Part shown: one piece after another, positions 1-40,383 of the stretch
Layout of the letters: every line of letters starts with the position of its first letter
Position numbering within the stretch: position 1 is the first letter of the stretch
From: Candidatus Bipolaricaulota bacterium
Lineage (GTDB): Bacteria; Patescibacteriota; Patescibacteriia; UBA11705; DATKZF01
Length of the DNA stretch: 40,383 nucleotides
Direction of reading: 5' to 3'
Assembly (NCBI GenBank): GCA_035528115.1
Contig: DATKZF010000001.1
Coordinates: forward strand, 226,312 to 266,694
Translations under genes and position numbers: made by a program
Notes under the pieces: model-generated
What the model was told of the DNA's origin: nothing
Seen by the model: the letters and a program-made list of their open reading frames with translations, nothing else
Databases searched by the model: none

Positions 1-670
1 GCGTTAAACCCGCCAGCGCTTGAATAACCTTATCATGCCCCTTTCGTTCCACCAGTCTGGCCACGGTCAATAAAATTTTTTTATTTTTCAAATTATATCG
101 CTCGCTGATATCGTTTTTCAAAGCTTGATCCACATTAACGCATTCAACATTCGGGCAAGGATAAATGATATTGATTTTTTCTTCTCTCACTCCAATTTCG
201 ATCAAGGCTTTTTTGGTATATTCGCTATTGGCGATAACACAATCAGCGGCTCTTAAAACACAACGCATCAGCTTGTATTTTCTGGACTTTTTTTTCGGGG
301 TTTTGACATCCGTGCCGTGGCAGGAAACTATATATTTGAAATTGAAAAATTTTCTGAGCAAATACGCGGCCGATCCGACCGGCAATACCTGTCCGACAAT
401 AATCCTCTTGATCTTTTCCTTTCTAATCAATTTTTGCATCGCGAAAACCATGGGCAGCCATTTTGGCCACAGCCATTTTTGGCGCGAAATCAAAACTCTG
501 CGGTAAATCAAATAATTTTGATAACAGTCAAAATCATGAGAACCCTCATATTCGGGCGCCAAAACCGACACCGAATCCGCGGGCAAACAGCCGCAAAGAT
601 TGGCCCAATAATTGGCCACGCCGCCAAGACGTGGCGGAAAATCAAGCGTCACCAATAATGTTTTTTCCAT
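1..670 (-). CDS. Glycosyltransferase (GT4/GT1-like), N-terminal part; C-terminus lies off the window
   Basis: Not in the ORF track because it is open at the window edge. Manual translation from the ATG at 668-670 gives MEKTLLVTLDFPPRLGGVANYWANLCGCLPADSVSVLAPEYEG...QKWLWPKWLPMVFAMQKLIRKEKIKRIIVGQVLPVGSAAY. I checked about 100 codons and saw no stop. The LDFPPxxGG N-terminus is typical of GT4 enzymes. Confidence 0.7.
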   Translation of the reverse strand, partial: MEKTLLVTLDFPPRLGGVANYWANLCGCLPADSVSVLAPEYEGSHDFDCYQNYLIYRRVLISRQKWLWPKWLPMVFAMQKLIRKEKIKRIIVGQVLPVGSAAYLLRKFFNFKYIVSCHGTDVKTPKKKSRKYKLMRCVLRAADCVIANSEYTKKALIEIGVREEKINIIYPCPNVECVNVDQALKNDISERYNLKNKKILLTVARLVERKGHDKVIQALAGLT

Positions 671-672
671 AT

Positions 673-1368
673 TTATATCAAACCGATTATACCCATCATT
701 TCTCCGGCGAGTTCATTTTTTTCCCTCCGATATGAAAAATACTTGTCAGACCGGCACTTGGTGCATTCACCCGCCAGCATTATATTGTTATCATTGACGC
801 CCGCCCTTGTCAAACAATCAACGGCTATTTTAGGCAAATCAATGAAATAAGAACCTTTAAGACCATGTTTAATGTGATTGGGCCAAGGCGAAAAATTGTG
901 GATAACATCGTCTTTCACCTCGAAACAGCATTGTCCGATCCCCGGTCCAATGGCGACCGAAACATTGGCAAAATCAAAGGTTCCCAATTTCGCTTGAGCT
1001 TTATTGAAAAATTCCTCGATAATGCCGGCCGTCAAAGGCTTCCAACCGGCATGGATGATCCCGACAAATTCCGGCGCTCGCCCGAAAACGAATATAGGCA
1101 GACAATCCGCCGTGTTCACCGATAAAAAAACGCCTTTTTGATCGGTAAACAAACCGTCCGTTTTTTCAAAAAAGGAAATTTGACCGTCAGCGAAACCTAC
1201 ATTTCTCCCGTGAACCTGATTCATTCTGACCAATTTCTCGGGCGAGATATTTAAAAGCCTTAAAAAACGCTCAATATTATGAGCATCTTTTCTCAAATCA
1301 CCGGCCTCTTTATTGGAAAAAACCGCTGACACTTTTTCTTGTTCGGGGAAAATTTTATCAAAACACAT
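673..1368 (-). CDS. pgeF: Peptidoglycan editing factor PgeF / YfiH (DUF152 laccase-domain family)
   Basis: 231 aa with an ATG start. Contains HAGWKPLTAG, CCFEV and CTKC...YFSYRRE motifs typical of YfiH/PgeF. Confidence 0.8.
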   Translation of the reverse strand: MCFDKIFPEQEKVSAVFSNKEAGDLRKDAHNIERFLRLLNISPEKLVRMNQVHGRNVGFADGQISFFEKTDGLFTDQKGVFLSVNTADCLPIFVFGRAPEFVGIIHAGWKPLTAGIIEEFFNKAQAKLGTFDFANVSVAIGPGIGQCCFEVKDDVIHNFSPWPNHIKHGLKGSYFIDLPKIAVDCLTRAGVNDNNIMLAGECTKCRSDKYFSYRREKNELAGEMMGIIGLI

Positions 1369-1370
1369 AA

Positions 1371-2831
1371 CTACCTCAAAAATATTTTTTTAAATTCATT
1401 GTAATCTTTTTTATCAATGCCTTTAACCGCCAACATGACGGCCAAATAAACAATCGCGCCAACGGCGATGGATAAAAGAATATTCACGCTGTCTTTTATG
1501 GACATGACAACCAGCGACATGATTCCGCCGGCCAAAACCGTTTTGGCGAAAGAAATCAGTAATAACCTCTTGGAATACGCGATCACTTTTCTGGCGCAAT
1601 AAAGTCCGGCGAAGAAAAGAAAACCATGACTGCACAAAAAAGCGATGGCCGCGCCGTTGTATTTTAATATCGGAATCAAGATGATGTTTAAGGTCAAATT
1701 TATAATCATGGTCAAGCCGACCAATTTCGTGTTTTGCACCTGTCGATCCGTGGCGTTTAGCAGCGATCCCAGAGGGAAATTCAAAAAGACAAAAACCACG
1801 CCGATTGACAATAATTGCAAGGTAATAACGGCGGGCAAATAATCATCGGTATAGGCCGCGCCTATTATTTTATCGGCCAAGCTGGCGATGCCAAACATGA
1901 TCGGCACGGCCAACATGGTCAAATAAGCCATTGATTTGTCAAAAATATCTTTCAGTTTGTCCTTGGCTTCAACGAAATAAGAGCTCATGGCTGGAAAAAT
2001 GGCGGCCGCGAACGCCGAAGGAATAAATTGCAAGGCGAAAATCATCTTATAAGCCGAAGAATACAAAGCGATTTCTTTGGCGCCCGCCAAAAAATAAAGC
2101 AATATTTGATCGATATAACCGTAAATTCTGCCGAATATGGCCAGCAGGGCGAAAGGAAAAGATAATTTCAGCAGCGAGAAAATAAGTTTTTTATCCCAAT
2201 TAAATGACAATTTGATCTTTAACTTCCTCCTGACCAAAATCGCTGAAAAAATAAGATTGAATAGCGAACCTCCGATAAAAGCGATCACCAAAAAATGAAG
2301 CGGGAGTTTGAAAAATAAAGAAGCTCCGCCGATGGCCACCACAATCAATTGATTTAAAACTACTCCGATAGCTTCGTATTTCAAATTTTGAAAGCCGCGA
2401 AACAGACCCCAAAAACCCAAGGTAAAAGAATCCATAATCATGACCAAGCCCGACAAGTACACCAATTGTTTGGTCAGCAAATCATTGGCCACGCTGTCAT
2501 TGCCGAGCGGATGCTTCAAAAACAAGCCGATGCCCAAAAAAACAAGCAAATATACAACCAAGGAAGCAATGAACCTGAAAGACAAAGTGGCTGATAAATA
2601 TTCTTTCGCTTTGTCTTTATATTTGGCGCTTTCGCGAATCAGTATTTGGCTCAAACCCATATCGATAAAAACCGCGGCCAAAGTGGTGAAACTCATGGCG
2701 AAAGTGTATGTGCCCACGTTTTCAACCGATATCGATCTGGCGATCAAAATAAAATAAAAAAACGATATTACTTTTTGCAATATGTAAGAAGCGGTCAAAT
2801 AAGTTGTGTTTTGAGCTACGGAACGAGACAT
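1371..2831 (-). CDS. Polysaccharide/oligosaccharide flippase (Wzx/MOP superfamily)
   Basis: 486 aa and polytopic. The N-terminus NTTYLTASYILQKVISFFYFILIARSISVENVGTYTF resembles polysaccharide biosynthesis (Wzx) proteins. Confidence 0.7.
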   Translation of the reverse strand: MSRSVAQNTTYLTASYILQKVISFFYFILIARSISVENVGTYTFAMSFTTLAAVFIDMGLSQILIRESAKYKDKAKEYLSATLSFRFIASLVVYLLVFLGIGLFLKHPLGNDSVANDLLTKQLVYLSGLVMIMDSFTLGFWGLFRGFQNLKYEAIGVVLNQLIVVAIGGASLFFKLPLHFLVIAFIGGSLFNLIFSAILVRRKLKIKLSFNWDKKLIFSLLKLSFPFALLAIFGRIYGYIDQILLYFLAGAKEIALYSSAYKMIFALQFIPSAFAAAIFPAMSSYFVEAKDKLKDIFDKSMAYLTMLAVPIMFGIASLADKIIGAAYTDDYLPAVITLQLLSIGVVFVFLNFPLGSLLNATDRQVQNTKLVGLTMIINLTLNIILIPILKYNGAAIAFLCSHGFLFFAGLYCARKVIAYSKRLLLISFAKTVLAGGIMSLVVMSIKDSVNILLSIAVGAIVYLAVMLAVKGIDKKDYNEFKKIFLR

Positions 2832-2890
2832 ACAATGAGATTATTATATCAATAATTATAACGACTGACAATTTATCAAAATCGGTAAAA

Positions 2891-2922
2891 CAAAAAACCC
2901 CTTTGTTTCAAGGGATTTTTTT
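2891..2922 (-). terminator. Weak bidirectional hairpin terminator downstream of rpsI
   Basis: CCCTT-tgtttc-AAGGG stem flanked by an A-run and a T-run. The stem is only 5 bp. Confidence 0.45.
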
Positions 2923-2931
2923 ATATCAAAT

Positions 2932-3435
2932 TTATCGTTTACTCCATTGCGGCGCTCGTCTGGCGCCCCTTAAACCGGGCTTCTTTCTTTCTTTCTTTCT
3001 CGCGTCTCTGGTCAGATAACCGGCTTTTTTCAAAGGTTTTCTGAAATTGGGATTCAATTGAATCAGGGCCTTCGAAATTCCGTGCCTGGTCGCTTCAGAC
3101 TGGCTTTTTGAGCCCCCGCCGATTACTTTAACGGAAACATCAAGCTTATCTTGCTGACCGATCAATTTCAATGGCTTAATGACGATTTCCCGCAAAGTGT
3201 CCGTAGGGAAATAAACGTTCATTTCCTTGCCGTTAACCTTAACCGCGCCCTTGCCCTTTTTATACACGCGGACTTGAGCGATTGAAGTTTTTCTTTTGCC
3301 CACCGCGTATAAATAATCTCTCTTTTTTTCAACTTCTTCTTTCTCTTCTTTTTCAACCGTTTTCTTGACCGTTTTCACCGGTTTCTTCACAGCCTTCTTG
3401 GTATCTTTTTTAATTGTGGCTTTCTTTATTGGCAT
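2932..3435 (-). CDS. rpsI: 30S ribosomal protein S9 with a Lys-rich N-terminal extension
   Basis: C-terminus is GGGSKSQSEATRHGISKALI...LTRDARKKERKKPGLRGARRAPQWSKR. The track ORF starts at a TTG (3462) that overlaps rplM, so I prefer the ATG at 3433-3435. Confidence 0.9.
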   Translation of the reverse strand: MPIKKATIKKDTKKAVKKPVKTVKKTVEKEEKEEVEKKRDYLYAVGKRKTSIAQVRVYKKGKGAVKVNGKEMNVYFPTDTLREIVIKPLKLIGQQDKLDVSVKVIGGGSKSQSEATRHGISKALIQLNPNFRKPLKKAGYLTRDARKKERKKPGLRGARRAPQWSKR

Positions 3436-3451
3436 AATTTCTTGCGCGATC

Positions 3452-3814
3452 TTATTTAACAAATCTTAATCTTTTGATCATGTTCGATCTCAATCTATTT
3501 TTCGGCAACATTCCCAAAACCGTATTTTTTAAAACTTTTTCCGGATTTTTTTTCATCAAATCGTCCAAACCATATTCTTTAAGTCCGCCCGGATAACCAG
3601 AATGATGATAATATTTTTTTTGCTCAATCTTTTTGCCCGTAAATTTCATTTTGCTAACATTGCTGATTTCGACAATATCTCCGCGGTCTTCATGAAATTG
3701 AAAATCCGTTTTATTTTTTCCTCTCAATAAAATAGCTATTTGCGACGCCAATCTGCCTAAAGCTATATCTTCGGCGTCTAATGTGTGAATTTTTCTAACC
3801 AATTCTTTTGCCAT
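3452..3814 (-). CDS. rplM: 50S ribosomal protein L13
   Basis: 120 aa. Contains LGRLASQIAILLRGKNK and YYHHSGYPGGLKE, and sits in the rplM-rpsI gene order. Confidence 0.9.
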   Translation of the reverse strand: MAKELVRKIHTLDAEDIALGRLASQIAILLRGKNKTDFQFHEDRGDIVEISNVSKMKFTGKKIEQKKYYHHSGYPGGLKEYGLDDLMKKNPEKVLKNTVLGMLPKNRLRSNMIKRLRFVK

Positions 3815-3817
3815 ATT

Positions 3818-4243
3818 TTATGCTTGCTTTACGATTTTTTTCTTAACTTCTTTCTTGGGTTCCGCAACCTTACCGGCTGCCTTTTTATTATAACCGACCA
3901 ATTCGATCATGGCCATGGGGGCCGCGTCTCCTTGCCTCGGCTTCAATTTCAAAATTCTGGTGTAACCGCCGGGTCTTTTCGCGTTTAACGGACCGACATC
4001 TTCCAATAATATTTTTACCGCTTTTTCGTCGTAATAATACGCCAACAGCAATCTTCGAATCGCGAGTGTGTTGACTTTCGCTTTGGTGATATGCTTTTCG
4101 ACAATCGGCCTCAGCGATTTGGCTTTGGCCTCGGTCGTCTTTATTTTGCCGTTTAAAATCAAATTGGTGGCCAAGCCGCGCATCAGCGCTTTTCTCGGAC
4201 CGCATTTTCTGCCCAATTTTCTACCGGTTTTTCTATGTCGCAT
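3818..4243 (-). CDS. rplQ: 50S ribosomal protein L17
   Basis: MRHRKTGRKLGRKCGPRKALMRGLATNLILNGKIKTTEAKAKSLRP is canonical L17. It follows rpoA. Confidence 0.92.
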   Translation of the reverse strand: MRHRKTGRKLGRKCGPRKALMRGLATNLILNGKIKTTEAKAKSLRPIVEKHITKAKVNTLAIRRLLLAYYYDEKAVKILLEDVGPLNAKRPGGYTRILKLKPRQGDAAPMAMIELVGYNKKAAGKVAEPKKEVKKKIVKQA

Positions 4244-4245
4244 AT

Positions 4246-5046
4246 TTATTTATCCTTCTTAGATTTTTTCTTTGGTTTCTTTTCTTCAACTTCTTCCATT
4301 TCTTCAACCTCGGCCGGGACCTCCTCAACCGAAGCTTCGGCCATAACCGGTTCAACCGTTTTCTCTCCCACCAACAAATTAAGATGGTCAATCAATATCT
4401 GCGAAGCCGCTTTAACCGCTTCTTTGGGAGAAATCGTGCCGTCGGTTTCAATATCCATTACCAATTTGTCGTAATTTGTTATATCACCCACGCGAATATC
4501 TTCGCGCTTAAAACCGATATTTTTAAGAGGAGAAAACAAAGCGTCTATTAAAATAGTGCCGATTTCCAAATCCTCTTTGCTTCTTTCTTCCGTAGCCAAA
4601 TAACCTCTGCCTTGACTGACCGTAATTTCCATTTCCAGCTCCGAATCCTTATCCGTTAAACTGGCGATGTGCAAATCCTGATTGATAATTTCAACTTGAG
4701 CGTTTTTATCAATGTCAGCCGCGGTAATTTCCTTTTTACCTTTTACTTTCAATGTTAACTTCTGCGGCTCTTCGGAAAAAACTTTCAATCTCATCAATTT
4801 CAAATTCAGACACACTTCCAAAGCATTTTCCTTAACATTCTTTATGGCTGAAAATTCCTGATCCACGCCTTTTATTTTCACGGCCGTCGCAGCCGCTCCG
4901 GGCAAAGATGACAACAGCACCCTTCTCAAGGCGTTGCCGATCGTTGTGCCGTACCCCATATACATCGGCTCAATAGTCAAAGTGGCCTGATTTTCCTCAG
5001 CGCCATCTTGGTATTGGATTTTTGACGGTAAAAGTAATGATTCCAT
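4246..5046 (-). CDS. rpoA: DNA-directed RNA polymerase alpha subunit, N-terminal domain only (no alpha-CTD)
   Basis: 266 aa. GYGTTIGNALRRVLLSSLPGAA marks the alpha-NTD. After about residue 225 there is only an acidic/Lys tail, EEVPAEVEEMEEVEEKKPKKKSKKDK. Confidence 0.88.
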   Translation of the reverse strand: MESLLLPSKIQYQDGAEENQATLTIEPMYMGYGTTIGNALRRVLLSSLPGAAATAVKIKGVDQEFSAIKNVKENALEVCLNLKLMRLKVFSEEPQKLTLKVKGKKEITAADIDKNAQVEIINQDLHIASLTDKDSELEMEITVSQGRGYLATEERSKEDLEIGTILIDALFSPLKNIGFKREDIRVGDITNYDKLVMDIETDGTISPKEAVKAASQILIDHLNLLVGEKTVEPVMAEASVEEVPAEVEEMEEVEEKKPKKKSKKDK

Positions 5047-5135
5047 AATTTATTCCGATCCCCCTCCTTTTTATTCTTTATTGAATAAATCGGCAATTTT
5101 GACCGGATTTATTTTAGCCGACAAGCGTCGGTTAA

Positions 5136-5765
5136 TTACCTAGAATAATATTCAACGATTTGCTTCATGTCAAAGTCGGTAACGGATTTTTTGAAATCCG
5201 GAGCAGCCAGCACTTTGGCTGACATGGTTTTCAGATCGAAATACAACCATTCCGGCGATTCCTGCGTTTTAAGTCTCTCCGCCGCGTTTTTGAATAACGG
5301 CGTCTCCAAGCTCTTTTTCTTTACATCTATGGCATCATTGACCTTCAATTGATAAGATGGGATATTCACTTTTTTGCCATTAATAAGGAAATGTCCATGA
5401 CCGATCATCTGCCTGGCCTGATTTCTCGATGTTGCCAAGCCTAAACGAAAAATAACATTATCGAACCTGCTTTCAAGCATGGTGAAAAAGTGCTCTTCGG
5501 AATTTCCTTTTTTCCTGGTCGCTTTTTTGAAATATAAAGAAAACTGATTTTCTTTGATGTTATACAATCTCCTGGCGGTTTGCTTTTCCCTCAGCTGTCT
5601 GCCGTAAACCGACATTTTTCTGGTCGGGCCTTGTTTATGTCCATGCTGACCGGGCAGATAATTTCTTTTTACAATGGCGCATTTGCTGGTATTGCAACGA
5701 TCACCTTTCAAAAAAAGCTTTTTACCTTCCCTCCGGCATAATTTGCACATTAAACTTTTTTTCAT
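5136..5765 (-). CDS. rpsD: 30S ribosomal protein S4
   Basis: 209 aa. Has a CRREGKKLFLKGDRC zinc-ribbon-like N-terminus and an S4 domain (FRLGLATSRNQARQMIGHGHFLINGKKV). Confidence 0.92.
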   Translation of the reverse strand: MKKSLMCKLCRREGKKLFLKGDRCNTSKCAIVKRNYLPGQHGHKQGPTRKMSVYGRQLREKQTARRLYNIKENQFSLYFKKATRKKGNSEEHFFTMLESRFDNVIFRLGLATSRNQARQMIGHGHFLINGKKVNIPSYQLKVNDAIDVKKKSLETPLFKNAAERLKTQESPEWLYFDLKTMSAKVLAAPDFKKSVTDFDMKQIVEYYSR

Positions 5766-5769
5766 AATA

Positions 5770-6159
5770 TTACACTTTTCTTGGCTTGCGACGTCTGCAA
5801 CCGTTATGCGGTATCGGAGTGACGTCCTTAATTGATAAGACGTTAATGCCGTTGGCGTTCAATCCTCTGATCGCCGCTTCTCGACCCAAGCCGACACCCT
5901 TGACGAAAACATGGACGTCTTTAAGGCCGTATGGCTGAGCTTTCTCGGCCGCGTTCTTAACGATGATCGAAGCCGCGAACGGCGTGGCTTTTTTGGGTCC
6001 TCTAAAACCGTTCAACCCGGCGCTCGACCAAGCGAGCACATTCCCTGTCTGATCGGTCAAAGTCACCAATGTATTATTATAAGTGGACTTAATATAAGCT
6101 CGGCCCAGCGGGGTCTGCTTGATTATTTTTTTCTTCTTGGATTTTGAAATTTGTGCCAT
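5770..6159 (-). CDS. rpsK: 30S ribosomal protein S11
   Basis: 129 aa. Contains NNTLVTLTDQTGNVLAWSSAG and PHNGCRRRKPRKV. Confidence 0.93.
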   Translation of the reverse strand: MAQISKSKKKKIIKQTPLGRAYIKSTYNNTLVTLTDQTGNVLAWSSAGLNGFRGPKKATPFAASIIVKNAAEKAQPYGLKDVHVFVKGVGLGREAAIRGLNANGINVLSIKDVTPIPHNGCRRRKPRKV

Positions 6160-6179
6160 ATTTATTTATTCTTCAAAAT

Positions 6180-6569
6180 TTATGTTTTCTGCGCCGTTGT
6201 CTTCTTACCGCTGCCCATGGTAACTCTCTTGTTGCCTCTGACCGTGCGGCTGTTGGTCTTGGTTCGCTGACCTCTGACCGGCAATTTTTTCATGTGCCTT
6301 AAACCGCGGAACGACTTAATGTCTTTATACCTTTTAATATTGGAAACAACTTCTCGTCTCAAATCTCCTTCAACATGGTATTCTTTTTCAATAATATCTC
6401 TTAACACGTTGGTTTGGTTTTCAGTCAAGTCTTTAACTCTGATATTGGGATCGATTTTCGCTTTAACCAAAATGTCCTTGGCGATTTTCGTGCCAATGCC
6501 ATAAATATAAGTCAATGAAATTTCGACTCTTTTTTCTTTTGGAATTGTAACTCCTGCGATTCTGGCCAT
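6180..6569 (-). CDS. rpsM: 30S ribosomal protein S13
   Basis: 129 aa. Begins [26 protein letters not shown]. Confidence 0.93.
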
Positions 6570-6575
6570 AATTTT

Positions 6576-6641
6576 TCATCATTTATCACATATCATGGAG
6601 CACATATCATTTGATACATGATTCATATTCCATGTTACATG
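6576..6641. repeat. Degenerate heptamer tandem repeat, locus E1 (family WTYCATG)
   Basis: A 14-nt doublet (cacatatcatggag / cacatatcatttg) is followed by the units atacatg|attcata|ttccatg|ttacatg. It lies between the rpmJ stop and the rpsM start. Confidence 0.6.
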
Positions 6642-6645
6642 AAAA

Positions 6646-6759
6646 TTATCCTTGCCTTTGTTTATGCTTGGGATTTTTGCAAATGACGTGGACTCTTCTT
6701 TTTCGAACCACGATTTTGCAATCTTTACAAATTTTTTTTACGGACGCTTGCACTTTCAT
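6646..6759 (-). CDS. rpmJ: 50S ribosomal protein L36
   Basis: Below the ORF-track size cut-off. Manual translation gives [37 protein letters not shown] (37 aa). Position between infA and rpsM is as expected. Confidence 0.9.
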
Positions 6760-6827
6760 ATGTCATTCGTTTTCTTCAAATATTAAATCGATCATTAAAA
6801 AACCAACCTCAATATTTTTTTAACATC

Positions 6828-7046
6828 TCAAAATCTATAAACAATTCTGCCTTTGGTGAGATCGTACGGAGTCAGCTCCACCTTCACTTCGTCTCCGGGC
6901 AAAATTTTAATCTTATGGATTCTCATTTTACCGGAAAGATGAGCCAAAATATCGTGTCCGTTGTCCAATTTAACTTTGAACATGGCAGCGGGAAGCTTTT
7001 CTTCCACCTTGCCGCGCATCTCAATGAATTCGTTTTTCTTTCCCAT
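6828..7046 (-). CDS. infA: Translation initiation factor IF-1
   Basis: [72 protein letters not shown] (72 aa). The track ORF is extended to an upstream ATG at 7073. Confidence 0.9.
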
Positions 7047-7072
7047 GAATATTAAATTAAAAATGTAATTCA

Positions 7073-7100
7073 ATTATATAGGATAATAAAATTCAGTCAA
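7073..7100 (-). promoter_or_regulatory. Sigma70-like promoter for infA
   Basis: On the minus strand: TTGACT, a 16-nt spacer, then TATAAT, about 27 nt upstream of the infA ATG. Confidence 0.55.
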
Positions 7101-7232
7101 CCCGCAAATCAGCTCAACTGAAGCTTTTTTATCAAAATTACATTTTTCTATCGCAATATAAATACTATCGAATTTTTACAAAATTGTCAAATTATGAGGC
7201 TAAATAACGGGGATATCCGCTGATTATTGAAA

Positions 7233-7254
7233 AAACCGCTAAGTTTAGCGGTTT
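7233..7254 (-). terminator. Rho-independent terminator of the GC-rich ORF
   Basis: The minus strand reads AAACCGCTAAACTTAGCGGTTTTTTCAAT. The stem overlaps the stop codon at 7253-7255. Confidence 0.7.
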
Positions 7255-7765
7255 ATGCGGCGTCGAACAGATATTTTGCTCTCGCCAGGAGACGGGCCCT
7301 GGCCTCGCTTCGGTACGCTTGCGGAAGCATCAAGTGAATGCACGCTCCAAGAATATTCGAGTAAAACGCAGGGCGGGCCAGCTCGCGCCAGAAGCTCTCG
7401 CAACCCAACCGATTCGTGACCGTGGGGCCGAGCTTTCTTTGAAGCTCTGCAAGGAGCAAATCAATCAGCTTGACGTCCTCGTCGCAGAGAGAGCACAGCC
7501 GAATGAACATACGAGCGTGCTCAATCAAGCTGTCGAGCGCGTCGCGACGGCTCGAGCCCAAAACGACCAGGTTAATCTCGCGCGAAAGCGCGAGCGGCGG
7601 CTCGCGCAGGGCCTTGGCGATGCGCGCGATGGCTTGGGCGCGCTTTTGCGCCACGGAAACGCGAAGGCGGCGAAACGGGTTGAGGTTGCCGACAACCTCG
7701 CTGAATACTCCCTTCACCCGTTTTTCCGCCTCTCCGAAACACAAGCCCATATGCTCGAGCGTCAT
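7253..7765 (-). CDS. Hypothetical protein, GC-rich orphan (predicted all-helical)
   Basis: 170-aa ORF with an ATG start. The terminator is on the minus strand. G+C is much higher than in the neighbours. I recognise no family. Confidence 0.5.
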   Translation of the reverse strand: MTLEHMGLCFGEAEKRVKGVFSEVVGNLNPFRRLRVSVAQKRAQAIARIAKALREPPLALSREINLVVLGSSRRDALDSLIEHARMFIRLCSLCDEDVKLIDLLLAELQRKLGPTVTNRLGCESFWRELARPAFYSNILGACIHLMLPQAYRSEARARLLARAKYLFDAA

Positions 7766-7806
7766 GGTTCCCCCCCCCTTTTTTTTGCGGCAATCAATAC
7801 CGACAA

Positions 7807-8010
7807 TAGTTGTTACGAATTACAATCTTCTGGTTGGCTTCTAAGCGGTTGTTACAAATTACATTCACTTATAGCATTATGCATAAGAAGATTGTAATTC
7901 CTACCTGCCGCCTGCCTGCCGGTCTTCGACTCCGAGCTCAGACTCGAGGAGCAGGCAGGCGTAACAGATAACCTGAAAGCTTATTAAAAGATTGTAATTC
8001 GTAACAACTA
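7807..8010. repeat. 204-bp element bounded by perfect 23-bp inverted repeats, with internal copies and a GC hairpin (MITE-like or operator array)
   Basis: L1 (7807-7829, tagttgttacgaattacaatctt) and R1 (7988-8010) are exact reverse complements. L2 (7848-7866) is a 17/19 direct copy. R2 (7887-7900) is an exact 14-nt inverted copy. An 11-bp GC stem pairs 7909-7919 with 7951-7961. Confidence 0.7.
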
Positions 8011-9822
8011 TTTTCTGCTGAAAAGTTTTTCCAGCTCCGTATAATTTATGTCAATTATGGCCGGACGGCCATGAACGCAAGTGTAATGATTTTCCAGCGC
8101 GCGAAAATTCTTGATTAAAATCTCGATTTCCTCAAAAGACAAATCATCTCCGAATTTCACGGCGGAGCGGCAAGCCATTGTGTTCAAAACTTTTCGCGCC
8201 GAATCCGAAAATTCCGAGGACACCGCCCGCTCATCGATATCCGCGAATATTTCAAAAAATATTTTTTGGATATTTTTATCTTTCAACATAGCAGGCACCG
8301 CGTTTATTTTAATCGTTTTCTCTCCAAAAATGTCTATGGAAAAACCAAACTTGGACCAAGAGTCAATCGATTGGCGAATATTATCCATGTCGATCGCGGG
8401 CAGATCAAACAGCAAAGGCAAAAGCAAACTTTGAGACTTGATTTTCTCGGTTTCGAATTCCAGTTTTATTTTTTCGAACTGAACGCGCTCCGAAACGGCG
8501 TGCTGATCCATGATTTTCACGCCCGAAGCGGATTCTATGATGATATAAGAATTTTTGATTTGGCCGATGACCTGCCAGTCATTTTCATCAATGTCAACGT
8601 CCACCAATTCTATTTTTTCTTGCAAAAACGATACCAGCTCAATATTTTCCGAAGTAAAACTTTTTTTCGCGGACTTGGGCAAAGCGTAAATGGATTGATT
8701 GAATTCCACGGCCTGTTTTACTTGAGACGCCGAGGGCGGCAAAGATATTTTTTTCTCTGATAACGCGCTTTTGATATCAATGAATCCGGAGCCACGCTCC
8801 TCCGCAGGCTTATCAAATGCCACTTGTTTAATCAAATTATTTTTGTCGAGCGTCGAGGCTATGGCTCGATAAACTCCGCGATAAACGGTCTGCGGCTCGG
8901 AAAAACGCACTTCCAGCTTTCGAGGATGAACATTGACGTCTATTTTATACGGATCGATTTTCAAATTTAAAATAAATACGGGATTGAGCTCTCTGGGCAG
9001 CAAAGTCCCATAGGCGTCTCTAACGCTTTTGGCGACGATATGTTCGGTGACCGGTCTTTTATTGACGAACAAATATTGGTGTCGGCGATGAGGCAAGGCG
9101 GCTTGAGGCTTGCCGATGTAGCCGAGACATTCCATGTCCAACAAATTAACTCTGACTCCAAGTAAATCCGCGGCCAAATTATCGCCCAACAACAATTCTA
9201 TGCGATCGAGCCACTTTTCCGTCTTGGGCAAATGATACGCGACCTTACCGTTATTGATCAATTTCCAAGAAACTTTACCGTGAATCAGCGCGAAGCGAGT
9301 GAATAATTCCAAAATATGATTAAATTCGGTGTTGACCGTTTTCAAATATTTTTTTCTGGCCGGCACATTGTAAAACAACTCTTCAACAAAGACCGAGGTG
9401 CCGTGAGGACAGCCGACCGAAGAAACAATTATTTGACCGGTCGAGTTGGAAATTTTCGAGCCGGAAATCGAATCCGAATCTTTGGTTTGCAAAGTGAATT
9501 TGCCGACCGCGGCCACGGAAGCCAAAGCTTCCCCCCGAAAACCGAAAGAATTGATATTGAACAAATCATCGATGTTTTTCAATTTGCTGGTGGCGTGCTG
9601 CAAAACGCATAACTTCGCCTCTTCCTCGGACATGCCATGTCCGTTGTCCGAGACTTTGATCAAATTCAAGCCGCCATTTTTTATTTCAATTTCAATCTGG
9701 TCAGCTCCGGCGTCCAGGCTGTTTTCCACCAATTCTTTAACGACCGAAGCGGGCCGCTCAACGACCTCTCCGGCCGCGATTTGGTTGATGATTTCTTGAG
9801 GTAATACTTTAATATTTCCCAT
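8008..9822 (-). CDS. mutL: DNA mismatch repair protein MutL
   Basis: 604 aa. GHKL ATPase N-terminus (IAAGEVVERPASVVKELVENSLDAGA, DNGHGM) and a C-terminal dimerisation domain. Confidence 0.92.
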   Translation of the reverse strand: MGNIKVLPQEIINQIAAGEVVERPASVVKELVENSLDAGADQIEIEIKNGGLNLIKVSDNGHGMSEEEAKLCVLQHATSKLKNIDDLFNINSFGFRGEALASVAAVGKFTLQTKDSDSISGSKISNSTGQIIVSSVGCPHGTSVFVEELFYNVPARKKYLKTVNTEFNHILELFTRFALIHGKVSWKLINNGKVAYHLPKTEKWLDRIELLLGDNLAADLLGVRVNLLDMECLGYIGKPQAALPHRRHQYLFVNKRPVTEHIVAKSVRDAYGTLLPRELNPVFILNLKIDPYKIDVNVHPRKLEVRFSEPQTVYRGVYRAIASTLDKNNLIKQVAFDKPAEERGSGFIDIKSALSEKKISLPPSASQVKQAVEFNQSIYALPKSAKKSFTSENIELVSFLQEKIELVDVDIDENDWQVIGQIKNSYIIIESASGVKIMDQHAVSERVQFEKIKLEFETEKIKSQSLLLPLLFDLPAIDMDNIRQSIDSWSKFGFSIDIFGEKTIKINAVPAMLKDKNIQKIFFEIFADIDERAVSSEFSDSARKVLNTMACRSAVKFGDDLSFEEIEILIKNFRALENHYTCVHGRPAIIDINYTELEKLFSRK

Positions 9823-9866
9823 AGTCTCATCACTTTATCATAAAATTTTCAAAATGCAAAAATTTT

Positions 9867-9899
9867 AAAAAAAATAACGCTTTCCGATGTAGGAAAGCG
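9867..9899 (-). terminator. Rho-independent terminator of the structured RNA
   Basis: 8-bp stem CGCTTTCC/GGAAAGCG (9878-9885 / 9892-9899), followed on the minus strand by TTATTTTTTTT. Confidence 0.7.
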
Positions 9900-10268
9900 A
9901 TTTGGAAGTCGGGTGGACAACGCACGGAGTCAAAATAAGTCCCGCGGGCCATGAAGTTTCCGCCCCATAAAGGTAATAGACGGGGCGATCAAGGAGCCCG
10001 CGAAAAACGAAACTTCAAAGAACCCTGTAGAAAGGAAACCGCTTATGGTGTTTTATGACAGCTGGAACGCATCGCTCGGATCAGCCTTTTAGGGCGCGGT
10101 GATCCTTTTGAGCGAAAGTTTCCCGCCTTAGTCAACCTTTCCACAGGAACTGTTTTCAAGAGAATCCCGCGAGTATGCAACCACTCTCACTTGCCACACG
10201 ATGGTGGTTGAGTCCGCGCAGACTCTAAAGTAGTTGGTTGAGCGATGCAGGGGCTCGCGGGAAACTGA
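9867..10268 (-). ncRNA. Unclassified large GC-rich structured RNA candidate (about 400 nt)
   Basis: No ORF of 60 aa or more. It has its own consensus promoter and terminator on the minus strand. There are many long-range complementary segments, for example CCUGUGGAAAGG/CCUUUCUACAGG, GCAUCGCUC/GAGCGAUGC, CCCGCGAG/CUCGCGGG and GAAGUUUC/GAAACUUC, the last with a pseudoknot-like CGCGGGC/GCCCGCG. Confidence 0.55.
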
Positions 10269-10272
10269 AGCC

Positions 10273-10301
10273 AATATAGTAATTTCTTTTGATTCTGTCA
10301 A
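10273..10301 (-). promoter_or_regulatory. Consensus sigma70 promoter for the structured RNA
   Basis: On the minus strand: TTGACA (10296-10301), a 17-nt spacer, then TATATT (10273-10278). Confidence 0.65.
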
Positions 10302-10345
10302 GGGCTAAAATGCGTTTTTATATTATTTTAACCTAAAATTAAACA

Positions 10346-10447
10346 AAAAAACGGGACGCGATCATGCGCGCGCGCATGATGTAGAGACGCGCCGCGGCGC
10401 GTCTCTACGCGCGGCGCCGTACGGCGCCGCGCCGCGTCCCGTTTTTT
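10346..10447. terminator. Compound GC-rich palindrome block (15-bp outer stem enclosing three perfect palindromes) downstream of mutS
   Basis: Outer stem is aaaaaacgggacgcg / cgcgtcccgtttttt. The inner perfect palindromes are 10361-10380 (20 nt), 10381-10408 (28 nt) and 10409-10432 (24 nt), with no spacer nucleotides between them. There are T-runs on both strands. It overlaps the mutS stop codon. Confidence 0.65.
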
Positions 10448-13001
10448 ATTTCAATTTTTTCTTTAATTCAACCAATACCTGCAACGCCTCAATCGGCGTC
10501 AAATTGTCCAAATCGATTTCTTTTATTTCTTTTTCGATTTTCGATTCTACCGCCGTCGAATTAAACAACTCTCCTTGCGCCGCATTGGACGCCACGTCCA
10601 CTTCCCTATCCTTTTCGAGTTTATGCAAAACCTCATTGGCGCGATCCGTTATTTCAACGGGCAATCCGGCCAATTTCGCCACCTCAATGCCGTAACTTTT
10701 ATTGACCCCGCCTTTTAAAACTTTTCTTAAAAAAATAACTCTGCCGTTGTCTTCGGTGACCGCGACGGAATAATTTTGCGCTTTTTTCAAACCTTCAACC
10801 AATTCAATCAATTCATGATAATGCGTGGCGAACAAAGTGAACGCTCCCACGTTATTATGAATATATTCCACGATCGCCCAAGCAATACCCACTCCGTCGT
10901 ACGTTGAAGTGCCGCGACCCAGCTCGTCCAAAATTATCAAACTGTTTTTCGTGGCGTTATTTAAAATATTGGCGGCCTCTTCCATTTCCACCATGAAGGT
11001 GGATCGGCCGCGAACCAAATTATCCGCGGCGCCCACTCTGGTAAAGATGCGATCGACCGCGCCGATTGTCGCGCTCTCAGCCGGCACGAAAGAGCCGATT
11101 TGCGCCAACAAAACGATCAAAGCCGTTTGCCGCAAAAAGCTGGATTTGCCGCTCATGTTCGGCCCGGTCAACAAAATGAATTCATGAGTCTCATGATCCA
11201 AAAAAACGTCATTGGGCACGAACGCGTCGGAAACGAATTTTTCAATCACCGGATGGCGGCCGTTTTTTATTTCAATGAATTTTTTCGAAGACATCTCCGG
11301 CCGGACATAATTTTCAGCCGCGGCCAAAACGGCCAAGCCGAGCAAGACGTCAAGAACGGCCACGCAAACCGCGGTTTTTTGAATTTCAGAAAAATATTTA
11401 ATCGCTTCATCTCTGGCCTCTAAAAAAATATCATATTCCATCTTTTTTATTTTCTCTTCCGCTCCCAAAACTTTTTCTTCGTATTCCTTCAGCTCCGGAG
11501 TGATATAGCGCTCGGAATTCACCAGCGTCTGCTTTCGAATGTAATCGTCCGGAACCGACGCTTGATTGGCCTTACTGACTTCAATGAAATATCCGAAAAC
11601 ATGATTGTATTTTATTTTCAGCGTCCTGATGCCCGTTTTCTCCGCCTCTTTTTGCTGAAGCCGTCCGATCCAATCCTTGGCATTGGTTGAAATCGAACGC
11701 AATTCGTCCAATTCTTTATTAAACCCTTCTTTAATCATTCCACCTTCGGTAATTATGGCCGGCGGCTCTTCAATGAAAACTTTATCCAAAAAAAGAACCA
11801 GATCCGTATGCTCTGAAGCGTTTTCATAAATTTCCGACAGCAGTTCCGATTTGCAATCCGCCAAAGACTGCTTCAATTTGGGAATTTGGCGCAAGCTGTT
11901 TTTCAGCGCCACCAAATCTCTGGCAGTGGCGCGCCGGCAGCCGATTCTGCCCAAGAGCCGCTCGATGTCAGCCACGTTTTTCAGGGTCTCAGCCAGTCTT
12001 TTTTGTTTGGAAATGTCTTTGACCATTTCTTCAACTGAAAAATGACGTCGCTCGATTTCGTTTTTTTTCAGCAACGGATATCGTAGCCACGACCTTAGCA
12101 TTCTGCCGCCCATGGCCGTTTGCGTGCGATCGATCACGGACAACAAATCTCCGCCTTGTTCGAAATCAACTGCCCGGCCGAAAATCTCCAAATTTCTGAT
12201 GGTGGCTTCATCCAAGACCATGCGGTCTTTGAAATTGTAAAGCGTGATTTTGGTGATATGTTCCAAATTCGTTTTCTGGGTTTCAATCAAATATCCGAGC
12301 AAATTCGCGGCCGCCGCGACGCCGACTTTCAAAAATCCGATGCCGAAACTATCCAGACTTTGAATCTTAAAATGCTTTTTGAGAAATTCCGCCGGATCTT
12401 CATAATTGGGAATCTGAAACGGATTGACCGTTTTCAATTTGGAAATCAGCCGCTGGTGATCGGAATTGTTGTAAACGCTCGGCGAGACAATGGCTTCGGA
12501 TGGCGACAGCCTGAACAATTCATTTTCCACCAAATCCGAATCGTCGAATTCGCCGACTTTGAATTCGCCCGTGGTCAGATCGCAAATGGCCAGCCCCCAT
12601 TTTCGCGCCGAATAAACCAAAGCGACCAAGTAGTTATTTGATTTATTATCCAAAATATTATTGTCGAGCGTGGTGCCCGGCGTGACAATCCTAACCACTT
12701 GCCTTTTGACAATGCCCGGCAAGGATGGGTCTGACAGCTGTTCGCAGATGGCCACTTTTTTGCCGGCTTTGGTCAATTTCGACAAATAGCCGTCGAGAGC
12801 GTGATACGGCACGCCGCACATGGGCGTTTCATTATCCGTGCCTTTGTTTCTGGCGGTCAAGGTGATATTTAAAATTTTCGAAGCTTCAATGGCGTCCGGT
12901 CCGAACATTTCGTAAAAATCGCCCAGCCGAAAAAACAAAATCGCGTCTTCGTGTTTTTTCTTGATGTCATTGTATTGTTTTAGCATTGGAGTTTCAGGCA
13001 T
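10446..13001 (-). CDS. mutS: DNA mismatch repair protein MutS
   Basis: Begins MPETPMLKQYNDIKKKHEDAILFFRLGDFYEMF. Walker A is GPNMSGKSSFLRQ. The track start at 13022 lies inside the heptamer repeat, so I prefer the ATG at 12999-13001. Confidence 0.92.
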   Translation of the reverse strand: MPETPMLKQYNDIKKKHEDAILFFRLGDFYEMFGPDAIEASKILNITLTARNKGTDNETPMCGVPYHALDGYLSKLTKAGKKVAICEQLSDPSLPGIVKRQVVRIVTPGTTLDNNILDNKSNNYLVALVYSARKWGLAICDLTTGEFKVGEFDDSDLVENELFRLSPSEAIVSPSVYNNSDHQRLISKLKTVNPFQIPNYEDPAEFLKKHFKIQSLDSFGIGFLKVGVAAAANLLGYLIETQKTNLEHITKITLYNFKDRMVLDEATIRNLEIFGRAVDFEQGGDLLSVIDRTQTAMGGRMLRSWLRYPLLKKNEIERRHFSVEEMVKDISKQKRLAETLKNVADIERLLGRIGCRRATARDLVALKNSLRQIPKLKQSLADCKSELLSEIYENASEHTDLVLFLDKVFIEEPPAIITEGGMIKEGFNKELDELRSISTNAKDWIGRLQQKEAEKTGIRTLKIKYNHVFGYFIEVSKANQASVPDDYIRKQTLVNSERYITPELKEYEEKVLGAEEKIKKMEYDIFLEARDEAIKYFSEIQKTAVCVAVLDVLLGLAVLAAAENYVRPEMSSKKFIEIKNGRHPVIEKFVSDAFVPNDVFLDHETHEFILLTGPNMSGKSSFLRQTALIVLLAQIGSFVPAESATIGAVDRIFTRVGAADNLVRGRSTFMVEMEEAANILNNATKNSLIILDELGRGTSTYDGVGIAWAIVEYIHNNVGAFTLFATHYHELIELVEGLKKAQNYSVAVTEDNGRVIFLRKVLKGGVNKSYGIEVAKLAGLPVEITDRANEVLHKLEKDREVDVASNAAQGELFNSTAVESKIEKEIKEIDLDNLTPIEALQVLVELKKKLK

Positions 13002-13005
13002 ACGG

Positions 13006-13093
13006 CATGAATCATGGAACATGGAGCATGGAACATAACAATATTAAGTTGATCCATGATCTATGATATGTGATACGTGATATGTGATCCATG
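13006..13093. repeat. Heptamer repeat locus E2: two opposed arrays
   Basis: Block a (13006-13036) is catgaat|catggaa|catggag|catggaa|cat. After a 15-nt spacer, block b (13052-13093) is atccatg|atctatg|atatgtg|atacgtg|atatgtg|atccatg. Confidence 0.65.
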
Positions 13094-13119
13094 ATTAAAC
13101 ATCTTATCAAATTATTTCA

Positions 13120-13162
13120 AAAAAACAAAAAAGCCCGCAAAACGCGGCTTAATTCTTTTTTT
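13120..13162. terminator. Bidirectional hairpin terminator
   Basis: AGCC(C)GC-aaaac-GCGGCT flanked by an A-run and a T-run, downstream of the 114-aa ORF. Confidence 0.55.
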
Positions 13163-13193
13163 GTCATTTATTACATACTCCGGCAACCGAAAT

Positions 13194-13538
13194 TTATTCT
13201 TTTAAAAACTCCCCAAACACGGTCACTTCCATTTTTGCATTATAATCTTTAGCCGTGTCAGCATCAAAATAGACATTTTCAAATTCTTCATCGCCGAATT
13301 CTCCGTTGGGCGATTCCAACAAATCTTCCACCAAAGTCTCCTTAAGCGGGCTGAATTTATAATCGTTCAGGTCAACGTTTTCCATGGAGCCGTCCTTTAG
13401 ATACTTGATGCCGCAATCATGAAACAAACCGCCGATCACCTGCGCCCAGCGGCCATTGATTTTTATCACGTCAAGCGTGTCTGGCATTGGTTTCTTTTCC
13501 TTTTGTTCAATATTGGGTTGTTCAAAATCTCCCGGCAT
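13194..13538 (-). CDS. Hypothetical protein (114 aa)
   Basis: ORF with an ATG start and a terminator downstream. No recognisable motifs. Confidence 0.5.
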   Translation of the reverse strand: MPGDFEQPNIEQKEKKPMPDTLDVIKINGRWAQVIGGLFHDCGIKYLKDGSMENVDLNDYKFSPLKETLVEDLLESPNGEFGDEEFENVYFDADTAKDYNAKMEVTVFGEFLKE

Positions 13539-13560
13539 ATTTTTATTAAAATTTACAACG

Positions 13561-13593
13561 CTACTCCAGCGCCGCCTAAATTCTTCTGACGCC
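13561..13593 (-). repeat. Degenerate copy 3 of the alaS 3' end
   Basis: ctactccagcgccgcctaaattcttctgacgcc. On the minus strand it reads ...SGVRRI*AALE*, against the genuine alaS end GVRRIKAVLE*. Confidence 0.65.
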
Positions 13594-13626
13594 AGAAAAA
13601 CTCATTTACTCTTATAATTATCGAGA

Positions 13627-14958
13627 TCACAACAATTTGAATGAATTTAAAATTGAAAGAATCACCGCCTCATCAAAATAATTGATTTTTCTTTTTGTTT
13701 GCATGGCCATCGATAAAACTAATTTTTTTTCAGGGATCATTTCAAAAACAATCACTTGATTTTTACCGGATTCGGCATCATAAGCATAAGACTTAAAAAT
13801 ATGCTCATCGACTACGCATTTATCGACGATTTTATCTTTTAACTCTATTTCGCATAATTCATCAAACAATCCATTAACTGAATCGGGGCTCGACAAGCTT
13901 AACTCGTCAGACTCCAAACCAATTGACTCAGCATACTCAAGAAACTTGGTGAAATCGAGGTCAAAAGATAAATCAAATTTTGTAAATTCGGATACGCTTA
14001 CATCCTGAAAACTGGCCCACTTGTCACTGATGGAAACAAAGCGGCCGGCTCCTAAATATTCCTCCATCCAAAGAGGCAAATCTATCTGAAATTGAATATT
14101 ATTATTCGTTTGGCTATATGGCTTGCTGTAAATACTAAATTCATTTTTAAATATCTCTCCGTCGCCAAAGGATTTCAATTCCGCATCATATGGAATAAAA
14201 ATCTCCAAATCACGACAACCACCCCCGGCTTGATCTCCAAACCTTCTGGCAAAATAATCTCGGGATTCGCAAATTACCTTATACTTTTCAGTTATACCAT
14301 TGCCATCAATCGAAGCCCTGAGAAAATCCAACCCCGTGTCGCTTTCCCAAAGATATTCTTTTTCATGCAAATAACCCTTTGGAATCGCCAAGTCACCAAA
14401 TTCATTATTCCCTAAATACGCAAAGACTGCGTAACCGGCTGACCCATTCCATGGTTGACATTTGCTTGTCAATAATTCTTCAGTGGAATCGTCGCCCAAA
14501 TTCACGACATCAAACGCACAAAACTCGGAATCCGCAGTGCCGCCGATATTTGTCGCTTCATCTTTTTTTATTTGTTTCCAGCCGTCTTCTTCCCACCTGT
14601 AAACTTCCACATATTGAATTTTACGCTTGTCATTCGCTCGAACAATTACGTCATCTACAATATATTGAATCGCCTTTTCCATTATACCATCCCCGTCAAG
14701 ATCAAAATTCTTTTCAACCAAATTATGGGATCTCTCCGATATATAGTCTTTGGCACTAAAATCATCAGGTGTAGAAATAAATGAAGGAGCAACATTCTCC
14801 ACCGCGTCCTCAGACGTTTGAATAATATTTGAGTTATCCAAAACACTCTGACCATCTTTATCAGATTTTGATAAATCAACATTTTCATTCGAACAGGAAA
14901 CAAGAAACAGCAAAAAAATAATAGTGATTACGGATTTGATGGCGTATTTAATTTTCAT
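13627..14958 (-). CDS. Hypothetical lipoprotein (443 aa from the ATG at 14956-14958)
   Basis: MKIKYAIKSVITIIFLLFLVSC has a lipobox (LVSC). Contains a DLDGDGIME calcium-binding-like motif. The track start is a GTG 30 nt upstream. Confidence 0.65.
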   Translation of the reverse strand: MKIKYAIKSVITIIFLLFLVSCSNENVDLSKSDKDGQSVLDNSNIIQTSEDAVENVAPSFISTPDDFSAKDYISERSHNLVEKNFDLDGDGIMEKAIQYIVDDVIVRANDKRKIQYVEVYRWEEDGWKQIKKDEATNIGGTADSEFCAFDVVNLGDDSTEELLTSKCQPWNGSAGYAVFAYLGNNEFGDLAIPKGYLHEKEYLWESDTGLDFLRASIDGNGITEKYKVICESRDYFARRFGDQAGGGCRDLEIFIPYDAELKSFGDGEIFKNEFSIYSKPYSQTNNNIQFQIDLPLWMEEYLGAGRFVSISDKWASFQDVSVSEFTKFDLSFDLDFTKFLEYAESIGLESDELSLSSPDSVNGLFDELCEIELKDKIVDKCVVDEHIFKSYAYDAESGKNQVIVFEMIPEKKLVLSMAMQTKRKINYFDEAVILSILNSFKLL

Positions 14959-14988
14959 AAAATTATTGATAAAACTGACTCGATTCAC

Positions 14989-15021
14989 TTACTCCAGCGC
15001 CGCCTTAATCCTTCTCGCCAC
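14989..15021 (-). repeat. Degenerate copy 2 of the alaS 3' end
   Basis: ttactccagcgccgccttaatccttctcgccac. On the minus strand it reads ...FRSSVARRIKAALE*. Confidence 0.7.
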
Positions 15022-15066
15022 GCTTGAGCGGAAAGGCAAGCTTTCCGCTGGGTTAAGGCATTTTTG

Positions 15067-15094
15067 TTTCATGCTACATGTTTCATGTTCCATG
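15067..15094. repeat. Heptamer repeat locus E3
   Basis: tttcatg|ctacatg|tttcatg|ttccatg, abutting the alaS stop codon. It shares the 15-mer tcatgttccatgatt with E4. Confidence 0.6.
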
Positions 15095-15095
15095 A

Positions 15096-16892
15096 TTATT
15101 CCAGCACCGCCTTAATCCTCCTCACCCCGGCCGAACTCGATTCTTCTTTTTTAATTCTGAACTTGCCCAGCTCGCCCGTATGCGTCACATGCGGGCCTCC
15201 GCAGATTTCGCGGGAGAAAATATCATCGCCTTCGCCAACCGTGTACACTTTCACTTTCTCCCCGTACTTTGATTCAAAAACTCCCATGGCTCCGATTTTT
15301 TTCGCTTCATCCAAAGTAATTTCTTCGCATGACACCGGATAATCTTTTTCAATCGCTTCATTGACGTTTTTTTCAACCTCGGCCTTTTGCTCATCAGTCA
15401 TTTTTTCATTATGCGAAAAATCAAATCTCAATCGCTCGGGAGTGATATTGGAACCTTTTTGAAACACTTCATTGCCCAAAACTTTTCGCAAGGCGGCCAG
15501 CATCAAGTGCGCGGCCGTGTGCAGGCGCTTGGTTTCTTCGGACGCGTCGGCCAAACCGCCTTTGAACCTGCCGGCTGACGCGGTTTTTGATAATTCCTGA
15601 TGTTTTTTGAATTCTTCGGCGAATTCTTTTTCATCTATTTCAATGCCGATTTCTTTGGCCATTTCGCTAGTCATTTCCAAGGGAAAGCCATATGTTGAAA
15701 ATAAAATGAAAGCTTCTTTGCCGGAAATATTTTTATCCTTGGCCATTTTGGAAAATTCCCGTTCGCCTTTTTCCAAAGTCATTCGAAACTTTTCTTCTTC
15801 TTTTTTAAGTTCATCGAAAATCTCCGCTTCCCTATTTTTCAATTCAACGTAAGGATCGGAGATCAAATCAACAACCACGCTCGCCACCTCGGCCGTGAAA
15901 TTTCGCTCAATGCCCAGCTGTTTGGCTTGACGAATAGCTCGCCTAATCAATCTTCGCAAAATATAACCTTGATCGACGTTGGACGGCGCCACGGCGTGGT
16001 CATCGCCCAAAATCATGACCGAGGCTTTAAGGTGATCAGCAATGATTCTCATCGAAACGGTTATCTTTTCGCTCTCATCATATTTTTTCCCTGACAATGC
16101 TTCAATTTTTTCAATGATCGGCCAAAAAAGTTCTGTTCGATAATTATCGTCAAAACCGTTCATCACGGCCAAAGTTCGCTCCAGCCCCATGCCGGTGTCA
16201 ACGTTCTTTTGAATCAATTGCTCGTAATTTCCATCAGCGGTTTTATTGTATTGCATGAAAACATCATTCCAGATTTCCACCCAATTTTTCTCGTCGGTTT
16301 GAGGATTGCTGTCCTTTGACGGATTGCCCTCGCCGATGAAATAAAACATTTCCGTGTCAGGACCGCACGGACCTGTCTCGCCTGCCGGTCCCCACCAATT
16401 GTCTTTTTTCCCCAAAAAAACTATTTTGTGGTCTGCTAAGCCCAAATTTTTCCAAACGCCGGCGGACTCATCGTCTTTGGGAGAGTTATCGTCGCCTTCA
16501 AAGCAAGTGATTGCCAATTTTTCAAGCGGCAAGCCCAGCCATTTTTTATCAGTTAAAAATTCAAAGCTCCATTCGATCGCTTCTTTTTTAAAATAATCGC
16601 CGAGCGACCAATTGCCGAGCATTTCAAAAAAAGTGTGGTGAAACGCGTCGCCGACTTCGTCGATATCGTCGGTTCTGACGCATTTTTGAAAATCAACCAG
16701 ACGCTGGCCCTGCGCGTGAGATTCGCCCATCAAATAAGGTACAAGCGGGTGCATGCCGGCCGTGGTGAATAAAACGGTCGGGTCGTTTTCCGGGATCAGC
16801 GAAGCTGAAGCGACTTGTTTGTGGCCTTTACTGACGAAAAATTCAATGTATTTTCGCCTGAGTTCTGAAGCTGTGATTTTATTCATATTCAT
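15096..16892 (-). CDS. alaS: Alanine--tRNA ligase, short form ending at the editing domain (no C-Ala domain)
   Basis: Begins MNMNKITASELRRKYIEFFVSKGH. Editing-domain motifs HTAAHLMLAAL and CGGPHV are present. It ends at GVRRIKAVLE. The track start is a TTG at 16940. Confidence 0.9.
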   Translation of the reverse strand: MNMNKITASELRRKYIEFFVSKGHKQVASASLIPENDPTVLFTTAGMHPLVPYLMGESHAQGQRLVDFQKCVRTDDIDEVGDAFHHTFFEMLGNWSLGDYFKKEAIEWSFEFLTDKKWLGLPLEKLAITCFEGDDNSPKDDESAGVWKNLGLADHKIVFLGKKDNWWGPAGETGPCGPDTEMFYFIGEGNPSKDSNPQTDEKNWVEIWNDVFMQYNKTADGNYEQLIQKNVDTGMGLERTLAVMNGFDDNYRTELFWPIIEKIEALSGKKYDESEKITVSMRIIADHLKASVMILGDDHAVAPSNVDQGYILRRLIRRAIRQAKQLGIERNFTAEVASVVVDLISDPYVELKNREAEIFDELKKEEEKFRMTLEKGEREFSKMAKDKNISGKEAFILFSTYGFPLEMTSEMAKEIGIEIDEKEFAEEFKKHQELSKTASAGRFKGGLADASEETKRLHTAAHLMLAALRKVLGNEVFQKGSNITPERLRFDFSHNEKMTDEQKAEVEKNVNEAIEKDYPVSCEEITLDEAKKIGAMGVFESKYGEKVKVYTVGEGDDIFSREICGGPHVTHTGELGKFRIKKEESSSAGVRRIKAVLE

Positions 16893-17081
16893 ATAATTTC
16901 TACCCCACTTGCTTGCCCGCAGTAGCATTAGCGAAGGCAAGAGTTGGCGATATCCAAAACTGACTTGGGGTCAGGCGGAATTCGTTTATAATTAGCTATT
17001 TCATCCGACTAAAGTCGGGTGGAATTTATTTATACTCGGCAATTGCATCCATTTTACCCAATTTATCATTTTTTTTCAAAT

Positions 17082-17109
17082 CAAAAAGCGGAAAATGAGA
17101 TTCCCCGCT
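17082..17109 (-). terminator. Rho-independent terminator of GC-rich ORF 2
   Basis: The minus strand reads AGCGGGGAATCTCATTTTCCGCTTTTTG and overlaps the stop codon. Confidence 0.55.
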
Positions 17110-17746
17110 AGTTTTCATCGGGATTGATCCTTTCCACGGTTTTCAGAACAAACCGCGACGGATTACCGTTATATATTCTCAGAAGGACGAAGCGCCATCC
17201 GACCTTTTCTTTATACTCGACCGGCTGACAGGCGTTGTTGATCATTCTGATGAAGCGGTGGTCTTCAGGCATACTCGCCGAGATCGAATCTCCAAGCAAT
17301 CGGGCGAGCGCTTCGACCGCTACCAATGCGTTCGAGTATTTTCGCCCCAATTTCTCGGAGCGCCTCATGTACTGGTTTCGCGCGTGTCGAGTGATCCTGA
17401 CTCGATCCACCCAACTGTCCCAGCGCTTGAACTGGAATGAGAGGATCTCAACGACCAAACCCGGACGCAAGCAGAAGATAAGAATCATCTGCTCGGACTC
17501 GGCCGAATATATCTGCTTTCTAGCGCTTATAGTCTGCCAGGGGCAATTCGCGAGAAAGCCGGCCAAACCGACCTTGCCGCGATGCCTGAGCAGAGTAAGC
17601 GGGGGCACCAGCGCTCCAAAAAGAACTTTGCTGCCGATGTACATCATCCTCTTTAACCGATTGTCCAAAAGGACAACAGGCGGCCGTCGAGGAACGATCG
17701 TGGCTCTCGTCGGTTCCTCCATATCTTCCAACTGCTGCGCCACCAT
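17108..17746 (-). CDS. Hypothetical protein, GC-rich orphan (212 aa)
   Basis: ATG start preceded by GGAGG with a 6-nt spacer. It has its own TTGACA-17-TACTAT promoter and a terminator. I recognise no family. Confidence 0.55.
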   Translation of the reverse strand: MVAQQLEDMEEPTRATIVPRRPPVVLLDNRLKRMMYIGSKVLFGALVPPLTLLRHRGKVGLAGFLANCPWQTISARKQIYSAESEQMILIFCLRPGLVVEILSFQFKRWDSWVDRVRITRHARNQYMRRSEKLGRKYSNALVAVEALARLLGDSISASMPEDHRFIRMINNACQPVEYKEKVGWRFVLLRIYNGNPSRFVLKTVERINPDEN

Positions 17747-17782
17747 CTTAGGCCTCCTTTCCGCCGTTTCTGTGAAGAATAT

Positions 17783-17811
17783 ATAGTACCTAATATTTGA
17801 AAATTTGTCAA
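17783..17811 (-). promoter_or_regulatory. Consensus-like promoter of GC-rich ORF 2
   Basis: On the minus strand: TTGACA (17806-17811), a 17-nt spacer, then TACTAT (17783-17788). A second TTGACA lies at 17817-17822. Confidence 0.55.
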
Positions 17812-17922
17812 TGATGTGTCAATCCCCGATCACGCCCCCGCCCAGCCTTCGCCCTTCCGCCTTCGCATTAAGCTTCGGCGGACAAGTTGGGCTTCGGCTG
17901 GCACGCCAGCCCATTTAATTTA

Positions 17923-19008
17923 TTAAATCACTGTACCTCCTAAAACTTCTTTACCTTTCCAAAAAACAATTGACTGTCCGGGCGTGACCGCCCACTGGGG
18001 CTTTTTAAATTCCACAAAATATCCGTCTTTATCCTTTGAAATCACCACTGCTGTTTCCGGACTGGCGTAGCGGATTTTCGCCGTGCATTTTAGCGGGAAC
18101 GCTCCATCGCGCGTTCCTGCGAGCCATTGAATATTTTTCAACTTTAATCTTTCAAATTTCAACTTCTCATGGTTTTTATCTTTGGTCACGTACAAAACGT
18201 TGTCTTTATCATCTTTTTCAACCACAAAATACGGCCCTCCGGCCAGCCCGATGCCCTTTCTCTGGCCGATGGTGTACAAAGCCAGTCCTTTATGCTCGCC
18301 CAAAACTTTTTTCGAATCAATGTCTTTTATTTCCCCCGGTTTCAATTCCAAATAATCCGCCAGAAATTCTTGCAAATCACCTGACGGCACGAAACAGACT
18401 TCCTGCGATTCTCTTTTCGCGGCCGTGGGCAAACCGTTTTTGGCCGCGATTTTTCTAACCTTTGGCTTGGTCAAATGCCCGACCGGGAACATTATTTTTG
18501 AAAGCTGTTTCTGATTCAAACGATACAGAAAATAAGACTGGTCTTTTTCCTTGTCTTTTCCTTTATATAAATGATATTGATCGCCTTTCTTTTTTACCTG
18601 CGAGTAGTGGCCGGTGGCCAAGTGAGTGGCGCCGAGCTTTTCAACCTTGTCCAAAAGCTCGCCGAACTTTATAAACTGATTGCAACGAACGCACGGATTG
18701 GGCGTTTTGCCCGCATTGTATTCGAGCAAAAAATTGTCCACCACTTTTTCTTTGAACGGCATTTGCAAATTAACCACGTAAAAAGGAATGCCGAGCATGT
18801 CGCAAACGCGTTTGGCGTCGTCTCGCGATTCTTTGGAGCAACAAATATTCTCTCGGACTTTTTCCCCGTCTTCTTTCGACCAAAATTTCGCAAACACCCC
18901 GAACACGTCATACCCCTTTTTCTTCAATAAAAAAGCGGCCACGCTGGAATCAACGCCGCCGGAAAGGGCCACCGCTATCTTTGGTTTTGAATTTGAAGAC
19001 ATAATCAT
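17923..19008 (-). CDS. mnmA: tRNA-specific 2-thiouridylase MnmA
   Basis: 361 aa. PP-loop VALSGGVDSSVAA. Also CCSKESRDDAKRVCDMLGIPFYVVN and NPCVRCN. Confidence 0.92.
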   Translation of the reverse strand: MIMSSNSKPKIAVALSGGVDSSVAAFLLKKKGYDVFGVFAKFWSKEDGEKVRENICCSKESRDDAKRVCDMLGIPFYVVNLQMPFKEKVVDNFLLEYNAGKTPNPCVRCNQFIKFGELLDKVEKLGATHLATGHYSQVKKKGDQYHLYKGKDKEKDQSYFLYRLNQKQLSKIMFPVGHLTKPKVRKIAAKNGLPTAAKRESQEVCFVPSGDLQEFLADYLELKPGEIKDIDSKKVLGEHKGLALYTIGQRKGIGLAGGPYFVVEKDDKDNVLYVTKDKNHEKLKFERLKLKNIQWLAGTRDGAFPLKCTAKIRYASPETAVVISKDKDGYFVEFKKPQWAVTPGQSIVFWKGKEVLGGTVI

Positions 19009-19235
19009 TCTTTTTCAATGGCCGTCATGACGTCGCCGGGACTTTTGTATTTGGGAATCACTCCCTCGGCTTGCAATTCAGCCGCTATTTTCACGGCTTT
19101 GTCCCGATCGCATGAATACGACAAGTATTCCGAATAGCCTTTTTTGCTTATAGCGGACAAAACCGCCTCGGGTAAATACGGCGTGCCGGACATTTTTTGC
19201 AAATAATCTTTAAATTGTTGAGGAGTTATTTTCAT
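19005..19235 (-). CDS. Hypothetical small protein (76 aa)
   Basis: ATG start. An ATGA overlap with mnmA suggests translational coupling. Confidence 0.45.
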   Translation of the reverse strand: MKITPQQFKDYLQKMSGTPYLPEAVLSAISKKGYSEYLSYSCDRDKAVKIAAELQAEGVIPKYKSPGDVMTAIEKE

Positions 19236-19335
19236 ATTACAAATTATGGAGGGCTTATTAGCTGATCAGCTTGTAGCTTATTAGGTGGATTTAAGGCCAC
19301 CTACAAGCTAACAAGCTACAACCTACCACCTTTAA

Positions 19336-20544
19336 TTATTTCAAAAAATGACTTAACAATTCGTAGACCTCATCATAATTTTTGCTGATGTCCGAACCCA
19401 GCACCAGAGAAATCACTTCCCTTCCTTGTCCTCGAGCCTTGCTGATCAGGCATCTGCCCGCTTCTTCCGTGTAACCGGTCTTTCCGCCGAGAAGATACAA
19501 ATCGCGGTCAACCAATTTATTTGTATTTTCTATCCAGATTATTTTATCGCCTTCTGCCGTTTTTATTTTCACCGGATATTTTTTCAAGGTGGTGGCTTCC
19601 AAAAATTCGAATTTGGAAAAAGCCGCTCGGCTGATTTTCGCCAAATCTCTGGCCGTGGACAGATTATATTCGGACAAACCGGTCGGCTCGATAAAACCGG
19701 TATTGAGCGCGCCCAGTTCCTTGGCTTTTTGGTTCATCAACGCGACGAATTCGGTTTCGGACAAACCGGTCGAACGCATCAGCGCCCGCGCCGCATTGTT
19801 TTTTGAAGCCAGCAATGTGGCCATGAACAAATCTTTGATATTGATGCTGTCCCCGGCAACCACGTTCAATCCGGCGCCGCCGACATTATCCGATTCGACG
19901 AAGTTCGCCCGATCTCCCCAACCCGGATTGTGATCAAGAAAAACGAGCGCCGTGATCAATTTGCTGATGCTGGCGATCGGCCGAATTTGATCAATATTTT
20001 TCCCATAAAGAATTTCTCCGGTCTTGGCGTCAATGCTGATGGCCGACTCAGCCGTCAATTCAGGCTGATAATCGGTCGTGTCCTCCAAAACGACAATGCT
20101 GGCCGCGGGCACGGGCGACCAGGCGTTGATTCTGTTGTCATCCCACCGCGTTTCAGACTTCAAAGCTCGCCAAATTTGCCTTGATTTGTCGAAGAAATAA
20201 AGGCTTTTCGGCTGACGGCTGTCACCTTGAAATTTCAATGAAAGCAGCACCGGTTTTGACAAAAAACCGCTTTGCCCGGCATTGACTTCGTACCAATAAA
20301 AATTGCTGACCGCTTTTTTTCCGCTCGGAATGGCCATCACTTGCTCTGCCCACATTTTCACTTCCAGCGGGGAAAAAAACTGACTCGGAAAAATAGGCAG
20401 CCAAAAATTATCATCGAAACTTTTGACGGAATACCCGGACTTCAGAGTATTTTGATCGAATTTTACAATTCGTTCCCCTGTCGCGACGGTCAAAGACGGC
20501 CATAACAGCAAGCCGGCCAAAATAAGGATTGCCGATTTTTTCAT
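19336..20544 (-). CDS. D-alanyl-D-alanine carboxypeptidase (peptidase S11) with an N-terminal extra domain
   Basis: Signal peptide present. SxxK (SISKLITALV), SxN (SKNN) and KTG (GKTGYT) motifs are present. Confidence 0.85.
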   Translation of the reverse strand: MKKSAILILAGLLLWPSLTVATGERIVKFDQNTLKSGYSVKSFDDNFWLPIFPSQFFSPLEVKMWAEQVMAIPSGKKAVSNFYWYEVNAGQSGFLSKPVLLSLKFQGDSRQPKSLYFFDKSRQIWRALKSETRWDDNRINAWSPVPAASIVVLEDTTDYQPELTAESAISIDAKTGEILYGKNIDQIRPIASISKLITALVFLDHNPGWGDRANFVESDNVGGAGLNVVAGDSINIKDLFMATLLASKNNAARALMRSTGLSETEFVALMNQKAKELGALNTGFIEPTGLSEYNLSTARDLAKISRAAFSKFEFLEATTLKKYPVKIKTAEGDKIIWIENTNKLVDRDLYLLGGKTGYTEEAGRCLISKARGQGREVISLVLGSDISKNYDEVYELLSHFLK

Positions 20545-20571
20545 ATTTTGTTTTTATTTTTTTTCGATTTA

Positions 20572-21477
20572 TTATTCTTGAATCAATTCGAGCGTTTGAT
20601 ACATCTGATTTACCGTTTTCCCCGATCCGGCCAAATACAAATCATAATCGCTGTCCGGCAAATCAAGGAACGCTTTGGTCATTGGCGCGCCGTCAACGGC
20701 CGAAGTGTCATCGTAAACGGTCAGCACCAGACCGCTCGGCAAAACTTTTTTTGAAATATTTTCATCGGCGAGCGCGGGCCTGGGAATATCTTTCTGCAAA
20801 ACCAAGTCAACCGACTCGCCGTTTCTGGAAAAAGTCACGTTTAGCGCCGCGTGTCCGACATCGACAGCTTCTTCTTTGACTTGCCAGCCGGCCGGATATT
20901 GCATTTTGAAGCCGAATTGATTATTCTCGTAATTTTTCCAAACATCGGTTTTCACTCCCTCAATGTAATATTCCAAGACACGAAGTTTAAAATTTTTCTT
21001 ATCGGTAAAGGAGCCCAAAATATTGGCTTCTCGACCCAAATACTGACCGGCTATTTCCGGGGTCACCGAACCTTCGAGCAATAAATGGTCGCCGTTTTCC
21101 TGAAGCAAATACAAATTGTTCAAAGTCTGAAAAAGGCGGCCTTGCTTCCAAACTTGTATTTGTTTGACTTCAAACAAACCCGACTCATTGAAATCGCCAG
21201 TAATCGTCACCTTATTATCGATCAAATCGGTCAAAGAATCGTCTAAAGCCAAAGGAATTTCTTCTCCCTCGGAAATAAAAATCAAGTTTTCTCCGTCCGT
21301 GGCGATCACTCCCTCCTTAACCGCGTTTTGCTCGGTCGTATTATCTTCGCTCGCGACTTCATTTGAAACCTTCGGATTCTCCGACGCGGGTTCGTCATGA
21401 AAGGAGATTTTCTTTTGACAGCCGGCCAATGAAAAAACGACTACAATCACGAAAATCGAAATAAAAAGCTTTTTCAT
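20572..21477 (-). CDS. Hypothetical lipoprotein (301 aa)
   Basis: MKKLFISIFVIVVVFSLAGC has a lipobox. No other recognisable motifs. Confidence 0.6.
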   Translation of the reverse strand: MKKLFISIFVIVVVFSLAGCQKKISFHDEPASENPKVSNEVASEDNTTEQNAVKEGVIATDGENLIFISEGEEIPLALDDSLTDLIDNKVTITGDFNESGLFEVKQIQVWKQGRLFQTLNNLYLLQENGDHLLLEGSVTPEIAGQYLGREANILGSFTDKKNFKLRVLEYYIEGVKTDVWKNYENNQFGFKMQYPAGWQVKEEAVDVGHAALNVTFSRNGESVDLVLQKDIPRPALADENISKKVLPSGLVLTVYDDTSAVDGAPMTKAFLDLPDSDYDLYLAGSGKTVNQMYQTLELIQE

Positions 21478-21625
21478 ATTATTTCCATTATGAATCTTAA
21501 TTTCATTATCATTTTAGCAATATTTTAATTTTTTTTCAATGTTAGAACGCGACGCGGCCGACGACGTCGCGTAAAACAAAAACAGGCCCAATCAAGGCCC
21601 GTTTTACAAACAAAAAAATCGATTA

Positions 21626-22069
21626 TTATTGAAAACCTTTTTCCGTTAAAATATGCTGCCCCTTGTCCAACCCTTGCGTGCCCTTTTCCAAATAAAACAG
21701 CACGGAGAAACTCTCATCGTTCAAAACACTGAACGCGTAATCACAATCCTTTCCAAAAGTTTGAACGCACGAAAGGCCCTTTGAAGCCGGATCTTTCAAT
21801 TGGCTGATATTGTTTATCAATTTGACGACTTCTTCTCCCCGGCAGTCCGCCACCAAAGCGCCTTCCTGGCAGGTCTGCCCGTTGTAGGAACCTGTTTGAT
21901 TGTAAATGATTTTCATCGCGCTTCGAATAATATTCATGTCTTCGATCCGACGATTGTCGCGCGTCTTTTTTTGCGCGCCGTTCACGCCCAAACTGGCCAG
22001 CGTGGCCAAGATGCCGATGACCGCGGTCGCGATGATTATTTCGATCAAAGTGAATTTTTTATTATCCAT
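21626..22069 (-). CDS. Type IV pilin / pseudopilin (prepilin N-terminal methylation motif)
   Basis: MDNKKFTLIEIIIATAVIGILATLA matches the class III signal peptide pattern (F-T-L-I-E). Confidence 0.8.
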   Translation of the reverse strand: MDNKKFTLIEIIIATAVIGILATLASLGVNGAQKKTRDNRRIEDMNIIRSAMKIIYNQTGSYNGQTCQEGALVADCRGEEVVKLINNISQLKDPASKGLSCVQTFGKDCDYAFSVLNDESFSVLFYLEKGTQGLDKGQHILTEKGFQ

Positions 22070-22088
22070 ATGTTGATTTTATTGAAAG

Positions 22089-23180
22089 CTAAACTTCTCC
22101 GCCTTGCATGGCCAGACCGATGGCGATTGAAAATCTGGGACCGATTTTGAATAATATGTCTTTTAAATCTTCCGGGTATATTATTCTCGCCCAAGGATTG
22201 CCGATGAACGTTTTGATATTCAAATTCTCAGTGAAATACCCGCCCAACCCCGGAACGTACGCGCTGCCGCCGGTCAAAATGATTTTGTCCACTCTTTTAT
22301 TTTTATTTTCCGACTGTCTCAAAAACGAATCGATCACGAACCTAACTTCGTTCAAGATGGGCTCGAACATTTTTTGCAAATTGAGCGGCACGTTCTTTTG
22401 CATTTCCGGCTTGGCCGCGAGATCGCGTTTGAGTTGTTCGGCCTGCGAGACATCTATATTCAAAATCTTCGCGATTTCTTTGGTGATATCCAAACCGCCG
22501 ACATTGACGCTGCGATCATAATGCGGCACGCACATGTCCACCACGCTGATGTCCGTGCTGACCGCTCCCACGTCCACGAGCAACATGGTTGATTTGTCTT
22601 TTCCGGTCAGCGCCCTGATCATGGCGAAGCTCTCGGTCTCCAAGCTGACCAAATTCAAACCGGCTTTTTTGAAAATATCTATGTATTTTTGAATCAAAAC
22701 TTTGCTGGCGGCCGTGATTAAAATTTTCAAATTCACGATTTCACCGCTCTTTTTATTTTTCAGTTCATCAACATCTCCCACGATTTTCCAATCCAGCACC
22801 ATGTCGTCGAGCGGCATGGGCAAAATCTTCACCGCCTCCTTTTCCACAGCGCTTGAAATTTTATCTTTGGAACCGAGTTCCTTGGCATCGATTCCCTGAA
22901 CGCTGATGATTGAGCTGAAAACCATGGGCGCCGGCAAAGCGGTGTAGGTTTGAGTGGCTAAAATCCCCGAGGTCTCTAATATTTTTTTGATTATTTTAGC
23001 CGCTTCCTCGGGCTGATCGATATAATTTTCCTTTTTGGCGTGAGTTGATCTTTCAAGATATCCGTAATTTTCCAATTTCAATCTTCCTTCTTCACTCGAA
23101 AGCTCCACCAGCTTGATGCTGCTGCCGCCGATGTCCACTCCCAAAAAATTTTTGCTCTTTTTTCCACCGAATAATGCCAT
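22089..23180 (-). CDS. pilM: Type IV pilus assembly protein PilM (actin-like ATPase fold)
   Basis: 363 aa. Contains FLGVDIGGSSIKLVEL, VDVGAVSTDISVV and ILTGGSAYVPGL. Confidence 0.8.
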   Translation of the reverse strand: MALFGGKKSKNFLGVDIGGSSIKLVELSSEEGRLKLENYGYLERSTHAKKENYIDQPEEAAKIIKKILETSGILATQTYTALPAPMVFSSIISVQGIDAKELGSKDKISSAVEKEAVKILPMPLDDMVLDWKIVGDVDELKNKKSGEIVNLKILITAASKVLIQKYIDIFKKAGLNLVSLETESFAMIRALTGKDKSTMLLVDVGAVSTDISVVDMCVPHYDRSVNVGGLDITKEIAKILNIDVSQAEQLKRDLAAKPEMQKNVPLNLQKMFEPILNEVRFVIDSFLRQSENKNKRVDKIILTGGSAYVPGLGGYFTENLNIKTFIGNPWARIIYPEDLKDILFKIGPRFSIAIGLAMQGGEV

Positions 23181-23263
23181 ATTAAAAAATCAATTATTTG
23201 CTGAATTACATTATATCACAAATGAATGGCGTTTTAAAATTCCGGCCAAGGCCTCTTCAATCA

Positions 23264-24109
23264 TTATTTCTTTTTAGACTTTTTGCCGACGACAAACAGA
23301 AAAATCAAACTGCCGACAACATAGGTGCCCAGAGGGGCCCAAAGACCCAAAACCTGCATAATCGTGAAATTCGCGTCAGTGATTTCCTCAACGCTTTCAA
23401 TCGGCCTCAGCACAATGGCGTCTTTGTCCAAATTCAGTTTTATTCTGGCCTCCTTATTGGCGTCATTGAAAACTTTCAAATATTCTTTCTTTTCGTAATC
23501 CAAAACTTTTACGCCGGAAACAAAATTAATGGGCTGATCGGAATCTTGGCCCAAATAATACGCCAAGCCGTCCGTTTTTTCCAAATCCGAACAATCTTTG
23601 GCCCACTGCGAGCCCAAAAGAACGGACACCGAATCTTTGGAAGAGAAATCAGCTCCCACGATCGGAAAAGCGACCGTATAAAATTCCTGACAAACCGGCT
23701 CAACATTTTTAAAAAAATTCTTATCATAAACGCCTCTGGCCAAATCGCTTCGAACCATGGCGTCATTGAATTCGAAAAGTTTGCTGTCTTTGAAATCAAG
23801 CGCTTCATTGACGCTGATCGGGCCGACACGGCCGTTTTTCAGCATTTCATAAGCGTCAACGCTGGTGACGCTGAAGGCCACGGAGAAAAAAACTCCTACG
23901 GCCAGGCCGACCAAGCCCAAAGCTCCCAAATTTCTGGCAATCGCCGGACCGATAATCAACAAAACGAGAATCGAACCCAAAAGCAAGAGGACGAACGCGT
24001 ACACCGTGGTGGCGCCGGCCAAAAAATACAATTCGACGAAAAACAACATCCAGCCGAACATCACCAGCAAGCCGCCGAAAAATGATTTTAAAAATTTCCT
24101 CCTGGTCAT
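23264..24109 (-). CDS. Hypothetical membrane protein (281 aa)
   Basis: Multiple N-terminal TM helices and one C-terminal TM helix. Coding strand chosen over the antisense 295-aa ORF. Confidence 0.55.
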   Translation of the reverse strand: MTRRKFLKSFFGGLLVMFGWMLFFVELYFLAGATTVYAFVLLLLGSILVLLIIGPAIARNLGALGLVGLAVGVFFSVAFSVTSVDAYEMLKNGRVGPISVNEALDFKDSKLFEFNDAMVRSDLARGVYDKNFFKNVEPVCQEFYTVAFPIVGADFSSKDSVSVLLGSQWAKDCSDLEKTDGLAYYLGQDSDQPINFVSGVKVLDYEKKEYLKVFNDANKEARIKLNLDKDAIVLRPIESVEEITDANFTIMQVLGLWAPLGTYVVGSLIFLFVVGKKSKKK

Positions 24110-24111
24110 AT

Positions 24112-24525
24112 CTATTTTTTTTCCTCGGCCCGCCGGTCAAGCGCCGAATTGACCAAAGCGTCCGCTTTTTTATTTTTTTCCCGAGGCACATGATGAAAAA
24201 CAACTTTTTTGAAATCATGAACCAAATTCCAAATTTTAATGAATTGCGCGGCCAGATCTTTATCCTTGACCTTGTACTCGCCGTTCAATTGCTTAACCAC
24301 CAATTCGCTGTCCAAATAACAATTCACTTCTTCCGGCTTTAAATCTTTGGCATAAGCCAAACCGGCCAAAAGCGCTTGGTATTCAGCTTGATTGTTGGTG
24401 GTCTCGCCGATATATCGGCTGATTTTTTTAATCGATTTGCCGGTGTCGTTTTCAATAATAACTCCGATGGCCGCCGGACCCGGATTGCCTCTGGCTCCGC
24501 CGTCGGAAAAAATCACTATTTTCAT
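24112..24525 (-). CDS. rnhA: Ribonuclease HI
   Basis: 137 aa. Contains FSDGGARGNPGPAAIG, NNQAEYQALLAGL and DSELVVKQL. Confidence 0.85.
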   Translation of the reverse strand: MKIVIFSDGGARGNPGPAAIGVIIENDTGKSIKKISRYIGETTNNQAEYQALLAGLAYAKDLKPEEVNCYLDSELVVKQLNGEYKVKDKDLAAQFIKIWNLVHDFKKVVFHHVPREKNKKADALVNSALDRRAEEKK

Positions 24526-24540
24526 ATCATCTCAGGACAA

Positions 24541-26079
24541 TTATAAAATATTTCTGGCGCCGGACAAATAATTCAAAAACACCTTTAGAATCATGGCGTC
24601 GGTCATGAATTCTATGGGCGCCAGGTTGTCCGTCAAAATCATCTCCTCATCGAATCCGCCCAACTCAATTACATTATATAACTTTTCTTTGTATTTTTCT
24701 AAATTTTCATCAACATCCGCGCCGCTCAGATCAAAATTCATTTCTTTATCCGAGGCAAACACCAAATAATTGTAAGTTCCCTCGATCGGCAAAACCTTGA
24801 CTTGCGCGTAATTTTTGCGAATGGTCTGCGAAATTTTCTGTAAAAGTTCGGACGACCAGCCCGCCGCGTTGATATTCATGGCCAAGATGCCTCCTTCATT
24901 CAATCTCGTTTTGGTCGATTGAAAAAATTCGTCGGTCGTCAAATGAAACGGAATAAAAAGCTGTTTGGAATACGCGTCAATGATCATGTAATCGTATTTT
25001 TTGTCGGTTTGGTTTAAAAAAACCCGGCCGTCGCGTACGATTTTATTTATTTCCGGCTCGTTTAAATCAAAATATTTTTCAGCCGCGCCGAGCACTTCCT
25101 TGTCTATTTCAACCAAATCGATATTGACTTTCGGCCTCCAAAAGCTGACCAACTGCTTGGCGGCCGTGCCGCCTCCCCCGCCGATCATCAAAAAATTTTT
25201 ATCCGCATCTTCTTGGCCGTTCAAGTATGGCAGCAAGTTGAAAAAATCATAATAACTGTCTCCGGTCAAAAAATGCGGCCGGTCGAAATTAATGTATGAT
25301 TGGACTCCGGAACCGTCATTGAACTGCAAAAACCGCCATCCGTCTTTTTCACTGACCCAAACATATTGATAAGGCGTTTCTTTTTCGAAAATAATATTCT
25401 TCTCGGGCGCGGCCAAAGCCGGGCGGACGAGGAAAAGAAAATAAACCATCAAGGGCAAAATAAAAACCAAGGCCAACAGTTTGTATTTTTTAGGAAAATA
25501 CAGTCCGGCCAAAATTATCAGCGTCGCCGCGCAAATAAGCACGGTTTGCATGCTGCCCAAAAATGGCACGGTGACGAAAGTGGAAGCGAACACTCCGAAG
25601 ATGCTGCCCAAAGTCGACCAAGCGAAAATATTGCCCGCTGTTTTGCCCGTGGTTTCCACGCTCGAATTGACGATTCGGATGACAAACGGGGAAGACATGC
25701 CCAAAATAATCAGCGGACAGGCCAAGGCGAACAAAATCAGCCAAAAGTTGGCCAAGGCGAACAAAAACATTGAAGAAACATTGAGCGCGTTCAAAAAGAA
25801 AACCGCCATGGGTTTGAAAAACAATGGCAAAAACGATAAAAAAAGGCCGCAGAAAAAAACCGCGCCCGCCAAGACCGGAAGTTCCGGCCGCTTATCCGCC
25901 AATTTTCCGCCCAGCCAGTAACCTATGGCCAAAGCGATCATGACCACGGCGATGATATTGCCCCAAACGAAAATCGAGGTGCCGAAATACGGAGCGATCA
26001 GTCTGGACGCGGTCAATTCGACGGCCATGATTACGGCGCCGGTTATGAATACGAAAAAATTGGCTGAGAGTTTGGACAT
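24541..26079 (-). CDS. Fused membrane domain / spermidine synthase-like aminopropyltransferase
   Basis: 512 aa. The N-terminal half is polytopic. The C-terminal half has a GGGGGTAAKQL SAM-binding motif and IIDAYS. Confidence 0.75.
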   Translation of the reverse strand: MSKLSANFFVFITGAVIMAVELTASRLIAPYFGTSIFVWGNIIAVVMIALAIGYWLGGKLADKRPELPVLAGAVFFCGLFLSFLPLFFKPMAVFFLNALNVSSMFLFALANFWLILFALACPLIILGMSSPFVIRIVNSSVETTGKTAGNIFAWSTLGSIFGVFASTFVTVPFLGSMQTVLICAATLIILAGLYFPKKYKLLALVFILPLMVYFLFLVRPALAAPEKNIIFEKETPYQYVWVSEKDGWRFLQFNDGSGVQSYINFDRPHFLTGDSYYDFFNLLPYLNGQEDADKNFLMIGGGGGTAAKQLVSFWRPKVNIDLVEIDKEVLGAAEKYFDLNEPEINKIVRDGRVFLNQTDKKYDYMIIDAYSKQLFIPFHLTTDEFFQSTKTRLNEGGILAMNINAAGWSSELLQKISQTIRKNYAQVKVLPIEGTYNYLVFASDKEMNFDLSGADVDENLEKYKEKLYNVIELGGFDEEMILTDNLAPIEFMTDAMILKVFLNYLSGARNIL

Positions 26080-26300
26080 AATTTATAGGGCTATTTAGGG
26101 GGCTACGGGGCAAAGAAGTAAATAAGGCAATAAGACAAACTAAAAAATCTAAATCTTGATTAAACTTTAAAAACGTTACGGATCCTTGAATTTTATTTTT
26201 TTACATTATTCAGTAACTTAATAATTTAAAATAATAATTTTTTAAACCGCCCTCTTTTTATCTATCGCCTTCTAAACATCTCAAGCCTTATCTAGCCCTC

Positions 26301-28055
26301 TTAAGCCTTCTTCTTCATATCAACTATCTTCATCTGCAAATCAAACCGCCCGTTCCATTGACTGTCGCTTAACTCCACTATAACACAAAGTTTGTCTCCC
26401 GGCTTTATTTTACCGACGAAATTGGGCGCGATGCCAAAACCGATCATTTTTTTAACAAAAGGCAGGTCTCCTCTAACCGATAATTTCAAATGCTTGCCTG
26501 TTTTCCCCACGGATTCATAACTGATCAATTCAACGTCATTGACGAGAAAGCGAGGCTTGGAATTGCCTTCTCCGAAAGGTTCCAGCGCTTCGATCTCGCG
26601 GCACAGCGATTCGTTCATTTCTTCGAGCGGAATCTGAGCGTCAATATTTATTATCGCCGAAGTATCGACATCTTCAAGTTTTGAACCCGCAAAAAGAGAC
26701 AGTTTTTCACGAAAAAACACCAAGTGTTGTTCGCTGATGATCGTAAAACCGCAAGCTTGGGCGTGACCGCCGAAACGACTCAAATGCTCGGTCACTTCAA
26801 GCAAGGCTTTGGTGATATTGAAATTGGCCACGCTTCGCCCGGATCCGACGATTTGATCTTTGACTTTGGTCATGACCATGGTAGGCGCGCCCAGCTCGTC
26901 CGTTAATTTGCCGGCCACCAGTCCGACCACGCCGGCCGACCAATTTTCGCCGTAAGCGAAAAATATTTTCGATTCCTTTTGAGTTTTTATCTGCGCCCTG
27001 GCTTCGCCGACTATTTGCTCGGTAATTTGCTGGCGTTCCGTATTAATGCTGTTCAAAAGACCGGATAAATGCGCGGCTCGATCATGATCCTTGGTGGTCA
27101 AAAGCTCAAACGACAAATTGGCGTGGGACAATCTGCCGGCCGCGTTCAGACGCGGCCCGATAATAAAACCGATGGTTTGAGTATCTATTTTGGAAATATC
27201 GATTCTGGATTGCTTAAAAAGTTCAAGCAAACCGGGACGCCTCGTTTTTCTCAAAACGATCAGACCGTATTTGGTCAAAGCCCTGTTCTCGCCGATTAGC
27301 GGCGCGATATCCGCCACCGTGCCGATGGCCACCAGATCAAGCAGCCATTTTTTCAAACCGCCCAAACCGCCGAAACAATCCAAATTCGATTTATCAAGCG
27401 GCAAAACATTGTTTTTTTCCTGATAATCCATTAAACCGCAAGACAATTTATAAGCTATGCCCGCGCCGGACAAATATTTGCAAGGATATGTGTCTTTTGC
27501 CAATTTCGGATCCAAAATGGCGTCCGCCTCAGGCAATTCGGGCGGGATCTCGTGATGATCCGTGACAATCACCTTCATGCCTTTTTCTTTGGCCAAAGCG
27601 ACTTCCTTGACATTGCTGATGCCGCAATCGACCGTAATGATAAGATCGATTTTTTCTTGGCTGAATTTTTCAATGGTTTTGGCGTTAATGCCATAGCCGT
27701 CTTCTTCGCGGTGAGGCAAAAAAACTCCGACATCGGCTCCCAAAATCTTTAAGGTTTCATAAATCACGGCCGCGGAGGTGACGCCGTCCGCGTCATAATC
27801 TCCGTGAACAACTATTTTGTTCTTGTCTAAAATTGCCTGAACAACTATTTTAACCGCCTTTTCCATGTCTTTGAATAAAAACGGATCATGAATGTCGTTT
27901 TCATAATCAGATCTTAAAAAACGCTCAATGTCCTCTTGAGTTTTTATGCCTCTGCTGTATAATAATTGCAAAGCAATCAAAGAGACGTTTGTATCTTTAT
28001 TCGCTTCAAGGAAGTCTTCGGGTGCCTTCTCGGCGATGACCCATTTCTTTTTCAT
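26301..28055 (-). CDS. recJ: Single-stranded-DNA-specific exonuclease RecJ
   Basis: 584 aa. DHH motifs HGDYDADGVTS, TVDCG and VTDHHE are present, plus a DHHA1 domain. Confidence 0.9.
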   Translation of the reverse strand: MKKKWVIAEKAPEDFLEANKDTNVSLIALQLLYSRGIKTQEDIERFLRSDYENDIHDPFLFKDMEKAVKIVVQAILDKNKIVVHGDYDADGVTSAAVIYETLKILGADVGVFLPHREEDGYGINAKTIEKFSQEKIDLIITVDCGISNVKEVALAKEKGMKVIVTDHHEIPPELPEADAILDPKLAKDTYPCKYLSGAGIAYKLSCGLMDYQEKNNVLPLDKSNLDCFGGLGGLKKWLLDLVAIGTVADIAPLIGENRALTKYGLIVLRKTRRPGLLELFKQSRIDISKIDTQTIGFIIGPRLNAAGRLSHANLSFELLTTKDHDRAAHLSGLLNSINTERQQITEQIVGEARAQIKTQKESKIFFAYGENWSAGVVGLVAGKLTDELGAPTMVMTKVKDQIVGSGRSVANFNITKALLEVTEHLSRFGGHAQACGFTIISEQHLVFFREKLSLFAGSKLEDVDTSAIINIDAQIPLEEMNESLCREIEALEPFGEGNSKPRFLVNDVELISYESVGKTGKHLKLSVRGDLPFVKKMIGFGIAPNFVGKIKPGDKLCVIVELSDSQWNGRFDLQMKIVDMKKKA

Positions 28056-28069
28056 ATTTTACCTTTTTG

Positions 28070-28118
28070 ATTCATGTTCCATGATTTATGTTTCATGATT
28101 CATGATACGTGATACATG
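28070..28118. repeat. Heptamer repeat locus E4 (7 units)
   Basis: attcatg|ttccatg|atttatg|tttcatg|attcatg|atacgtg|atacatg. It starts 15 nt upstream of the recJ start codon. Confidence 0.65.
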
Positions 28119-28136
28119 AATATTAACCATTTTACT

Positions 28137-28235
28137 ATGAACATAAAACAAAAACAACGCCTCGTTTGGGGCATACTGGTCGCGATCATGGTATTTTCCA
28201 TGCTCCTGTGGACAATCGCGCCGGCTTTTTATTAA
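28137..28235 (+). CDS. Possible 32-aa single-TM micro-protein
   Basis: Manual translation gives MNIKQKQRLVWGILVAIMVFSMLLWTIAPAFY*. A bidirectional terminator follows. No SD sequence seen. Confidence 0.3.
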   Translation: MNIKQKQRLVWGILVAIMVFSMLLWTIAPAFY

Positions 28236-28252
28236 ACAACGGCTAAACAAAC

Positions 28253-28285
28253 AAAAAAAATTCCTCGATTTGAGGAATTTTTTTA
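28253..28285. terminator. Bidirectional rho-independent terminator (lepA and the micro-ORF)
   Basis: AATTCCTC-gattt-GAGGAATT stem flanked by A8 and T8 runs. Confidence 0.75.
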
Positions 28286-28330
28286 TTATATTCGCATCAT
28301 TAGCGCAAAATTTGCATAATTCGTATAGGC

Positions 28331-30154
28331 TTATCGTTTCAGCACCGCGATGAACGCCTCAGGCGGAATATTCACCCTGCCTTTGCCCATGGCCATCATT
28401 TTCTTCTTGCCTTTCTTTTGCTTTTCCAAAAGTTTTGATTTTCTGGTCCAATCGCCGCCATATAAGTTAGCCGTAACATCCTTTTTCATGGCGGAAATTC
28501 TCTCGGCCGCGATGATTTTGCCGCCGACCGCGGCCTGCAATTTGATCACGAACATTTGCCGCGGAATGGATTCTTTCAGTTTTTGCACGATTTTCTTGCC
28601 TTCCTTGAACGCCTCGTCGCGATAAACAATGGTGGAAAACGCGTCCACTTTTTCTTCGGCGATCAAAATGTCCAATTTGACCACGTCGGTCGATTCATAA
28701 TGAGCGAGTTCGTAATTCATGGAAGCGTAACCCGAGCTGACCGTTTTCAATTGATCGTAAAAATCAACGATCACTTTGGCCAGCGGCATGCGGTAATGCA
28801 AAAGCGCGGTGCTGTCATCAATATATTCCGTATTCAAATACTCTCCTCTTTTATCCTGCACCAGCGACATGACATTGCCGATAAAATCTTTCGGCGAGAT
28901 AATATCGACTTTCATGATCGGTTCCTCGACTTTCTCTGAGATCGAAACCTCCGGCAGGTCATTCGGGTTATTGATAATGTATTCGCGCTCGGACAATATT
29001 TGTTTCGGTTTGACGTCTTTGGGCATTTTATTACCCGGTCGCAAAGTAATTTTAAACGCCACGCTGGGCACGGTGACCATGATGTCCAGATTGAATTCTC
29101 GGCGCAGTCGTTCCTGAAATATTTCCAGATGAAGCAATCCCAAAAAACCGCAACGGAAACCAAGCCCGAGCACGGGCGAATTCTCCGGTTCGTAAACCAA
29201 AGCCGCGTCGTTTAATTTCAATTTGGAAACAGCTTCGCGCAAATCATTGAAGTCAGAACCTTCTTTGCAAAAAATACCGGCGTACACCATCGGTTTTACC
29301 TGCTTGTATCCCAGCAAAGGCCGGGGCGTCGGATTTTTCAGCGAAGTGATGGTATCTCCGACCTGGCACAATTCAATATCTTTCAACGCGGTGATTACGT
29401 AACCGACATCGCCCGCTTTCAGTTCCGACGCGACGGTCAAAGCCGGTTTCAATACGCCGACTTCGAGCGCTTCGCTTTCTTTGGCCGGGTTCATGAATAA
29501 AATTTTATCGCCTTGAGCCAATTTGCCGTTCATCACTCGTATATAAGCGACGACGCCTCTGTATTCATCATAAAACGAATCGAATATAAGCGCCTGCAAT
29601 TTATCATCAACATTGCCCTTTGGCGCGGGCACTTTTTCAATGATCCGATCAAGCAATTCGAGCACGCCCTGGCCGGTTTTGCCGGAAACGAGCAAAATCT
29701 CGTCTTCCTGGCAACCGATCAAATTCATCAATTCTTTTTTCGTTTTTGCAATATCGGCGGCGGGCAAATCAATTTTATTTAGCACGGGAATGATTTCCAA
29801 ATTCGATTCGAGCGCCAAATACAAATTCGTCAAAGTCTGGGCCTGCACGCCTTGCGTGGCGTCAACCAATAAAATCGCGCCTTCGACCGCGGCCAAGGAT
29901 CGCGAAACTTCGTAGCTAAAATCAACGTGACCCGGAGTATCAATCAAATTCAAAATATAATCCTTGTACAACATCTGCGCTGGCTGAAGTTTAATGGTAA
30001 TGCCGCGTTCGCGTTCAAGATCCATCGAATCCAAAATCTGCTCTTTCATTTTTCGTTTCTCAACAGTTCCGGTCAATTCCAAAAGCCGATCGGCCAGAGT
30101 GGATTTTCCGTGATCTATGTGAGCAATAATGCAGAAATTTCGGATGTTATTCAT
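28331..30154 (-). CDS. lepA: Translation elongation factor 4 (LepA)
   Basis: Begins MNNIRNFCIIAHIDHGKSTLADRLL and has the LepA C-terminal domain. The track start is a GTG at 30187. Confidence 0.92.
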   Translation of the reverse strand: MNNIRNFCIIAHIDHGKSTLADRLLELTGTVEKRKMKEQILDSMDLERERGITIKLQPAQMLYKDYILNLIDTPGHVDFSYEVSRSLAAVEGAILLVDATQGVQAQTLTNLYLALESNLEIIPVLNKIDLPAADIAKTKKELMNLIGCQEDEILLVSGKTGQGVLELLDRIIEKVPAPKGNVDDKLQALIFDSFYDEYRGVVAYIRVMNGKLAQGDKILFMNPAKESEALEVGVLKPALTVASELKAGDVGYVITALKDIELCQVGDTITSLKNPTPRPLLGYKQVKPMVYAGIFCKEGSDFNDLREAVSKLKLNDAALVYEPENSPVLGLGFRCGFLGLLHLEIFQERLRREFNLDIMVTVPSVAFKITLRPGNKMPKDVKPKQILSEREYIINNPNDLPEVSISEKVEEPIMKVDIISPKDFIGNVMSLVQDKRGEYLNTEYIDDSTALLHYRMPLAKVIVDFYDQLKTVSSGYASMNYELAHYESTDVVKLDILIAEEKVDAFSTIVYRDEAFKEGKKIVQKLKESIPRQMFVIKLQAAVGGKIIAAERISAMKKDVTANLYGGDWTRKSKLLEKQKKGKKKMMAMGKGRVNIPPEAFIAVLKR

Positions 30155-30289
30155 ATATATAAACAAAGATTGAATGAATTTTAACACAATTTCCTATAAA
30201 AAACAAGGATGAAAAACCTGCCAATCAATTATTTAAAAAAAATTAAAGGCCCATTGATGTGATCGCCGGGCCGGGTGATGGTTCAGTCG

Positions 30290-30586
30290 CTATAGAAATA
30301 TTCCTGAACAATCCTCGCGCTCCATCAGATGGTCAATGTTCAGAAGACCCTTGCGGGTTACGAAGGTTCCTCCGGTATCTCCGGGTCTGTGCGGGAAGCA
30401 CAGAGAGAAGTTGAACACCTCCCTTTTTTTGCCGTAAAAATGACCTCCACTGATTTCGAACTCTCCGTTGAAACTCTTCGCCTTGTCTTCGAAGACAAGT
30501 CTGACAGGCTGTCCGTCGAATATGGCCAGTATCATGTCCCATCGGCCCGGACCGTTCACAATCTCCAGCGTGTTTTTGGGAGTCAT
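30290..30586 (-). CDS. Hypothetical protein, GC-rich island 3 (98 aa)
   Basis: ATG start preceded by GGAGG with a 6-nt spacer. I recognise no family. Confidence 0.5.
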   Translation of the reverse strand: MTPKNTLEIVNGPGRWDMILAIFDGQPVRLVFEDKAKSFNGEFEISGGHFYGKKREVFNFSLCFPHRPGDTGGTFVTRKGLLNIDHLMEREDCSGIFL

Positions 30587-30707
30587 CCGACGCCTCCTTG
30601 AATCAGCGGTTTCTTTATTGAGGCAGAAACCCGAGCCCCCTTATCCTTTGAGGACGACCTACCCATCCGAGGGAGTTCTCCCAAGCGGGATGACGCGGCC
30701 TGCTTGA

Positions 30708-31058
30708 TTACAGCCGCGAATTGCCGTGCCGATCAGGCTCCAACGCCTCTTTGACCGAACAGTAGCCGTCAGCGACCAGCTCCGACAGCAGGAGCTCACG
30801 CTCGCCCCCGATTTCCCCCTCGAAAAACATATGGCTGACCGGCCGACCATCATCTTCGAGAAGCTGGATCACGGGATCGGATGCTTCCGGATCTTTCACC
30901 TGGACGCATCTGCTCCAACATCTTTCGCCCACGCAGATGATGGGCGGACTATGCCCGCAGAAAGAAAGCACTGCCCTAAAATCGCAGTGCGCGATCTTCT
31001 GGGCGACATTCCAATGCCTGCCAAAGATGGCCTCATCCGATCTGGCTTGTTCACTCAT
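30708..31058 (-). CDS. Hypothetical Cys/His-containing protein, GC-rich island 3 (116 aa)
   Basis: The ATG overlaps the recombinase TGA (ATGA). Contains HCDF...FCGHSPPIICVGERCWSRC. I recognise no family. Confidence 0.45.
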   Translation of the reverse strand: MSEQARSDEAIFGRHWNVAQKIAHCDFRAVLSFCGHSPPIICVGERCWSRCVQVKDPEASDPVIQLLEDDGRPVSHMFFEGEIGGERELLLSELVADGYCSVKEALEPDRHGNSRL

Positions 31059-31888
31059 TTTTCCCCTCCTGAAGTGGGATTGCTATTGCCAAGGCCAGTC
31101 CACTGCGGGGATGTCACTTGAGTGTAAATCTGAGTGGTGCGAATATTCTGATGTCCCGAAAGCTCCTGGACATAGCGAATACTGACTCCGTTTTCGAGTA
31201 AATGGGTGGCAAAGCTGTGGCGGAGCGAATGAAAAGTGGCGTCTTTTTTTATATTCGTTTTCTTTAACGCTTTTTCAAATATCAGCTGGGCCGTTCGAGA
31301 AGTCAACTTCCCTCCCCTCTCGCTTTCAAAAACCAATTCGTCTTTGCCTTTGCCGGCGATCAAATTCAGTAGGTCATTTTTTAATTTTTCCGGAAAAATG
31401 GTCAGGCGATCTTTTCCGCCTTTAGCTTTTTTAACGTGAATGAATAATTGATTCAGATCCAAATCCTTAACCTTCAAATTTATCACCTCGCTCACTCGAA
31501 GGCCGGCGCCGTAAGCGATAGAAACCAATAATTTGTGTTTTTGATTATTGATGGTGTTCATTAACTCGGAAATTTCGGAGCGAGACAGAACCACGGGCAA
31601 TTTTTTCGATCTTTTGGCGAATTTGATATCTATTTTTTGATCTGACTTGATTACCTCATGATAAAAATATTTGATGGAATTCAAATATAGATTCACGGTT
31701 TGCGAAGAAAACCCTTTATCATATTTTTTTAACAAAAATTCCTTAATGGATTGAATATCAAGTTGTTCAAAATCAAGCTTCTTGTAATTGAAATAATCTC
31801 GCAGGCATAAAAGATAGCTTTTGGTTGTTTTAGGACTGTAATTGCGCAATCGCAATTCAATCTTCACCGCGTCCAAATATTTTTGCAT
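31055..31888 (-). CDS. Tyrosine site-specific recombinase, compact Xer-like (277 aa)
   Basis: SAM-like N-terminal domain (RLRNYSPKTTKSYLLCLRDYF). Catalytic motifs are AGLRVSE, KGGKDR, HSLRHSFATHLL and GHQNIRTTQIYTQV. The last 18 codons lie in GC-rich DNA. Confidence 0.88.
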   Translation of the reverse strand: MQKYLDAVKIELRLRNYSPKTTKSYLLCLRDYFNYKKLDFEQLDIQSIKEFLLKKYDKGFSSQTVNLYLNSIKYFYHEVIKSDQKIDIKFAKRSKKLPVVLSRSEISELMNTINNQKHKLLVSIAYGAGLRVSEVINLKVKDLDLNQLFIHVKKAKGGKDRLTIFPEKLKNDLLNLIAGKGKDELVFESERGGKLTSRTAQLIFEKALKKTNIKKDATFHSLRHSFATHLLENGVSIRYVQELSGHQNIRTTQIYTQVTSPQWTGLGNSNPTSGGEK

Positions 31889-31944
31889 AAATTGAGATTT
31901 TTTGATAAAATTATATCCGGAACATAGAATAAATTTATCATAAA

Positions 31945-32007
31945 TTCACATAACAAACAAAATCGGACGCATTATGCGAAATGTTTTCGCATAGAAACCA
32001 GTTAGGC
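31945..32007 (+). other. Primary (attI-like) recombination site A
   Basis: TTCACATAAC box (31945-31954), a small hairpin ATGCGAAA-tgt-TTTCGCAT, then AGAAACCA-GTTAGGC (32001-32007, which matches GTTRRRY). Confidence 0.5.
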
Positions 32008-32041
32008 AAAATGTGGCACAAATTTTTTAACTTTAATTCAC

Positions 32042-32482
32042 ATGAGTATGTCAATTGAACATCGAGAGAATCCTCCACAGAGAGAGCTAATAGTAACAAC
32101 TGTCGATTTATCCAAAGGCTGGGATACCGAATCCATGCGCGATATTCTAATCGAACGGCTAAAAGAGCTTGGTATCTATCAGCCAAACCTGCTTTTTAGA
32201 GGTTTTGATGGTAATAAAATAGAAGTTATCAAACAACATGGGACAGACATTCCTGATGATACAGTTATTTTTTGCTCTACCGAAGGCCAACTTGTTGATG
32301 AATATGCAATGGAAGAATCAGCACTAGATTTTTCTTTAGGACAAGAAAAAGCAGGTTTGGCTGTATACGATGGGGCCAGACTCTTTAAAGATAGTAGTAA
32401 ATATGGTTCAGGATATGAATACCAACCAAAAAAGGGAACCAGTTTTAAGGAGGCTCTTTTAGCCGTTCTGATTTTGGAGTAA
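32042..32482 (+). CDS. Hypothetical protein, cassette 1 (146 aa)
   Basis: ORF with an ATG start. The stop abuts site B. I recognise no family. Confidence 0.55.
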   Translation: MSMSIEHRENPPQRELIVTTVDLSKGWDTESMRDILIERLKELGIYQPNLLFRGFDGNKIEVIKQHGTDIPDDTVIFCSTEGQLVDEYAMEESALDFSLGQEKAGLAVYDGARLFKDSSKYGSGYEYQPKKGTSFKEALLAVLILE

Positions 32483-32647
32483 AATTTGTGCCACACATCG
32501 CCTAACACGCAGTATGCGACTACGTTTTGCTCCGTTTCACTCCGCAAAACTCCGTCCATGTTTGCCCGTGGTAAGCTCCCGCTGGTCGCAAATTTTACCA
32601 CGGGCAAACATCGCATACTGCGAAACGTTATGTGAAATGCATGTTTT
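32481..32647 (+). other. attC/dif-like folded site B (end of cassette 1 / start of cassette 2)
   Basis: GCCTAAC (32500-32506). A 12-bp stem pairs 32508-32519 with 32611-32622. Internal hairpins are at 32524-32550 and 32558-32611 (17 bp). It ends CGAAAC-GTTATGTGAAAT (32621-32638). Confidence 0.6.
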
Positions 32648-32804
32648 ACTTTTGGGCTATCGCCCAGCTCTAAAAAAGAATTTGAATTTTGTTTTTTTAT
32701 TTATTAGAAAGGGGTATAAGGTTTTTTCTCCGCTCCGCTACGAAAACGATTTATTTATAAGGGGAAAACGAATACAATAACATTGCTTAACATGAAAAGA
32801 ATTT

Positions 32805-34613
32805 ATGCCAAAAATTAAGGATATACCAAAAATTGATCGCCCAAGAGAAAGGTTTCTAAAAAAAGGGGCTGACGCACTTTCAAAAAGTGATCTTTTGGCA
32901 ATTCTTTTGGGTAGCGGAATTAAGGGGAAAAATGTTAGGCAGCTTTCTGAGAATATCATTAAAAAATTTGGTAAAAACTTTTTGAATATAACCGTTGATG
33001 ATCTTTTGGAAATTTCAGGAATCGGACAAGCAAAAGCATTGCAAATCACTTCCGCGATTTCATTGGTAAAAAGATTTTACGACGAAAACAAAACCAACGA
33101 GATTGTTATAAAAAATTCTCAAGATATTTTATCCCTTACTTACGATTTAAGAGACAAGAAAAAAGAACATTTAGTTTGTCTTTATTTAAACGCACGAAAT
33201 ATTTTGTTGAGAAAAGAAGTTGTTAGTGTCGGTCTTTTAGATAAGGCATTATTACATCCGAGAGAAATTTTTTATCCTGCAACCGAGCTAAACGCCGCCA
33301 GCGTTATTTTGGTTCACAATCACCCTTCAGGCGATTCTTCACCAAGTGAAAAAGACAATCAAATTATTGAAAAAATCGTGCAGGCTGGCGAAATAATGGG
33401 GATACCAGTCATTGATTTTATTATTATTTCTCAAAACAATCATTGCAGTTTCTACGAGAAGTTAAATAAGCAAAAATCAAGTATCGATTATGTTGCAGAC
33501 GGAATACAAGGAACTCTTTTTGCGATGCTTGAAACTGAGCGACCAACCTATGAAATAACCGCCGAAAAAATCCAAGAAAATTATTTTTATATCCCACAAG
33601 TAAAAGAAAACCATCTTCAATTACACAATCGCAGATATATTGGCAACAAACACAAGTTAATTGAATGGATTTTTTCTATAATAAATAAAGAATGCAGTGG
33701 AAATTCTTTTGCGGATATTTTTGCAGGAACGGGTGTTGTATCCGCTGTTGCAACCAAACACTTCGAAAAAGTTTTATTAAACGACTTTCTCCATTCAAAT
33801 TACGCAATATATCGGGCTTTTTTTGGAAACGAGGCATGGGATAAAGTCAAAATCGATAACATTATTAAGAATTATAACAATATTTATGGCGATGACTTAG
33901 AAGAAAATTATTTTTCTAAAAATTTCGGTGGTAAATTTTTTAGTAAAAATTCAGCGAAAATCATCGGCTTTATTCGTGAAAATATAGAGGAAAACAGGAA
34001 AAACTTAACCGAAAGAGAATACTATATGTTGATCGCCTCATTGCTTTATACTGCCGATAAAATCGCCAACACAGTTGGACATTTTGACGCTTATTTCAAG
34101 AAGGAATTTGTAAATGATAGCTTTTTTATGAAACCGATTGATCCGATAGATACGCAAGAAATATCAATTTTTCAAGAAGATACAAACAATCTGGCAAAAA
34201 AAATAAATGCCGATGTCGTTTATATCGACCCACCCTACAACTCAAGACAATACAGCAGATTCTACCATGTGCTTGAAACATTAACTAAGTGGGATAAACC
34301 AATACTTTTTGGCGTAGCACTAAAACCAGAGCCAGAGAATATGAGCGACTACTGCCGAGCTAATGCCAAAGATAAATTTGCGGAACTCGTGAAAGACCTT
34401 GACGCTAAATATTTGGTTGTTTCATACAATAACACTTACGATTCAAAAAGTAATTCCTCAAAAAACAAAATCACGCTCCAAGAGATTGAACAGATTTTGC
34501 AGACAAAAGGACCAACCAAAGTTTTTGAAAAAAAATATAGACATTTTAATGCAGGCAATACAAATTTCAATAATCACAAGGAATACCTGTTTGTAACAAA
34601 ATCAAAGATATGA
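32805..34613 (+). CDS. Fusion protein: RadC-like JAB/MPN domain + N6-adenine DNA methyltransferase (D12/Dam class, M.FokI-like)
   Basis: Residues 1 to about 225 are RadC-like (DRPRERFLKKGADALSKSDLLAILLGSG, VHNHPSGDSSPSEKD). Residues from about 260 to 602 are methyltransferase (RYIGNKHKL, FADIFAGTGVV, VYIDPPYNSRQY). Confidence 0.8.
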   Translation: MPKIKDIPKIDRPRERFLKKGADALSKSDLLAILLGSGIKGKNVRQLSENIIKKFGKNFLNITVDDLLEISGIGQAKALQITSAISLVKRFYDENKTNEIVIKNSQDILSLTYDLRDKKKEHLVCLYLNARNILLRKEVVSVGLLDKALLHPREIFYPATELNAASVILVHNHPSGDSSPSEKDNQIIEKIVQAGEIMGIPVIDFIIISQNNHCSFYEKLNKQKSSIDYVADGIQGTLFAMLETERPTYEITAEKIQENYFYIPQVKENHLQLHNRRYIGNKHKLIEWIFSIINKECSGNSFADIFAGTGVVSAVATKHFEKVLLNDFLHSNYAIYRAFFGNEAWDKVKIDNIIKNYNNIYGDDLEENYFSKNFGGKFFSKNSAKIIGFIRENIEENRKNLTEREYYMLIASLLYTADKIANTVGHFDAYFKKEFVNDSFFMKPIDPIDTQEISIFQEDTNNLAKKINADVVYIDPPYNSRQYSRFYHVLETLTKWDKPILFGVALKPEPENMSDYCRANAKDKFAELVKDLDAKYLVVSYNNTYDSKSNSSKNKITLQEIEQILQTKGPTKVFEKKYRHFNAGNTNFNNHKEYLFVTKSKI

Positions 34614-35515
34614 CTACCAAGATAAGAAGATCCCCATTATTTTATGTCGGGGATAAATACAAACTGATGAAACAACTGGAAAATTTATTTCCTAAAGAAA
34701 TAAATAATTTTTACGAACCTTTTGTCGGCGGAGGTACGGTATTTTTGAATATTGAAGCAAAAAAGTATTTTCTCAATGACATAGACAAACACCTGATAAA
34801 TATTCAAAAACTTTTAATCGCCAGTTCAAAAAATCCAGAAAAGTTTTTCAAGGATGCCGAAAAAATAATCCACAAATATAAATTTTCGCATTCATATAAA
34901 AATGATATTGTCCCCGATTCGTTAAAAAAGGAGTTTAAAAAAACCTATTACGCAAGATTTAATAAGGAAGGTTACGATAAATTAAGAATGAGCGTAAATA
35001 ATTATCAAAAAAACGACCCCTTGATTTTATACATTTTGCTTATTTATGGATTTAATAGAATGTTAAGATTCAATGGCGGAGGAAAATTTAATTTACCTGT
35101 TGGCAATGTTGATTTTAATAAAAATGTTATAAACGCCTTAAACGGCTACTTTGATTTTGTACAAAATAAAAAAATATCTATAACATCAAAAGATTTTAAA
35201 AAGTTTTTTTCTGACAAAAAATATTCAAAAAACGATTTTGTATATTTAGACCCTCCATACTTAATATCCGCAAGCGAATATAATAAATTATGGAACAAGG
35301 AATTAGAAGCTGATTTATTAAAAATGATCGATGTCTTAGACAAAAAAGGCGTTAAATTTGCCTTATCAAATGTTACTCACTATAACGGGAGTAAAAATGA
35401 TTTATTATTGGAATGGATGAAAAAATACAAGGTACACAAAATTGAAAGCAATTATATTAATTATCATAACAACGGCAAAAAGATAATTAAAGAAGTTTTG
35501 ATTACTAACTATTAA
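34610..35515 (+). CDS. N6-adenine DNA methyltransferase (Dam/D12 class)
   Basis: 301 aa. Contains YVGDKYKL, EPFVGGGTVFLN and VYLDPPYLIS. An ATGA overlap couples it to the upstream methyltransferase. Confidence 0.85.
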   Translation: MTTKIRRSPLFYVGDKYKLMKQLENLFPKEINNFYEPFVGGGTVFLNIEAKKYFLNDIDKHLINIQKLLIASSKNPEKFFKDAEKIIHKYKFSHSYKNDIVPDSLKKEFKKTYYARFNKEGYDKLRMSVNNYQKNDPLILYILLIYGFNRMLRFNGGGKFNLPVGNVDFNKNVINALNGYFDFVQNKKISITSKDFKKFFSDKKYSKNDFVYLDPPYLISASEYNKLWNKELEADLLKMIDVLDKKGVKFALSNVTHYNGSKNDLLLEWMKKYKVHKIESNYINYHNNGKKIIKEVLITNY

Positions 35516-35519
35516 AATT

Positions 35520-37037
35520 ATGACTAAACGACAATCTGAATACAAACCATTGCTATTTACAACAACAATGAGAAATCCTGAACGGTTGAAGGATTTTTTG
35601 ACCGTACTTGCGGAATATGACGGCGAAATTTTAACAAACGAAATTATTGATAAAGTCGCCAAATCCTTAATACAAAAAGGATTATACCAGCCCATGAAAG
35701 TATCTTCGGCCGTAAAAGATAAATGGAAAAATGAGATTGAATTAAGCGAAACTGAAACCGAAAAAGTATTTTCTGACAACCCTCAAAGCCACAAAGAAGC
35801 AGGGTTTGAAAAAGGATGGCCATCAAGATTCGATACTTGGTTTAAAATTGCCAAAGAACTTGGCTTCGTTTGGTATTGGCAAAATGAAGAAATAAAATTT
35901 TCCGAAAGCGGAAATATGTTATTAGACAAAGAAAAGCCAGAAAATGAGTTAATGGTTTTTGCCAATGCTTTTGCGAAATATCAACGCCAAAATCCATTTC
36001 GTCGCGTTTTAAATAAAAATGTTCCGCTTATTTTACTTATACAAACCATAAAACTTTTGAATAATGACCCAGCATACAAGGGGGCTGGTATATCCAGATC
36101 GGAAATACCATTGTTGTTGTGTTGGAAAAACGATAATGCTGAAAGTTTATATCGAGAAATTAAAAAATTACGCAAAAAACATGGTTATACACCGAGCAAC
36201 GAAGTGATTTTAGATATTTGCTACGAATTACTAAACGAAACAAAGAGAGATGATAATTCAATCCTCGGTGATTATCCTGACGATTTTATACGAAAAATGC
36301 GTTTAACTGGCTTACTTTCTTTGCGTGGCGGTGGTCGTTTCATAGATATAAACTCAAAAGAATCTGCAACTGTGGATTATATTTTGAAAAATTATATTTC
36401 CTACAAAGAATTTGAAACGGAAAAAGAATTTTTTGAATATATCGGACAAGTTGATCACGATTTAATCTCAACGCTTACCGTATTTGAAGCACCAGCAAAA
36501 ACCACAAAAGCAGAATTGGAAAAATGGGTTGATCATTATGCTTGGGATTCAATTAAAACCGAACTTCTTAATTTGGCACAGAAAAAATCTTCTAGCGATG
36601 ATATTTTGAAAATCATTGAACAACCTTTGCGATTGGAATTTTTAACTTCATTGGCAATTCTCAAAAAATTACCGAATGTTATTGTAAAACCTAACTTTAT
36701 ATCCGATGACGAAGGACTGCCAACAAGTTTTGCGTCTGGCGGAAGCCCTGACATTGAATGTTTAGAAGAAAAAGACACGGTTTTGATCGAAGTAACTTTA
36801 CTGACTGGAACGCAACAGCATATCAGAGAGTCGTTTTCTATACATCGACACCTTGAAGAATATGTAAAAAAAGGCACAAAATCATATTCCGTGTTTATCT
36901 CGCCAAAATCTTTTATTGATACCGAACGCTACTTTGATTTTATCAAAAAGGATGGTTTGGAAGTGAGGATCTCAAATATTGATAAATTTGTTAATAGCCT
37001 TGAAATGAAAACGACATTAAGCGAGGCAACCCTTTAA
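35520..37037 (+). CDS. AlwI-family (type IIS-like) restriction endonuclease
   Basis: 505 aa. The N-terminus LLFTTTMRNPERLKDFL, RKMRLTGLLSLRGGGRFIDIN and GGSPDIECLEEKDTVLIEVTLLTGTQQ resemble AlwI/N.BstNBI-family blocks (PD...EVT) as I recall them. Confidence 0.7.
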   Translation: MTKRQSEYKPLLFTTTMRNPERLKDFLTVLAEYDGEILTNEIIDKVAKSLIQKGLYQPMKVSSAVKDKWKNEIELSETETEKVFSDNPQSHKEAGFEKGWPSRFDTWFKIAKELGFVWYWQNEEIKFSESGNMLLDKEKPENELMVFANAFAKYQRQNPFRRVLNKNVPLILLIQTIKLLNNDPAYKGAGISRSEIPLLLCWKNDNAESLYREIKKLRKKHGYTPSNEVILDICYELLNETKRDDNSILGDYPDDFIRKMRLTGLLSLRGGGRFIDINSKESATVDYILKNYISYKEFETEKEFFEYIGQVDHDLISTLTVFEAPAKTTKAELEKWVDHYAWDSIKTELLNLAQKKSSSDDILKIIEQPLRLEFLTSLAILKKLPNVIVKPNFISDDEGLPTSFASGGSPDIECLEEKDTVLIEVTLLTGTQQHIRESFSIHRHLEEYVKKGTKSYSVFISPKSFIDTERYFDFIKKDGLEVRISNIDKFVNSLEMKTTLSEATL

Positions 37038-37049
37038 TTATTATTACCT

Positions 37050-38060
37050 ATGAAAAAAATTGATAAAAAAGAATTGAAAGAAATAATCCAAAGCGGACAT
37101 ATCAACCTGCTTATTGGTTCTGGCTGTTCACTCGATTATCTTACAACTCTCAAAGATATTGAAGATCGGATGAATAATGAAGAGACCAAAGGGCAGGCGC
37201 AAAAGGATTACTACAAATTAATAAAAAAATCCAAAGCCATCCTCGACGAATCGCTTGAAATTAATATTACCGAGAAAACAAAATTGACCAAAACAAAGCA
37301 AAACTATGATTCTTTTTTAGGATTTTGGGCTAACACAATTTCCAGTCGATTTTTGCATATCGTAAATAAGCAAGTGAATATTTTCACCACAAATTTCGAT
37401 ATGTTTATGGAGGATTCCTGTGAAAGGTTAGCTATTCCATACAATGATGGGTTTGCCGGTCAAATAAATCCGAATTTTAGTGTTGCAAACTTTAACAAAG
37501 TTCAGAGATATAAGAGTTTGCAGTTTGACAATACTTCAGACATTCCACTTTTTAACATTATCAAGCTACACGGATCAATTTCTTGGAAAGCAGAAAACGA
37601 AAAAATTGTTTATTCAAACGGAAAGCATATTGCCGATGACCTCGATGACAAAACAGGAAATGATTTTGATGACGAATATAAGAAGATTGCTGTTATCAAT
37701 CCAAATGCGGAAAAACACTTTGAGACTGTTCTTGATACAAACTATGCCTCAATGTTGCGGAAGTTTACTTTGGAATTAGAAAAAGAAAATAGTGTTTTAA
37801 TGCTGATTGGTTTTTCCTTAGCGGATAAACATATCAAAAATCTCTTGGATGGAGTGATGAAGTCTAACCCTACTTTAGTCGTCGTTTATTTCTCGTATTC
37901 TCAATACGACGAAACTGCTGACAAATTAAATGAAAAACAAAATTCAAATCTATACATAATTTCCCCAGAAGCAGATTTTTCTTTTGAGAAAACGACAGAT
38001 TATCTTTCTCAGATTTTTGTTAATTCTGATATTCCCGAACAAAATGAAGATGAAAATTAA
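37050..38060 (+). CDS. SIR2-like domain protein (SIR2_2 type), defence-associated
   Basis: 336 aa. Contains LLIGSGCSLDYL, IFTTNFDMFMED and IIKLHGSISW. Confidence 0.8.
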   Translation: MKKIDKKELKEIIQSGHINLLIGSGCSLDYLTTLKDIEDRMNNEETKGQAQKDYYKLIKKSKAILDESLEINITEKTKLTKTKQNYDSFLGFWANTISSRFLHIVNKQVNIFTTNFDMFMEDSCERLAIPYNDGFAGQINPNFSVANFNKVQRYKSLQFDNTSDIPLFNIIKLHGSISWKAENEKIVYSNGKHIADDLDDKTGNDFDDEYKKIAVINPNAEKHFETVLDTNYASMLRKFTLELEKENSVLMLIGFSLADKHIKNLLDGVMKSNPTLVVVYFSYSQYDETADKLNEKQNSNLYIISPEADFSFEKTTDYLSQIFVNSDIPEQNEDEN

Positions 38061-39951
38061 TTTCAATTTACAAGAACGATTAATGAATGATTCCGTTTTT
38101 ACAATCGGAAGCGTTTTTAGTGTAAAAGGAAAAGATATTATCGTTAAAGTTAATAAAGATAAAAATCTTCCGCATTTGTTTTTTAAGGGCAGAACTATTA
38201 AAAATGTATCTGTCGGACTGTCAAATTATGTAAAAATCCTCAAAGGATTTACCGAGATTATTTGTAAGGTTGAGGGTGAATATCTTGAAGAAGATAAATA
38301 CCAAAAGAACAAAAAGTACACAAACGAAAAGCAAAAGATAGATCGCTTCCTCAATGTTTCCGTTTTTGGTTTTTATGATAATGACAGGAAATTCCAACAC
38401 GGTATAAAAGAAATGCCACTTATCGGAAGTGAGTGTAAACTGCTTTCAAGAGATGAATTTGAAAAACTTCATCAGCTTTCTGGAAAAGATGAACTTTCTA
38501 TCCACCTTGGGTCTTTGATAGACGAAGAAACTCAAAATATTTTTATATCCGTTAAAAAACTGTTTGCTGGACACATTGGGATCTTTGGTAATACAGGTTC
38601 TGGAAAATCCAATACTCTTGCAAAAATGTACACAGAATTATTTAGGTTAGAATTAAATGATAATTTCAAGACTAAATCCAAGTTTGTTTTTATAGACTTC
38701 AATGGAGAGTACTCAAAAGATAGCGATGACGAAATTTTAACGAAAAATAAAATCGTTTATAAATTGAGAACAAAAGATAATACGGGAAAAAAATATCCCA
38801 TATTGAAAACAGAAATTGAAAAACTGGAACTTTTATCTATTTTACTCGATGCCACAGAGAAAACGCAGCAACCATTTTTACACAGAGCGATAGATAGTAG
38901 GGATTGGTTTGATACTGATAACGAAAATTTTCGCAAGGAAAGGGATAATTTATTGAGAAATCTAAAAATTATTCTAAATAAAAATGAACCGAATTTCAAT
39001 CAACCATTTTTGAAAAAATTTGTTGCTGATTTCAAGAGTATTGGTGTGCAAATGCTGAAAAAAGAATACGAGCAAGAGAAAAATATTGATGATATAACCT
39101 ATAACATAACCCAAAAGAGTTTTATGGTGAGCGGGAAGTATCATAATGATAGTATTACTGATACTAGCCGCCAAATAGATATTGCCAATGAGTATTTTGA
39201 TATAAAAATTGAATCATTTACAGATCTACAAAAAATCCAGTTTAAAATATTTGATCAGTATTATCATGAAATACTGAATGGGTATGCAAATCAAGAGCAC
39301 ATAAGCCCCCTAATTGGAAGATTGAAAAAGAGATTTGATATGTTGGATAAAGTTTTTGATATTAAAGACTCCATAACAGAAGAAGCTAATTCAAATATTC
39401 AGGTTGTTGACCTTAAAAATGTAAATTTAGAGATTAAAAAAGTCATTCCACTTTTAATCTGCAAAACAAATTACGACGAGCAGAAAAATAAAAGAGACAC
39501 TGATAAGGATAATTCGCTAAATATCATAATTGACGAAGCTCACAATATTCTCTCAGAAAACTCCAACAGAGAATCGGAATCTTGGAAAGATTATCGACTA
39601 GAAACATTTGAAGAAATAATAAAAGAAGGAAGAAAATTTGGTGTTTTTCTAACAGTCGCCAGTCAAAGACCGTCTGATATTTCGCCAACAATTATCTCCC
39701 AATTACACAATTATTTCATTCACAGGCTAATGAATGATAATGATTTGAAAGCGATAAACAAAGCTGTTAGCTATCTTGATAAACTTTCCTTTGATTCAAT
39801 CTCTAATCTTTCTGTGGGTTGTTGTTTTATTGCAGGACAAATGACTCAATTCCCGTTGTCAGTAAAGGTTAAATTGCTTGATGAGAATGAACGCCCACAG
39901 AGCGAAACTATTGACCTTGATAAATTATGGAAAAAACATGAAGATTCATAA
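38044..39951 (+). CDS. HerA/FtsK-like (DUF87) ATPase, partner of SIR2
   Basis: Walker A is GIFGNTGSGKSNTLAKM and Walker B is NIIIDEAHNIL. Also KEGRKFGVFLTVASQRPSDISPTIISQLHNYFIHRL. The track start is a TTG at 37984. I prefer the ATG at 38044 (or 38050), which overlaps the SIR2 stop. Confidence 0.82.
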   Translation: MKMKINFNLQERLMNDSVFTIGSVFSVKGKDIIVKVNKDKNLPHLFFKGRTIKNVSVGLSNYVKILKGFTEIICKVEGEYLEEDKYQKNKKYTNEKQKIDRFLNVSVFGFYDNDRKFQHGIKEMPLIGSECKLLSRDEFEKLHQLSGKDELSIHLGSLIDEETQNIFISVKKLFAGHIGIFGNTGSGKSNTLAKMYTELFRLELNDNFKTKSKFVFIDFNGEYSKDSDDEILTKNKIVYKLRTKDNTGKKYPILKTEIEKLELLSILLDATEKTQQPFLHRAIDSRDWFDTDNENFRKERDNLLRNLKIILNKNEPNFNQPFLKKFVADFKSIGVQMLKKEYEQEKNIDDITYNITQKSFMVSGKYHNDSITDTSRQIDIANEYFDIKIESFTDLQKIQFKIFDQYYHEILNGYANQEHISPLIGRLKKRFDMLDKVFDIKDSITEEANSNIQVVDLKNVNLEIKKVIPLLICKTNYDEQKNKRDTDKDNSLNIIIDEAHNILSENSNRESESWKDYRLETFEEIIKEGRKFGVFLTVASQRPSDISPTIISQLHNYFIHRLMNDNDLKAINKAVSYLDKLSFDSISNLSVGCCFIAGQMTQFPLSVKVKLLDENERPQSETIDLDKLWKKHEDS

Positions 39952-39957
39952 ACAAAT

Positions 39958-40010
39958 AAAAGGCAAAAATTCCCTCCCCTTAAACCCCTTCCTTTTTGCC
40001 TTTTATTTGA
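39958..40010 (+). terminator. Rho-independent terminator after the HerA gene
   Basis: 12-bp stem AAAAGGCAAAAA/TTTTTGCCTTTT with a 23-nt C-rich loop, followed by a T-run. Confidence 0.65.
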
Positions 40011-40023
40011 AGAGAATAAGGAG

Positions 40024-40072
40024 TTTTGGATTTTGGGCATTCACCCCTAACCCCTCTGCCCAAAATCCAAAA
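40024..40072. repeat. Perfect 16-bp hairpin with a C-rich loop
   Basis: TTTTGGATTTTGGGCA / TGCCCAAAATCCAAAA. The loop is ttcacccctaacccctc. Confidence 0.6.
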
Positions 40073-40133
40073 CAAAAAAAACAAAATTCAAATTCTTTTT
40101 TAGAGCAATCCCGATTGCTATCGGGATTAAAGT

Positions 40134-40254
40134 AAAACATGCACATCACATAACACGGCATATCTGGTTACGGCTTTTATATAAAAGCCTCCACCCATAT
40201 TTGCCTCCGCTACGCTACGGCAAACATCAGATATACCGAAACGTTATGTGAAAT
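40134..40254 (+). other. attC/dif-like folded site C (end of cassette 2)
   Basis: AAAACATGCACATCACATAAC (40134-40154). A stem pairs 40157-40166 with 40228-40237. Internal hairpins are at 40172-40189 and 40197-40227. It ends CGAAAC-GTTATGTGAAAT (40237-40254). Confidence 0.6.
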
Positions 40255-40296
40255 ATTTTTTAATTTTTTTGCTACCATAGAAAAAGACCGTCGGGG

Positions 40297-40383
40297 TTAC
40301 CAACGGTCCTGGGTTGAGGATCTGCTTGTAGTGTTATTCTTCTTCGGATTTGGAGTCCGTGGATGACCAAGGAAAATCATGAG
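40297..40383 (-). CDS. C-terminal end of an unknown ORF entering from the right edge
   Basis: The minus-strand frame reads ...LMIFLGHPRTPNPKKNNTTSRSSTQDRW*. The stop is embedded in the terminator GACCGT..ACGGTC + TTTTT. Too short to assign. Confidence 0.3.
   Translation of the reverse strand, partial: LMIFLGHPRTPNPKKNNTTSRSSTQDRW

Follow-up and report, generated by a model that had tools for sequence, protein, structure and literature searches.

What does the gap between mutS and mutL encode in the window, the 40,383-nucleotide stretch of DNA analyzed here? Both genes are read from the minus strand, each with a full set of Pfam domains, and they are separated by 623 nt. The first-pass annotation had proposed that a gene for a structured RNA of ~400 nt, assigned to no known class, lies in this gap, and our analysis bears the proposal out. 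The sequence signals of the region, a fold that favors the sense strand, the lack of Rfam, tRNA and tmRNA matches, and the conservation of one domain (D3) and of non-coding units in relatives all suggest that this is probably a genuine, independently transcribed modular non-coding RNA gene, belonging to a lineage-restricted family whose members fill the mutS-mutL gap in a small group of related Patescibacteria. A considerable part of bacterial diversity belongs to the Patescibacteria (CPR), whose genomes are tiny and leave little room for extra DNA, and to our knowledge next to nothing is known of the non-coding RNAs they carry.

Read along the minus strand, the gap holds a palindromic element, an AT-rich spacer, a promoter, the RNA region of about 400 nt, a terminator and a promoter-like element belonging to mutL (Table 1). 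In agreement with the first-pass annotation, there is no ORF of at least 60 aa within 9867-10268, the longest overlapping ORFs being 57, 45, 40 and 35 aa. The G+C content of the RNA (0.506) is far above that of the intergenic DNA, with 0.20 and 0.275 in the flanking spacers, as had also been noted, and modestly above that of coding DNA (0.44-0.46 in mutL and mutS, and 0.414 for the window overall). The minus-strand promoter and terminator described in that annotation proved to be strong signals as well. The promoter, from which transcription is predicted to start at about 10266-10268, scores 11/12, a value reached by five sites in the 40-kb window and exceeded by none, and two of the other sites with this score stand just upstream of infA and rpoA. 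The GC-rich terminator stem (8 bp, 9899-9878), followed by a U-tract that runs to 9867, ranks second in strength among the terminators in the first 20 kb of the window. Two further candidates were considered and rejected: a replication origin at the RNA, since all genes between 0.7 and 31.9 kb share one strand and the coding strand does not switch near ~10 kb, and a second RNA in a 520-nt GC-rich “intergenic” stretch at 30188-30707, since this stretch contains a short ORF preceded by a good Shine-Dalgarno sequence.

The MutL protein places the organism, an uncultured soil bacterium, among the Patescibacteria, the nearest named neighbors being Falkowbacteria and Parcubacteria at 45-48% identity, and only four MutL protein clusters among 5.8 billion are closer, at 61-64% identity. 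Five related lineages could be compared with the window: L004 (= L005, L006), L007 (= L008, L009), L010 (overlapped by L011), L012 and L013. The mutS-mutL gap is gene-free in all five and measures 450 nt in L013, 818 in L012, 1151 in L010, 1935 in L004 and at least 1053 in L007. Each gap contains one or two promoter-to-terminator non-coding units on the gene strand, headed by TTGACA-17-TATRMT promoters equivalent to that of the window and followed by the conserved mutL promoter-like element. Farther away, the gap of Falkowbacteria (L014-L017) holds two or three uncharacterized protein genes, none of which received a Pfam assignment, and a MutL scan of a genome collection returned two distant Omnitrophota-like loci (L001/L002, 36-38% identity) in which mutS abuts mutL.

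Table 1. Position of the RNA gene, its parts and its neighbors in the window, in the order in which the minus strand is read
Feature	Positions	Strand	Basis
mutS ORF	10446-13022	-	full Pfam domain set
Boundary element outside the RNA: GC-rich multi-hairpin palindromic dispersed repeat after mutS	10336-10440		depth
Sigma-70-type promoter: TTGACA (10301-10296), 17-nt spacer, TATATT (10278-10273)	10273-10301	-	consensus score
RNA gene, ~400 nt, predicted ends	~10266 to 9867	-	
5′ leader GGCUUCAGUUU, first copy of the linker motif (..CAGUUUC, the last C being the first base of D1)	10262-10272	-	sequence
Domain D1, closed by CCCGCGAG/CUCGCGGG	10166-10261	-	closing-stem pair probability 1.00
Linker 1 AUUCUCUUGAAAACAGUU, single-stranded, U-rich, conserved motif	10148-10165	-	compare L004/L007 AUUUCUUUACAAUACAGUU
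Domain D2, 12-bp closing stem CCUGUGGAAAGG/CCUUUCUACAGG (one G-U pair)	10024-10147	-	fold and alignment
Linker 2 GUUCUUUGAAGUUUCGUUU, contains GAAGUUUC	10005-10023	-	sequence
Candidate pseudoknot, 5′ strand GAAGUUUC	10016-10009	-	
Domain D3, stem UUCGCGGGC (10004-9996) / GCCCGCGGG (9949-9941)	9941-10004	-	single-sequence model matches
D3 hairpin CGCCCCG (9987-9981) / UGGGGCG (9967-9961), variable loop	9987-9961	-	
Candidate pseudoknot, 3′ strand GAAACUUC	9960-9953	-	
3′ tail, predicted unstructured	9900-9940	-	fold
Intrinsic terminator CGCUUUCC-loop-GGAAAGCG, then U-tract UUAUUUUUUUU	9867-9899	-	pair probability 0.99
mutL promoter-like element, separate from the RNA: TTGCAT, spacer, extended -10 TGATAAAGT	9832-9859	-	conservation
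mutL ORF, start codon at 9822	8008-9822	-	full Pfam domain set

The RNA matches no catalogued family. Rfam 15 at the gathering score gave no match over the whole window, and the search that the first-pass annotation had recommended thus assigned no family either at this threshold or at E<=10, where the RNA region gave only noise, the sole RNase P entry being RNaseP_arch with 9.6 bits on the opposite strand. The same searches on the intergenic regions of the relatives, gathering and permissive, returned nothing or noise (miRNA models on palindromes). The OLE, GOLLD, ROOL, HEARO, raiA and 6S models matched neither the window nor the relatives' intergenic regions at either setting, and no riboswitch or aptamer class had an Rfam match in the window. 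ARAGORN predicted no tRNA or tmRNA in the window or in L004, L007, L010, L012 and L013, and neither a tRNA-like domain nor a tag ORF of the tmRNA kind was found in the window. Reading the sequence for RNase P RNA revealed neither the CR-I motif GAGGAAAGUCC nor the P4 pseudoknot, for which there is no partner strand; the nearest approach to the conserved-core GGAAAGUCC is GGAAAGGUU at 10142-10134, inside the closing stem of D2. TRF reported only low-complexity A/T and CGCGC runs and no tandem ~36-nt repeats of the ToxI kind, the window region has no CRISPR-type direct-repeat family, and we found no description of such an RNA in the literature. Based on these comparisons, the RNA appears to represent a novel class of narrow distribution, and of the options left by the first-pass annotation it is the one of “a different large RNA” that the evidence favors.

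We analyzed the predicted fold of the RNA, which has a minimum free energy of -146 kcal/mol (z = -4.9). The sense strand folds better than the antisense strand (z = -5.3 vs -2.8), and six of the seven transcripts folded from the window and the related loci show this bias, unit 2 of L004 giving a tie; such an advantage of the sense strand is expected when G-U pairs are selected in an RNA. The number of long complementary segments also exceeds chance, as judged from the maximal perfect segments of 500 dinucleotide-preserving shuffles: five segments of at least 8 nt were observed versus 1.16 +/- 1.08 in the shuffles (2/500 of which reach five), and four of at least 9 nt versus 0.31 expected (0/500). 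All eight pairings proposed in the first-pass annotation are present at unique coordinates, and five of them, namely the closing stems of D1 and D2, GGAUCA/UGAUCC, CGCGGGC/GCCCGCG and CGCCCC/GGGGCG, have an ensemble pair probability of ~1. Two others are probably wrong: the 9-bp pairing between D1 and D2, GCAUCGCUC/GAGCGAUGC, and the hairpin CAACCAC/GUGGUUG compete with a stabler local helix of D1, a nested fold into which they are forced is 17 kcal/mol less stable, and with an ensemble probability of zero they were rejected. The eighth, GAAGUUUC/GAAACUUC, can form only as a pseudoknot, on top of the CGCGGGC/GCCCGCG stem. The core of this candidate pseudoknot (S1), GUUUC/GAAAC, is invariant, and the linkers are out of register. 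As modeled, the RNA does not form a single globule but consists of three domains in a row, each closed by its own stem.

Each of these domains is preceded by one copy of a linker motif (..UUGAA..CAGUUYC). The U-rich consensus of the linker, UUCUUUGAA..ACAGUUYC, stands just before a closing stem of the form CCYGCGG/CCGCRGG, and the motif of the 5′ leader also precedes domains in L004 (three copies), L007 and L010. In L004, the copies of the linker junction are 175 and 157 nt apart, and two of them are 94% identical over 32 nt. Inside D1, a long helix (UGCAUCGCUC/GAGAGUG-GUUGCA) is accompanied by two small hairpins. D2, which holds the GGAUCA/UGAUCC hairpin, is by alignment a homolog of a domain named c in L004 and L007. 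Common to the two are the junction and the 5′ third, the hairpin GGAUSAUCC and, at the 3′ end, GGUUUC(C)UUUC; one position of the D2 closing stem is U-A in the window and C-G in both relatives, a compensatory change.

D3 is the domain for which conservation is clearest. A covariance model built from the D3 of the window alone detected copies in L012 (55 bits, E 2e-13), L013 (52 bits) and L010 (32 bits, E 9e-7), all standing right after their promoters, and reverse nhmmer searches recovered the D3 of the window. The domain is ~75% identical across the three lineages, where MutL is 61-64% identical and the remaining spacer is unalignable. All 16 modeled pairs are standard in all four sequences, with one compensatory C-G/U-A change and two one-sided changes, while sliding the pairing partners lowers pairing to 35-53%. 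In each of the three lineages the hairpin is followed by GGAA, as part of GGAAAC in the window, L012 and L013 and of GGAACU in L010, and the hairpin loop measures 13, 13 and 21 nt; a difference of 8 nt among orthologs rules out that the domain is coding. Conservation and covariation in related genomes had been named in advance as a test of the RNA gene, and D3 provides the first together with one compensatory pair, but its covariation score is reached by 104/500 shuffles and with four sequences is not significant; covariation statistics are weak for the domains of the window because each has three to five distinct homologs.

Other domains may also be related to D3. A second-round D3 model (R2) matched D1 with 18.8 bits (E about 0.007) and domain b of L004 with 16.2 bits (E about 0.04), both E-values being roughly calibrated, and a likely spurious match within lepA scored similarly to D1. 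Domain b has a D3-like closing stem and a GCCCC/GGGGC hairpin around a 77-nt insertion. The idea that D1 and domain b are paralogs of D3 is suggestive only. A D3-type domain, defined by a CCYGCGGGC/GCCCGCRGG stem around GCCCC/GGGGC, is found in the window, L010, L012 and L013, and its expanded form in L004 and L007 was matched weakly. As judged by these matches, D3, plain or expanded, is the element common to all lineages, and apart from D3 and its relatives no module is universal.

Further evidence for selection on RNA structure comes from a domain of the relatives, the B RNA of roughly 300-400 nt, which is found twice each in L004 and L007, where it forms a second complete promoter-B-terminator unit, and also in L010 and L012; this best-covarying part of the family is absent from the window according to nhmmer, and L013 also lacks it. 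In six sequences compared, five of the eight pairs of its helix H1 have changed at both positions and all eight remain paired, and the next two helices as well as a loop-to-3′ pairing, CUUGGCA/UGCCAAG, co-vary by eye. The covariation of B shows that RNA structure is selected for at this locus.

The content of the locus turns over rapidly. L012 and L013 have identical MutL and 99% identical flanks, yet carry alternative inserts of ~420 and ~55 nt, and domains b and c occur in opposite order in L004 and L007. Such differences in module order and content, even at identical MutL, point to recombination at the repeated linkers, and the near-identical junction repeats seen in the sequences are an obvious substrate for unequal recombination. 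Based on this, we propose that the RNA is a chain of D1, D2 and D3 joined by conserved U-rich single-stranded linkers, each placed before a closing stem, in which D3 is a GC-hairpin domain able to form an H-type pseudoknot with the upstream linker, and that the family would gain, lose and reorder its modules by recombination between the repeated linker/closing-stem junctions. The RNA would accumulate as a stable molecule acting in trans, and the linkers would serve as functional sites, either binding a protein, as in the sponges or scaffolds CsrB and CrcZ, or being cleaved by a nuclease, as in ToxI and pre-crRNA, so that the domains are released. Look-ups of RNA-seq runs for the RNA and for the adjacent ribosomal-protein operon listed none. 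The strongest sequence constraint is seen in the linkers and closing stems, domain interiors being freer with the exception of D3, and this pattern fits repeated linker sites offered to a binding protein or a nuclease. By analogy with those systems, a sponge or processing mechanism is possible, and we put it forward as tentative. Alternatively, the rapid turnover could reflect weak constraint.

The same turnover could be read as that of an array of cassettes, in which the transcript is cut at conserved junctions of ~32 nt into unit RNAs with common handles, and modules are gained, lost and reordered among strains under conflict-type selection, possibly with a role in phage/host conflict or as antitoxin or decoy. 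The junction is 94-97% conserved while the interiors diverge, and the alternative inserts of L012 and L013, the swapped order of b and c and a unit period of 115-175 nt all speak for such an array. Against this, no nuclease, cas, toxN or other defense gene is adjacent to the RNA, which is flanked by mutS, mutL and ribosomal-protein genes, and there are no cas genes within 40 kb; the units are neither identical nor uniform in length; and modules b, c and D3 are conserved across lineages, unlike spacers. Moreover, blastn found no similar sequence in phage and plasmid collections. Viral and metagenome contigs were also scanned for patterns of D3 (GATCGCCCC..GGGGCGGAA, in versions that included or omitted CCCGC) and of the D2 junction, which gave 21, 7 and 56 matches, all attributable to chance and falling within GC-rich or unrelated coding DNA; as the wider searches for homologs were unsuccessful, the family rests on six lineages. 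We regard the cassette array as unlikely. If it were true, the locus would be an RNA-module counterpart of the integron or CRISPR array in an episymbiont with a reduced genome, a new way in which a bacterium keeps a stock of functional RNAs and reshuffles it, and a non-coding counterpart of pre-crRNA or ToxI processing.

A different reading of the turnover is that the gap contains non-functional or selfish DNA, that is, palindromic MITE/REP-like elements or decayed genes inserted at a permissive site next to a fortuitous promoter. The gap is indeed variable in Patescibacteria, where it holds protein genes, nothing or RNA, the closing stems resemble terminal inverted repeats, the content changes fast, and a true dispersed GC-rich palindromic repeat adjoins the RNA. 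Read depth separates the two. The window sequence is present, identical, in three soil metagenomes, and in all three the palindromic element shows ~6-fold depth and assembly contig breaks, whereas the RNA region (9860-10330) has a flat single-copy depth and matches no other contig at 85% identity or more; nor is there a second copy of any RNA module in the 40-kb window. The palindromic element is thus multi-copy in the manner of MITE/REP elements and D1-D3 are not. Comparable elements stand beside the RNA locus in L004 and in L010, the latter with two identical copies of 109 nt. In addition, near-consensus promoters and strong terminators are kept in six of six lineages, and the compensatory substitutions and G-U pairs of the closing stems, together with the better fold of the sense strand, fit selection on RNA and not DNA repeats. 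Selfish or decayed DNA is, on this evidence, quite improbable.

The position of the RNA directly upstream of mutL, on the same strand, raises the possibility that it is a cis-regulatory leader, a riboswitch or attenuator controlling mutL by conditional read-through of the terminator, and D3, compact, pseudoknot-capable and 40 nt upstream of that terminator, is reminiscent of an aptamer. Such a role for mutL is very unlikely, because mutL has retained a promoter of its own and because, in some lineages, a repeat element and a further RNA unit stand in between. In every lineage, the terminator is separated from the mutL start by a conserved promoter-like element; over 28-41 nt, the copies in the window, L004, L007, L012 and L013 are 89-93% identical, and no stretch of the intergenic region is better conserved. 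Furthermore, a palindromic repeat intervenes in L004 and L010, two complete promoter-terminator units are present in L004 and L007, several hundred nucleotides separate D3 from the terminator in L010 and L012, and no riboswitch family was matched. Finally, a highly divergent housekeeping RNA (RNase P RNA, tmRNA, 6S or SRP RNA), the identity that the first-pass annotation had considered for RNase P and tmRNA on the basis of size, would suit the length, the strong promoter and the housekeeping neighborhood, but is hardly credible given that no Rfam model matches at threshold and no covariance match on the RNA's strand rises above noise, that ARAGORN is negative and the tRNA-like domain, tag ORF and core motif are missing in the window, and that the RNA content of the locus is inconstant, differing among close relatives and duplicated in some, which does not fit a single essential RNA.

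The modular non-coding RNA gene that we favor would be of interest in several respects. A strongly promoted locus of 400-1900 nt of folded RNA amid housekeeping genes suggests that these RNAs earn their keep. Structural work would gain new folds from the family, namely the pseudoknot domain D3 and the B domain of the relatives with its loop-to-3′ pseudoknot, and the family would also offer an unusual mode of evolution, in which separately closed domains on a repeated linker are duplicated, swapped and reordered among close relatives. If the linkers serve in processing or bind a protein, the family would represent a novel type of RNA organization; otherwise it would still be a new class of orphan RNA.

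Three kinds of known RNA resemble the one described here. With ToxI and pre-crRNA it shares a promoter, repeated junctions that bound units, a terminator and a variable unit content, and D3, too, is pseudoknot-capable. It differs in that the units of the window family are 115-175 nt long, structured and conserved across lineages, and in that neither toxN nor cas is adjacent. As regards type III toxin-antitoxin systems, the gene downstream of the window RNA encodes a complete MutL and not an endoribonuclease toxin; as regards CRISPR, the linker copies of L004 follow one another at a spacing of 157-175 nt, and the units between them are conserved across lineages. CsrB/RsmZ and CrcZ are likewise stand-alone RNAs whose stem-loops present copies of a short single-stranded motif, in a number that varies by species. 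Their motifs differ from that of the window family, UUCUUUGAA..ACAGUUYC being neither GGA nor A-rich, the GGA triplets of the window RNA lie in helices and not in loops when the sequence is set against the predicted fold, and the domains of the window RNA are far larger and more elaborate. The ornate orphan RNAs (ROOL, GOLLD, OLE and raiA) are also several hundred nucleotides long and multi-domain, with high local G+C and their own promoter and terminator; they too have a narrow phylogenetic range and no assigned function, and were recognized by similar signals. Each of them has one fixed conserved architecture, whereas the window family, which matches none of their models, is built of separately closed domains on a repeated linker, and the number, order and identity of these domains vary among close relatives.

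The gap between mutS and mutL in related contigs (L004, L007, L010, L012) holds a large additional RNA domain of ~300-400 nt, termed B, that is not found in the window and has no match in Rfam. Motifs within B include GGGGCUUYUGGCAG, AGAUACCAGAG and GUAAAAUUCAGA. Covariation is strong in the first helix of B, where five of eight pairs carry double changes and none is broken; a pseudoknot between a loop and the 3′ part was recognized by eye. Two of the contigs allow a closer comparison: L012 and L013 encode identical MutL proteins and have flanks 99% identical, yet the inserts that follow D3, the third stem-closed domain of the window RNA, are different, which from the sequences looks like a strain-level cassette replacement. 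In the more distant Falkowbacteria loci (L014-L017; MutL 46-48% identical), the gap is occupied by two or three protein genes, whose products of 145-308 aa received no Pfam assignment. The mutS-mutL site is a variable island throughout the phylum.

Features located in the window and in related contigs
Feature	Location	Remarks
B RNA domain	L004:2951-3390, 3415-3835	
B RNA domain	L007:215-585, 605-1015	
B RNA domain	L010:3320-3830	
B RNA domain	L012:3375-3845	
Insert after D3	L012:3380-3800	~420 nt, with B domain
Insert after D3	L013:3748-3810	~55 nt, with small hairpin
Palindromic element	window 10336-10440	GC-rich, multi-hairpin
Heptamer arrays, CATGAWY type	window 13006-13102, 28068-28126, 6571-6610, 15071-15097	
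Spacer	window 7766-8007	mutL stop codon to next gene
Small unlisted ORF	window ~30290-30590	minus strand; ~95 aa; AAGGAGG ribosome-binding site upstream
Tyrosine integrase	window, inside 31055-40254	
D12 adenine methyltransferase	window, inside 31055-40254	fused to RadC-JAB domain
Second D12 methyltransferase	window, inside 31055-40254	
Restriction endonuclease	window, inside 31055-40254	AlwI family
SIR2-domain protein	window, inside 31055-40254	
HerA/DUF87 ATPase	window, inside 31055-40254	

The palindromic element after mutS, which is also the mutS terminator, has an outer stem, GGGACGCG/CGCGTCCC, within which lie three hairpins, including GTAGAGACGCG..CGCGTCTCTAC. Because depth rises ~six-fold and contigs break at this element in three soil metagenomes, it is classed as a dispersed REP-like repeat. 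Two copies, 109 nt long and 100% identical, flank the RNA locus on both sides in L010; the two copies in L004 have diverged, and only the bare outer stem is present in L012 and L013.

Other intergenic regions of the window carry repeats as well. Heptamer arrays (for example, TGATCCATGATCTATGATATGTGATACGTGATATGTGA) recur in several of them on both strands and may be binding-site arrays of some regulator. The spacer after mutL contains 39-nt inverted repeats (7802-7840 and 7977-8015; 85% complementary) enclosing a GC-rich palindrome, GCCTGCCTGC..GCAGGCAGGC. The seemingly intergenic stretch 3′ of lepA (520 nt, 49% G+C) was rejected as a further RNA, given the small ORF that it carries.

Finally, the region at 31055-40254, where gene orientation changes, is a probable mobile defence island, bracketed by repeats (32603-32698 and 40075-40254) that include a perfectly complementary 32-nt pair.

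Follow-up and report, generated by a model that had tools for sequence, protein, structure and literature searches.

Integrons, and sedentary chromosomal integrons in particular, consist of an integrase gene that is divergent from a one-directional cassette array, with the attI site adjoining the gene. Their cassettes end in R''-L''...L'-R' sites with invariant AAC and GTT and a G|TT boundary, in which structure is kept rather than sequence and the R'' arm complements the first bases of the cassette that it closes. Such permuted arms are a standard integron property and are not novel in the locus described here. XerS/difSL and XerH/difH, like archaeal XerA/dif, are single-recombinase Xer systems, and difSL adjoins xerS, as the site described below adjoins its recombinase gene. 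On Acinetobacter plasmids, pdif modules are bounded by Xer-type sites that are served by the host XerC/D and have 6-nt duplex centres and no hairpin grammar. In current accounts (PMC4792948; PMC7790495), integron integrases gained single-strand recombination by acquiring the I2 helix, and CTXphi is described as the sole other reaction resembling cassette recombination.

We analysed a window of 40,383 nt (the whole stretch of DNA, from whose first letter all positions are counted) and compared it with ~35 related loci, mostly metagenome contigs. The window contains a tyrosine recombinase gene, P0001, that is transcribed away from an attI-type core followed by an array of at least three cassettes, with sites B and C lying between them (Table 1). 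The best explanation, to which we assign a probability of roughly 70%, is a chromosomal integron-like cassette platform of a CPR bacterium, made up of an I2-less Xer-type enzyme, an attI core, a one-directional array and attC-type cassette ends. The platform is probably hairpin-based. Recombination itself is inferred. No recombination product was observed, neither an excised circle nor an empty site nor a junction read, and all of the evidence rests on comparison of metagenome assemblies.

Table 1. Positions of the recombinase, sites, cassettes and genes in the window.
Feature	Position	Strand	Basis or remark
Tyrosine recombinase P0001, 277 aa	31055-31888	-	Pfam Phage_integrase and SAM_4, NCBIfam, PDB alignments, AlphaFold2/Foldseek
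Promoter-like TTGATA-17-TAGAAT, directed into the array	31902-31930	+	10/12 matches; place analogous to integron Pc
Accessory half-sites of the attI-type region: AATTCACATAA 31943-31953, TTATGCGAAAT 31972-31982	31943-31982	+	Sequence inspection
attI-type core, dif-like: left arm TTTTCGCATAG 31984-31994, 7-nt centre AAACCAG 31995-32001, right arm TTAGGCAAAAT 32002-32012	31984-32012	+	Consensus across related loci; arms compared with Xer sites in PMC7399989
Cassette 1: one 146-aa ORF (32042-32482), ends with site B	32002-32627	+	Own-arm match 23/26
Site B, attC-type: R'' arm 32481-32506 (AAC 32504-32506), unpaired A 32507, L'' stem 32508-32519, loop, L' stem 32611-32622, spacer AAAC 32623-32626, R' GTTATGTGAAAT 32627-32638	32481-32638	+	Repeats, geometry comparison, DNA folding
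Cassette 2: 7.6 kb, five genes, ends with site C	32628-40243	+	Pfam, NCBIfam, PADLOC; own-arm match 24/26
32-nt perfect inverted repeat inside cassette 2, left copy, preceded by small hairpin TGGGCTATCGCCCA	32667-32698		Repeat search
RadC-JAB/Dam methyltransferase fusion, cassette 2	32805-34613	+	Pfam, NCBIfam
Dam-family methyltransferase, cassette 2	34610-35515	+	Pfam, NCBIfam
AlwI-family restriction enzyme, cassette 2	35520-37037	+	Pfam, NCBIfam
SIR2, cassette 2	37050-38060	+	Pfam, NCBIfam, PADLOC
HerA, cassette 2	37984-39951	+	Pfam, NCBIfam, PADLOC
32-nt perfect inverted repeat of cassette 2, right copy	40075-40106		Repeat search
Site C, attC-type: R'' arm 40129-40154 (AAC 40152-40154), unpaired A 40155, L'' stem 40156-40166, loop, L' stem 40228-40238, spacer AAAC 40239-40242, R' GTTATGTGAAAT 40243-40254	40129-40254	+	Repeats, geometry comparison, DNA folding
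Cassette 3 start, incomplete at window end	40244-40383	+	Shared 30-mer

P0001 is a compact Xer/XerA-like tyrosine recombinase without the IntI-specific insert. The residues R131, H220, R223, H246 and Y255 were invariant in 31 homologues, and R131 and H220 are 89 residues apart. The homologues have a length of ~270 aa. The first-pass annotation had reported all the catalytic motifs and about 90 residues between the box I Arg and the box II His, and it was right on both counts. The top NCBIfam model was XerA_Arch (215.6 bits), whereas the integron integrase model TIGR02249 matched in two pieces with 192 bits and did not reach its cut-off of 265. When P0001 was aligned to IntI4 (PDB 2a3v), query residues 4-175 and 201-261 fell on chain residues 5-179 and 248-308, and the gap between the two blocks was 25 residues in P0001 compared to 68 in IntI4. 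Approximately 43 residues of IntI, the I2 insert, are therefore missing from P0001 in this alignment, which together with the two model scores supports the earlier description of the enzyme as Xer-like and lacking the extra IntI domain. In the AlphaFold2 model, residues 178-196 form no helix and only short strands. The solved folds nearest to this model by Foldseek were VchIntIA, a point of likeness to integrons, and then XerA; the predicted fold is equally near IntI and XerA, which is a caveat on the Xer-like label. P0001 meets the description of a simple Xer-type tyrosine recombinase with its catalytic residues, and does not meet that of an integrase with an I2 alpha-helix domain in its catalytic domain. 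No insert-bearing IntI was encoded by any of the retrieved loci.

Site A, which lies nearest the recombinase, is of the attI type and comprises four Xer-type half-sites with a centre of 7 nt. Its 11-7-11 core fits the Xer/dif arrangement of two inverted 11-nt arms round a 6-8-nt centre. Relative to the XerD-type arm TTATGTTAAAT in Table 1 of PMC7399989, TTATGTGAAAT has a single mismatch, in agreement with the previously noted 10/11 identity to the XerD arm of E. coli dif, and the arms of the pdif modules are near-identical to those found here (ATTTCGCATAA / TTATGCGAAAT). The window shares with 16 related loci the consensus TTCGCATA-n-AAACGA|GTTNNNNGAAAT, placed 101-129 nt upstream of the recombinase start codon, so that the integron feature of an attI beside an integrase gene divergent from the array is met. 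Related loci also retain a further copy of the TTCGCATAA type at a distance of ~50 nt from the core. We place the attI crossover between G32001 and T32002 by inference. The motif TCGCATA does occur in both A (31987-31993) and B (32611-32617), as had been pointed out. One correction concerns the proposed set of related structured sites A, B and C: A is not a third attC-type site. The promoter-like sequence upstream of the core is no more than a hint, because the count of such sequences in the region was not above chance.

Sites B and C share a direct repeat at their right ends (32603-32638 and 40219-40254, 86%), and GAAACGTTATGTGAAAT is present exactly twice, at 32622 and 40238. Comparison across the ~35 related loci yielded a common site grammar that reads: arm, CATC-NNNN-AAC, A, 11-bp stem, loop, 11-bp stem, 4 nt, G|TT-NNNN-GAAAT. 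The exact geometry (AAC, 1 nt, 11-bp stem, loop, 11-bp stem, 4 nt, GTT) was found in 17/19 curated sites, in 16 of which the stem had at most one mismatch (score 8-12); the L stem of site B is 12 bp long. In the curated sites L stem pairing was 97.9%, both sides changed in 8/11 pairs and no G-T pairs occurred. When R box, L stem and outer helix were taken together, 0/500 shuffles attained the observed covariation score. The sites thus satisfy the integron definition of an R''-L''...L'-R' imperfect palindrome with AAC/GTT whose structure is conserved over sequence. Their details differ from those of attC. The R box is the 12-nt dif-type arm GTTNNNNGAAAT. Where attC has an unpaired spacer of 5-6 nt and, close to L'', single extrahelical bases, these sites have an internal loop (1x4), a perfect L stem of 11 bp and a bulge of 2 nt. 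The arms (22-75 nt), the cassettes of up to 7.6 kb with five genes and the Patescibacteria hosts are also unlike those of integrons.

The first-pass annotation had claimed that the outer arm of each site pairs well with the start of its own cassette and poorly with the local sequence. The two inverted repeats on which it relied were recovered: 32001-32026 matches 32481-32506 at 23/26 (88%), and the reported 19/21 match of 40134-40154 to 32627-32647 lies inside a longer repeat of 26 nt (32627-32652 and 40129-40154, 24/26, 92%). Among GTT/AAC-anchored arm pairs in 31889-40383, two reached at least 22/26, the best being 24, while 0/200 shuffles did so (maximum 21). The same matches bear out its cassette bounds. 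The claim proved general, as R'' arms matched their own cassette start at 19/26 or better in 28 cassettes drawn from the window plus 13 related loci (14 sources), with 3.86 of the 4 N positions matching, compared to 12.7/26 and 1.9 of 4 for the adjacent cassette start. Every sequence statement of that annotation that we checked was correct. Folding gave -56.2 (top strand) and -61.4 kcal/mol (bottom strand) for the circular form of site B, compared to -42.2 and -44.1 kcal/mol for the array form. For B and C, the comparison that the annotation had recommended, circular-form hairpins were far more stable than array-form ones, and the bottom strand was 5-8 kcal/mol more stable than the top. The bottom strand of integron attC sites is likewise reported as the more stable (PMC5027507).

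These data bear on whether the hairpins are needed at all. In duplex form each attC-type site amounts to two back-to-back Xer-like cores, so the cassettes are flanked by inversely oriented cores, and classical two-strand Xer exchange between directly repeated right-hand cores, without any hairpin, could be envisaged as for the modules of Acinetobacter plasmids. B and C have in common the 7 nt CGAAACG beside the strong arm, and the notion of gene modules with Xer sites at their flanks is accepted (PMC7399989). The right-hand core in duplex form, however, has a centre of 9-10 nt, which when folded becomes 6 nt on one strand with a 3-nt bulge. At the first junction, the window and 16 related loci retain the attI-specific centre AAACGA|G, whereas the centres of the attC-type sites vary in sequence and length and differ from that of attI, leaving no shared overlap for a two-strand exchange. 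Neither the covarying 11-bp palindrome nor the 22-26-nt cassette-specific arms, which are able to pair only in the circular form, would have a role in a pure duplex reaction. The defining features of pdif modules (plasmid-borne, inverse XerC/D sites, 6-nt centres) are not met by this chromosomal, polar, recombinase-linked platform with its covarying palindromes. We consider a purely double-stranded system very unlikely.

To place the sites relative to the recombinase, we counted them in the related loci. A contig scan with a single protein gave 4 loci, of which 1 was useful (L003). Beside recombinases at least 57% identical to P0001, 24 strict sites lay upstream in the canonical orientation, 0 upstream in the opposite orientation, and 2 and 1 downstream; at 41-56% identity the counts were 10 upstream canonical versus 1, 0 and 2. 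Below 41% identity there were 0 canonical sites and 1 in the opposite orientation in ~154 kb of upstream sequence, and recombinases of 40% identity or less (L049, L055, L060, L076, L077 and others) had no such sites. Independent motif counts concurred (51 and 30 vs 9 and 4). The arrays are thus confined to the upstream side of the recombinase. R'-like motifs downstream of recombinase genes were rejected as chance matches, having no site context and scattered distances. In principle the sites might be terminators, or dispersed palindromes of the REP or MITE kind, with a merely fortuitous place near a recombinase and no functional link to it, since they are intergenic palindromes and a loose hairpin scan gives some background matches elsewhere in the window. 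That notion is scarcely credible given that strict sites and both flank motifs keep to one side of one recombinase family in one orientation, that downstream motif matches are scattered, and that each cassette has its own permuted arm. T-runs of the terminator kind were absent, Rfam had no match in the array and there were no tRNA genes. Unlinked dispersed repeats, which the first-pass annotation had named among the findings that would refute it, are in this way ruled against.

The locus is chromosomal, beside lepA and recJ, and its closest named LepA homologues are all from the Patescibacteria group; judged by sequence, the host is a Patescibacteria (CPR) bacterium. Within this lineage the recombinase gene keeps a syntenic position beside lepA and is passed on vertically. 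The data leave room for a housekeeping function, and P0001 may be the cell's Xer with attI as dif. In its full form this would make P0001 the sole dimer resolvase and the cassettes tandem IMEX-type insertions that make use of Xer in the manner of CTXphi, TLC and GGI. The vertical inheritance, the top score for XerA, the bona fide dif-type arms of the attI core, the subgroup 'Cand' that Smyshlyaev et al. class as Xer substitutes in candidate phyla and the integration of CTXphi via Xer as a folded single strand (PMC4792948) all agree with it. However, the same sample holds two paralogues, P0001 and P0002, that are 76% identical and each have their own attI-type site and cassette. Genes and GC skew left of the locus are directed away from it, and in L010 the flanking genes on both sides run in the same direction, neither of which is terminus-like. 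At least one strict-geometry site was present in 13/17 loci with at least 1.5 kb of upstream sequence, the other four having motif matches or variant-geometry sites, and no bare dif-like site was seen in these 17. Domain annotation and PADLOC detected no phage or replication functions in the cassettes, whose cargo does not fit an IMEX, a self-contained element with its own replication or transfer functions. Unlike in CTXphi and other IMEX, the recombinase appears dedicated and has an attI of its own beside it, and unlike in XerA/dif, XerS/difSL and XerH/difH, its site heads an array of hairpin-site cassettes, although the compact fold, the best HMM and the 11-nt arms are those of a single-recombinase Xer system. 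We regard IMEX-type insertion at a housekeeping dif as unlikely; it overlaps the cassette-platform reading and does not exclude it.

For a cassette platform we propose the following mechanism, in which the use of single strands and the choice of strand are inferred. An excised cassette would be a circle, and the bottom strand of its attC-type site would fold to a hairpin in which an Xer core is rebuilt from the R box and the L box. The R-box-bound monomer would cut ATTTC-NNNN-AA|C and one strand would be exchanged with the bottom strand of attI, the attI core serving as a double-stranded, dif-like partner, after which replication would resolve the junction. Excision would occur via recombination between two attC-type sites, with predicted circle junctions of ...CGAAACG|TTATGTGAAATGCATG for cassette 2 (40243 to 32628) and ...CGAAACG|TTAGGCAAAATG for cassette 1 (32627 to 32002). 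An Xer-type enzyme, a folded single-stranded site, exchange of one strand and replicative resolution would be shared with CTXphi, whose stem, however, is described as a mimic of duplex DNA (PMC4792948), whereas the hairpins here keep unpaired features. One observation counts against our explanation. The extra nucleotides (+3 and +2) fall on the L'/R' side without exception, and by our own derivation the exchange must, given the layout of the array, take place on that same arm, at ATTTCNNNNAA|C then GTTT. In canonical attC the AAC of the recombined bottom strand and the extrahelical bases near L'' are on opposite arms, and in integrons extra bases on the AAC arm disfavour that strand (PMC5027507); this integron feature is not met.

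A natural, widespread I2-less Xer-type cassette platform with a different site asymmetry would make the origin of integrons testable, as a missing link or as convergence, and the new recombinase/site pair is a possible genetic tool. More tentatively, and at slightly worse than even odds, a whole I2-less Xer-type clade in Patescibacteria may perform genuine hairpin-based capture with its own site grammar and with unpaired bases on the arm opposite to canonical attC, be either ancestral to integron integrases or an independent re-invention, and form a main route of defence exchange among these tiny genomes. CPR have a high density of defence systems (PMC12259885). We found no published description of cassette arrays in CPR in the literature searched; the usual pipelines discard elements that lack an IntI-specific integrase, which would explain why the system is unreported there.

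As in integrons, the cargo includes anti-phage defence, here restriction-modification and SIR2-HerA systems, PADLOC having called MTase_II, REase_II, SIR2 and HerA in cassette 2. The ORF of cassette 1 had no family match in Pfam, NCBIfam or PADLOC. Logan unitig L098 is consistent with cassette 2, and cassette-protein look-ups returned nothing beyond unitigs of the same locus. Integron cassettes are by definition short, hold mostly one ORF and point along the array; across the cassettes examined here the median length was 829 nt, and the longest ORF was on the array strand in 24/27. The first-pass annotation had proposed a comparison of cassette content between relatives: the first cassette differs at the syntenic locus in L095, and a related RadC-methyltransferase cassette start lies behind a different cassette in L027. 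Ongoing recombination nevertheless remains an inference. An apparent cassette difference between L013 and L014 proved to be a stretch of N at a gap in the scaffold and was rejected; the loci compared included no near-identical genomes set apart by a single cassette. G40243 and the first 29 bases of cassette 3 form a 30-mer (40243-40272) that also follows a different attC-type site beside P0002 (L002). This does not prove that the cassette is the same, because unrelated cassettes elsewhere share 26-30-nt starts. We also considered L002 as the right end of the window array, closed by P0002, and rejected this since its site would be without the GAAAT hallmark and have its extra bases on the wrong side; in reverse orientation it is a normal second platform, and its attC-type site is then followed by the same 30-mer. 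Several cassettes in the window and related loci are 4-7.6 kb long with 4-6 genes. Multi-gene cassettes of this size with their own long perfect inverted repeats are unusual for integrons and were counted against our explanation. The 32-nt repeat layout of cassette 2 was also present in the large cassettes of L027 and L041.

Long ORFs up to position 31888, including lepA, all lie on the minus strand, the last of them encoding the tyrosine recombinase P0001; to the right of this gene, long ORFs are all on the plus strand. The G+C content is ~42-50% up to ~31 kb and ~30-38% from there to the end of the window. A recJ-family gene was found further left in the matching Logan contig, L001. Logan unitigs of run SRR8554643 reproduced the window sequence exactly, and the only break was at a 32-nt perfect inverted repeat within cassette 2. 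The host is placed by homology among the CPR bacteria, because, among named LepA homologues, the closest (81-65% identity) all belong to the Patescibacteria, Parcubacteria or Falkowbacteria groups. P0001 homologues at 64-76% identity are very many, and the organism-named ones are all from the Patescibacteria group except P0002, a paralogue from the same sample, which carries the NCBI label 'Candidatus Bipolaricaulota bacterium'. Since the LepA and recombinase homologues put the contig in Patescibacteria, the Bipolaricaulota bin label may be wrong.

Coordinates of the recombinase locus, its recombination sites and its cassettes
Feature	Position	Strand	Remarks
lepA	28331-30187	-	ORF and family searches
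Tyrosine recombinase P0001, 277 aa	31055-31888	-	Last minus-strand gene; Pfam, NCBIfam and structure comparisons
Two further half-sites at site A	31943-31953 and 31972-31982		
Putative attI-type core, TTTTCGCATAG-AAACCAG-TTAGGCAAAAT	31984-32012		Arms compared with published Xer substrates
Cassette 1 ORF, 146 aa	32042-32482	+	No family match
Five-gene block of cassette 2	32805-39951	+	RadC-JAB/Dam methyltransferase fusion, Dam-family methyltransferase, AlwI-family restriction enzyme, SIR2, HerA

The first-pass annotation had claimed that the outer left arm of each attC-type site pairs well with the start of its own cassette and poorly with the sequence locally following it. The inverted repeat that it reported for cassette 1 was recovered (32001-32026 with 32481-32506, 23/26), and that of cassette 2 proved longer than claimed (32627-32652 with 40129-40154, 24/26). 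The right ends of sites B and C, the attC-type sites of cassettes 1 and 2, are direct repeats of each other, and GAAACGTTATGTGAAAT occurs in exactly two copies in the window. Between 31889 and 40383, two GTT/AAC-anchored arm pairs reached at least 22/26, a level found in 0/200 shuffles (shuffle maximum 21). The claim also held for 28 cassettes from 14 sources (13 related loci and the window), in which the R'' arm, the 26 nt ending in AAC, is complementary to the 26 nt from GTT at the start of its own cassette. These pairings scored at least 19/26 and 3.86/4 at the four N positions, compared to a mean of 12.7/26 (N positions 1.9/4) against the start of the next cassette in the array. Two arm mismatches, A.A and A.C, are conserved where GAAAT lies opposite ACATC. 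The long arm pairing requires joined cassette ends and, in line with this, DNA folding gave more stable circular forms of B and C (-56 to -87 kcal/mol) than array forms (-19 to -44 kcal/mol). This comparison is like for like for B only (178 nt each), the C constructs being unequal (250 vs 147 nt). The bottom strand was 5-8 kcal/mol more stable than the top. Complementarity of the arm to its own cassette start is a standard property of integron cassettes, extended here from ~7 bp to 22-75 bp.

We compared ~35 related loci with recombinases 41-76% identical to P0001, in which the attC-type sites are positioned between ORFs. With the recombinase at left, the left half reads: a 14-26-nt arm, (A)CATC NNNN AAC, A, an 11-nt L'' stem and GYT. 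The right half consists of a loop of 20-150 nt, AAC WT, an 11-nt L' stem, (A/G)(A/T)AC, G|TT NNNN GAAAT and the next cassette's arm. Spacing is identical in 17 of 19 curated sites, B and C among them. Across 17 aligned sites, pairing in the L stem is 97.9%, with 8/11 pairs changed on both sides, no G-T pairs and an invariant central TA, and none of 500 shuffles reached the covariation score over all 23 structure pairs. A scan on geometry only (AAC, 1 nt, 11-nt stem, loop, 11-nt stem, 4-5 nt, GTT; at least 10/11 paired) returned 24 canonical and 0 opposite sites upstream of recombinases at least 57% identical to P0001, and 2 and 1 downstream. The corresponding counts were 10 and 1 upstream and 0 and 2 downstream at 41-56% identity, and 0 and 1 upstream (~154 kb) and 0 and 0 downstream below 41%. 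Two flank motifs, counted separately upstream, occurred 51 and 30 times in canonical orientation vs 9 and 4 times in the opposite one. These upstream, single-orientation counts indicate that the attC-type sites are polar and tied to the P0001 family rather than dispersed repeats. Their location and polarity rule out a REP-like origin.

Pfam assigned Phage_integrase and an N-terminal SAM_4 domain to P0001. The top NCBIfam model was archaeal-type XerA (215.6 bits, cut-off 220), followed by the integron-integrase model in two pieces (192 bits, cut-off 265) and then by XerC and XerD. Among solved structures, P. abyssi XerA and V. cholerae IntI4 scored equally (E ~2e-38); the IntI4 alignment has a gap (query 175 to 201, chain 179 to 248), and ~43 IntI residues, the I2 region, are left unmatched in P0001. 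The AlphaFold2 model (mean pLDDT 78.9) has only short strands at residues 178-196, and Foldseek with this model returned VchIntIA first (E 2.7e-17), then XerA. R131, H220, R223, H246 and Y255 are invariant across 31 homologues. Collectively, these results show that P0001 is Xer-sized and Xer-shaped, about equally near to IntI and XerA, and without the defining feature of integron integrases. Smyshlyaev et al. placed such proteins in a 'Cand' Xer-related subgroup, assumed to be Xer replacements. The NCBI product name, 'site-specific tyrosine recombinase/integron integrase', is a naming convention and does not describe arrays.

The recombinase start codon is preceded, at a distance of 101-129 nt, by TTCGCATA-n-AAACGA|GTTNNNNGAAAT in the window and 16 related loci. 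To the left of G|TT this region is conserved among loci; the part on the right varies and has the first attC-type site's R'' arm as its complement. Compared with the Acinetobacter Xer substrates ATTTCGCATAA-GGCGTA-TTATGCGAAAT and ACTTCGTATAA-TCGCCA-TTATGTTAAAT (PMC7399989), the arms of site A are ordinary Xer arms. Site A had been annotated as one of three related sites; its dif-type arms stand, but it is not a third attC-type site and is read here as a dif-like attI analogue. The attI-type arm recurs in weaker form in the L' half of each attC-type site (ACWTC-nn-ATA), so that a folded site rebuilds a two-arm Xer core, whose centre has 6 nt in one strand and 9-10 nt in the opposite one. In duplex form, 9-10 bp would separate the arms. 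A mechanism acting on duplex 'dif-modules' would leave this duplex centre, the covarying palindrome and the circular-form arms unexplained.

The attI-specific centre is kept at every first junction, attC-type centres differ among themselves and from attI, and the cassette boundary coincides with the edge of the strong arm; classical two-strand exchange over a shared overlap is therefore unlikely. The observed order is attI-left, centre, G|TT..GAAAT arm, cassette body, arm ACATC..AAC, A, L''...L', AAAC, G|TT. When the strand joins are written out, bottom-strand exchange at ATTTC-NNNN-AA|C, in attI and in the folded bottom strand of the cassette, would produce this order. Top-strand exchange at R'' and exchange at the L box were also considered and rejected, as the arrangements that they predict differ from the one observed. 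Integrons use the same scheme as the exchange inferred here (PMC5027507, PMC4792948). In canonical attC, extrahelical bases near L'' and the AAC of the recombined strand lie on opposite arms (PMC5027507). In contrast, the extra bases here (+3 and +2) share an arm with this AAC. Two tested defining features of integrons are thus not met: the I2 domain, whose helix contacts extrahelical bases in IntI, and the placement of unpaired bases. The system further differs from integrons in using Xer-type arms. That it is integron-like in its working is an inference from comparative data, all from metagenome assemblies, and no recombination product has been seen. IntegronFinder surveys retained an integron only when it was complete and had an IntI-specific integrase (PMC12259885, PMC13323075), and most 'integron-type' recombinases are without recognisable attC sites (PMC13323075). 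Full-text literature searches turned up no report of cassette arrays or attC-type sites from CPR bacteria.

Median length among the 28 delimited cassettes is 829 nt (range 112-7528), and in 24 of 27 the array strand carries the longest ORF. Operons for defence or transport occur in large cassettes. The five-gene block of the window combines type II restriction-modification with SIR2-HerA anti-phage defence, the large cassette of locus L027 encodes a C5-methyltransferase, an HpaII-type enzyme and a Ppl-like ATPase, and that of L041 an ABC transporter. Large cassettes also have an additional long perfect inverted repeat adjoining the GGGCTATCGCCC motif. Just inside the permuted arms of large multi-gene cassettes, a small hairpin motif (TGGGCTATCGCCCA / AATCCCGATAGCAATCGGGATT) precedes this A/T-rich repeat, which spans 32 nt in the window (32667-32698, 40075-40106), where it is the exact break point of k=31 assemblies, and at least 22-26 nt in L027 and L041 (array side). 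Another motif, CTCCGCTACG, recurs in attC-type loops and cassette 5' untranslated parts, always on the array strand (window 32728-32742 and 40205-40219; L003, L018, L027, L030), with 5 window matches at no more than 1 mismatch vs 0.75 expected.

The start of cassette 2, including the RadC-methyltransferase gene, is also present in L027 (88% identity over 923 nt), behind a different cassette and with a recombinase 59% identical to P0001. In these two distant arrays, the first gene of the restriction-modification cassette encodes a 600-602-aa fusion of a RadC-like JAB (with UPF0758 N-terminal domain) and a Dam-class methyltransferase (window 32805-34613; L027 215-2017, minus). An HNH endonuclease that contains homing-endonuclease-associated repeats is encoded in the first L027 cassette (9163-9855, minus). 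The closest relative, L095 (LepA 81%, recombinase 73% identity), keeps the gene order recombinase-lepA-recJ-spermine synthase-RNase H-pilM and has a different first cassette; its assembly ends 241 nt upstream of the recombinase. P0002 (76% identical to P0001; L002, Logan SRR8554643, 1986 bp) has its own attI-type site, one cassette (113-aa) and an attC-type site, and the longest contig listed for both proteins is 266,694 bp. A housekeeping Xer/dif system on which IMEX elements have piled up remains possible and does not exclude a cassette platform. A purely housekeeping role is opposed by the two paralogous platforms, by flanks that are not terminus-like and by arrays being the rule in loci of the P0001 family. 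After the L002 attC-type site comes the 30-mer of window 40243-40272, which reflects either a shared cassette or an attC arm family shared by two platforms of one organism.

A 116-aa ORF (30708-31058, minus) that matches no family has a 4-nt overlap with the recombinase stop codon, and its G+C content is host-like at ~50%, vs ~38% in the recombinase gene. The syntenic L095 lacks this ORF and a 98-aa ORF, and lepA directly follows its recombinase. LepA of close relatives (L095 1065-3362; P0122, P0125, P0127, P0128) is 765-778 aa long with a PDDEXK_3 nuclease domain inside the GTPase domain, which could represent homing-type insertion into an essential gene. A weak Rfam match to AsrC within lepA (window 30077-30162; 34 bits vs gathering score 111) is almost certainly due to chance.

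Follow-up and report, generated by a model that had tools for sequence, protein, structure and literature searches.

An integron-like array of putative gene cassettes beside an Xer-type recombinase gene in a patescibacterial genome

The recombinase gene, site A and two cassettes

The window analysed here is a stretch of 40,383 nucleotides from a Candidatus Bipolaricaulota assembly (GCA_035528115.1) that GTDB places in Patescibacteriota. It contains a gene for an Xer-type tyrosine recombinase followed, on the opposite strand, by two gene-bearing units flanked by sites A and B and by sites B and C, respectively. These units lack a recombinase of their own and have dif-like flanks, which satisfies the definition of an IMEX, and the layout of compact cassettes in one orientation, adjoining a recombinase gene on the opposite strand, is also that of an integron.

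31055-31888, minus strand: Xer-type tyrosine recombinase gene, 277 aa, 'Cand' Xer group, without the IntI-specific insertion (Pfam, NCBIfam, structure alignment)
31902-31930, plus strand: promoter-like TTGATA-17-TAGAAT, directed through site A into the cassettes (consensus scan, 10/12 matches)
31943-32012, plus strand: site A, dif-like entry site (role inferred; same layout in 53/84 related loci)
31945-31954, plus strand: upstream arm copy of site A, TTCACATAAC, complementary to GTTATGTGAA of site C
31973-31993, plus strand: site A hairpin, TATGCGAAA/TTTCGCATA
31984-31994, plus strand: site A left arm, TTTTCGCATAG
31995-32001, plus strand: site A 7-nt centre, AAACCAG, whose last base G opens the right box
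32002-32012, plus strand: site A right arm, TTAGGCAAAAT, already part of cassette 1
32002-32627, plus strand: cassette 1, ORF146 and the site B core up to the crossover G (repeat I18, end match)
32001-32026 and 32481-32506: terminal inverted repeats of cassette 1, 26 nt (I18, 88% complementary; end match 23/26)
32042-32482, plus strand: ORF146 (cassette 1), no known family
32628-40243, plus strand: cassette 2, 7.5 kb, GC 31-35%, ending with the site C core up to G
32627-32698 and 40075-40154: terminal inverted repeats of cassette 2, about 72-80 nt (I3, 32 nt, 100%; I12, 26 nt, 92%)
32805-34613, plus strand: RadC-Dam fusion (cassette 2; Pfam)
34610-35515, plus strand: Dam methyltransferase (cassette 2; Pfam)
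35520-37037, plus strand: AlwI-family endonuclease (cassette 2; Pfam)
37050-38060, plus strand: SIR2 (cassette 2; Pfam)
37984-39951, plus strand: HerA-like ATPase (cassette 2; Pfam)

The recombinase matches Pfam Phage_integrase (3.7e-42) and a SAM-like N-terminal domain. Its best NCBIfam model is XerA_Arch (215.6 bits, cut-off 220), followed by the integron integrase model TIGR02249 (192 bits, cut-off 265), XerC and XerD (177 and 170, far below their cut-offs) and PRK15417 (126, cut-off 435). Relatives number 4920 at E<=1e-40, with top matches 64-76% identical, and the top relatives whose source is named are labelled Patescibacteria, Parcubacteria or Vogelbacteria. Xer-like enzymes of candidate phyla are placed in a 'Cand' subgroup by Smyshlyaev et al. 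In the alignment to VchIntIA (2a3v), query residues 4-175 match 5-179 and residues 201-261 match 248-308, leaving 25 recombinase residues opposite 68 of IntI. IntI therefore has about 43 extra residues that the recombinase lacks, and the IntI-specific domain (the I2 helix region near patch III) is absent from the recombinase in this alignment.

A role for this enzyme as chromosomal dimer resolvase can only be assumed, because its gene neighbourhood is not conserved (lepA follows the gene in 2/50 loci) and its position relative to the terminus is undetermined. Conserved synteny was dropped as support for a housekeeping function, the order xer-lepA-recJ being kept at one locus (L006) and in only 2/50 loci overall. 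At the array, GC skew passes from negative to positive, coincident with the switch in gene strand, and was rejected as a locator of terminus or origin, being confounded by gene orientation. As for a tRNA or tmRNA as integration target, the window contains neither.

Site A meets the layout of two inverted arms of about 11 bp around a 6-8-bp centre, reading TTTTCGCATAG-AAACCAG-TTAGGCAAAAT, and its arms match the published Xer-binding arms ACTTCGTATAA and TTATGCGAAAT (PMC7399989). Upstream of the 53 related recombinase genes with this layout, the family consensus is ACTTCG(C/T)ATAA-TAACGAG-TTANNNGAAAT. The promoter-like site just before it may correspond to the integron Pc promoter, on evidence that is weak because three such sites were seen in the scan against 3.2 expected by chance.

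ORF146 has no match in Pfam or NCBIfam. Judged by its domain matches, the cargo of cassette 2 is a restriction-modification system with SIR2-HerA, a putative defence cassette. A five-gene cassette of 7.5 kb is atypical for integrons. The terminal repeats of cassette 2 each carry a small internal hairpin, and the hairpins differ in sequence. GC content is 31-35% in the cassettes against 42-48% in the core, and no recombinase is encoded in either cassette of the window or among 10 cassette proteins from other loci.

Sites B and C and their wider family

Sites B and C are longer relatives of site A, which has a single 9-bp hairpin and on its own folds only weakly (z -2.1).

32495-32638, plus strand: site B, attC-like (fold z -7.3; member of alignments A3 and A4)
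32495-32506, plus strand: site B left box, ACATCGCCTAAC
32508-32519 with 32611-32622, plus strand: site B main stem
32524-32530 with 32544-32550, plus strand: site B hairpin 1
32558-32574 with 32594-32610, plus strand: site B hairpin 2
32623-32626, plus strand: site B unpaired AAAC
32627-32638, plus strand: site B right box, GTTATGTGAAAT, part of cassette 2
40143-40254, plus strand: site C, attC-like (fold z -4.7)
40143-40154, plus strand: site C left box, ACATCACATAAC
40157-40166 with 40228-40237, plus strand: site C main stem
40172-40189, plus strand: site C hairpin 1
40200-40205 with 40219-40224, plus strand: site C hairpin 2
40238-40242, plus strand: site C unpaired GAAAC
40243-40254, plus strand: site C right box, GTTATGTGAAAT

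A preliminary description, made from the letters alone, had proposed that B and C share boxes and keep one fold through compensatory changes, and every string that it quoted for the two sites occurs in the window. The left box reads CACATCGCCTAACACG at 32494-32509 in B and CACATCACATAACACG at 40142-40157 in C, and a scan of the 40 kb for exact matches returned these two sites only. The right box CGAAACGTTATGTGAAAT lies at 32621-32638 and 40237-40254, and AACGTTATGTGAAAT has just two exact matches. The middle string of B is TCCGTCCATGTTTGCC...GGCAAACAT, that of C TCCACCCATATTTGCC...GGCAAACAT. The main stems do differ on both partners at once, with 12 bp formed by CGCAGTATGCGA/TCGCATACTGCG in B and nine of ten pairs by GGCATATCTG/CAGATATACC in C (one C.A mismatch), and the first inner hairpin is GTTTTGC/GCAAAAC in B and GGCTTTTATATAAAAGCC in C, also as described. 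DNA folding yields the multi-branch (three-way) structure of that description for both sites, at -37.9 kcal/mol (z -7.3) for B and -18.1 kcal/mol (z -4.7) for C, with 0/200 shuffles as good in either case. The asymmetry that it had pointed out, between 1-2 unpaired nt 5' and 4-5 unpaired nt (GAAAC) 3', is real and proved to be general. Within the window, the loop motif CTCCGCT is restricted to this locus.

About 60 further copies of the site were found, on one strand, upstream of related Xer-type recombinase genes of about 270 aa at 35 metagenomic loci. Their 5' part consists of ACATC-NNN-YAAC, 2 unpaired nt, a 10-bp stem and 1-3 variable hairpins, and their 3' part of A(C/A)TTC-NNN-ATA, 5 unpaired nt and GTT-RNNN-GAAAT. 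Sites are 76-208 nt long and often form three-way junctions; a 2x2 mismatch and a 2-versus-5-nt bulge are conserved. The same sites, obeying the pairing rule set out below, are present in phage contigs, none of the 11 phage stretches fetched with sites encodes an Xer homologue, and no close relative of the recombinase was found anywhere in the viral collection searched. By sequence, the system to which B and C belong recurs in dozens of related metagenomic genomes and in some phages.

A covariation test on more copies had been suggested in the preliminary description, and in 43 copies chosen by their boxes alone the pairings are kept by compensatory changes. All ten pairs of the main stem are changed on both sides; the covariation score of 0.284, against 0.140 for shuffled alignments, was reached by 0/500 shuffles, and slid-alignment controls gave 0.03-0.11. 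The three inner bases of the central region covary with the 5' half as well. Upstream of related recombinase genes, a rule based on structure alone located 49 sites on the expected strand, compared with 5 on the opposite strand and 2 in shuffled sequence; the 452 kb downstream of the gene yielded 1 plus 5. At least one site is carried by 24/31 loci with at least 3 kb of upstream sequence. The automatic walk along the arrays ended early, and array sizes are lower bounds, since the closing-stem rule misses subclasses with an extra base in the 3' arm or a 4-nt bulge.

The family sites fulfil the attC-type description of an imperfect palindrome R''-L''...L'-R' with AAC and GTT cores, structure kept over sequence and unpaired features. 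The classical consensus GTTRRRY/RYYYAAC is matched in part, GTTAGGC fitting and GTTATGT not. Covariation, location, cassette pairing and unpaired features together support the original proposal of a folded DNA site conserved in structure and not in sequence. Folding in the cell, the strand that reacts and the identity of the enzyme acting on B and C are inferred, none of them having been shown.

Cassette ends, exchange and competing readings

In these arrays, a site's left box and some 14-20 nt of flank are reverse-complementary to the preceding site's right box with its flank; left box and flank of site C, for example, are complementary to the flank right of B at 24/26 positions. In 34/60 adjacent site pairs, the 4-mer that varies in the left box finds its exact complement in the preceding right box, with a mean of 5.1 and a maximum of 14 in the permutation control. 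With the preceding right flank as partner, 20/24 outer pairs covary (score 0.475 vs 0.159 shuffled), and with the site's own right box as partner the variable positions are mostly unpaired. The exact rule fails in the other 26 pairs, most of which look like missed intermediate sites or single changes, not each of them resolved. As far as sequence alone can establish, this pairing is integron cassette logic, with the putative crossover inside CGTT. An exchange point there, at the junction of central region and right arm, implies that the right box and the next ~15-60 nt belong to the following cassette.

The left box of a cassette and its own right box meet only in the excised circle, where they form a stem of 25-80 bp. 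Excised sites reconstituted in this way are predicted to fold better than the integrated forms in 32/33 cases, and their bottom strand folds better in 31/33. A duplicated cassette at locus L067 has two sites that are identical up to ...GATACGTT and divergent after it, and loci L012 and L013 share an identical stretch that runs from the recombinase gene up to the GTTA of site A and are unrelated beyond. Across the aligned copies, the central region always stays with the left arm (L'), which, together with the covariation of the inner bases, fits a single strand exchange. Public soil runs with the locus (n=3) offered unitigs only, broken at a 32-nt inverted repeat, and are uninformative on excision; the joints reported in them have sides of 20-36 letters that lie within repeated boxes and are equally uninformative. 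A look-up of the recombinase in public runs returned only the same 22-kb unitig and nothing past the end of the window.

Cassettes with cognate ends (n=33) have a median length of 689 bp and mostly hold a single ORF; 45/50 ORFs point the same way. Cargo is diverse. The end modules of cassette 2 are common to cassettes of L012, L016, L030, L059, L061 and L071, which do not share its cargo, and BLAST among the cassettes found no shared cargo, only shared ends, apart from the tandem duplicate at L067.

Sites B and C are therefore probably, with some room left for doubt, recombination sites of mobile gene cassettes, forming an integron-like array in Patescibacteria (CPR) that is served by the adjacent Xer-type recombinase through attC-like capture of folded sites. 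The dif-like site A, with arms equal to known Xer-binding arms, counts in favour of Xer service; the pairing of enzyme and sites rests on adjacency alone. By sequence, the array runs from the recombinase gene through site A, on the opposite strand, to cassettes, each closed by a long and imperfectly palindromic end (left box, first half of the stem, variable hairpins, second half of the stem, 5-nt bulge, right box). In the proposed scheme, an excised or incoming cassette would be used as a folded single strand mimicking a dif duplex, with one Xer monomer bound per arm and the conserved 2x2 mismatch and 2-versus-5-nt bulge marking the strand. Xer would then swap one pair of strands with site A or another cassette site, leaving a junction that replication would resolve, as it does for attC x attI and for CTX-phi. 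New cassettes would enter at A; in the window, the defence cassette would have entered first and ORF146 second. The folding, strand choice and chemistry of such Xer-driven capture remain inference, without demonstration. Several points count against the folded-site reading. Neither a cassette circle nor an unoccupied site junction was seen, the I2 region, thought to be needed by integron integrases for folded sites, is absent, and the central region differs between A (7 nt) and B and C (9 nt); the 26 pairs that depart from the exact rule, the atypical size of cassette 2, the unconserved gene neighbourhood and an enzyme-site pairing by adjacency alone weigh on the same side.

The alternative that survives best, though it is unlikely, is that these are Xer modules of the IMEX or pdif type acting only as duplexes. 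The 3' halves (arm, 9 nt, arm) would be double-stranded dif-like sites that recombine as direct repeats, and the palindromic 5' half would have some other use, be it cruciform formation, termination or service as a second dif-like site in inverted orientation. The 3' halves do read as dif-like sites with canonical arms, the 5' halves taken as opposite-strand duplex show 11-6-11 spacing on inspection of the alignment, duplex recombination at the 3' halves predicts identical cassette boundaries, and there are published precedents both for IMEX arrayed in tandem at dif and for modules with inverted pdif sites on either side. However, this leaves unexplained the compensatory pairing in the stem, in the inner central region and for at least 14 nt past the arms into the cassette ends. 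Nor does it explain why the outer left box keeps the form ACATC and does not copy the right box, or why recombination never parts the central region from the left arm, and a two-step duplex exchange could not be completed between a 7-nt and a 9-nt centre.

Layout, AAC/GTT core triplets, cassette logic, single-ORF cassettes and orientation bias would all suit a classical integron, with a true IntI and attC sites, and the recombinase scores higher against the integron integrase model (192 bits) than against XerC or XerD and matches VchIntIA in the PDB just as well as it matches XerA. A classical integron is nonetheless very improbable: the integrase score is below the family cut-off of 265, and the insertion around patch III that defines the family (PMC9668308, PMC8138268) is absent (25 residues vs 68). 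Both arms are present at the entry site, which is fully dif-like, and the site boxes and bulge geometry are unlike attC. The array is not a classical integron, and integron family membership is unmet, because the recombinase lacks the IntI-specific domain; the attC likeness of B and C is functional only.

The preliminary description had left room for a folded RNA. Strong folding directly after ORFs, in the direction of transcription, would suit a structured RNA at gene ends, for instance a small RNA, a terminator or an element of a 3'-UTR. The DNA part of that claim held; the RNA part is very unlikely, given that the partners of the outer helix lie whole cassettes apart (up to 7.5 kb), pairing only after excision, and that Rfam offers no match. 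Rfam 15 had no match at gathering score in the whole window and none even at E<=1 over A and B, with only chance-level microRNA-type matches over C; there is no terminator-like T-run, and the sites go together with one recombinase gene. A reading as miniature transposons or IS-like units, which some unidentified transposase would move and whose targets would be the cores, would explain the 25-80-nt terminal inverted repeats of each cassette and the end modules common to cassettes with different cargo, yet can hardly be entertained with no transposase in or near the cassettes, no target duplications seen, cassette ends that coincide with Xer arms, and units that are confined to a single locus and a single strand, always arrayed head to tail.

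Relation to known recombination systems

Among the closest known parallels of the proposed folded-site array are integrons, those of archaea described by Ghaly et al. 2022 (PMC9668308) among them, in which the recombinase gene likewise reads away from mostly single-ORF cassettes in the same orientation. Cassettes of both kinds end in an imperfect palindrome R''-L''...L'-R' with ...AAC and GTT... cores, cross over at G|TT with R' donated by the neighbouring cassette, keep structure over sequence with conserved unpaired features and variable terminal structures, and have two strands that differ in fold stability. Several features set the present system apart from integrons. Its recombinase has the size of an Xer and no I2 insertion, and its entry site is dif-like in full. 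Each arm, 11-12 nt long, contains a variable triplet (ACATC-NNN-YAAC, GTT-RNNN-GAAAT), only half of the central spacer is paired, with a 2-versus-5-nt bulge, the outer stem reaches 15-60 nt into the cassette ends, the sites are 76-208 nt and often three-way junctions, and the host belongs to Patescibacteria.

CTX-phi and other IMEX also lack a recombinase of their own, exploit host XerCD at dif and can form tandem arrays. CTX-phi uses a folded single-stranded hairpin that imitates dif; its centre is bulged, and one strand exchange takes place, which replication then resolves. Here, one recombinase replaces XerC plus XerD, the elements include small gene cassettes as well as islands, and the folded-site architecture is common to all of them. 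CTX-phi integration is described as intrinsically irreversible, whereas fold predictions indicate that the paired form is restored here in the excised circle. The pdif (dif) modules of Acinetobacter plasmids are genes bounded by inverted Xer-binding sites with near-identical arms (ACTTCGTATAA and TTATGCGAAAT), and the pdif sites are plain 28-bp duplexes that neighbouring modules share. The present arrays are chromosomal, adjoin the recombinase gene, and have between cassettes two inverted half-palindromes with covarying stems and complementarity that extends past the arms. XerS/difSL, XerH/difH and archaeal XerA resemble the system in using a single Xer-type enzyme; difSL lies immediately upstream of xerS (PMC1914069), and archaeal XerA gives the best profile and structure matches of the recombinase. 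No cassette array or folded site is mentioned for these three in the parts of the sources available.

The shift of integron integrases from duplex to folded single-strand substrates has been attributed to gain of the I2 helix (PMC4792948, PMC7790495). An Xer-sized enzyme with a full attC-like array, if confirmed, would mean that integron logic does not need the I2 domain, and would provide a natural system for studying the substrate transition from Xer to IntI. A broader proposal is tentative and somewhat more open to doubt than to belief: Patescibacteria and some phages may use an Xer-type recombinase as integron integrase, in a widespread dif-based capture platform that handles folded sites without I2, arose as an independent invention or as a living Xer-to-IntI transition, and forms a main route for accessory and anti-phage genes. 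No description of Xer-linked cassette arrays in Patescibacteria or CPR was found in full-text literature searches, which did not cover subscription-only papers. Should the reading of B and C be correct, CPR, a very large and mostly uncultured group with tiny genomes, would have a general platform for gene acquisition, and restriction-modification, SIR2-HerA defence and phage genomes would be tied to one exchange network. The boxes ACATC-NNN-YAAC and GTT-RNNN-GAAAT would then serve as simple delimiters of accessory genes in CPR genomes.

Many of the fetched metagenomic contigs begin no more than ~250 nt from the recombinase gene; breaks of this kind would be explained if arrays at the locus were variable or repeated.

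Sites predicted to fold and their pairing partners

A tyrosine recombinase gene adjoins an array in which two gene blocks, or cassettes, lie between three sites:

31055-31888, minus strand: tyrosine recombinase gene, 277 aa, directly left of A (Pfam Phage_integrase, 3.7e-42)
31943-32012: site A, the dif-like, proposed entry site, a shorter relative of B and C with a single 9-bp hairpin and a weak fold on its own
between A and B, plus strand: ORF146, 146 aa, of no known family
32495-32638: site B, attC-like and predicted to fold
between B and C, plus strand: RadC-Dam methyltransferase fusion, second Dam-type methyltransferase, AlwI-family endonuclease, SIR2-like protein, and HerA-like ATPase genes
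40143-40254: site C, attC-like and predicted to fold

The strings quoted for these sites in the preliminary description were all found where it placed them, and the outer left box (CACATC.C.TAACACG) and right box ((CG)AAACGTTATGTGAAAT) have just two occurrences each in the 40-kb window, one in B and one in C. As single-stranded DNA, B (32494-32638) folds at -37.9 kcal/mol (z -7.3) and C (40142-40254) at -18.1 kcal/mol (z -4.7), with 0 of 200 shuffles as good for either, and the folds are alike, comprising an outer box pair, a main stem of 10-12 bp, and two inner hairpins. As had been proposed, B and C have different sequences in the main stem and in the first hairpin, and both keep the pairing. 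Neither Rfam matches nor tRNA genes were found in the window. Hairpin loops rich in CTCCGCT/CGCTTCGCT occur at 32728-32744 and 40205-40216, and within the window this motif is confined to this locus.

Further copies came from a Moranbacteria MAG locus, two neighbourhoods of close homologues of the recombinase, and 80 metagenomic loci. Boxes alone defined 43 complete sites, and a purely structural search (AAC, then a stem of 10 bp in fixed register, then GTT, with boxes not required) returned 49 on the expected strand, 5 on the other strand, and 2 from shuffled sequence; the boxes were present in almost every one of the 49. The 452 kb beyond the other side of the recombinase gene held one site on the same strand and five on the opposite strand, and left box ACATCNNNYAAC counts were 71 and 3 upstream of the gene versus 2 and 3 downstream. 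Of 31 loci whose upstream sequence extends to 3 kb or more, 24 have at least one site. The 5′ half of a site runs ACATC-NNN-YAAC, two unpaired bases, and a 10-11-bp stem (xxx-TAT-xxx-G), followed by one to three variable hairpins and a 3′ half of A(C/A)TTC-NNN-ATA-xxx, five unpaired bases (GATAC, GAAAC, or TAAAC), and GTT-RNNN-GAAAT, for a total of 76-208 nt; judged by eye, the 3′ arm is longer by one base in about nine of the 43 sites, and the bulge is 4 nt in a few. From this order, the 3′ half can be read as arm, 9 nt, arm, with canonical Xer arms, and the 5′ half as its imperfect complement.

The claim that structure is kept over sequence held on these additional copies, as all 10 stem pairs change on both sides among the 43 box-defined sites, with stem covariation of 0.284 versus 0.140 in shuffles (0 of 500 reaching it) and 0.03-0.11 in slid controls. 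Against the right box of the same site, variable positions of the left box mostly stay unpaired (15, 25, and 22 of 43). When the partner was instead taken as the preceding site's right box plus 14 nt of flank (59 sites), 20 of 24 outer pairs covaried, variable positions were paired in 43-47 of 59, and the covariation score rose to 0.475, versus 0.159 shuffled and 0.085-0.155 slid. An exactly complementary 4-mer joins 34 of 60 adjacent site pairs (permutation mean 5.1, maximum 14 in 5000), and most failures look like intermediate sites that were missed, or like a change of one base between flanks that match elsewhere. Nearly every pair conserves two mismatches at fixed positions, where GAAAT faces ACATC.

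The same rule is visible within the window, where a repeat scan found that the 26 nt running up to and including the left box of B (32481-32506) are the reverse complement of 26 nt opening with the right box of A (32001-32026), and the 80 nt running up to and including the left box of C (40075-40154) that of 72 nt opening with the right box of B (32627-32698), the latter pair containing a perfect 32-nt stretch and a small hairpin that differs in sequence between arms. Each gene block is thus bounded by inverted repeats at its ends, and a site's left box has its match in the preceding site and not in its own right box, which, at the level of sequence, is the appearance of integron cassettes. 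In integrons, the crossover falls within the right box (G|TT), and the rest of the cassette's own right box stays behind at the upstream junction. The upstream arm copy of A, TTCACATAAC, matches the right box of C, GTTATGTGAA, consistent with both cassettes having entered a single ancestral site, the large cassette before ORF146.

An Xer-type recombinase beside a dif-like site

The best NCBIfam model for the recombinase is archaeal-type XerA (215.6 bits, cut-off 220), followed by integron integrase (192 bits, cut-off 265). In an alignment to the Vibrio integron integrase (IntI) structure, 25 residues of the window enzyme face 68 of IntI. The window enzyme thus lacks the IntI-specific insertion, which is treated as defining integron integrases, archaeal ones included (PMC9668308; PMC8138268), and on this ground the system is not taken as a classical integron. 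The latter study places Xer-related enzymes of candidate phyla in a separate 'Cand' subgroup, without mention of cassettes. The recombinase family is both very large, with 4920 proteins at E<=1e-40, and well conserved, the best 120 being 64-76% identical to the window recombinase, and most of those with source names are labeled Patescibacteria, Parcubacteria, or Vogelbacteria; one reference-genome match is the Moranbacteria MAG (60% identity). The enzyme is assumed to be the chromosomal dimer resolvase. Its gene neighbors are not conserved among loci, and at 31-32 kb the GC skew shifts from about -0.1 up to about +0.05, inseparably from coding-strand bias, as the larger ORFs left of the array are all on the minus strand and the cassette genes all on the plus strand.

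The layout of site A recurs, on the strand opposite the recombinase gene, in nearly every upstream region of sufficient length, with the consensus TTCG(C/T)ATAA..., about 25 nt, then (TATACGAAAACAC)TTCG(C/T)ATA-A(T/A)AAC(G/C)AG-TT(A/G)NNN(G/C)AAAT; as a regular expression it matches 53 of 84 upstream regions. By their sequence, the arms ACTTCG(C/T)ATAA and TTANNNGAAAT are classical Xer-binding arms; published XerC/XerD substrate oligonucleotides read ACTTCGTATAA-TCGCCA-TTATGTTAAAT and ATTTCGCATAA-GGCGTA-TTATGCGAAAT (PMC7399989). Site A adjoins the recombinase gene upstream, similar to XerS/difSL, for which a position of the dif site directly upstream of its recombinase gene is the rule (PMC1914069). 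A promoter-like site matching by consensus only, TTGATA-17-TAGAAT (31902-31930), is aimed into the array. Many relatives have an 'empty' unit directly after site A, comprising a right box, a CTCCGCT/CGCTTCGCT-type loop, and a complementary left box (e.g., L014, L049-L052, L055, and L084).

Crossover position and inferred strand exchange

In locus L067, an 835-bp cassette encoding a methyltransferase-like protein is perfectly duplicated in tandem (121-956 and 1084-1919), and its two closing sites are identical through ...GATACGTT before continuing into different right boxes; the sites differ only after CGTT. Loci L012 and L013, from different samples, are identical from the recombinase gene to the GTTA of site A and unrelated beyond. 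Covariation with the 5′ half extends to the central region's three inner bases, so the center always travels with the left arm. Together, these observations place the crossover inside CGTT, at the right-arm boundary, and fit one pair of strand exchanges, not two. A two-step duplex reaction could not be completed by partners with centers of 7 nt (A) and 9 nt (B and C).

The locus layout, covarying palindromes, neighbor rule, breakpoint position, link to one recombinase gene, and dif-type arms are established as features of sequence, and the mechanism built on them is inferred. An excised or incoming cassette would act as a folded single strand mimicking dif, with Xer monomers bound to its two paired arms and with the reactive strand marked by the conserved mismatch and bulge. 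One strand pair would be exchanged between the cassette and site A or another cassette site, and the junction may be resolved by replication, by analogy with attC x attI and CTX-phi. Excised-site reconstitutions folded better than integrated versions in 32 of 33 cases, and the bottom strand folded better than the top in 31 of 33. The runs holding the locus exist only as unitig sets that break at the 32-nt repeat, and no circle or empty site was seen.

Cargo, viral contigs, and distribution

The B-C cassette (32805-39951) is a compact defense island with all genes on one strand, and the GC content of the cassette part of the window is 31-35% versus 42-48% for the 31 kb to the left. Among 33 cassettes with cognate ends (median 689 bp, range 251-7516 bp), 22 hold a single ORF; 45 of 50 ORFs are aimed away from the recombinase gene, and their starts are mostly less than about 75 nt from the right box. 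Cargo elsewhere includes NUDIX, cytosine methyltransferase, MazG-like, RibD_C/DHFR-like, APH-type kinase, VanW, LysE, a methyltransferase, a 2′-5′ RNA ligase family protein, and DUF5680. What multi-gene cassettes of different loci have in common is limited to modules at the two ends, about 140 nt on the left and 70-150 nt on the right, and does not include cargo. These modules, found at 32627-32830 and about 40011-40154 in the window and in L001, L008, L012, L016, L030, L059, L061, and L071, might act as a promoter or as a signal for replication or packaging; the left 'leader' includes GGGGTATAAGG, a hairpin, and then AAAACGATTT.

Sequence right of C (40243-40383) has about twice the depth of the remaining locus in the source runs, and over its first 30 nt it shows full identity to the end of another array from that sample (L005 1-30, reverse strand); the recombinase of this second array is only 76% identical to that of the window. 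The depth and the 30-nt identity hint at a cassette common to two arrays, and prove nothing.

Scanning IMG/VR with the 3′-half pattern returned 11 loci (L088-L098), most with genuine sites that obey the neighbor rule and have ORFs close behind (e.g., L091 346-376 and 3502-3532; L089 5853-7405). One is a piece of a tailed-phage genome with large terminase, portal, and head protease genes, and another has a DnaB-like helicase gene bracketed by sites. None of the 11 stretches encodes an Xer homolog, and a search of the viral collection for recombinase relatives found none above about 42% identity. Applied to 712 kb of unrelated viral loci, the structure rule produced 13 matches, both strands together. 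Four of these, with further sites recognized by eye, form an array (152-2866) on viral-collection contig L114, upstream of an Xer-sized recombinase (3643-4392) 33% identical to that of the window; its AAC...GTT palindromic sites have boxes unlike the B/C family and obey the neighbor rule. Either the principle is more widely distributed, as this contig would then show, or its array is that of a classical integron.

The literature searched, which did not cover non-open papers, describes integrons, IMEX elements, pdif modules, and single-Xer systems, and no account of cassette arrays beside Xer in Patescibacteria was found there. Many metagenomic contigs start less than about 250 nt upstream of the recombinase gene (L007, L013, L023, L029, L043, L051-L056, and others). 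Assemblies seem to break at these arrays, and array content is thus probably under-represented in MAGs. Elsewhere in the window, intergenic 7-nt periodic repeats, NNNCATG, occur at the 5′ ends of several minus-strand genes (6571-6651, 13003-13102, 15065-15104, and 28074-28128), some pairs being mutually inverted, and may be regulatory or promoter-associated.
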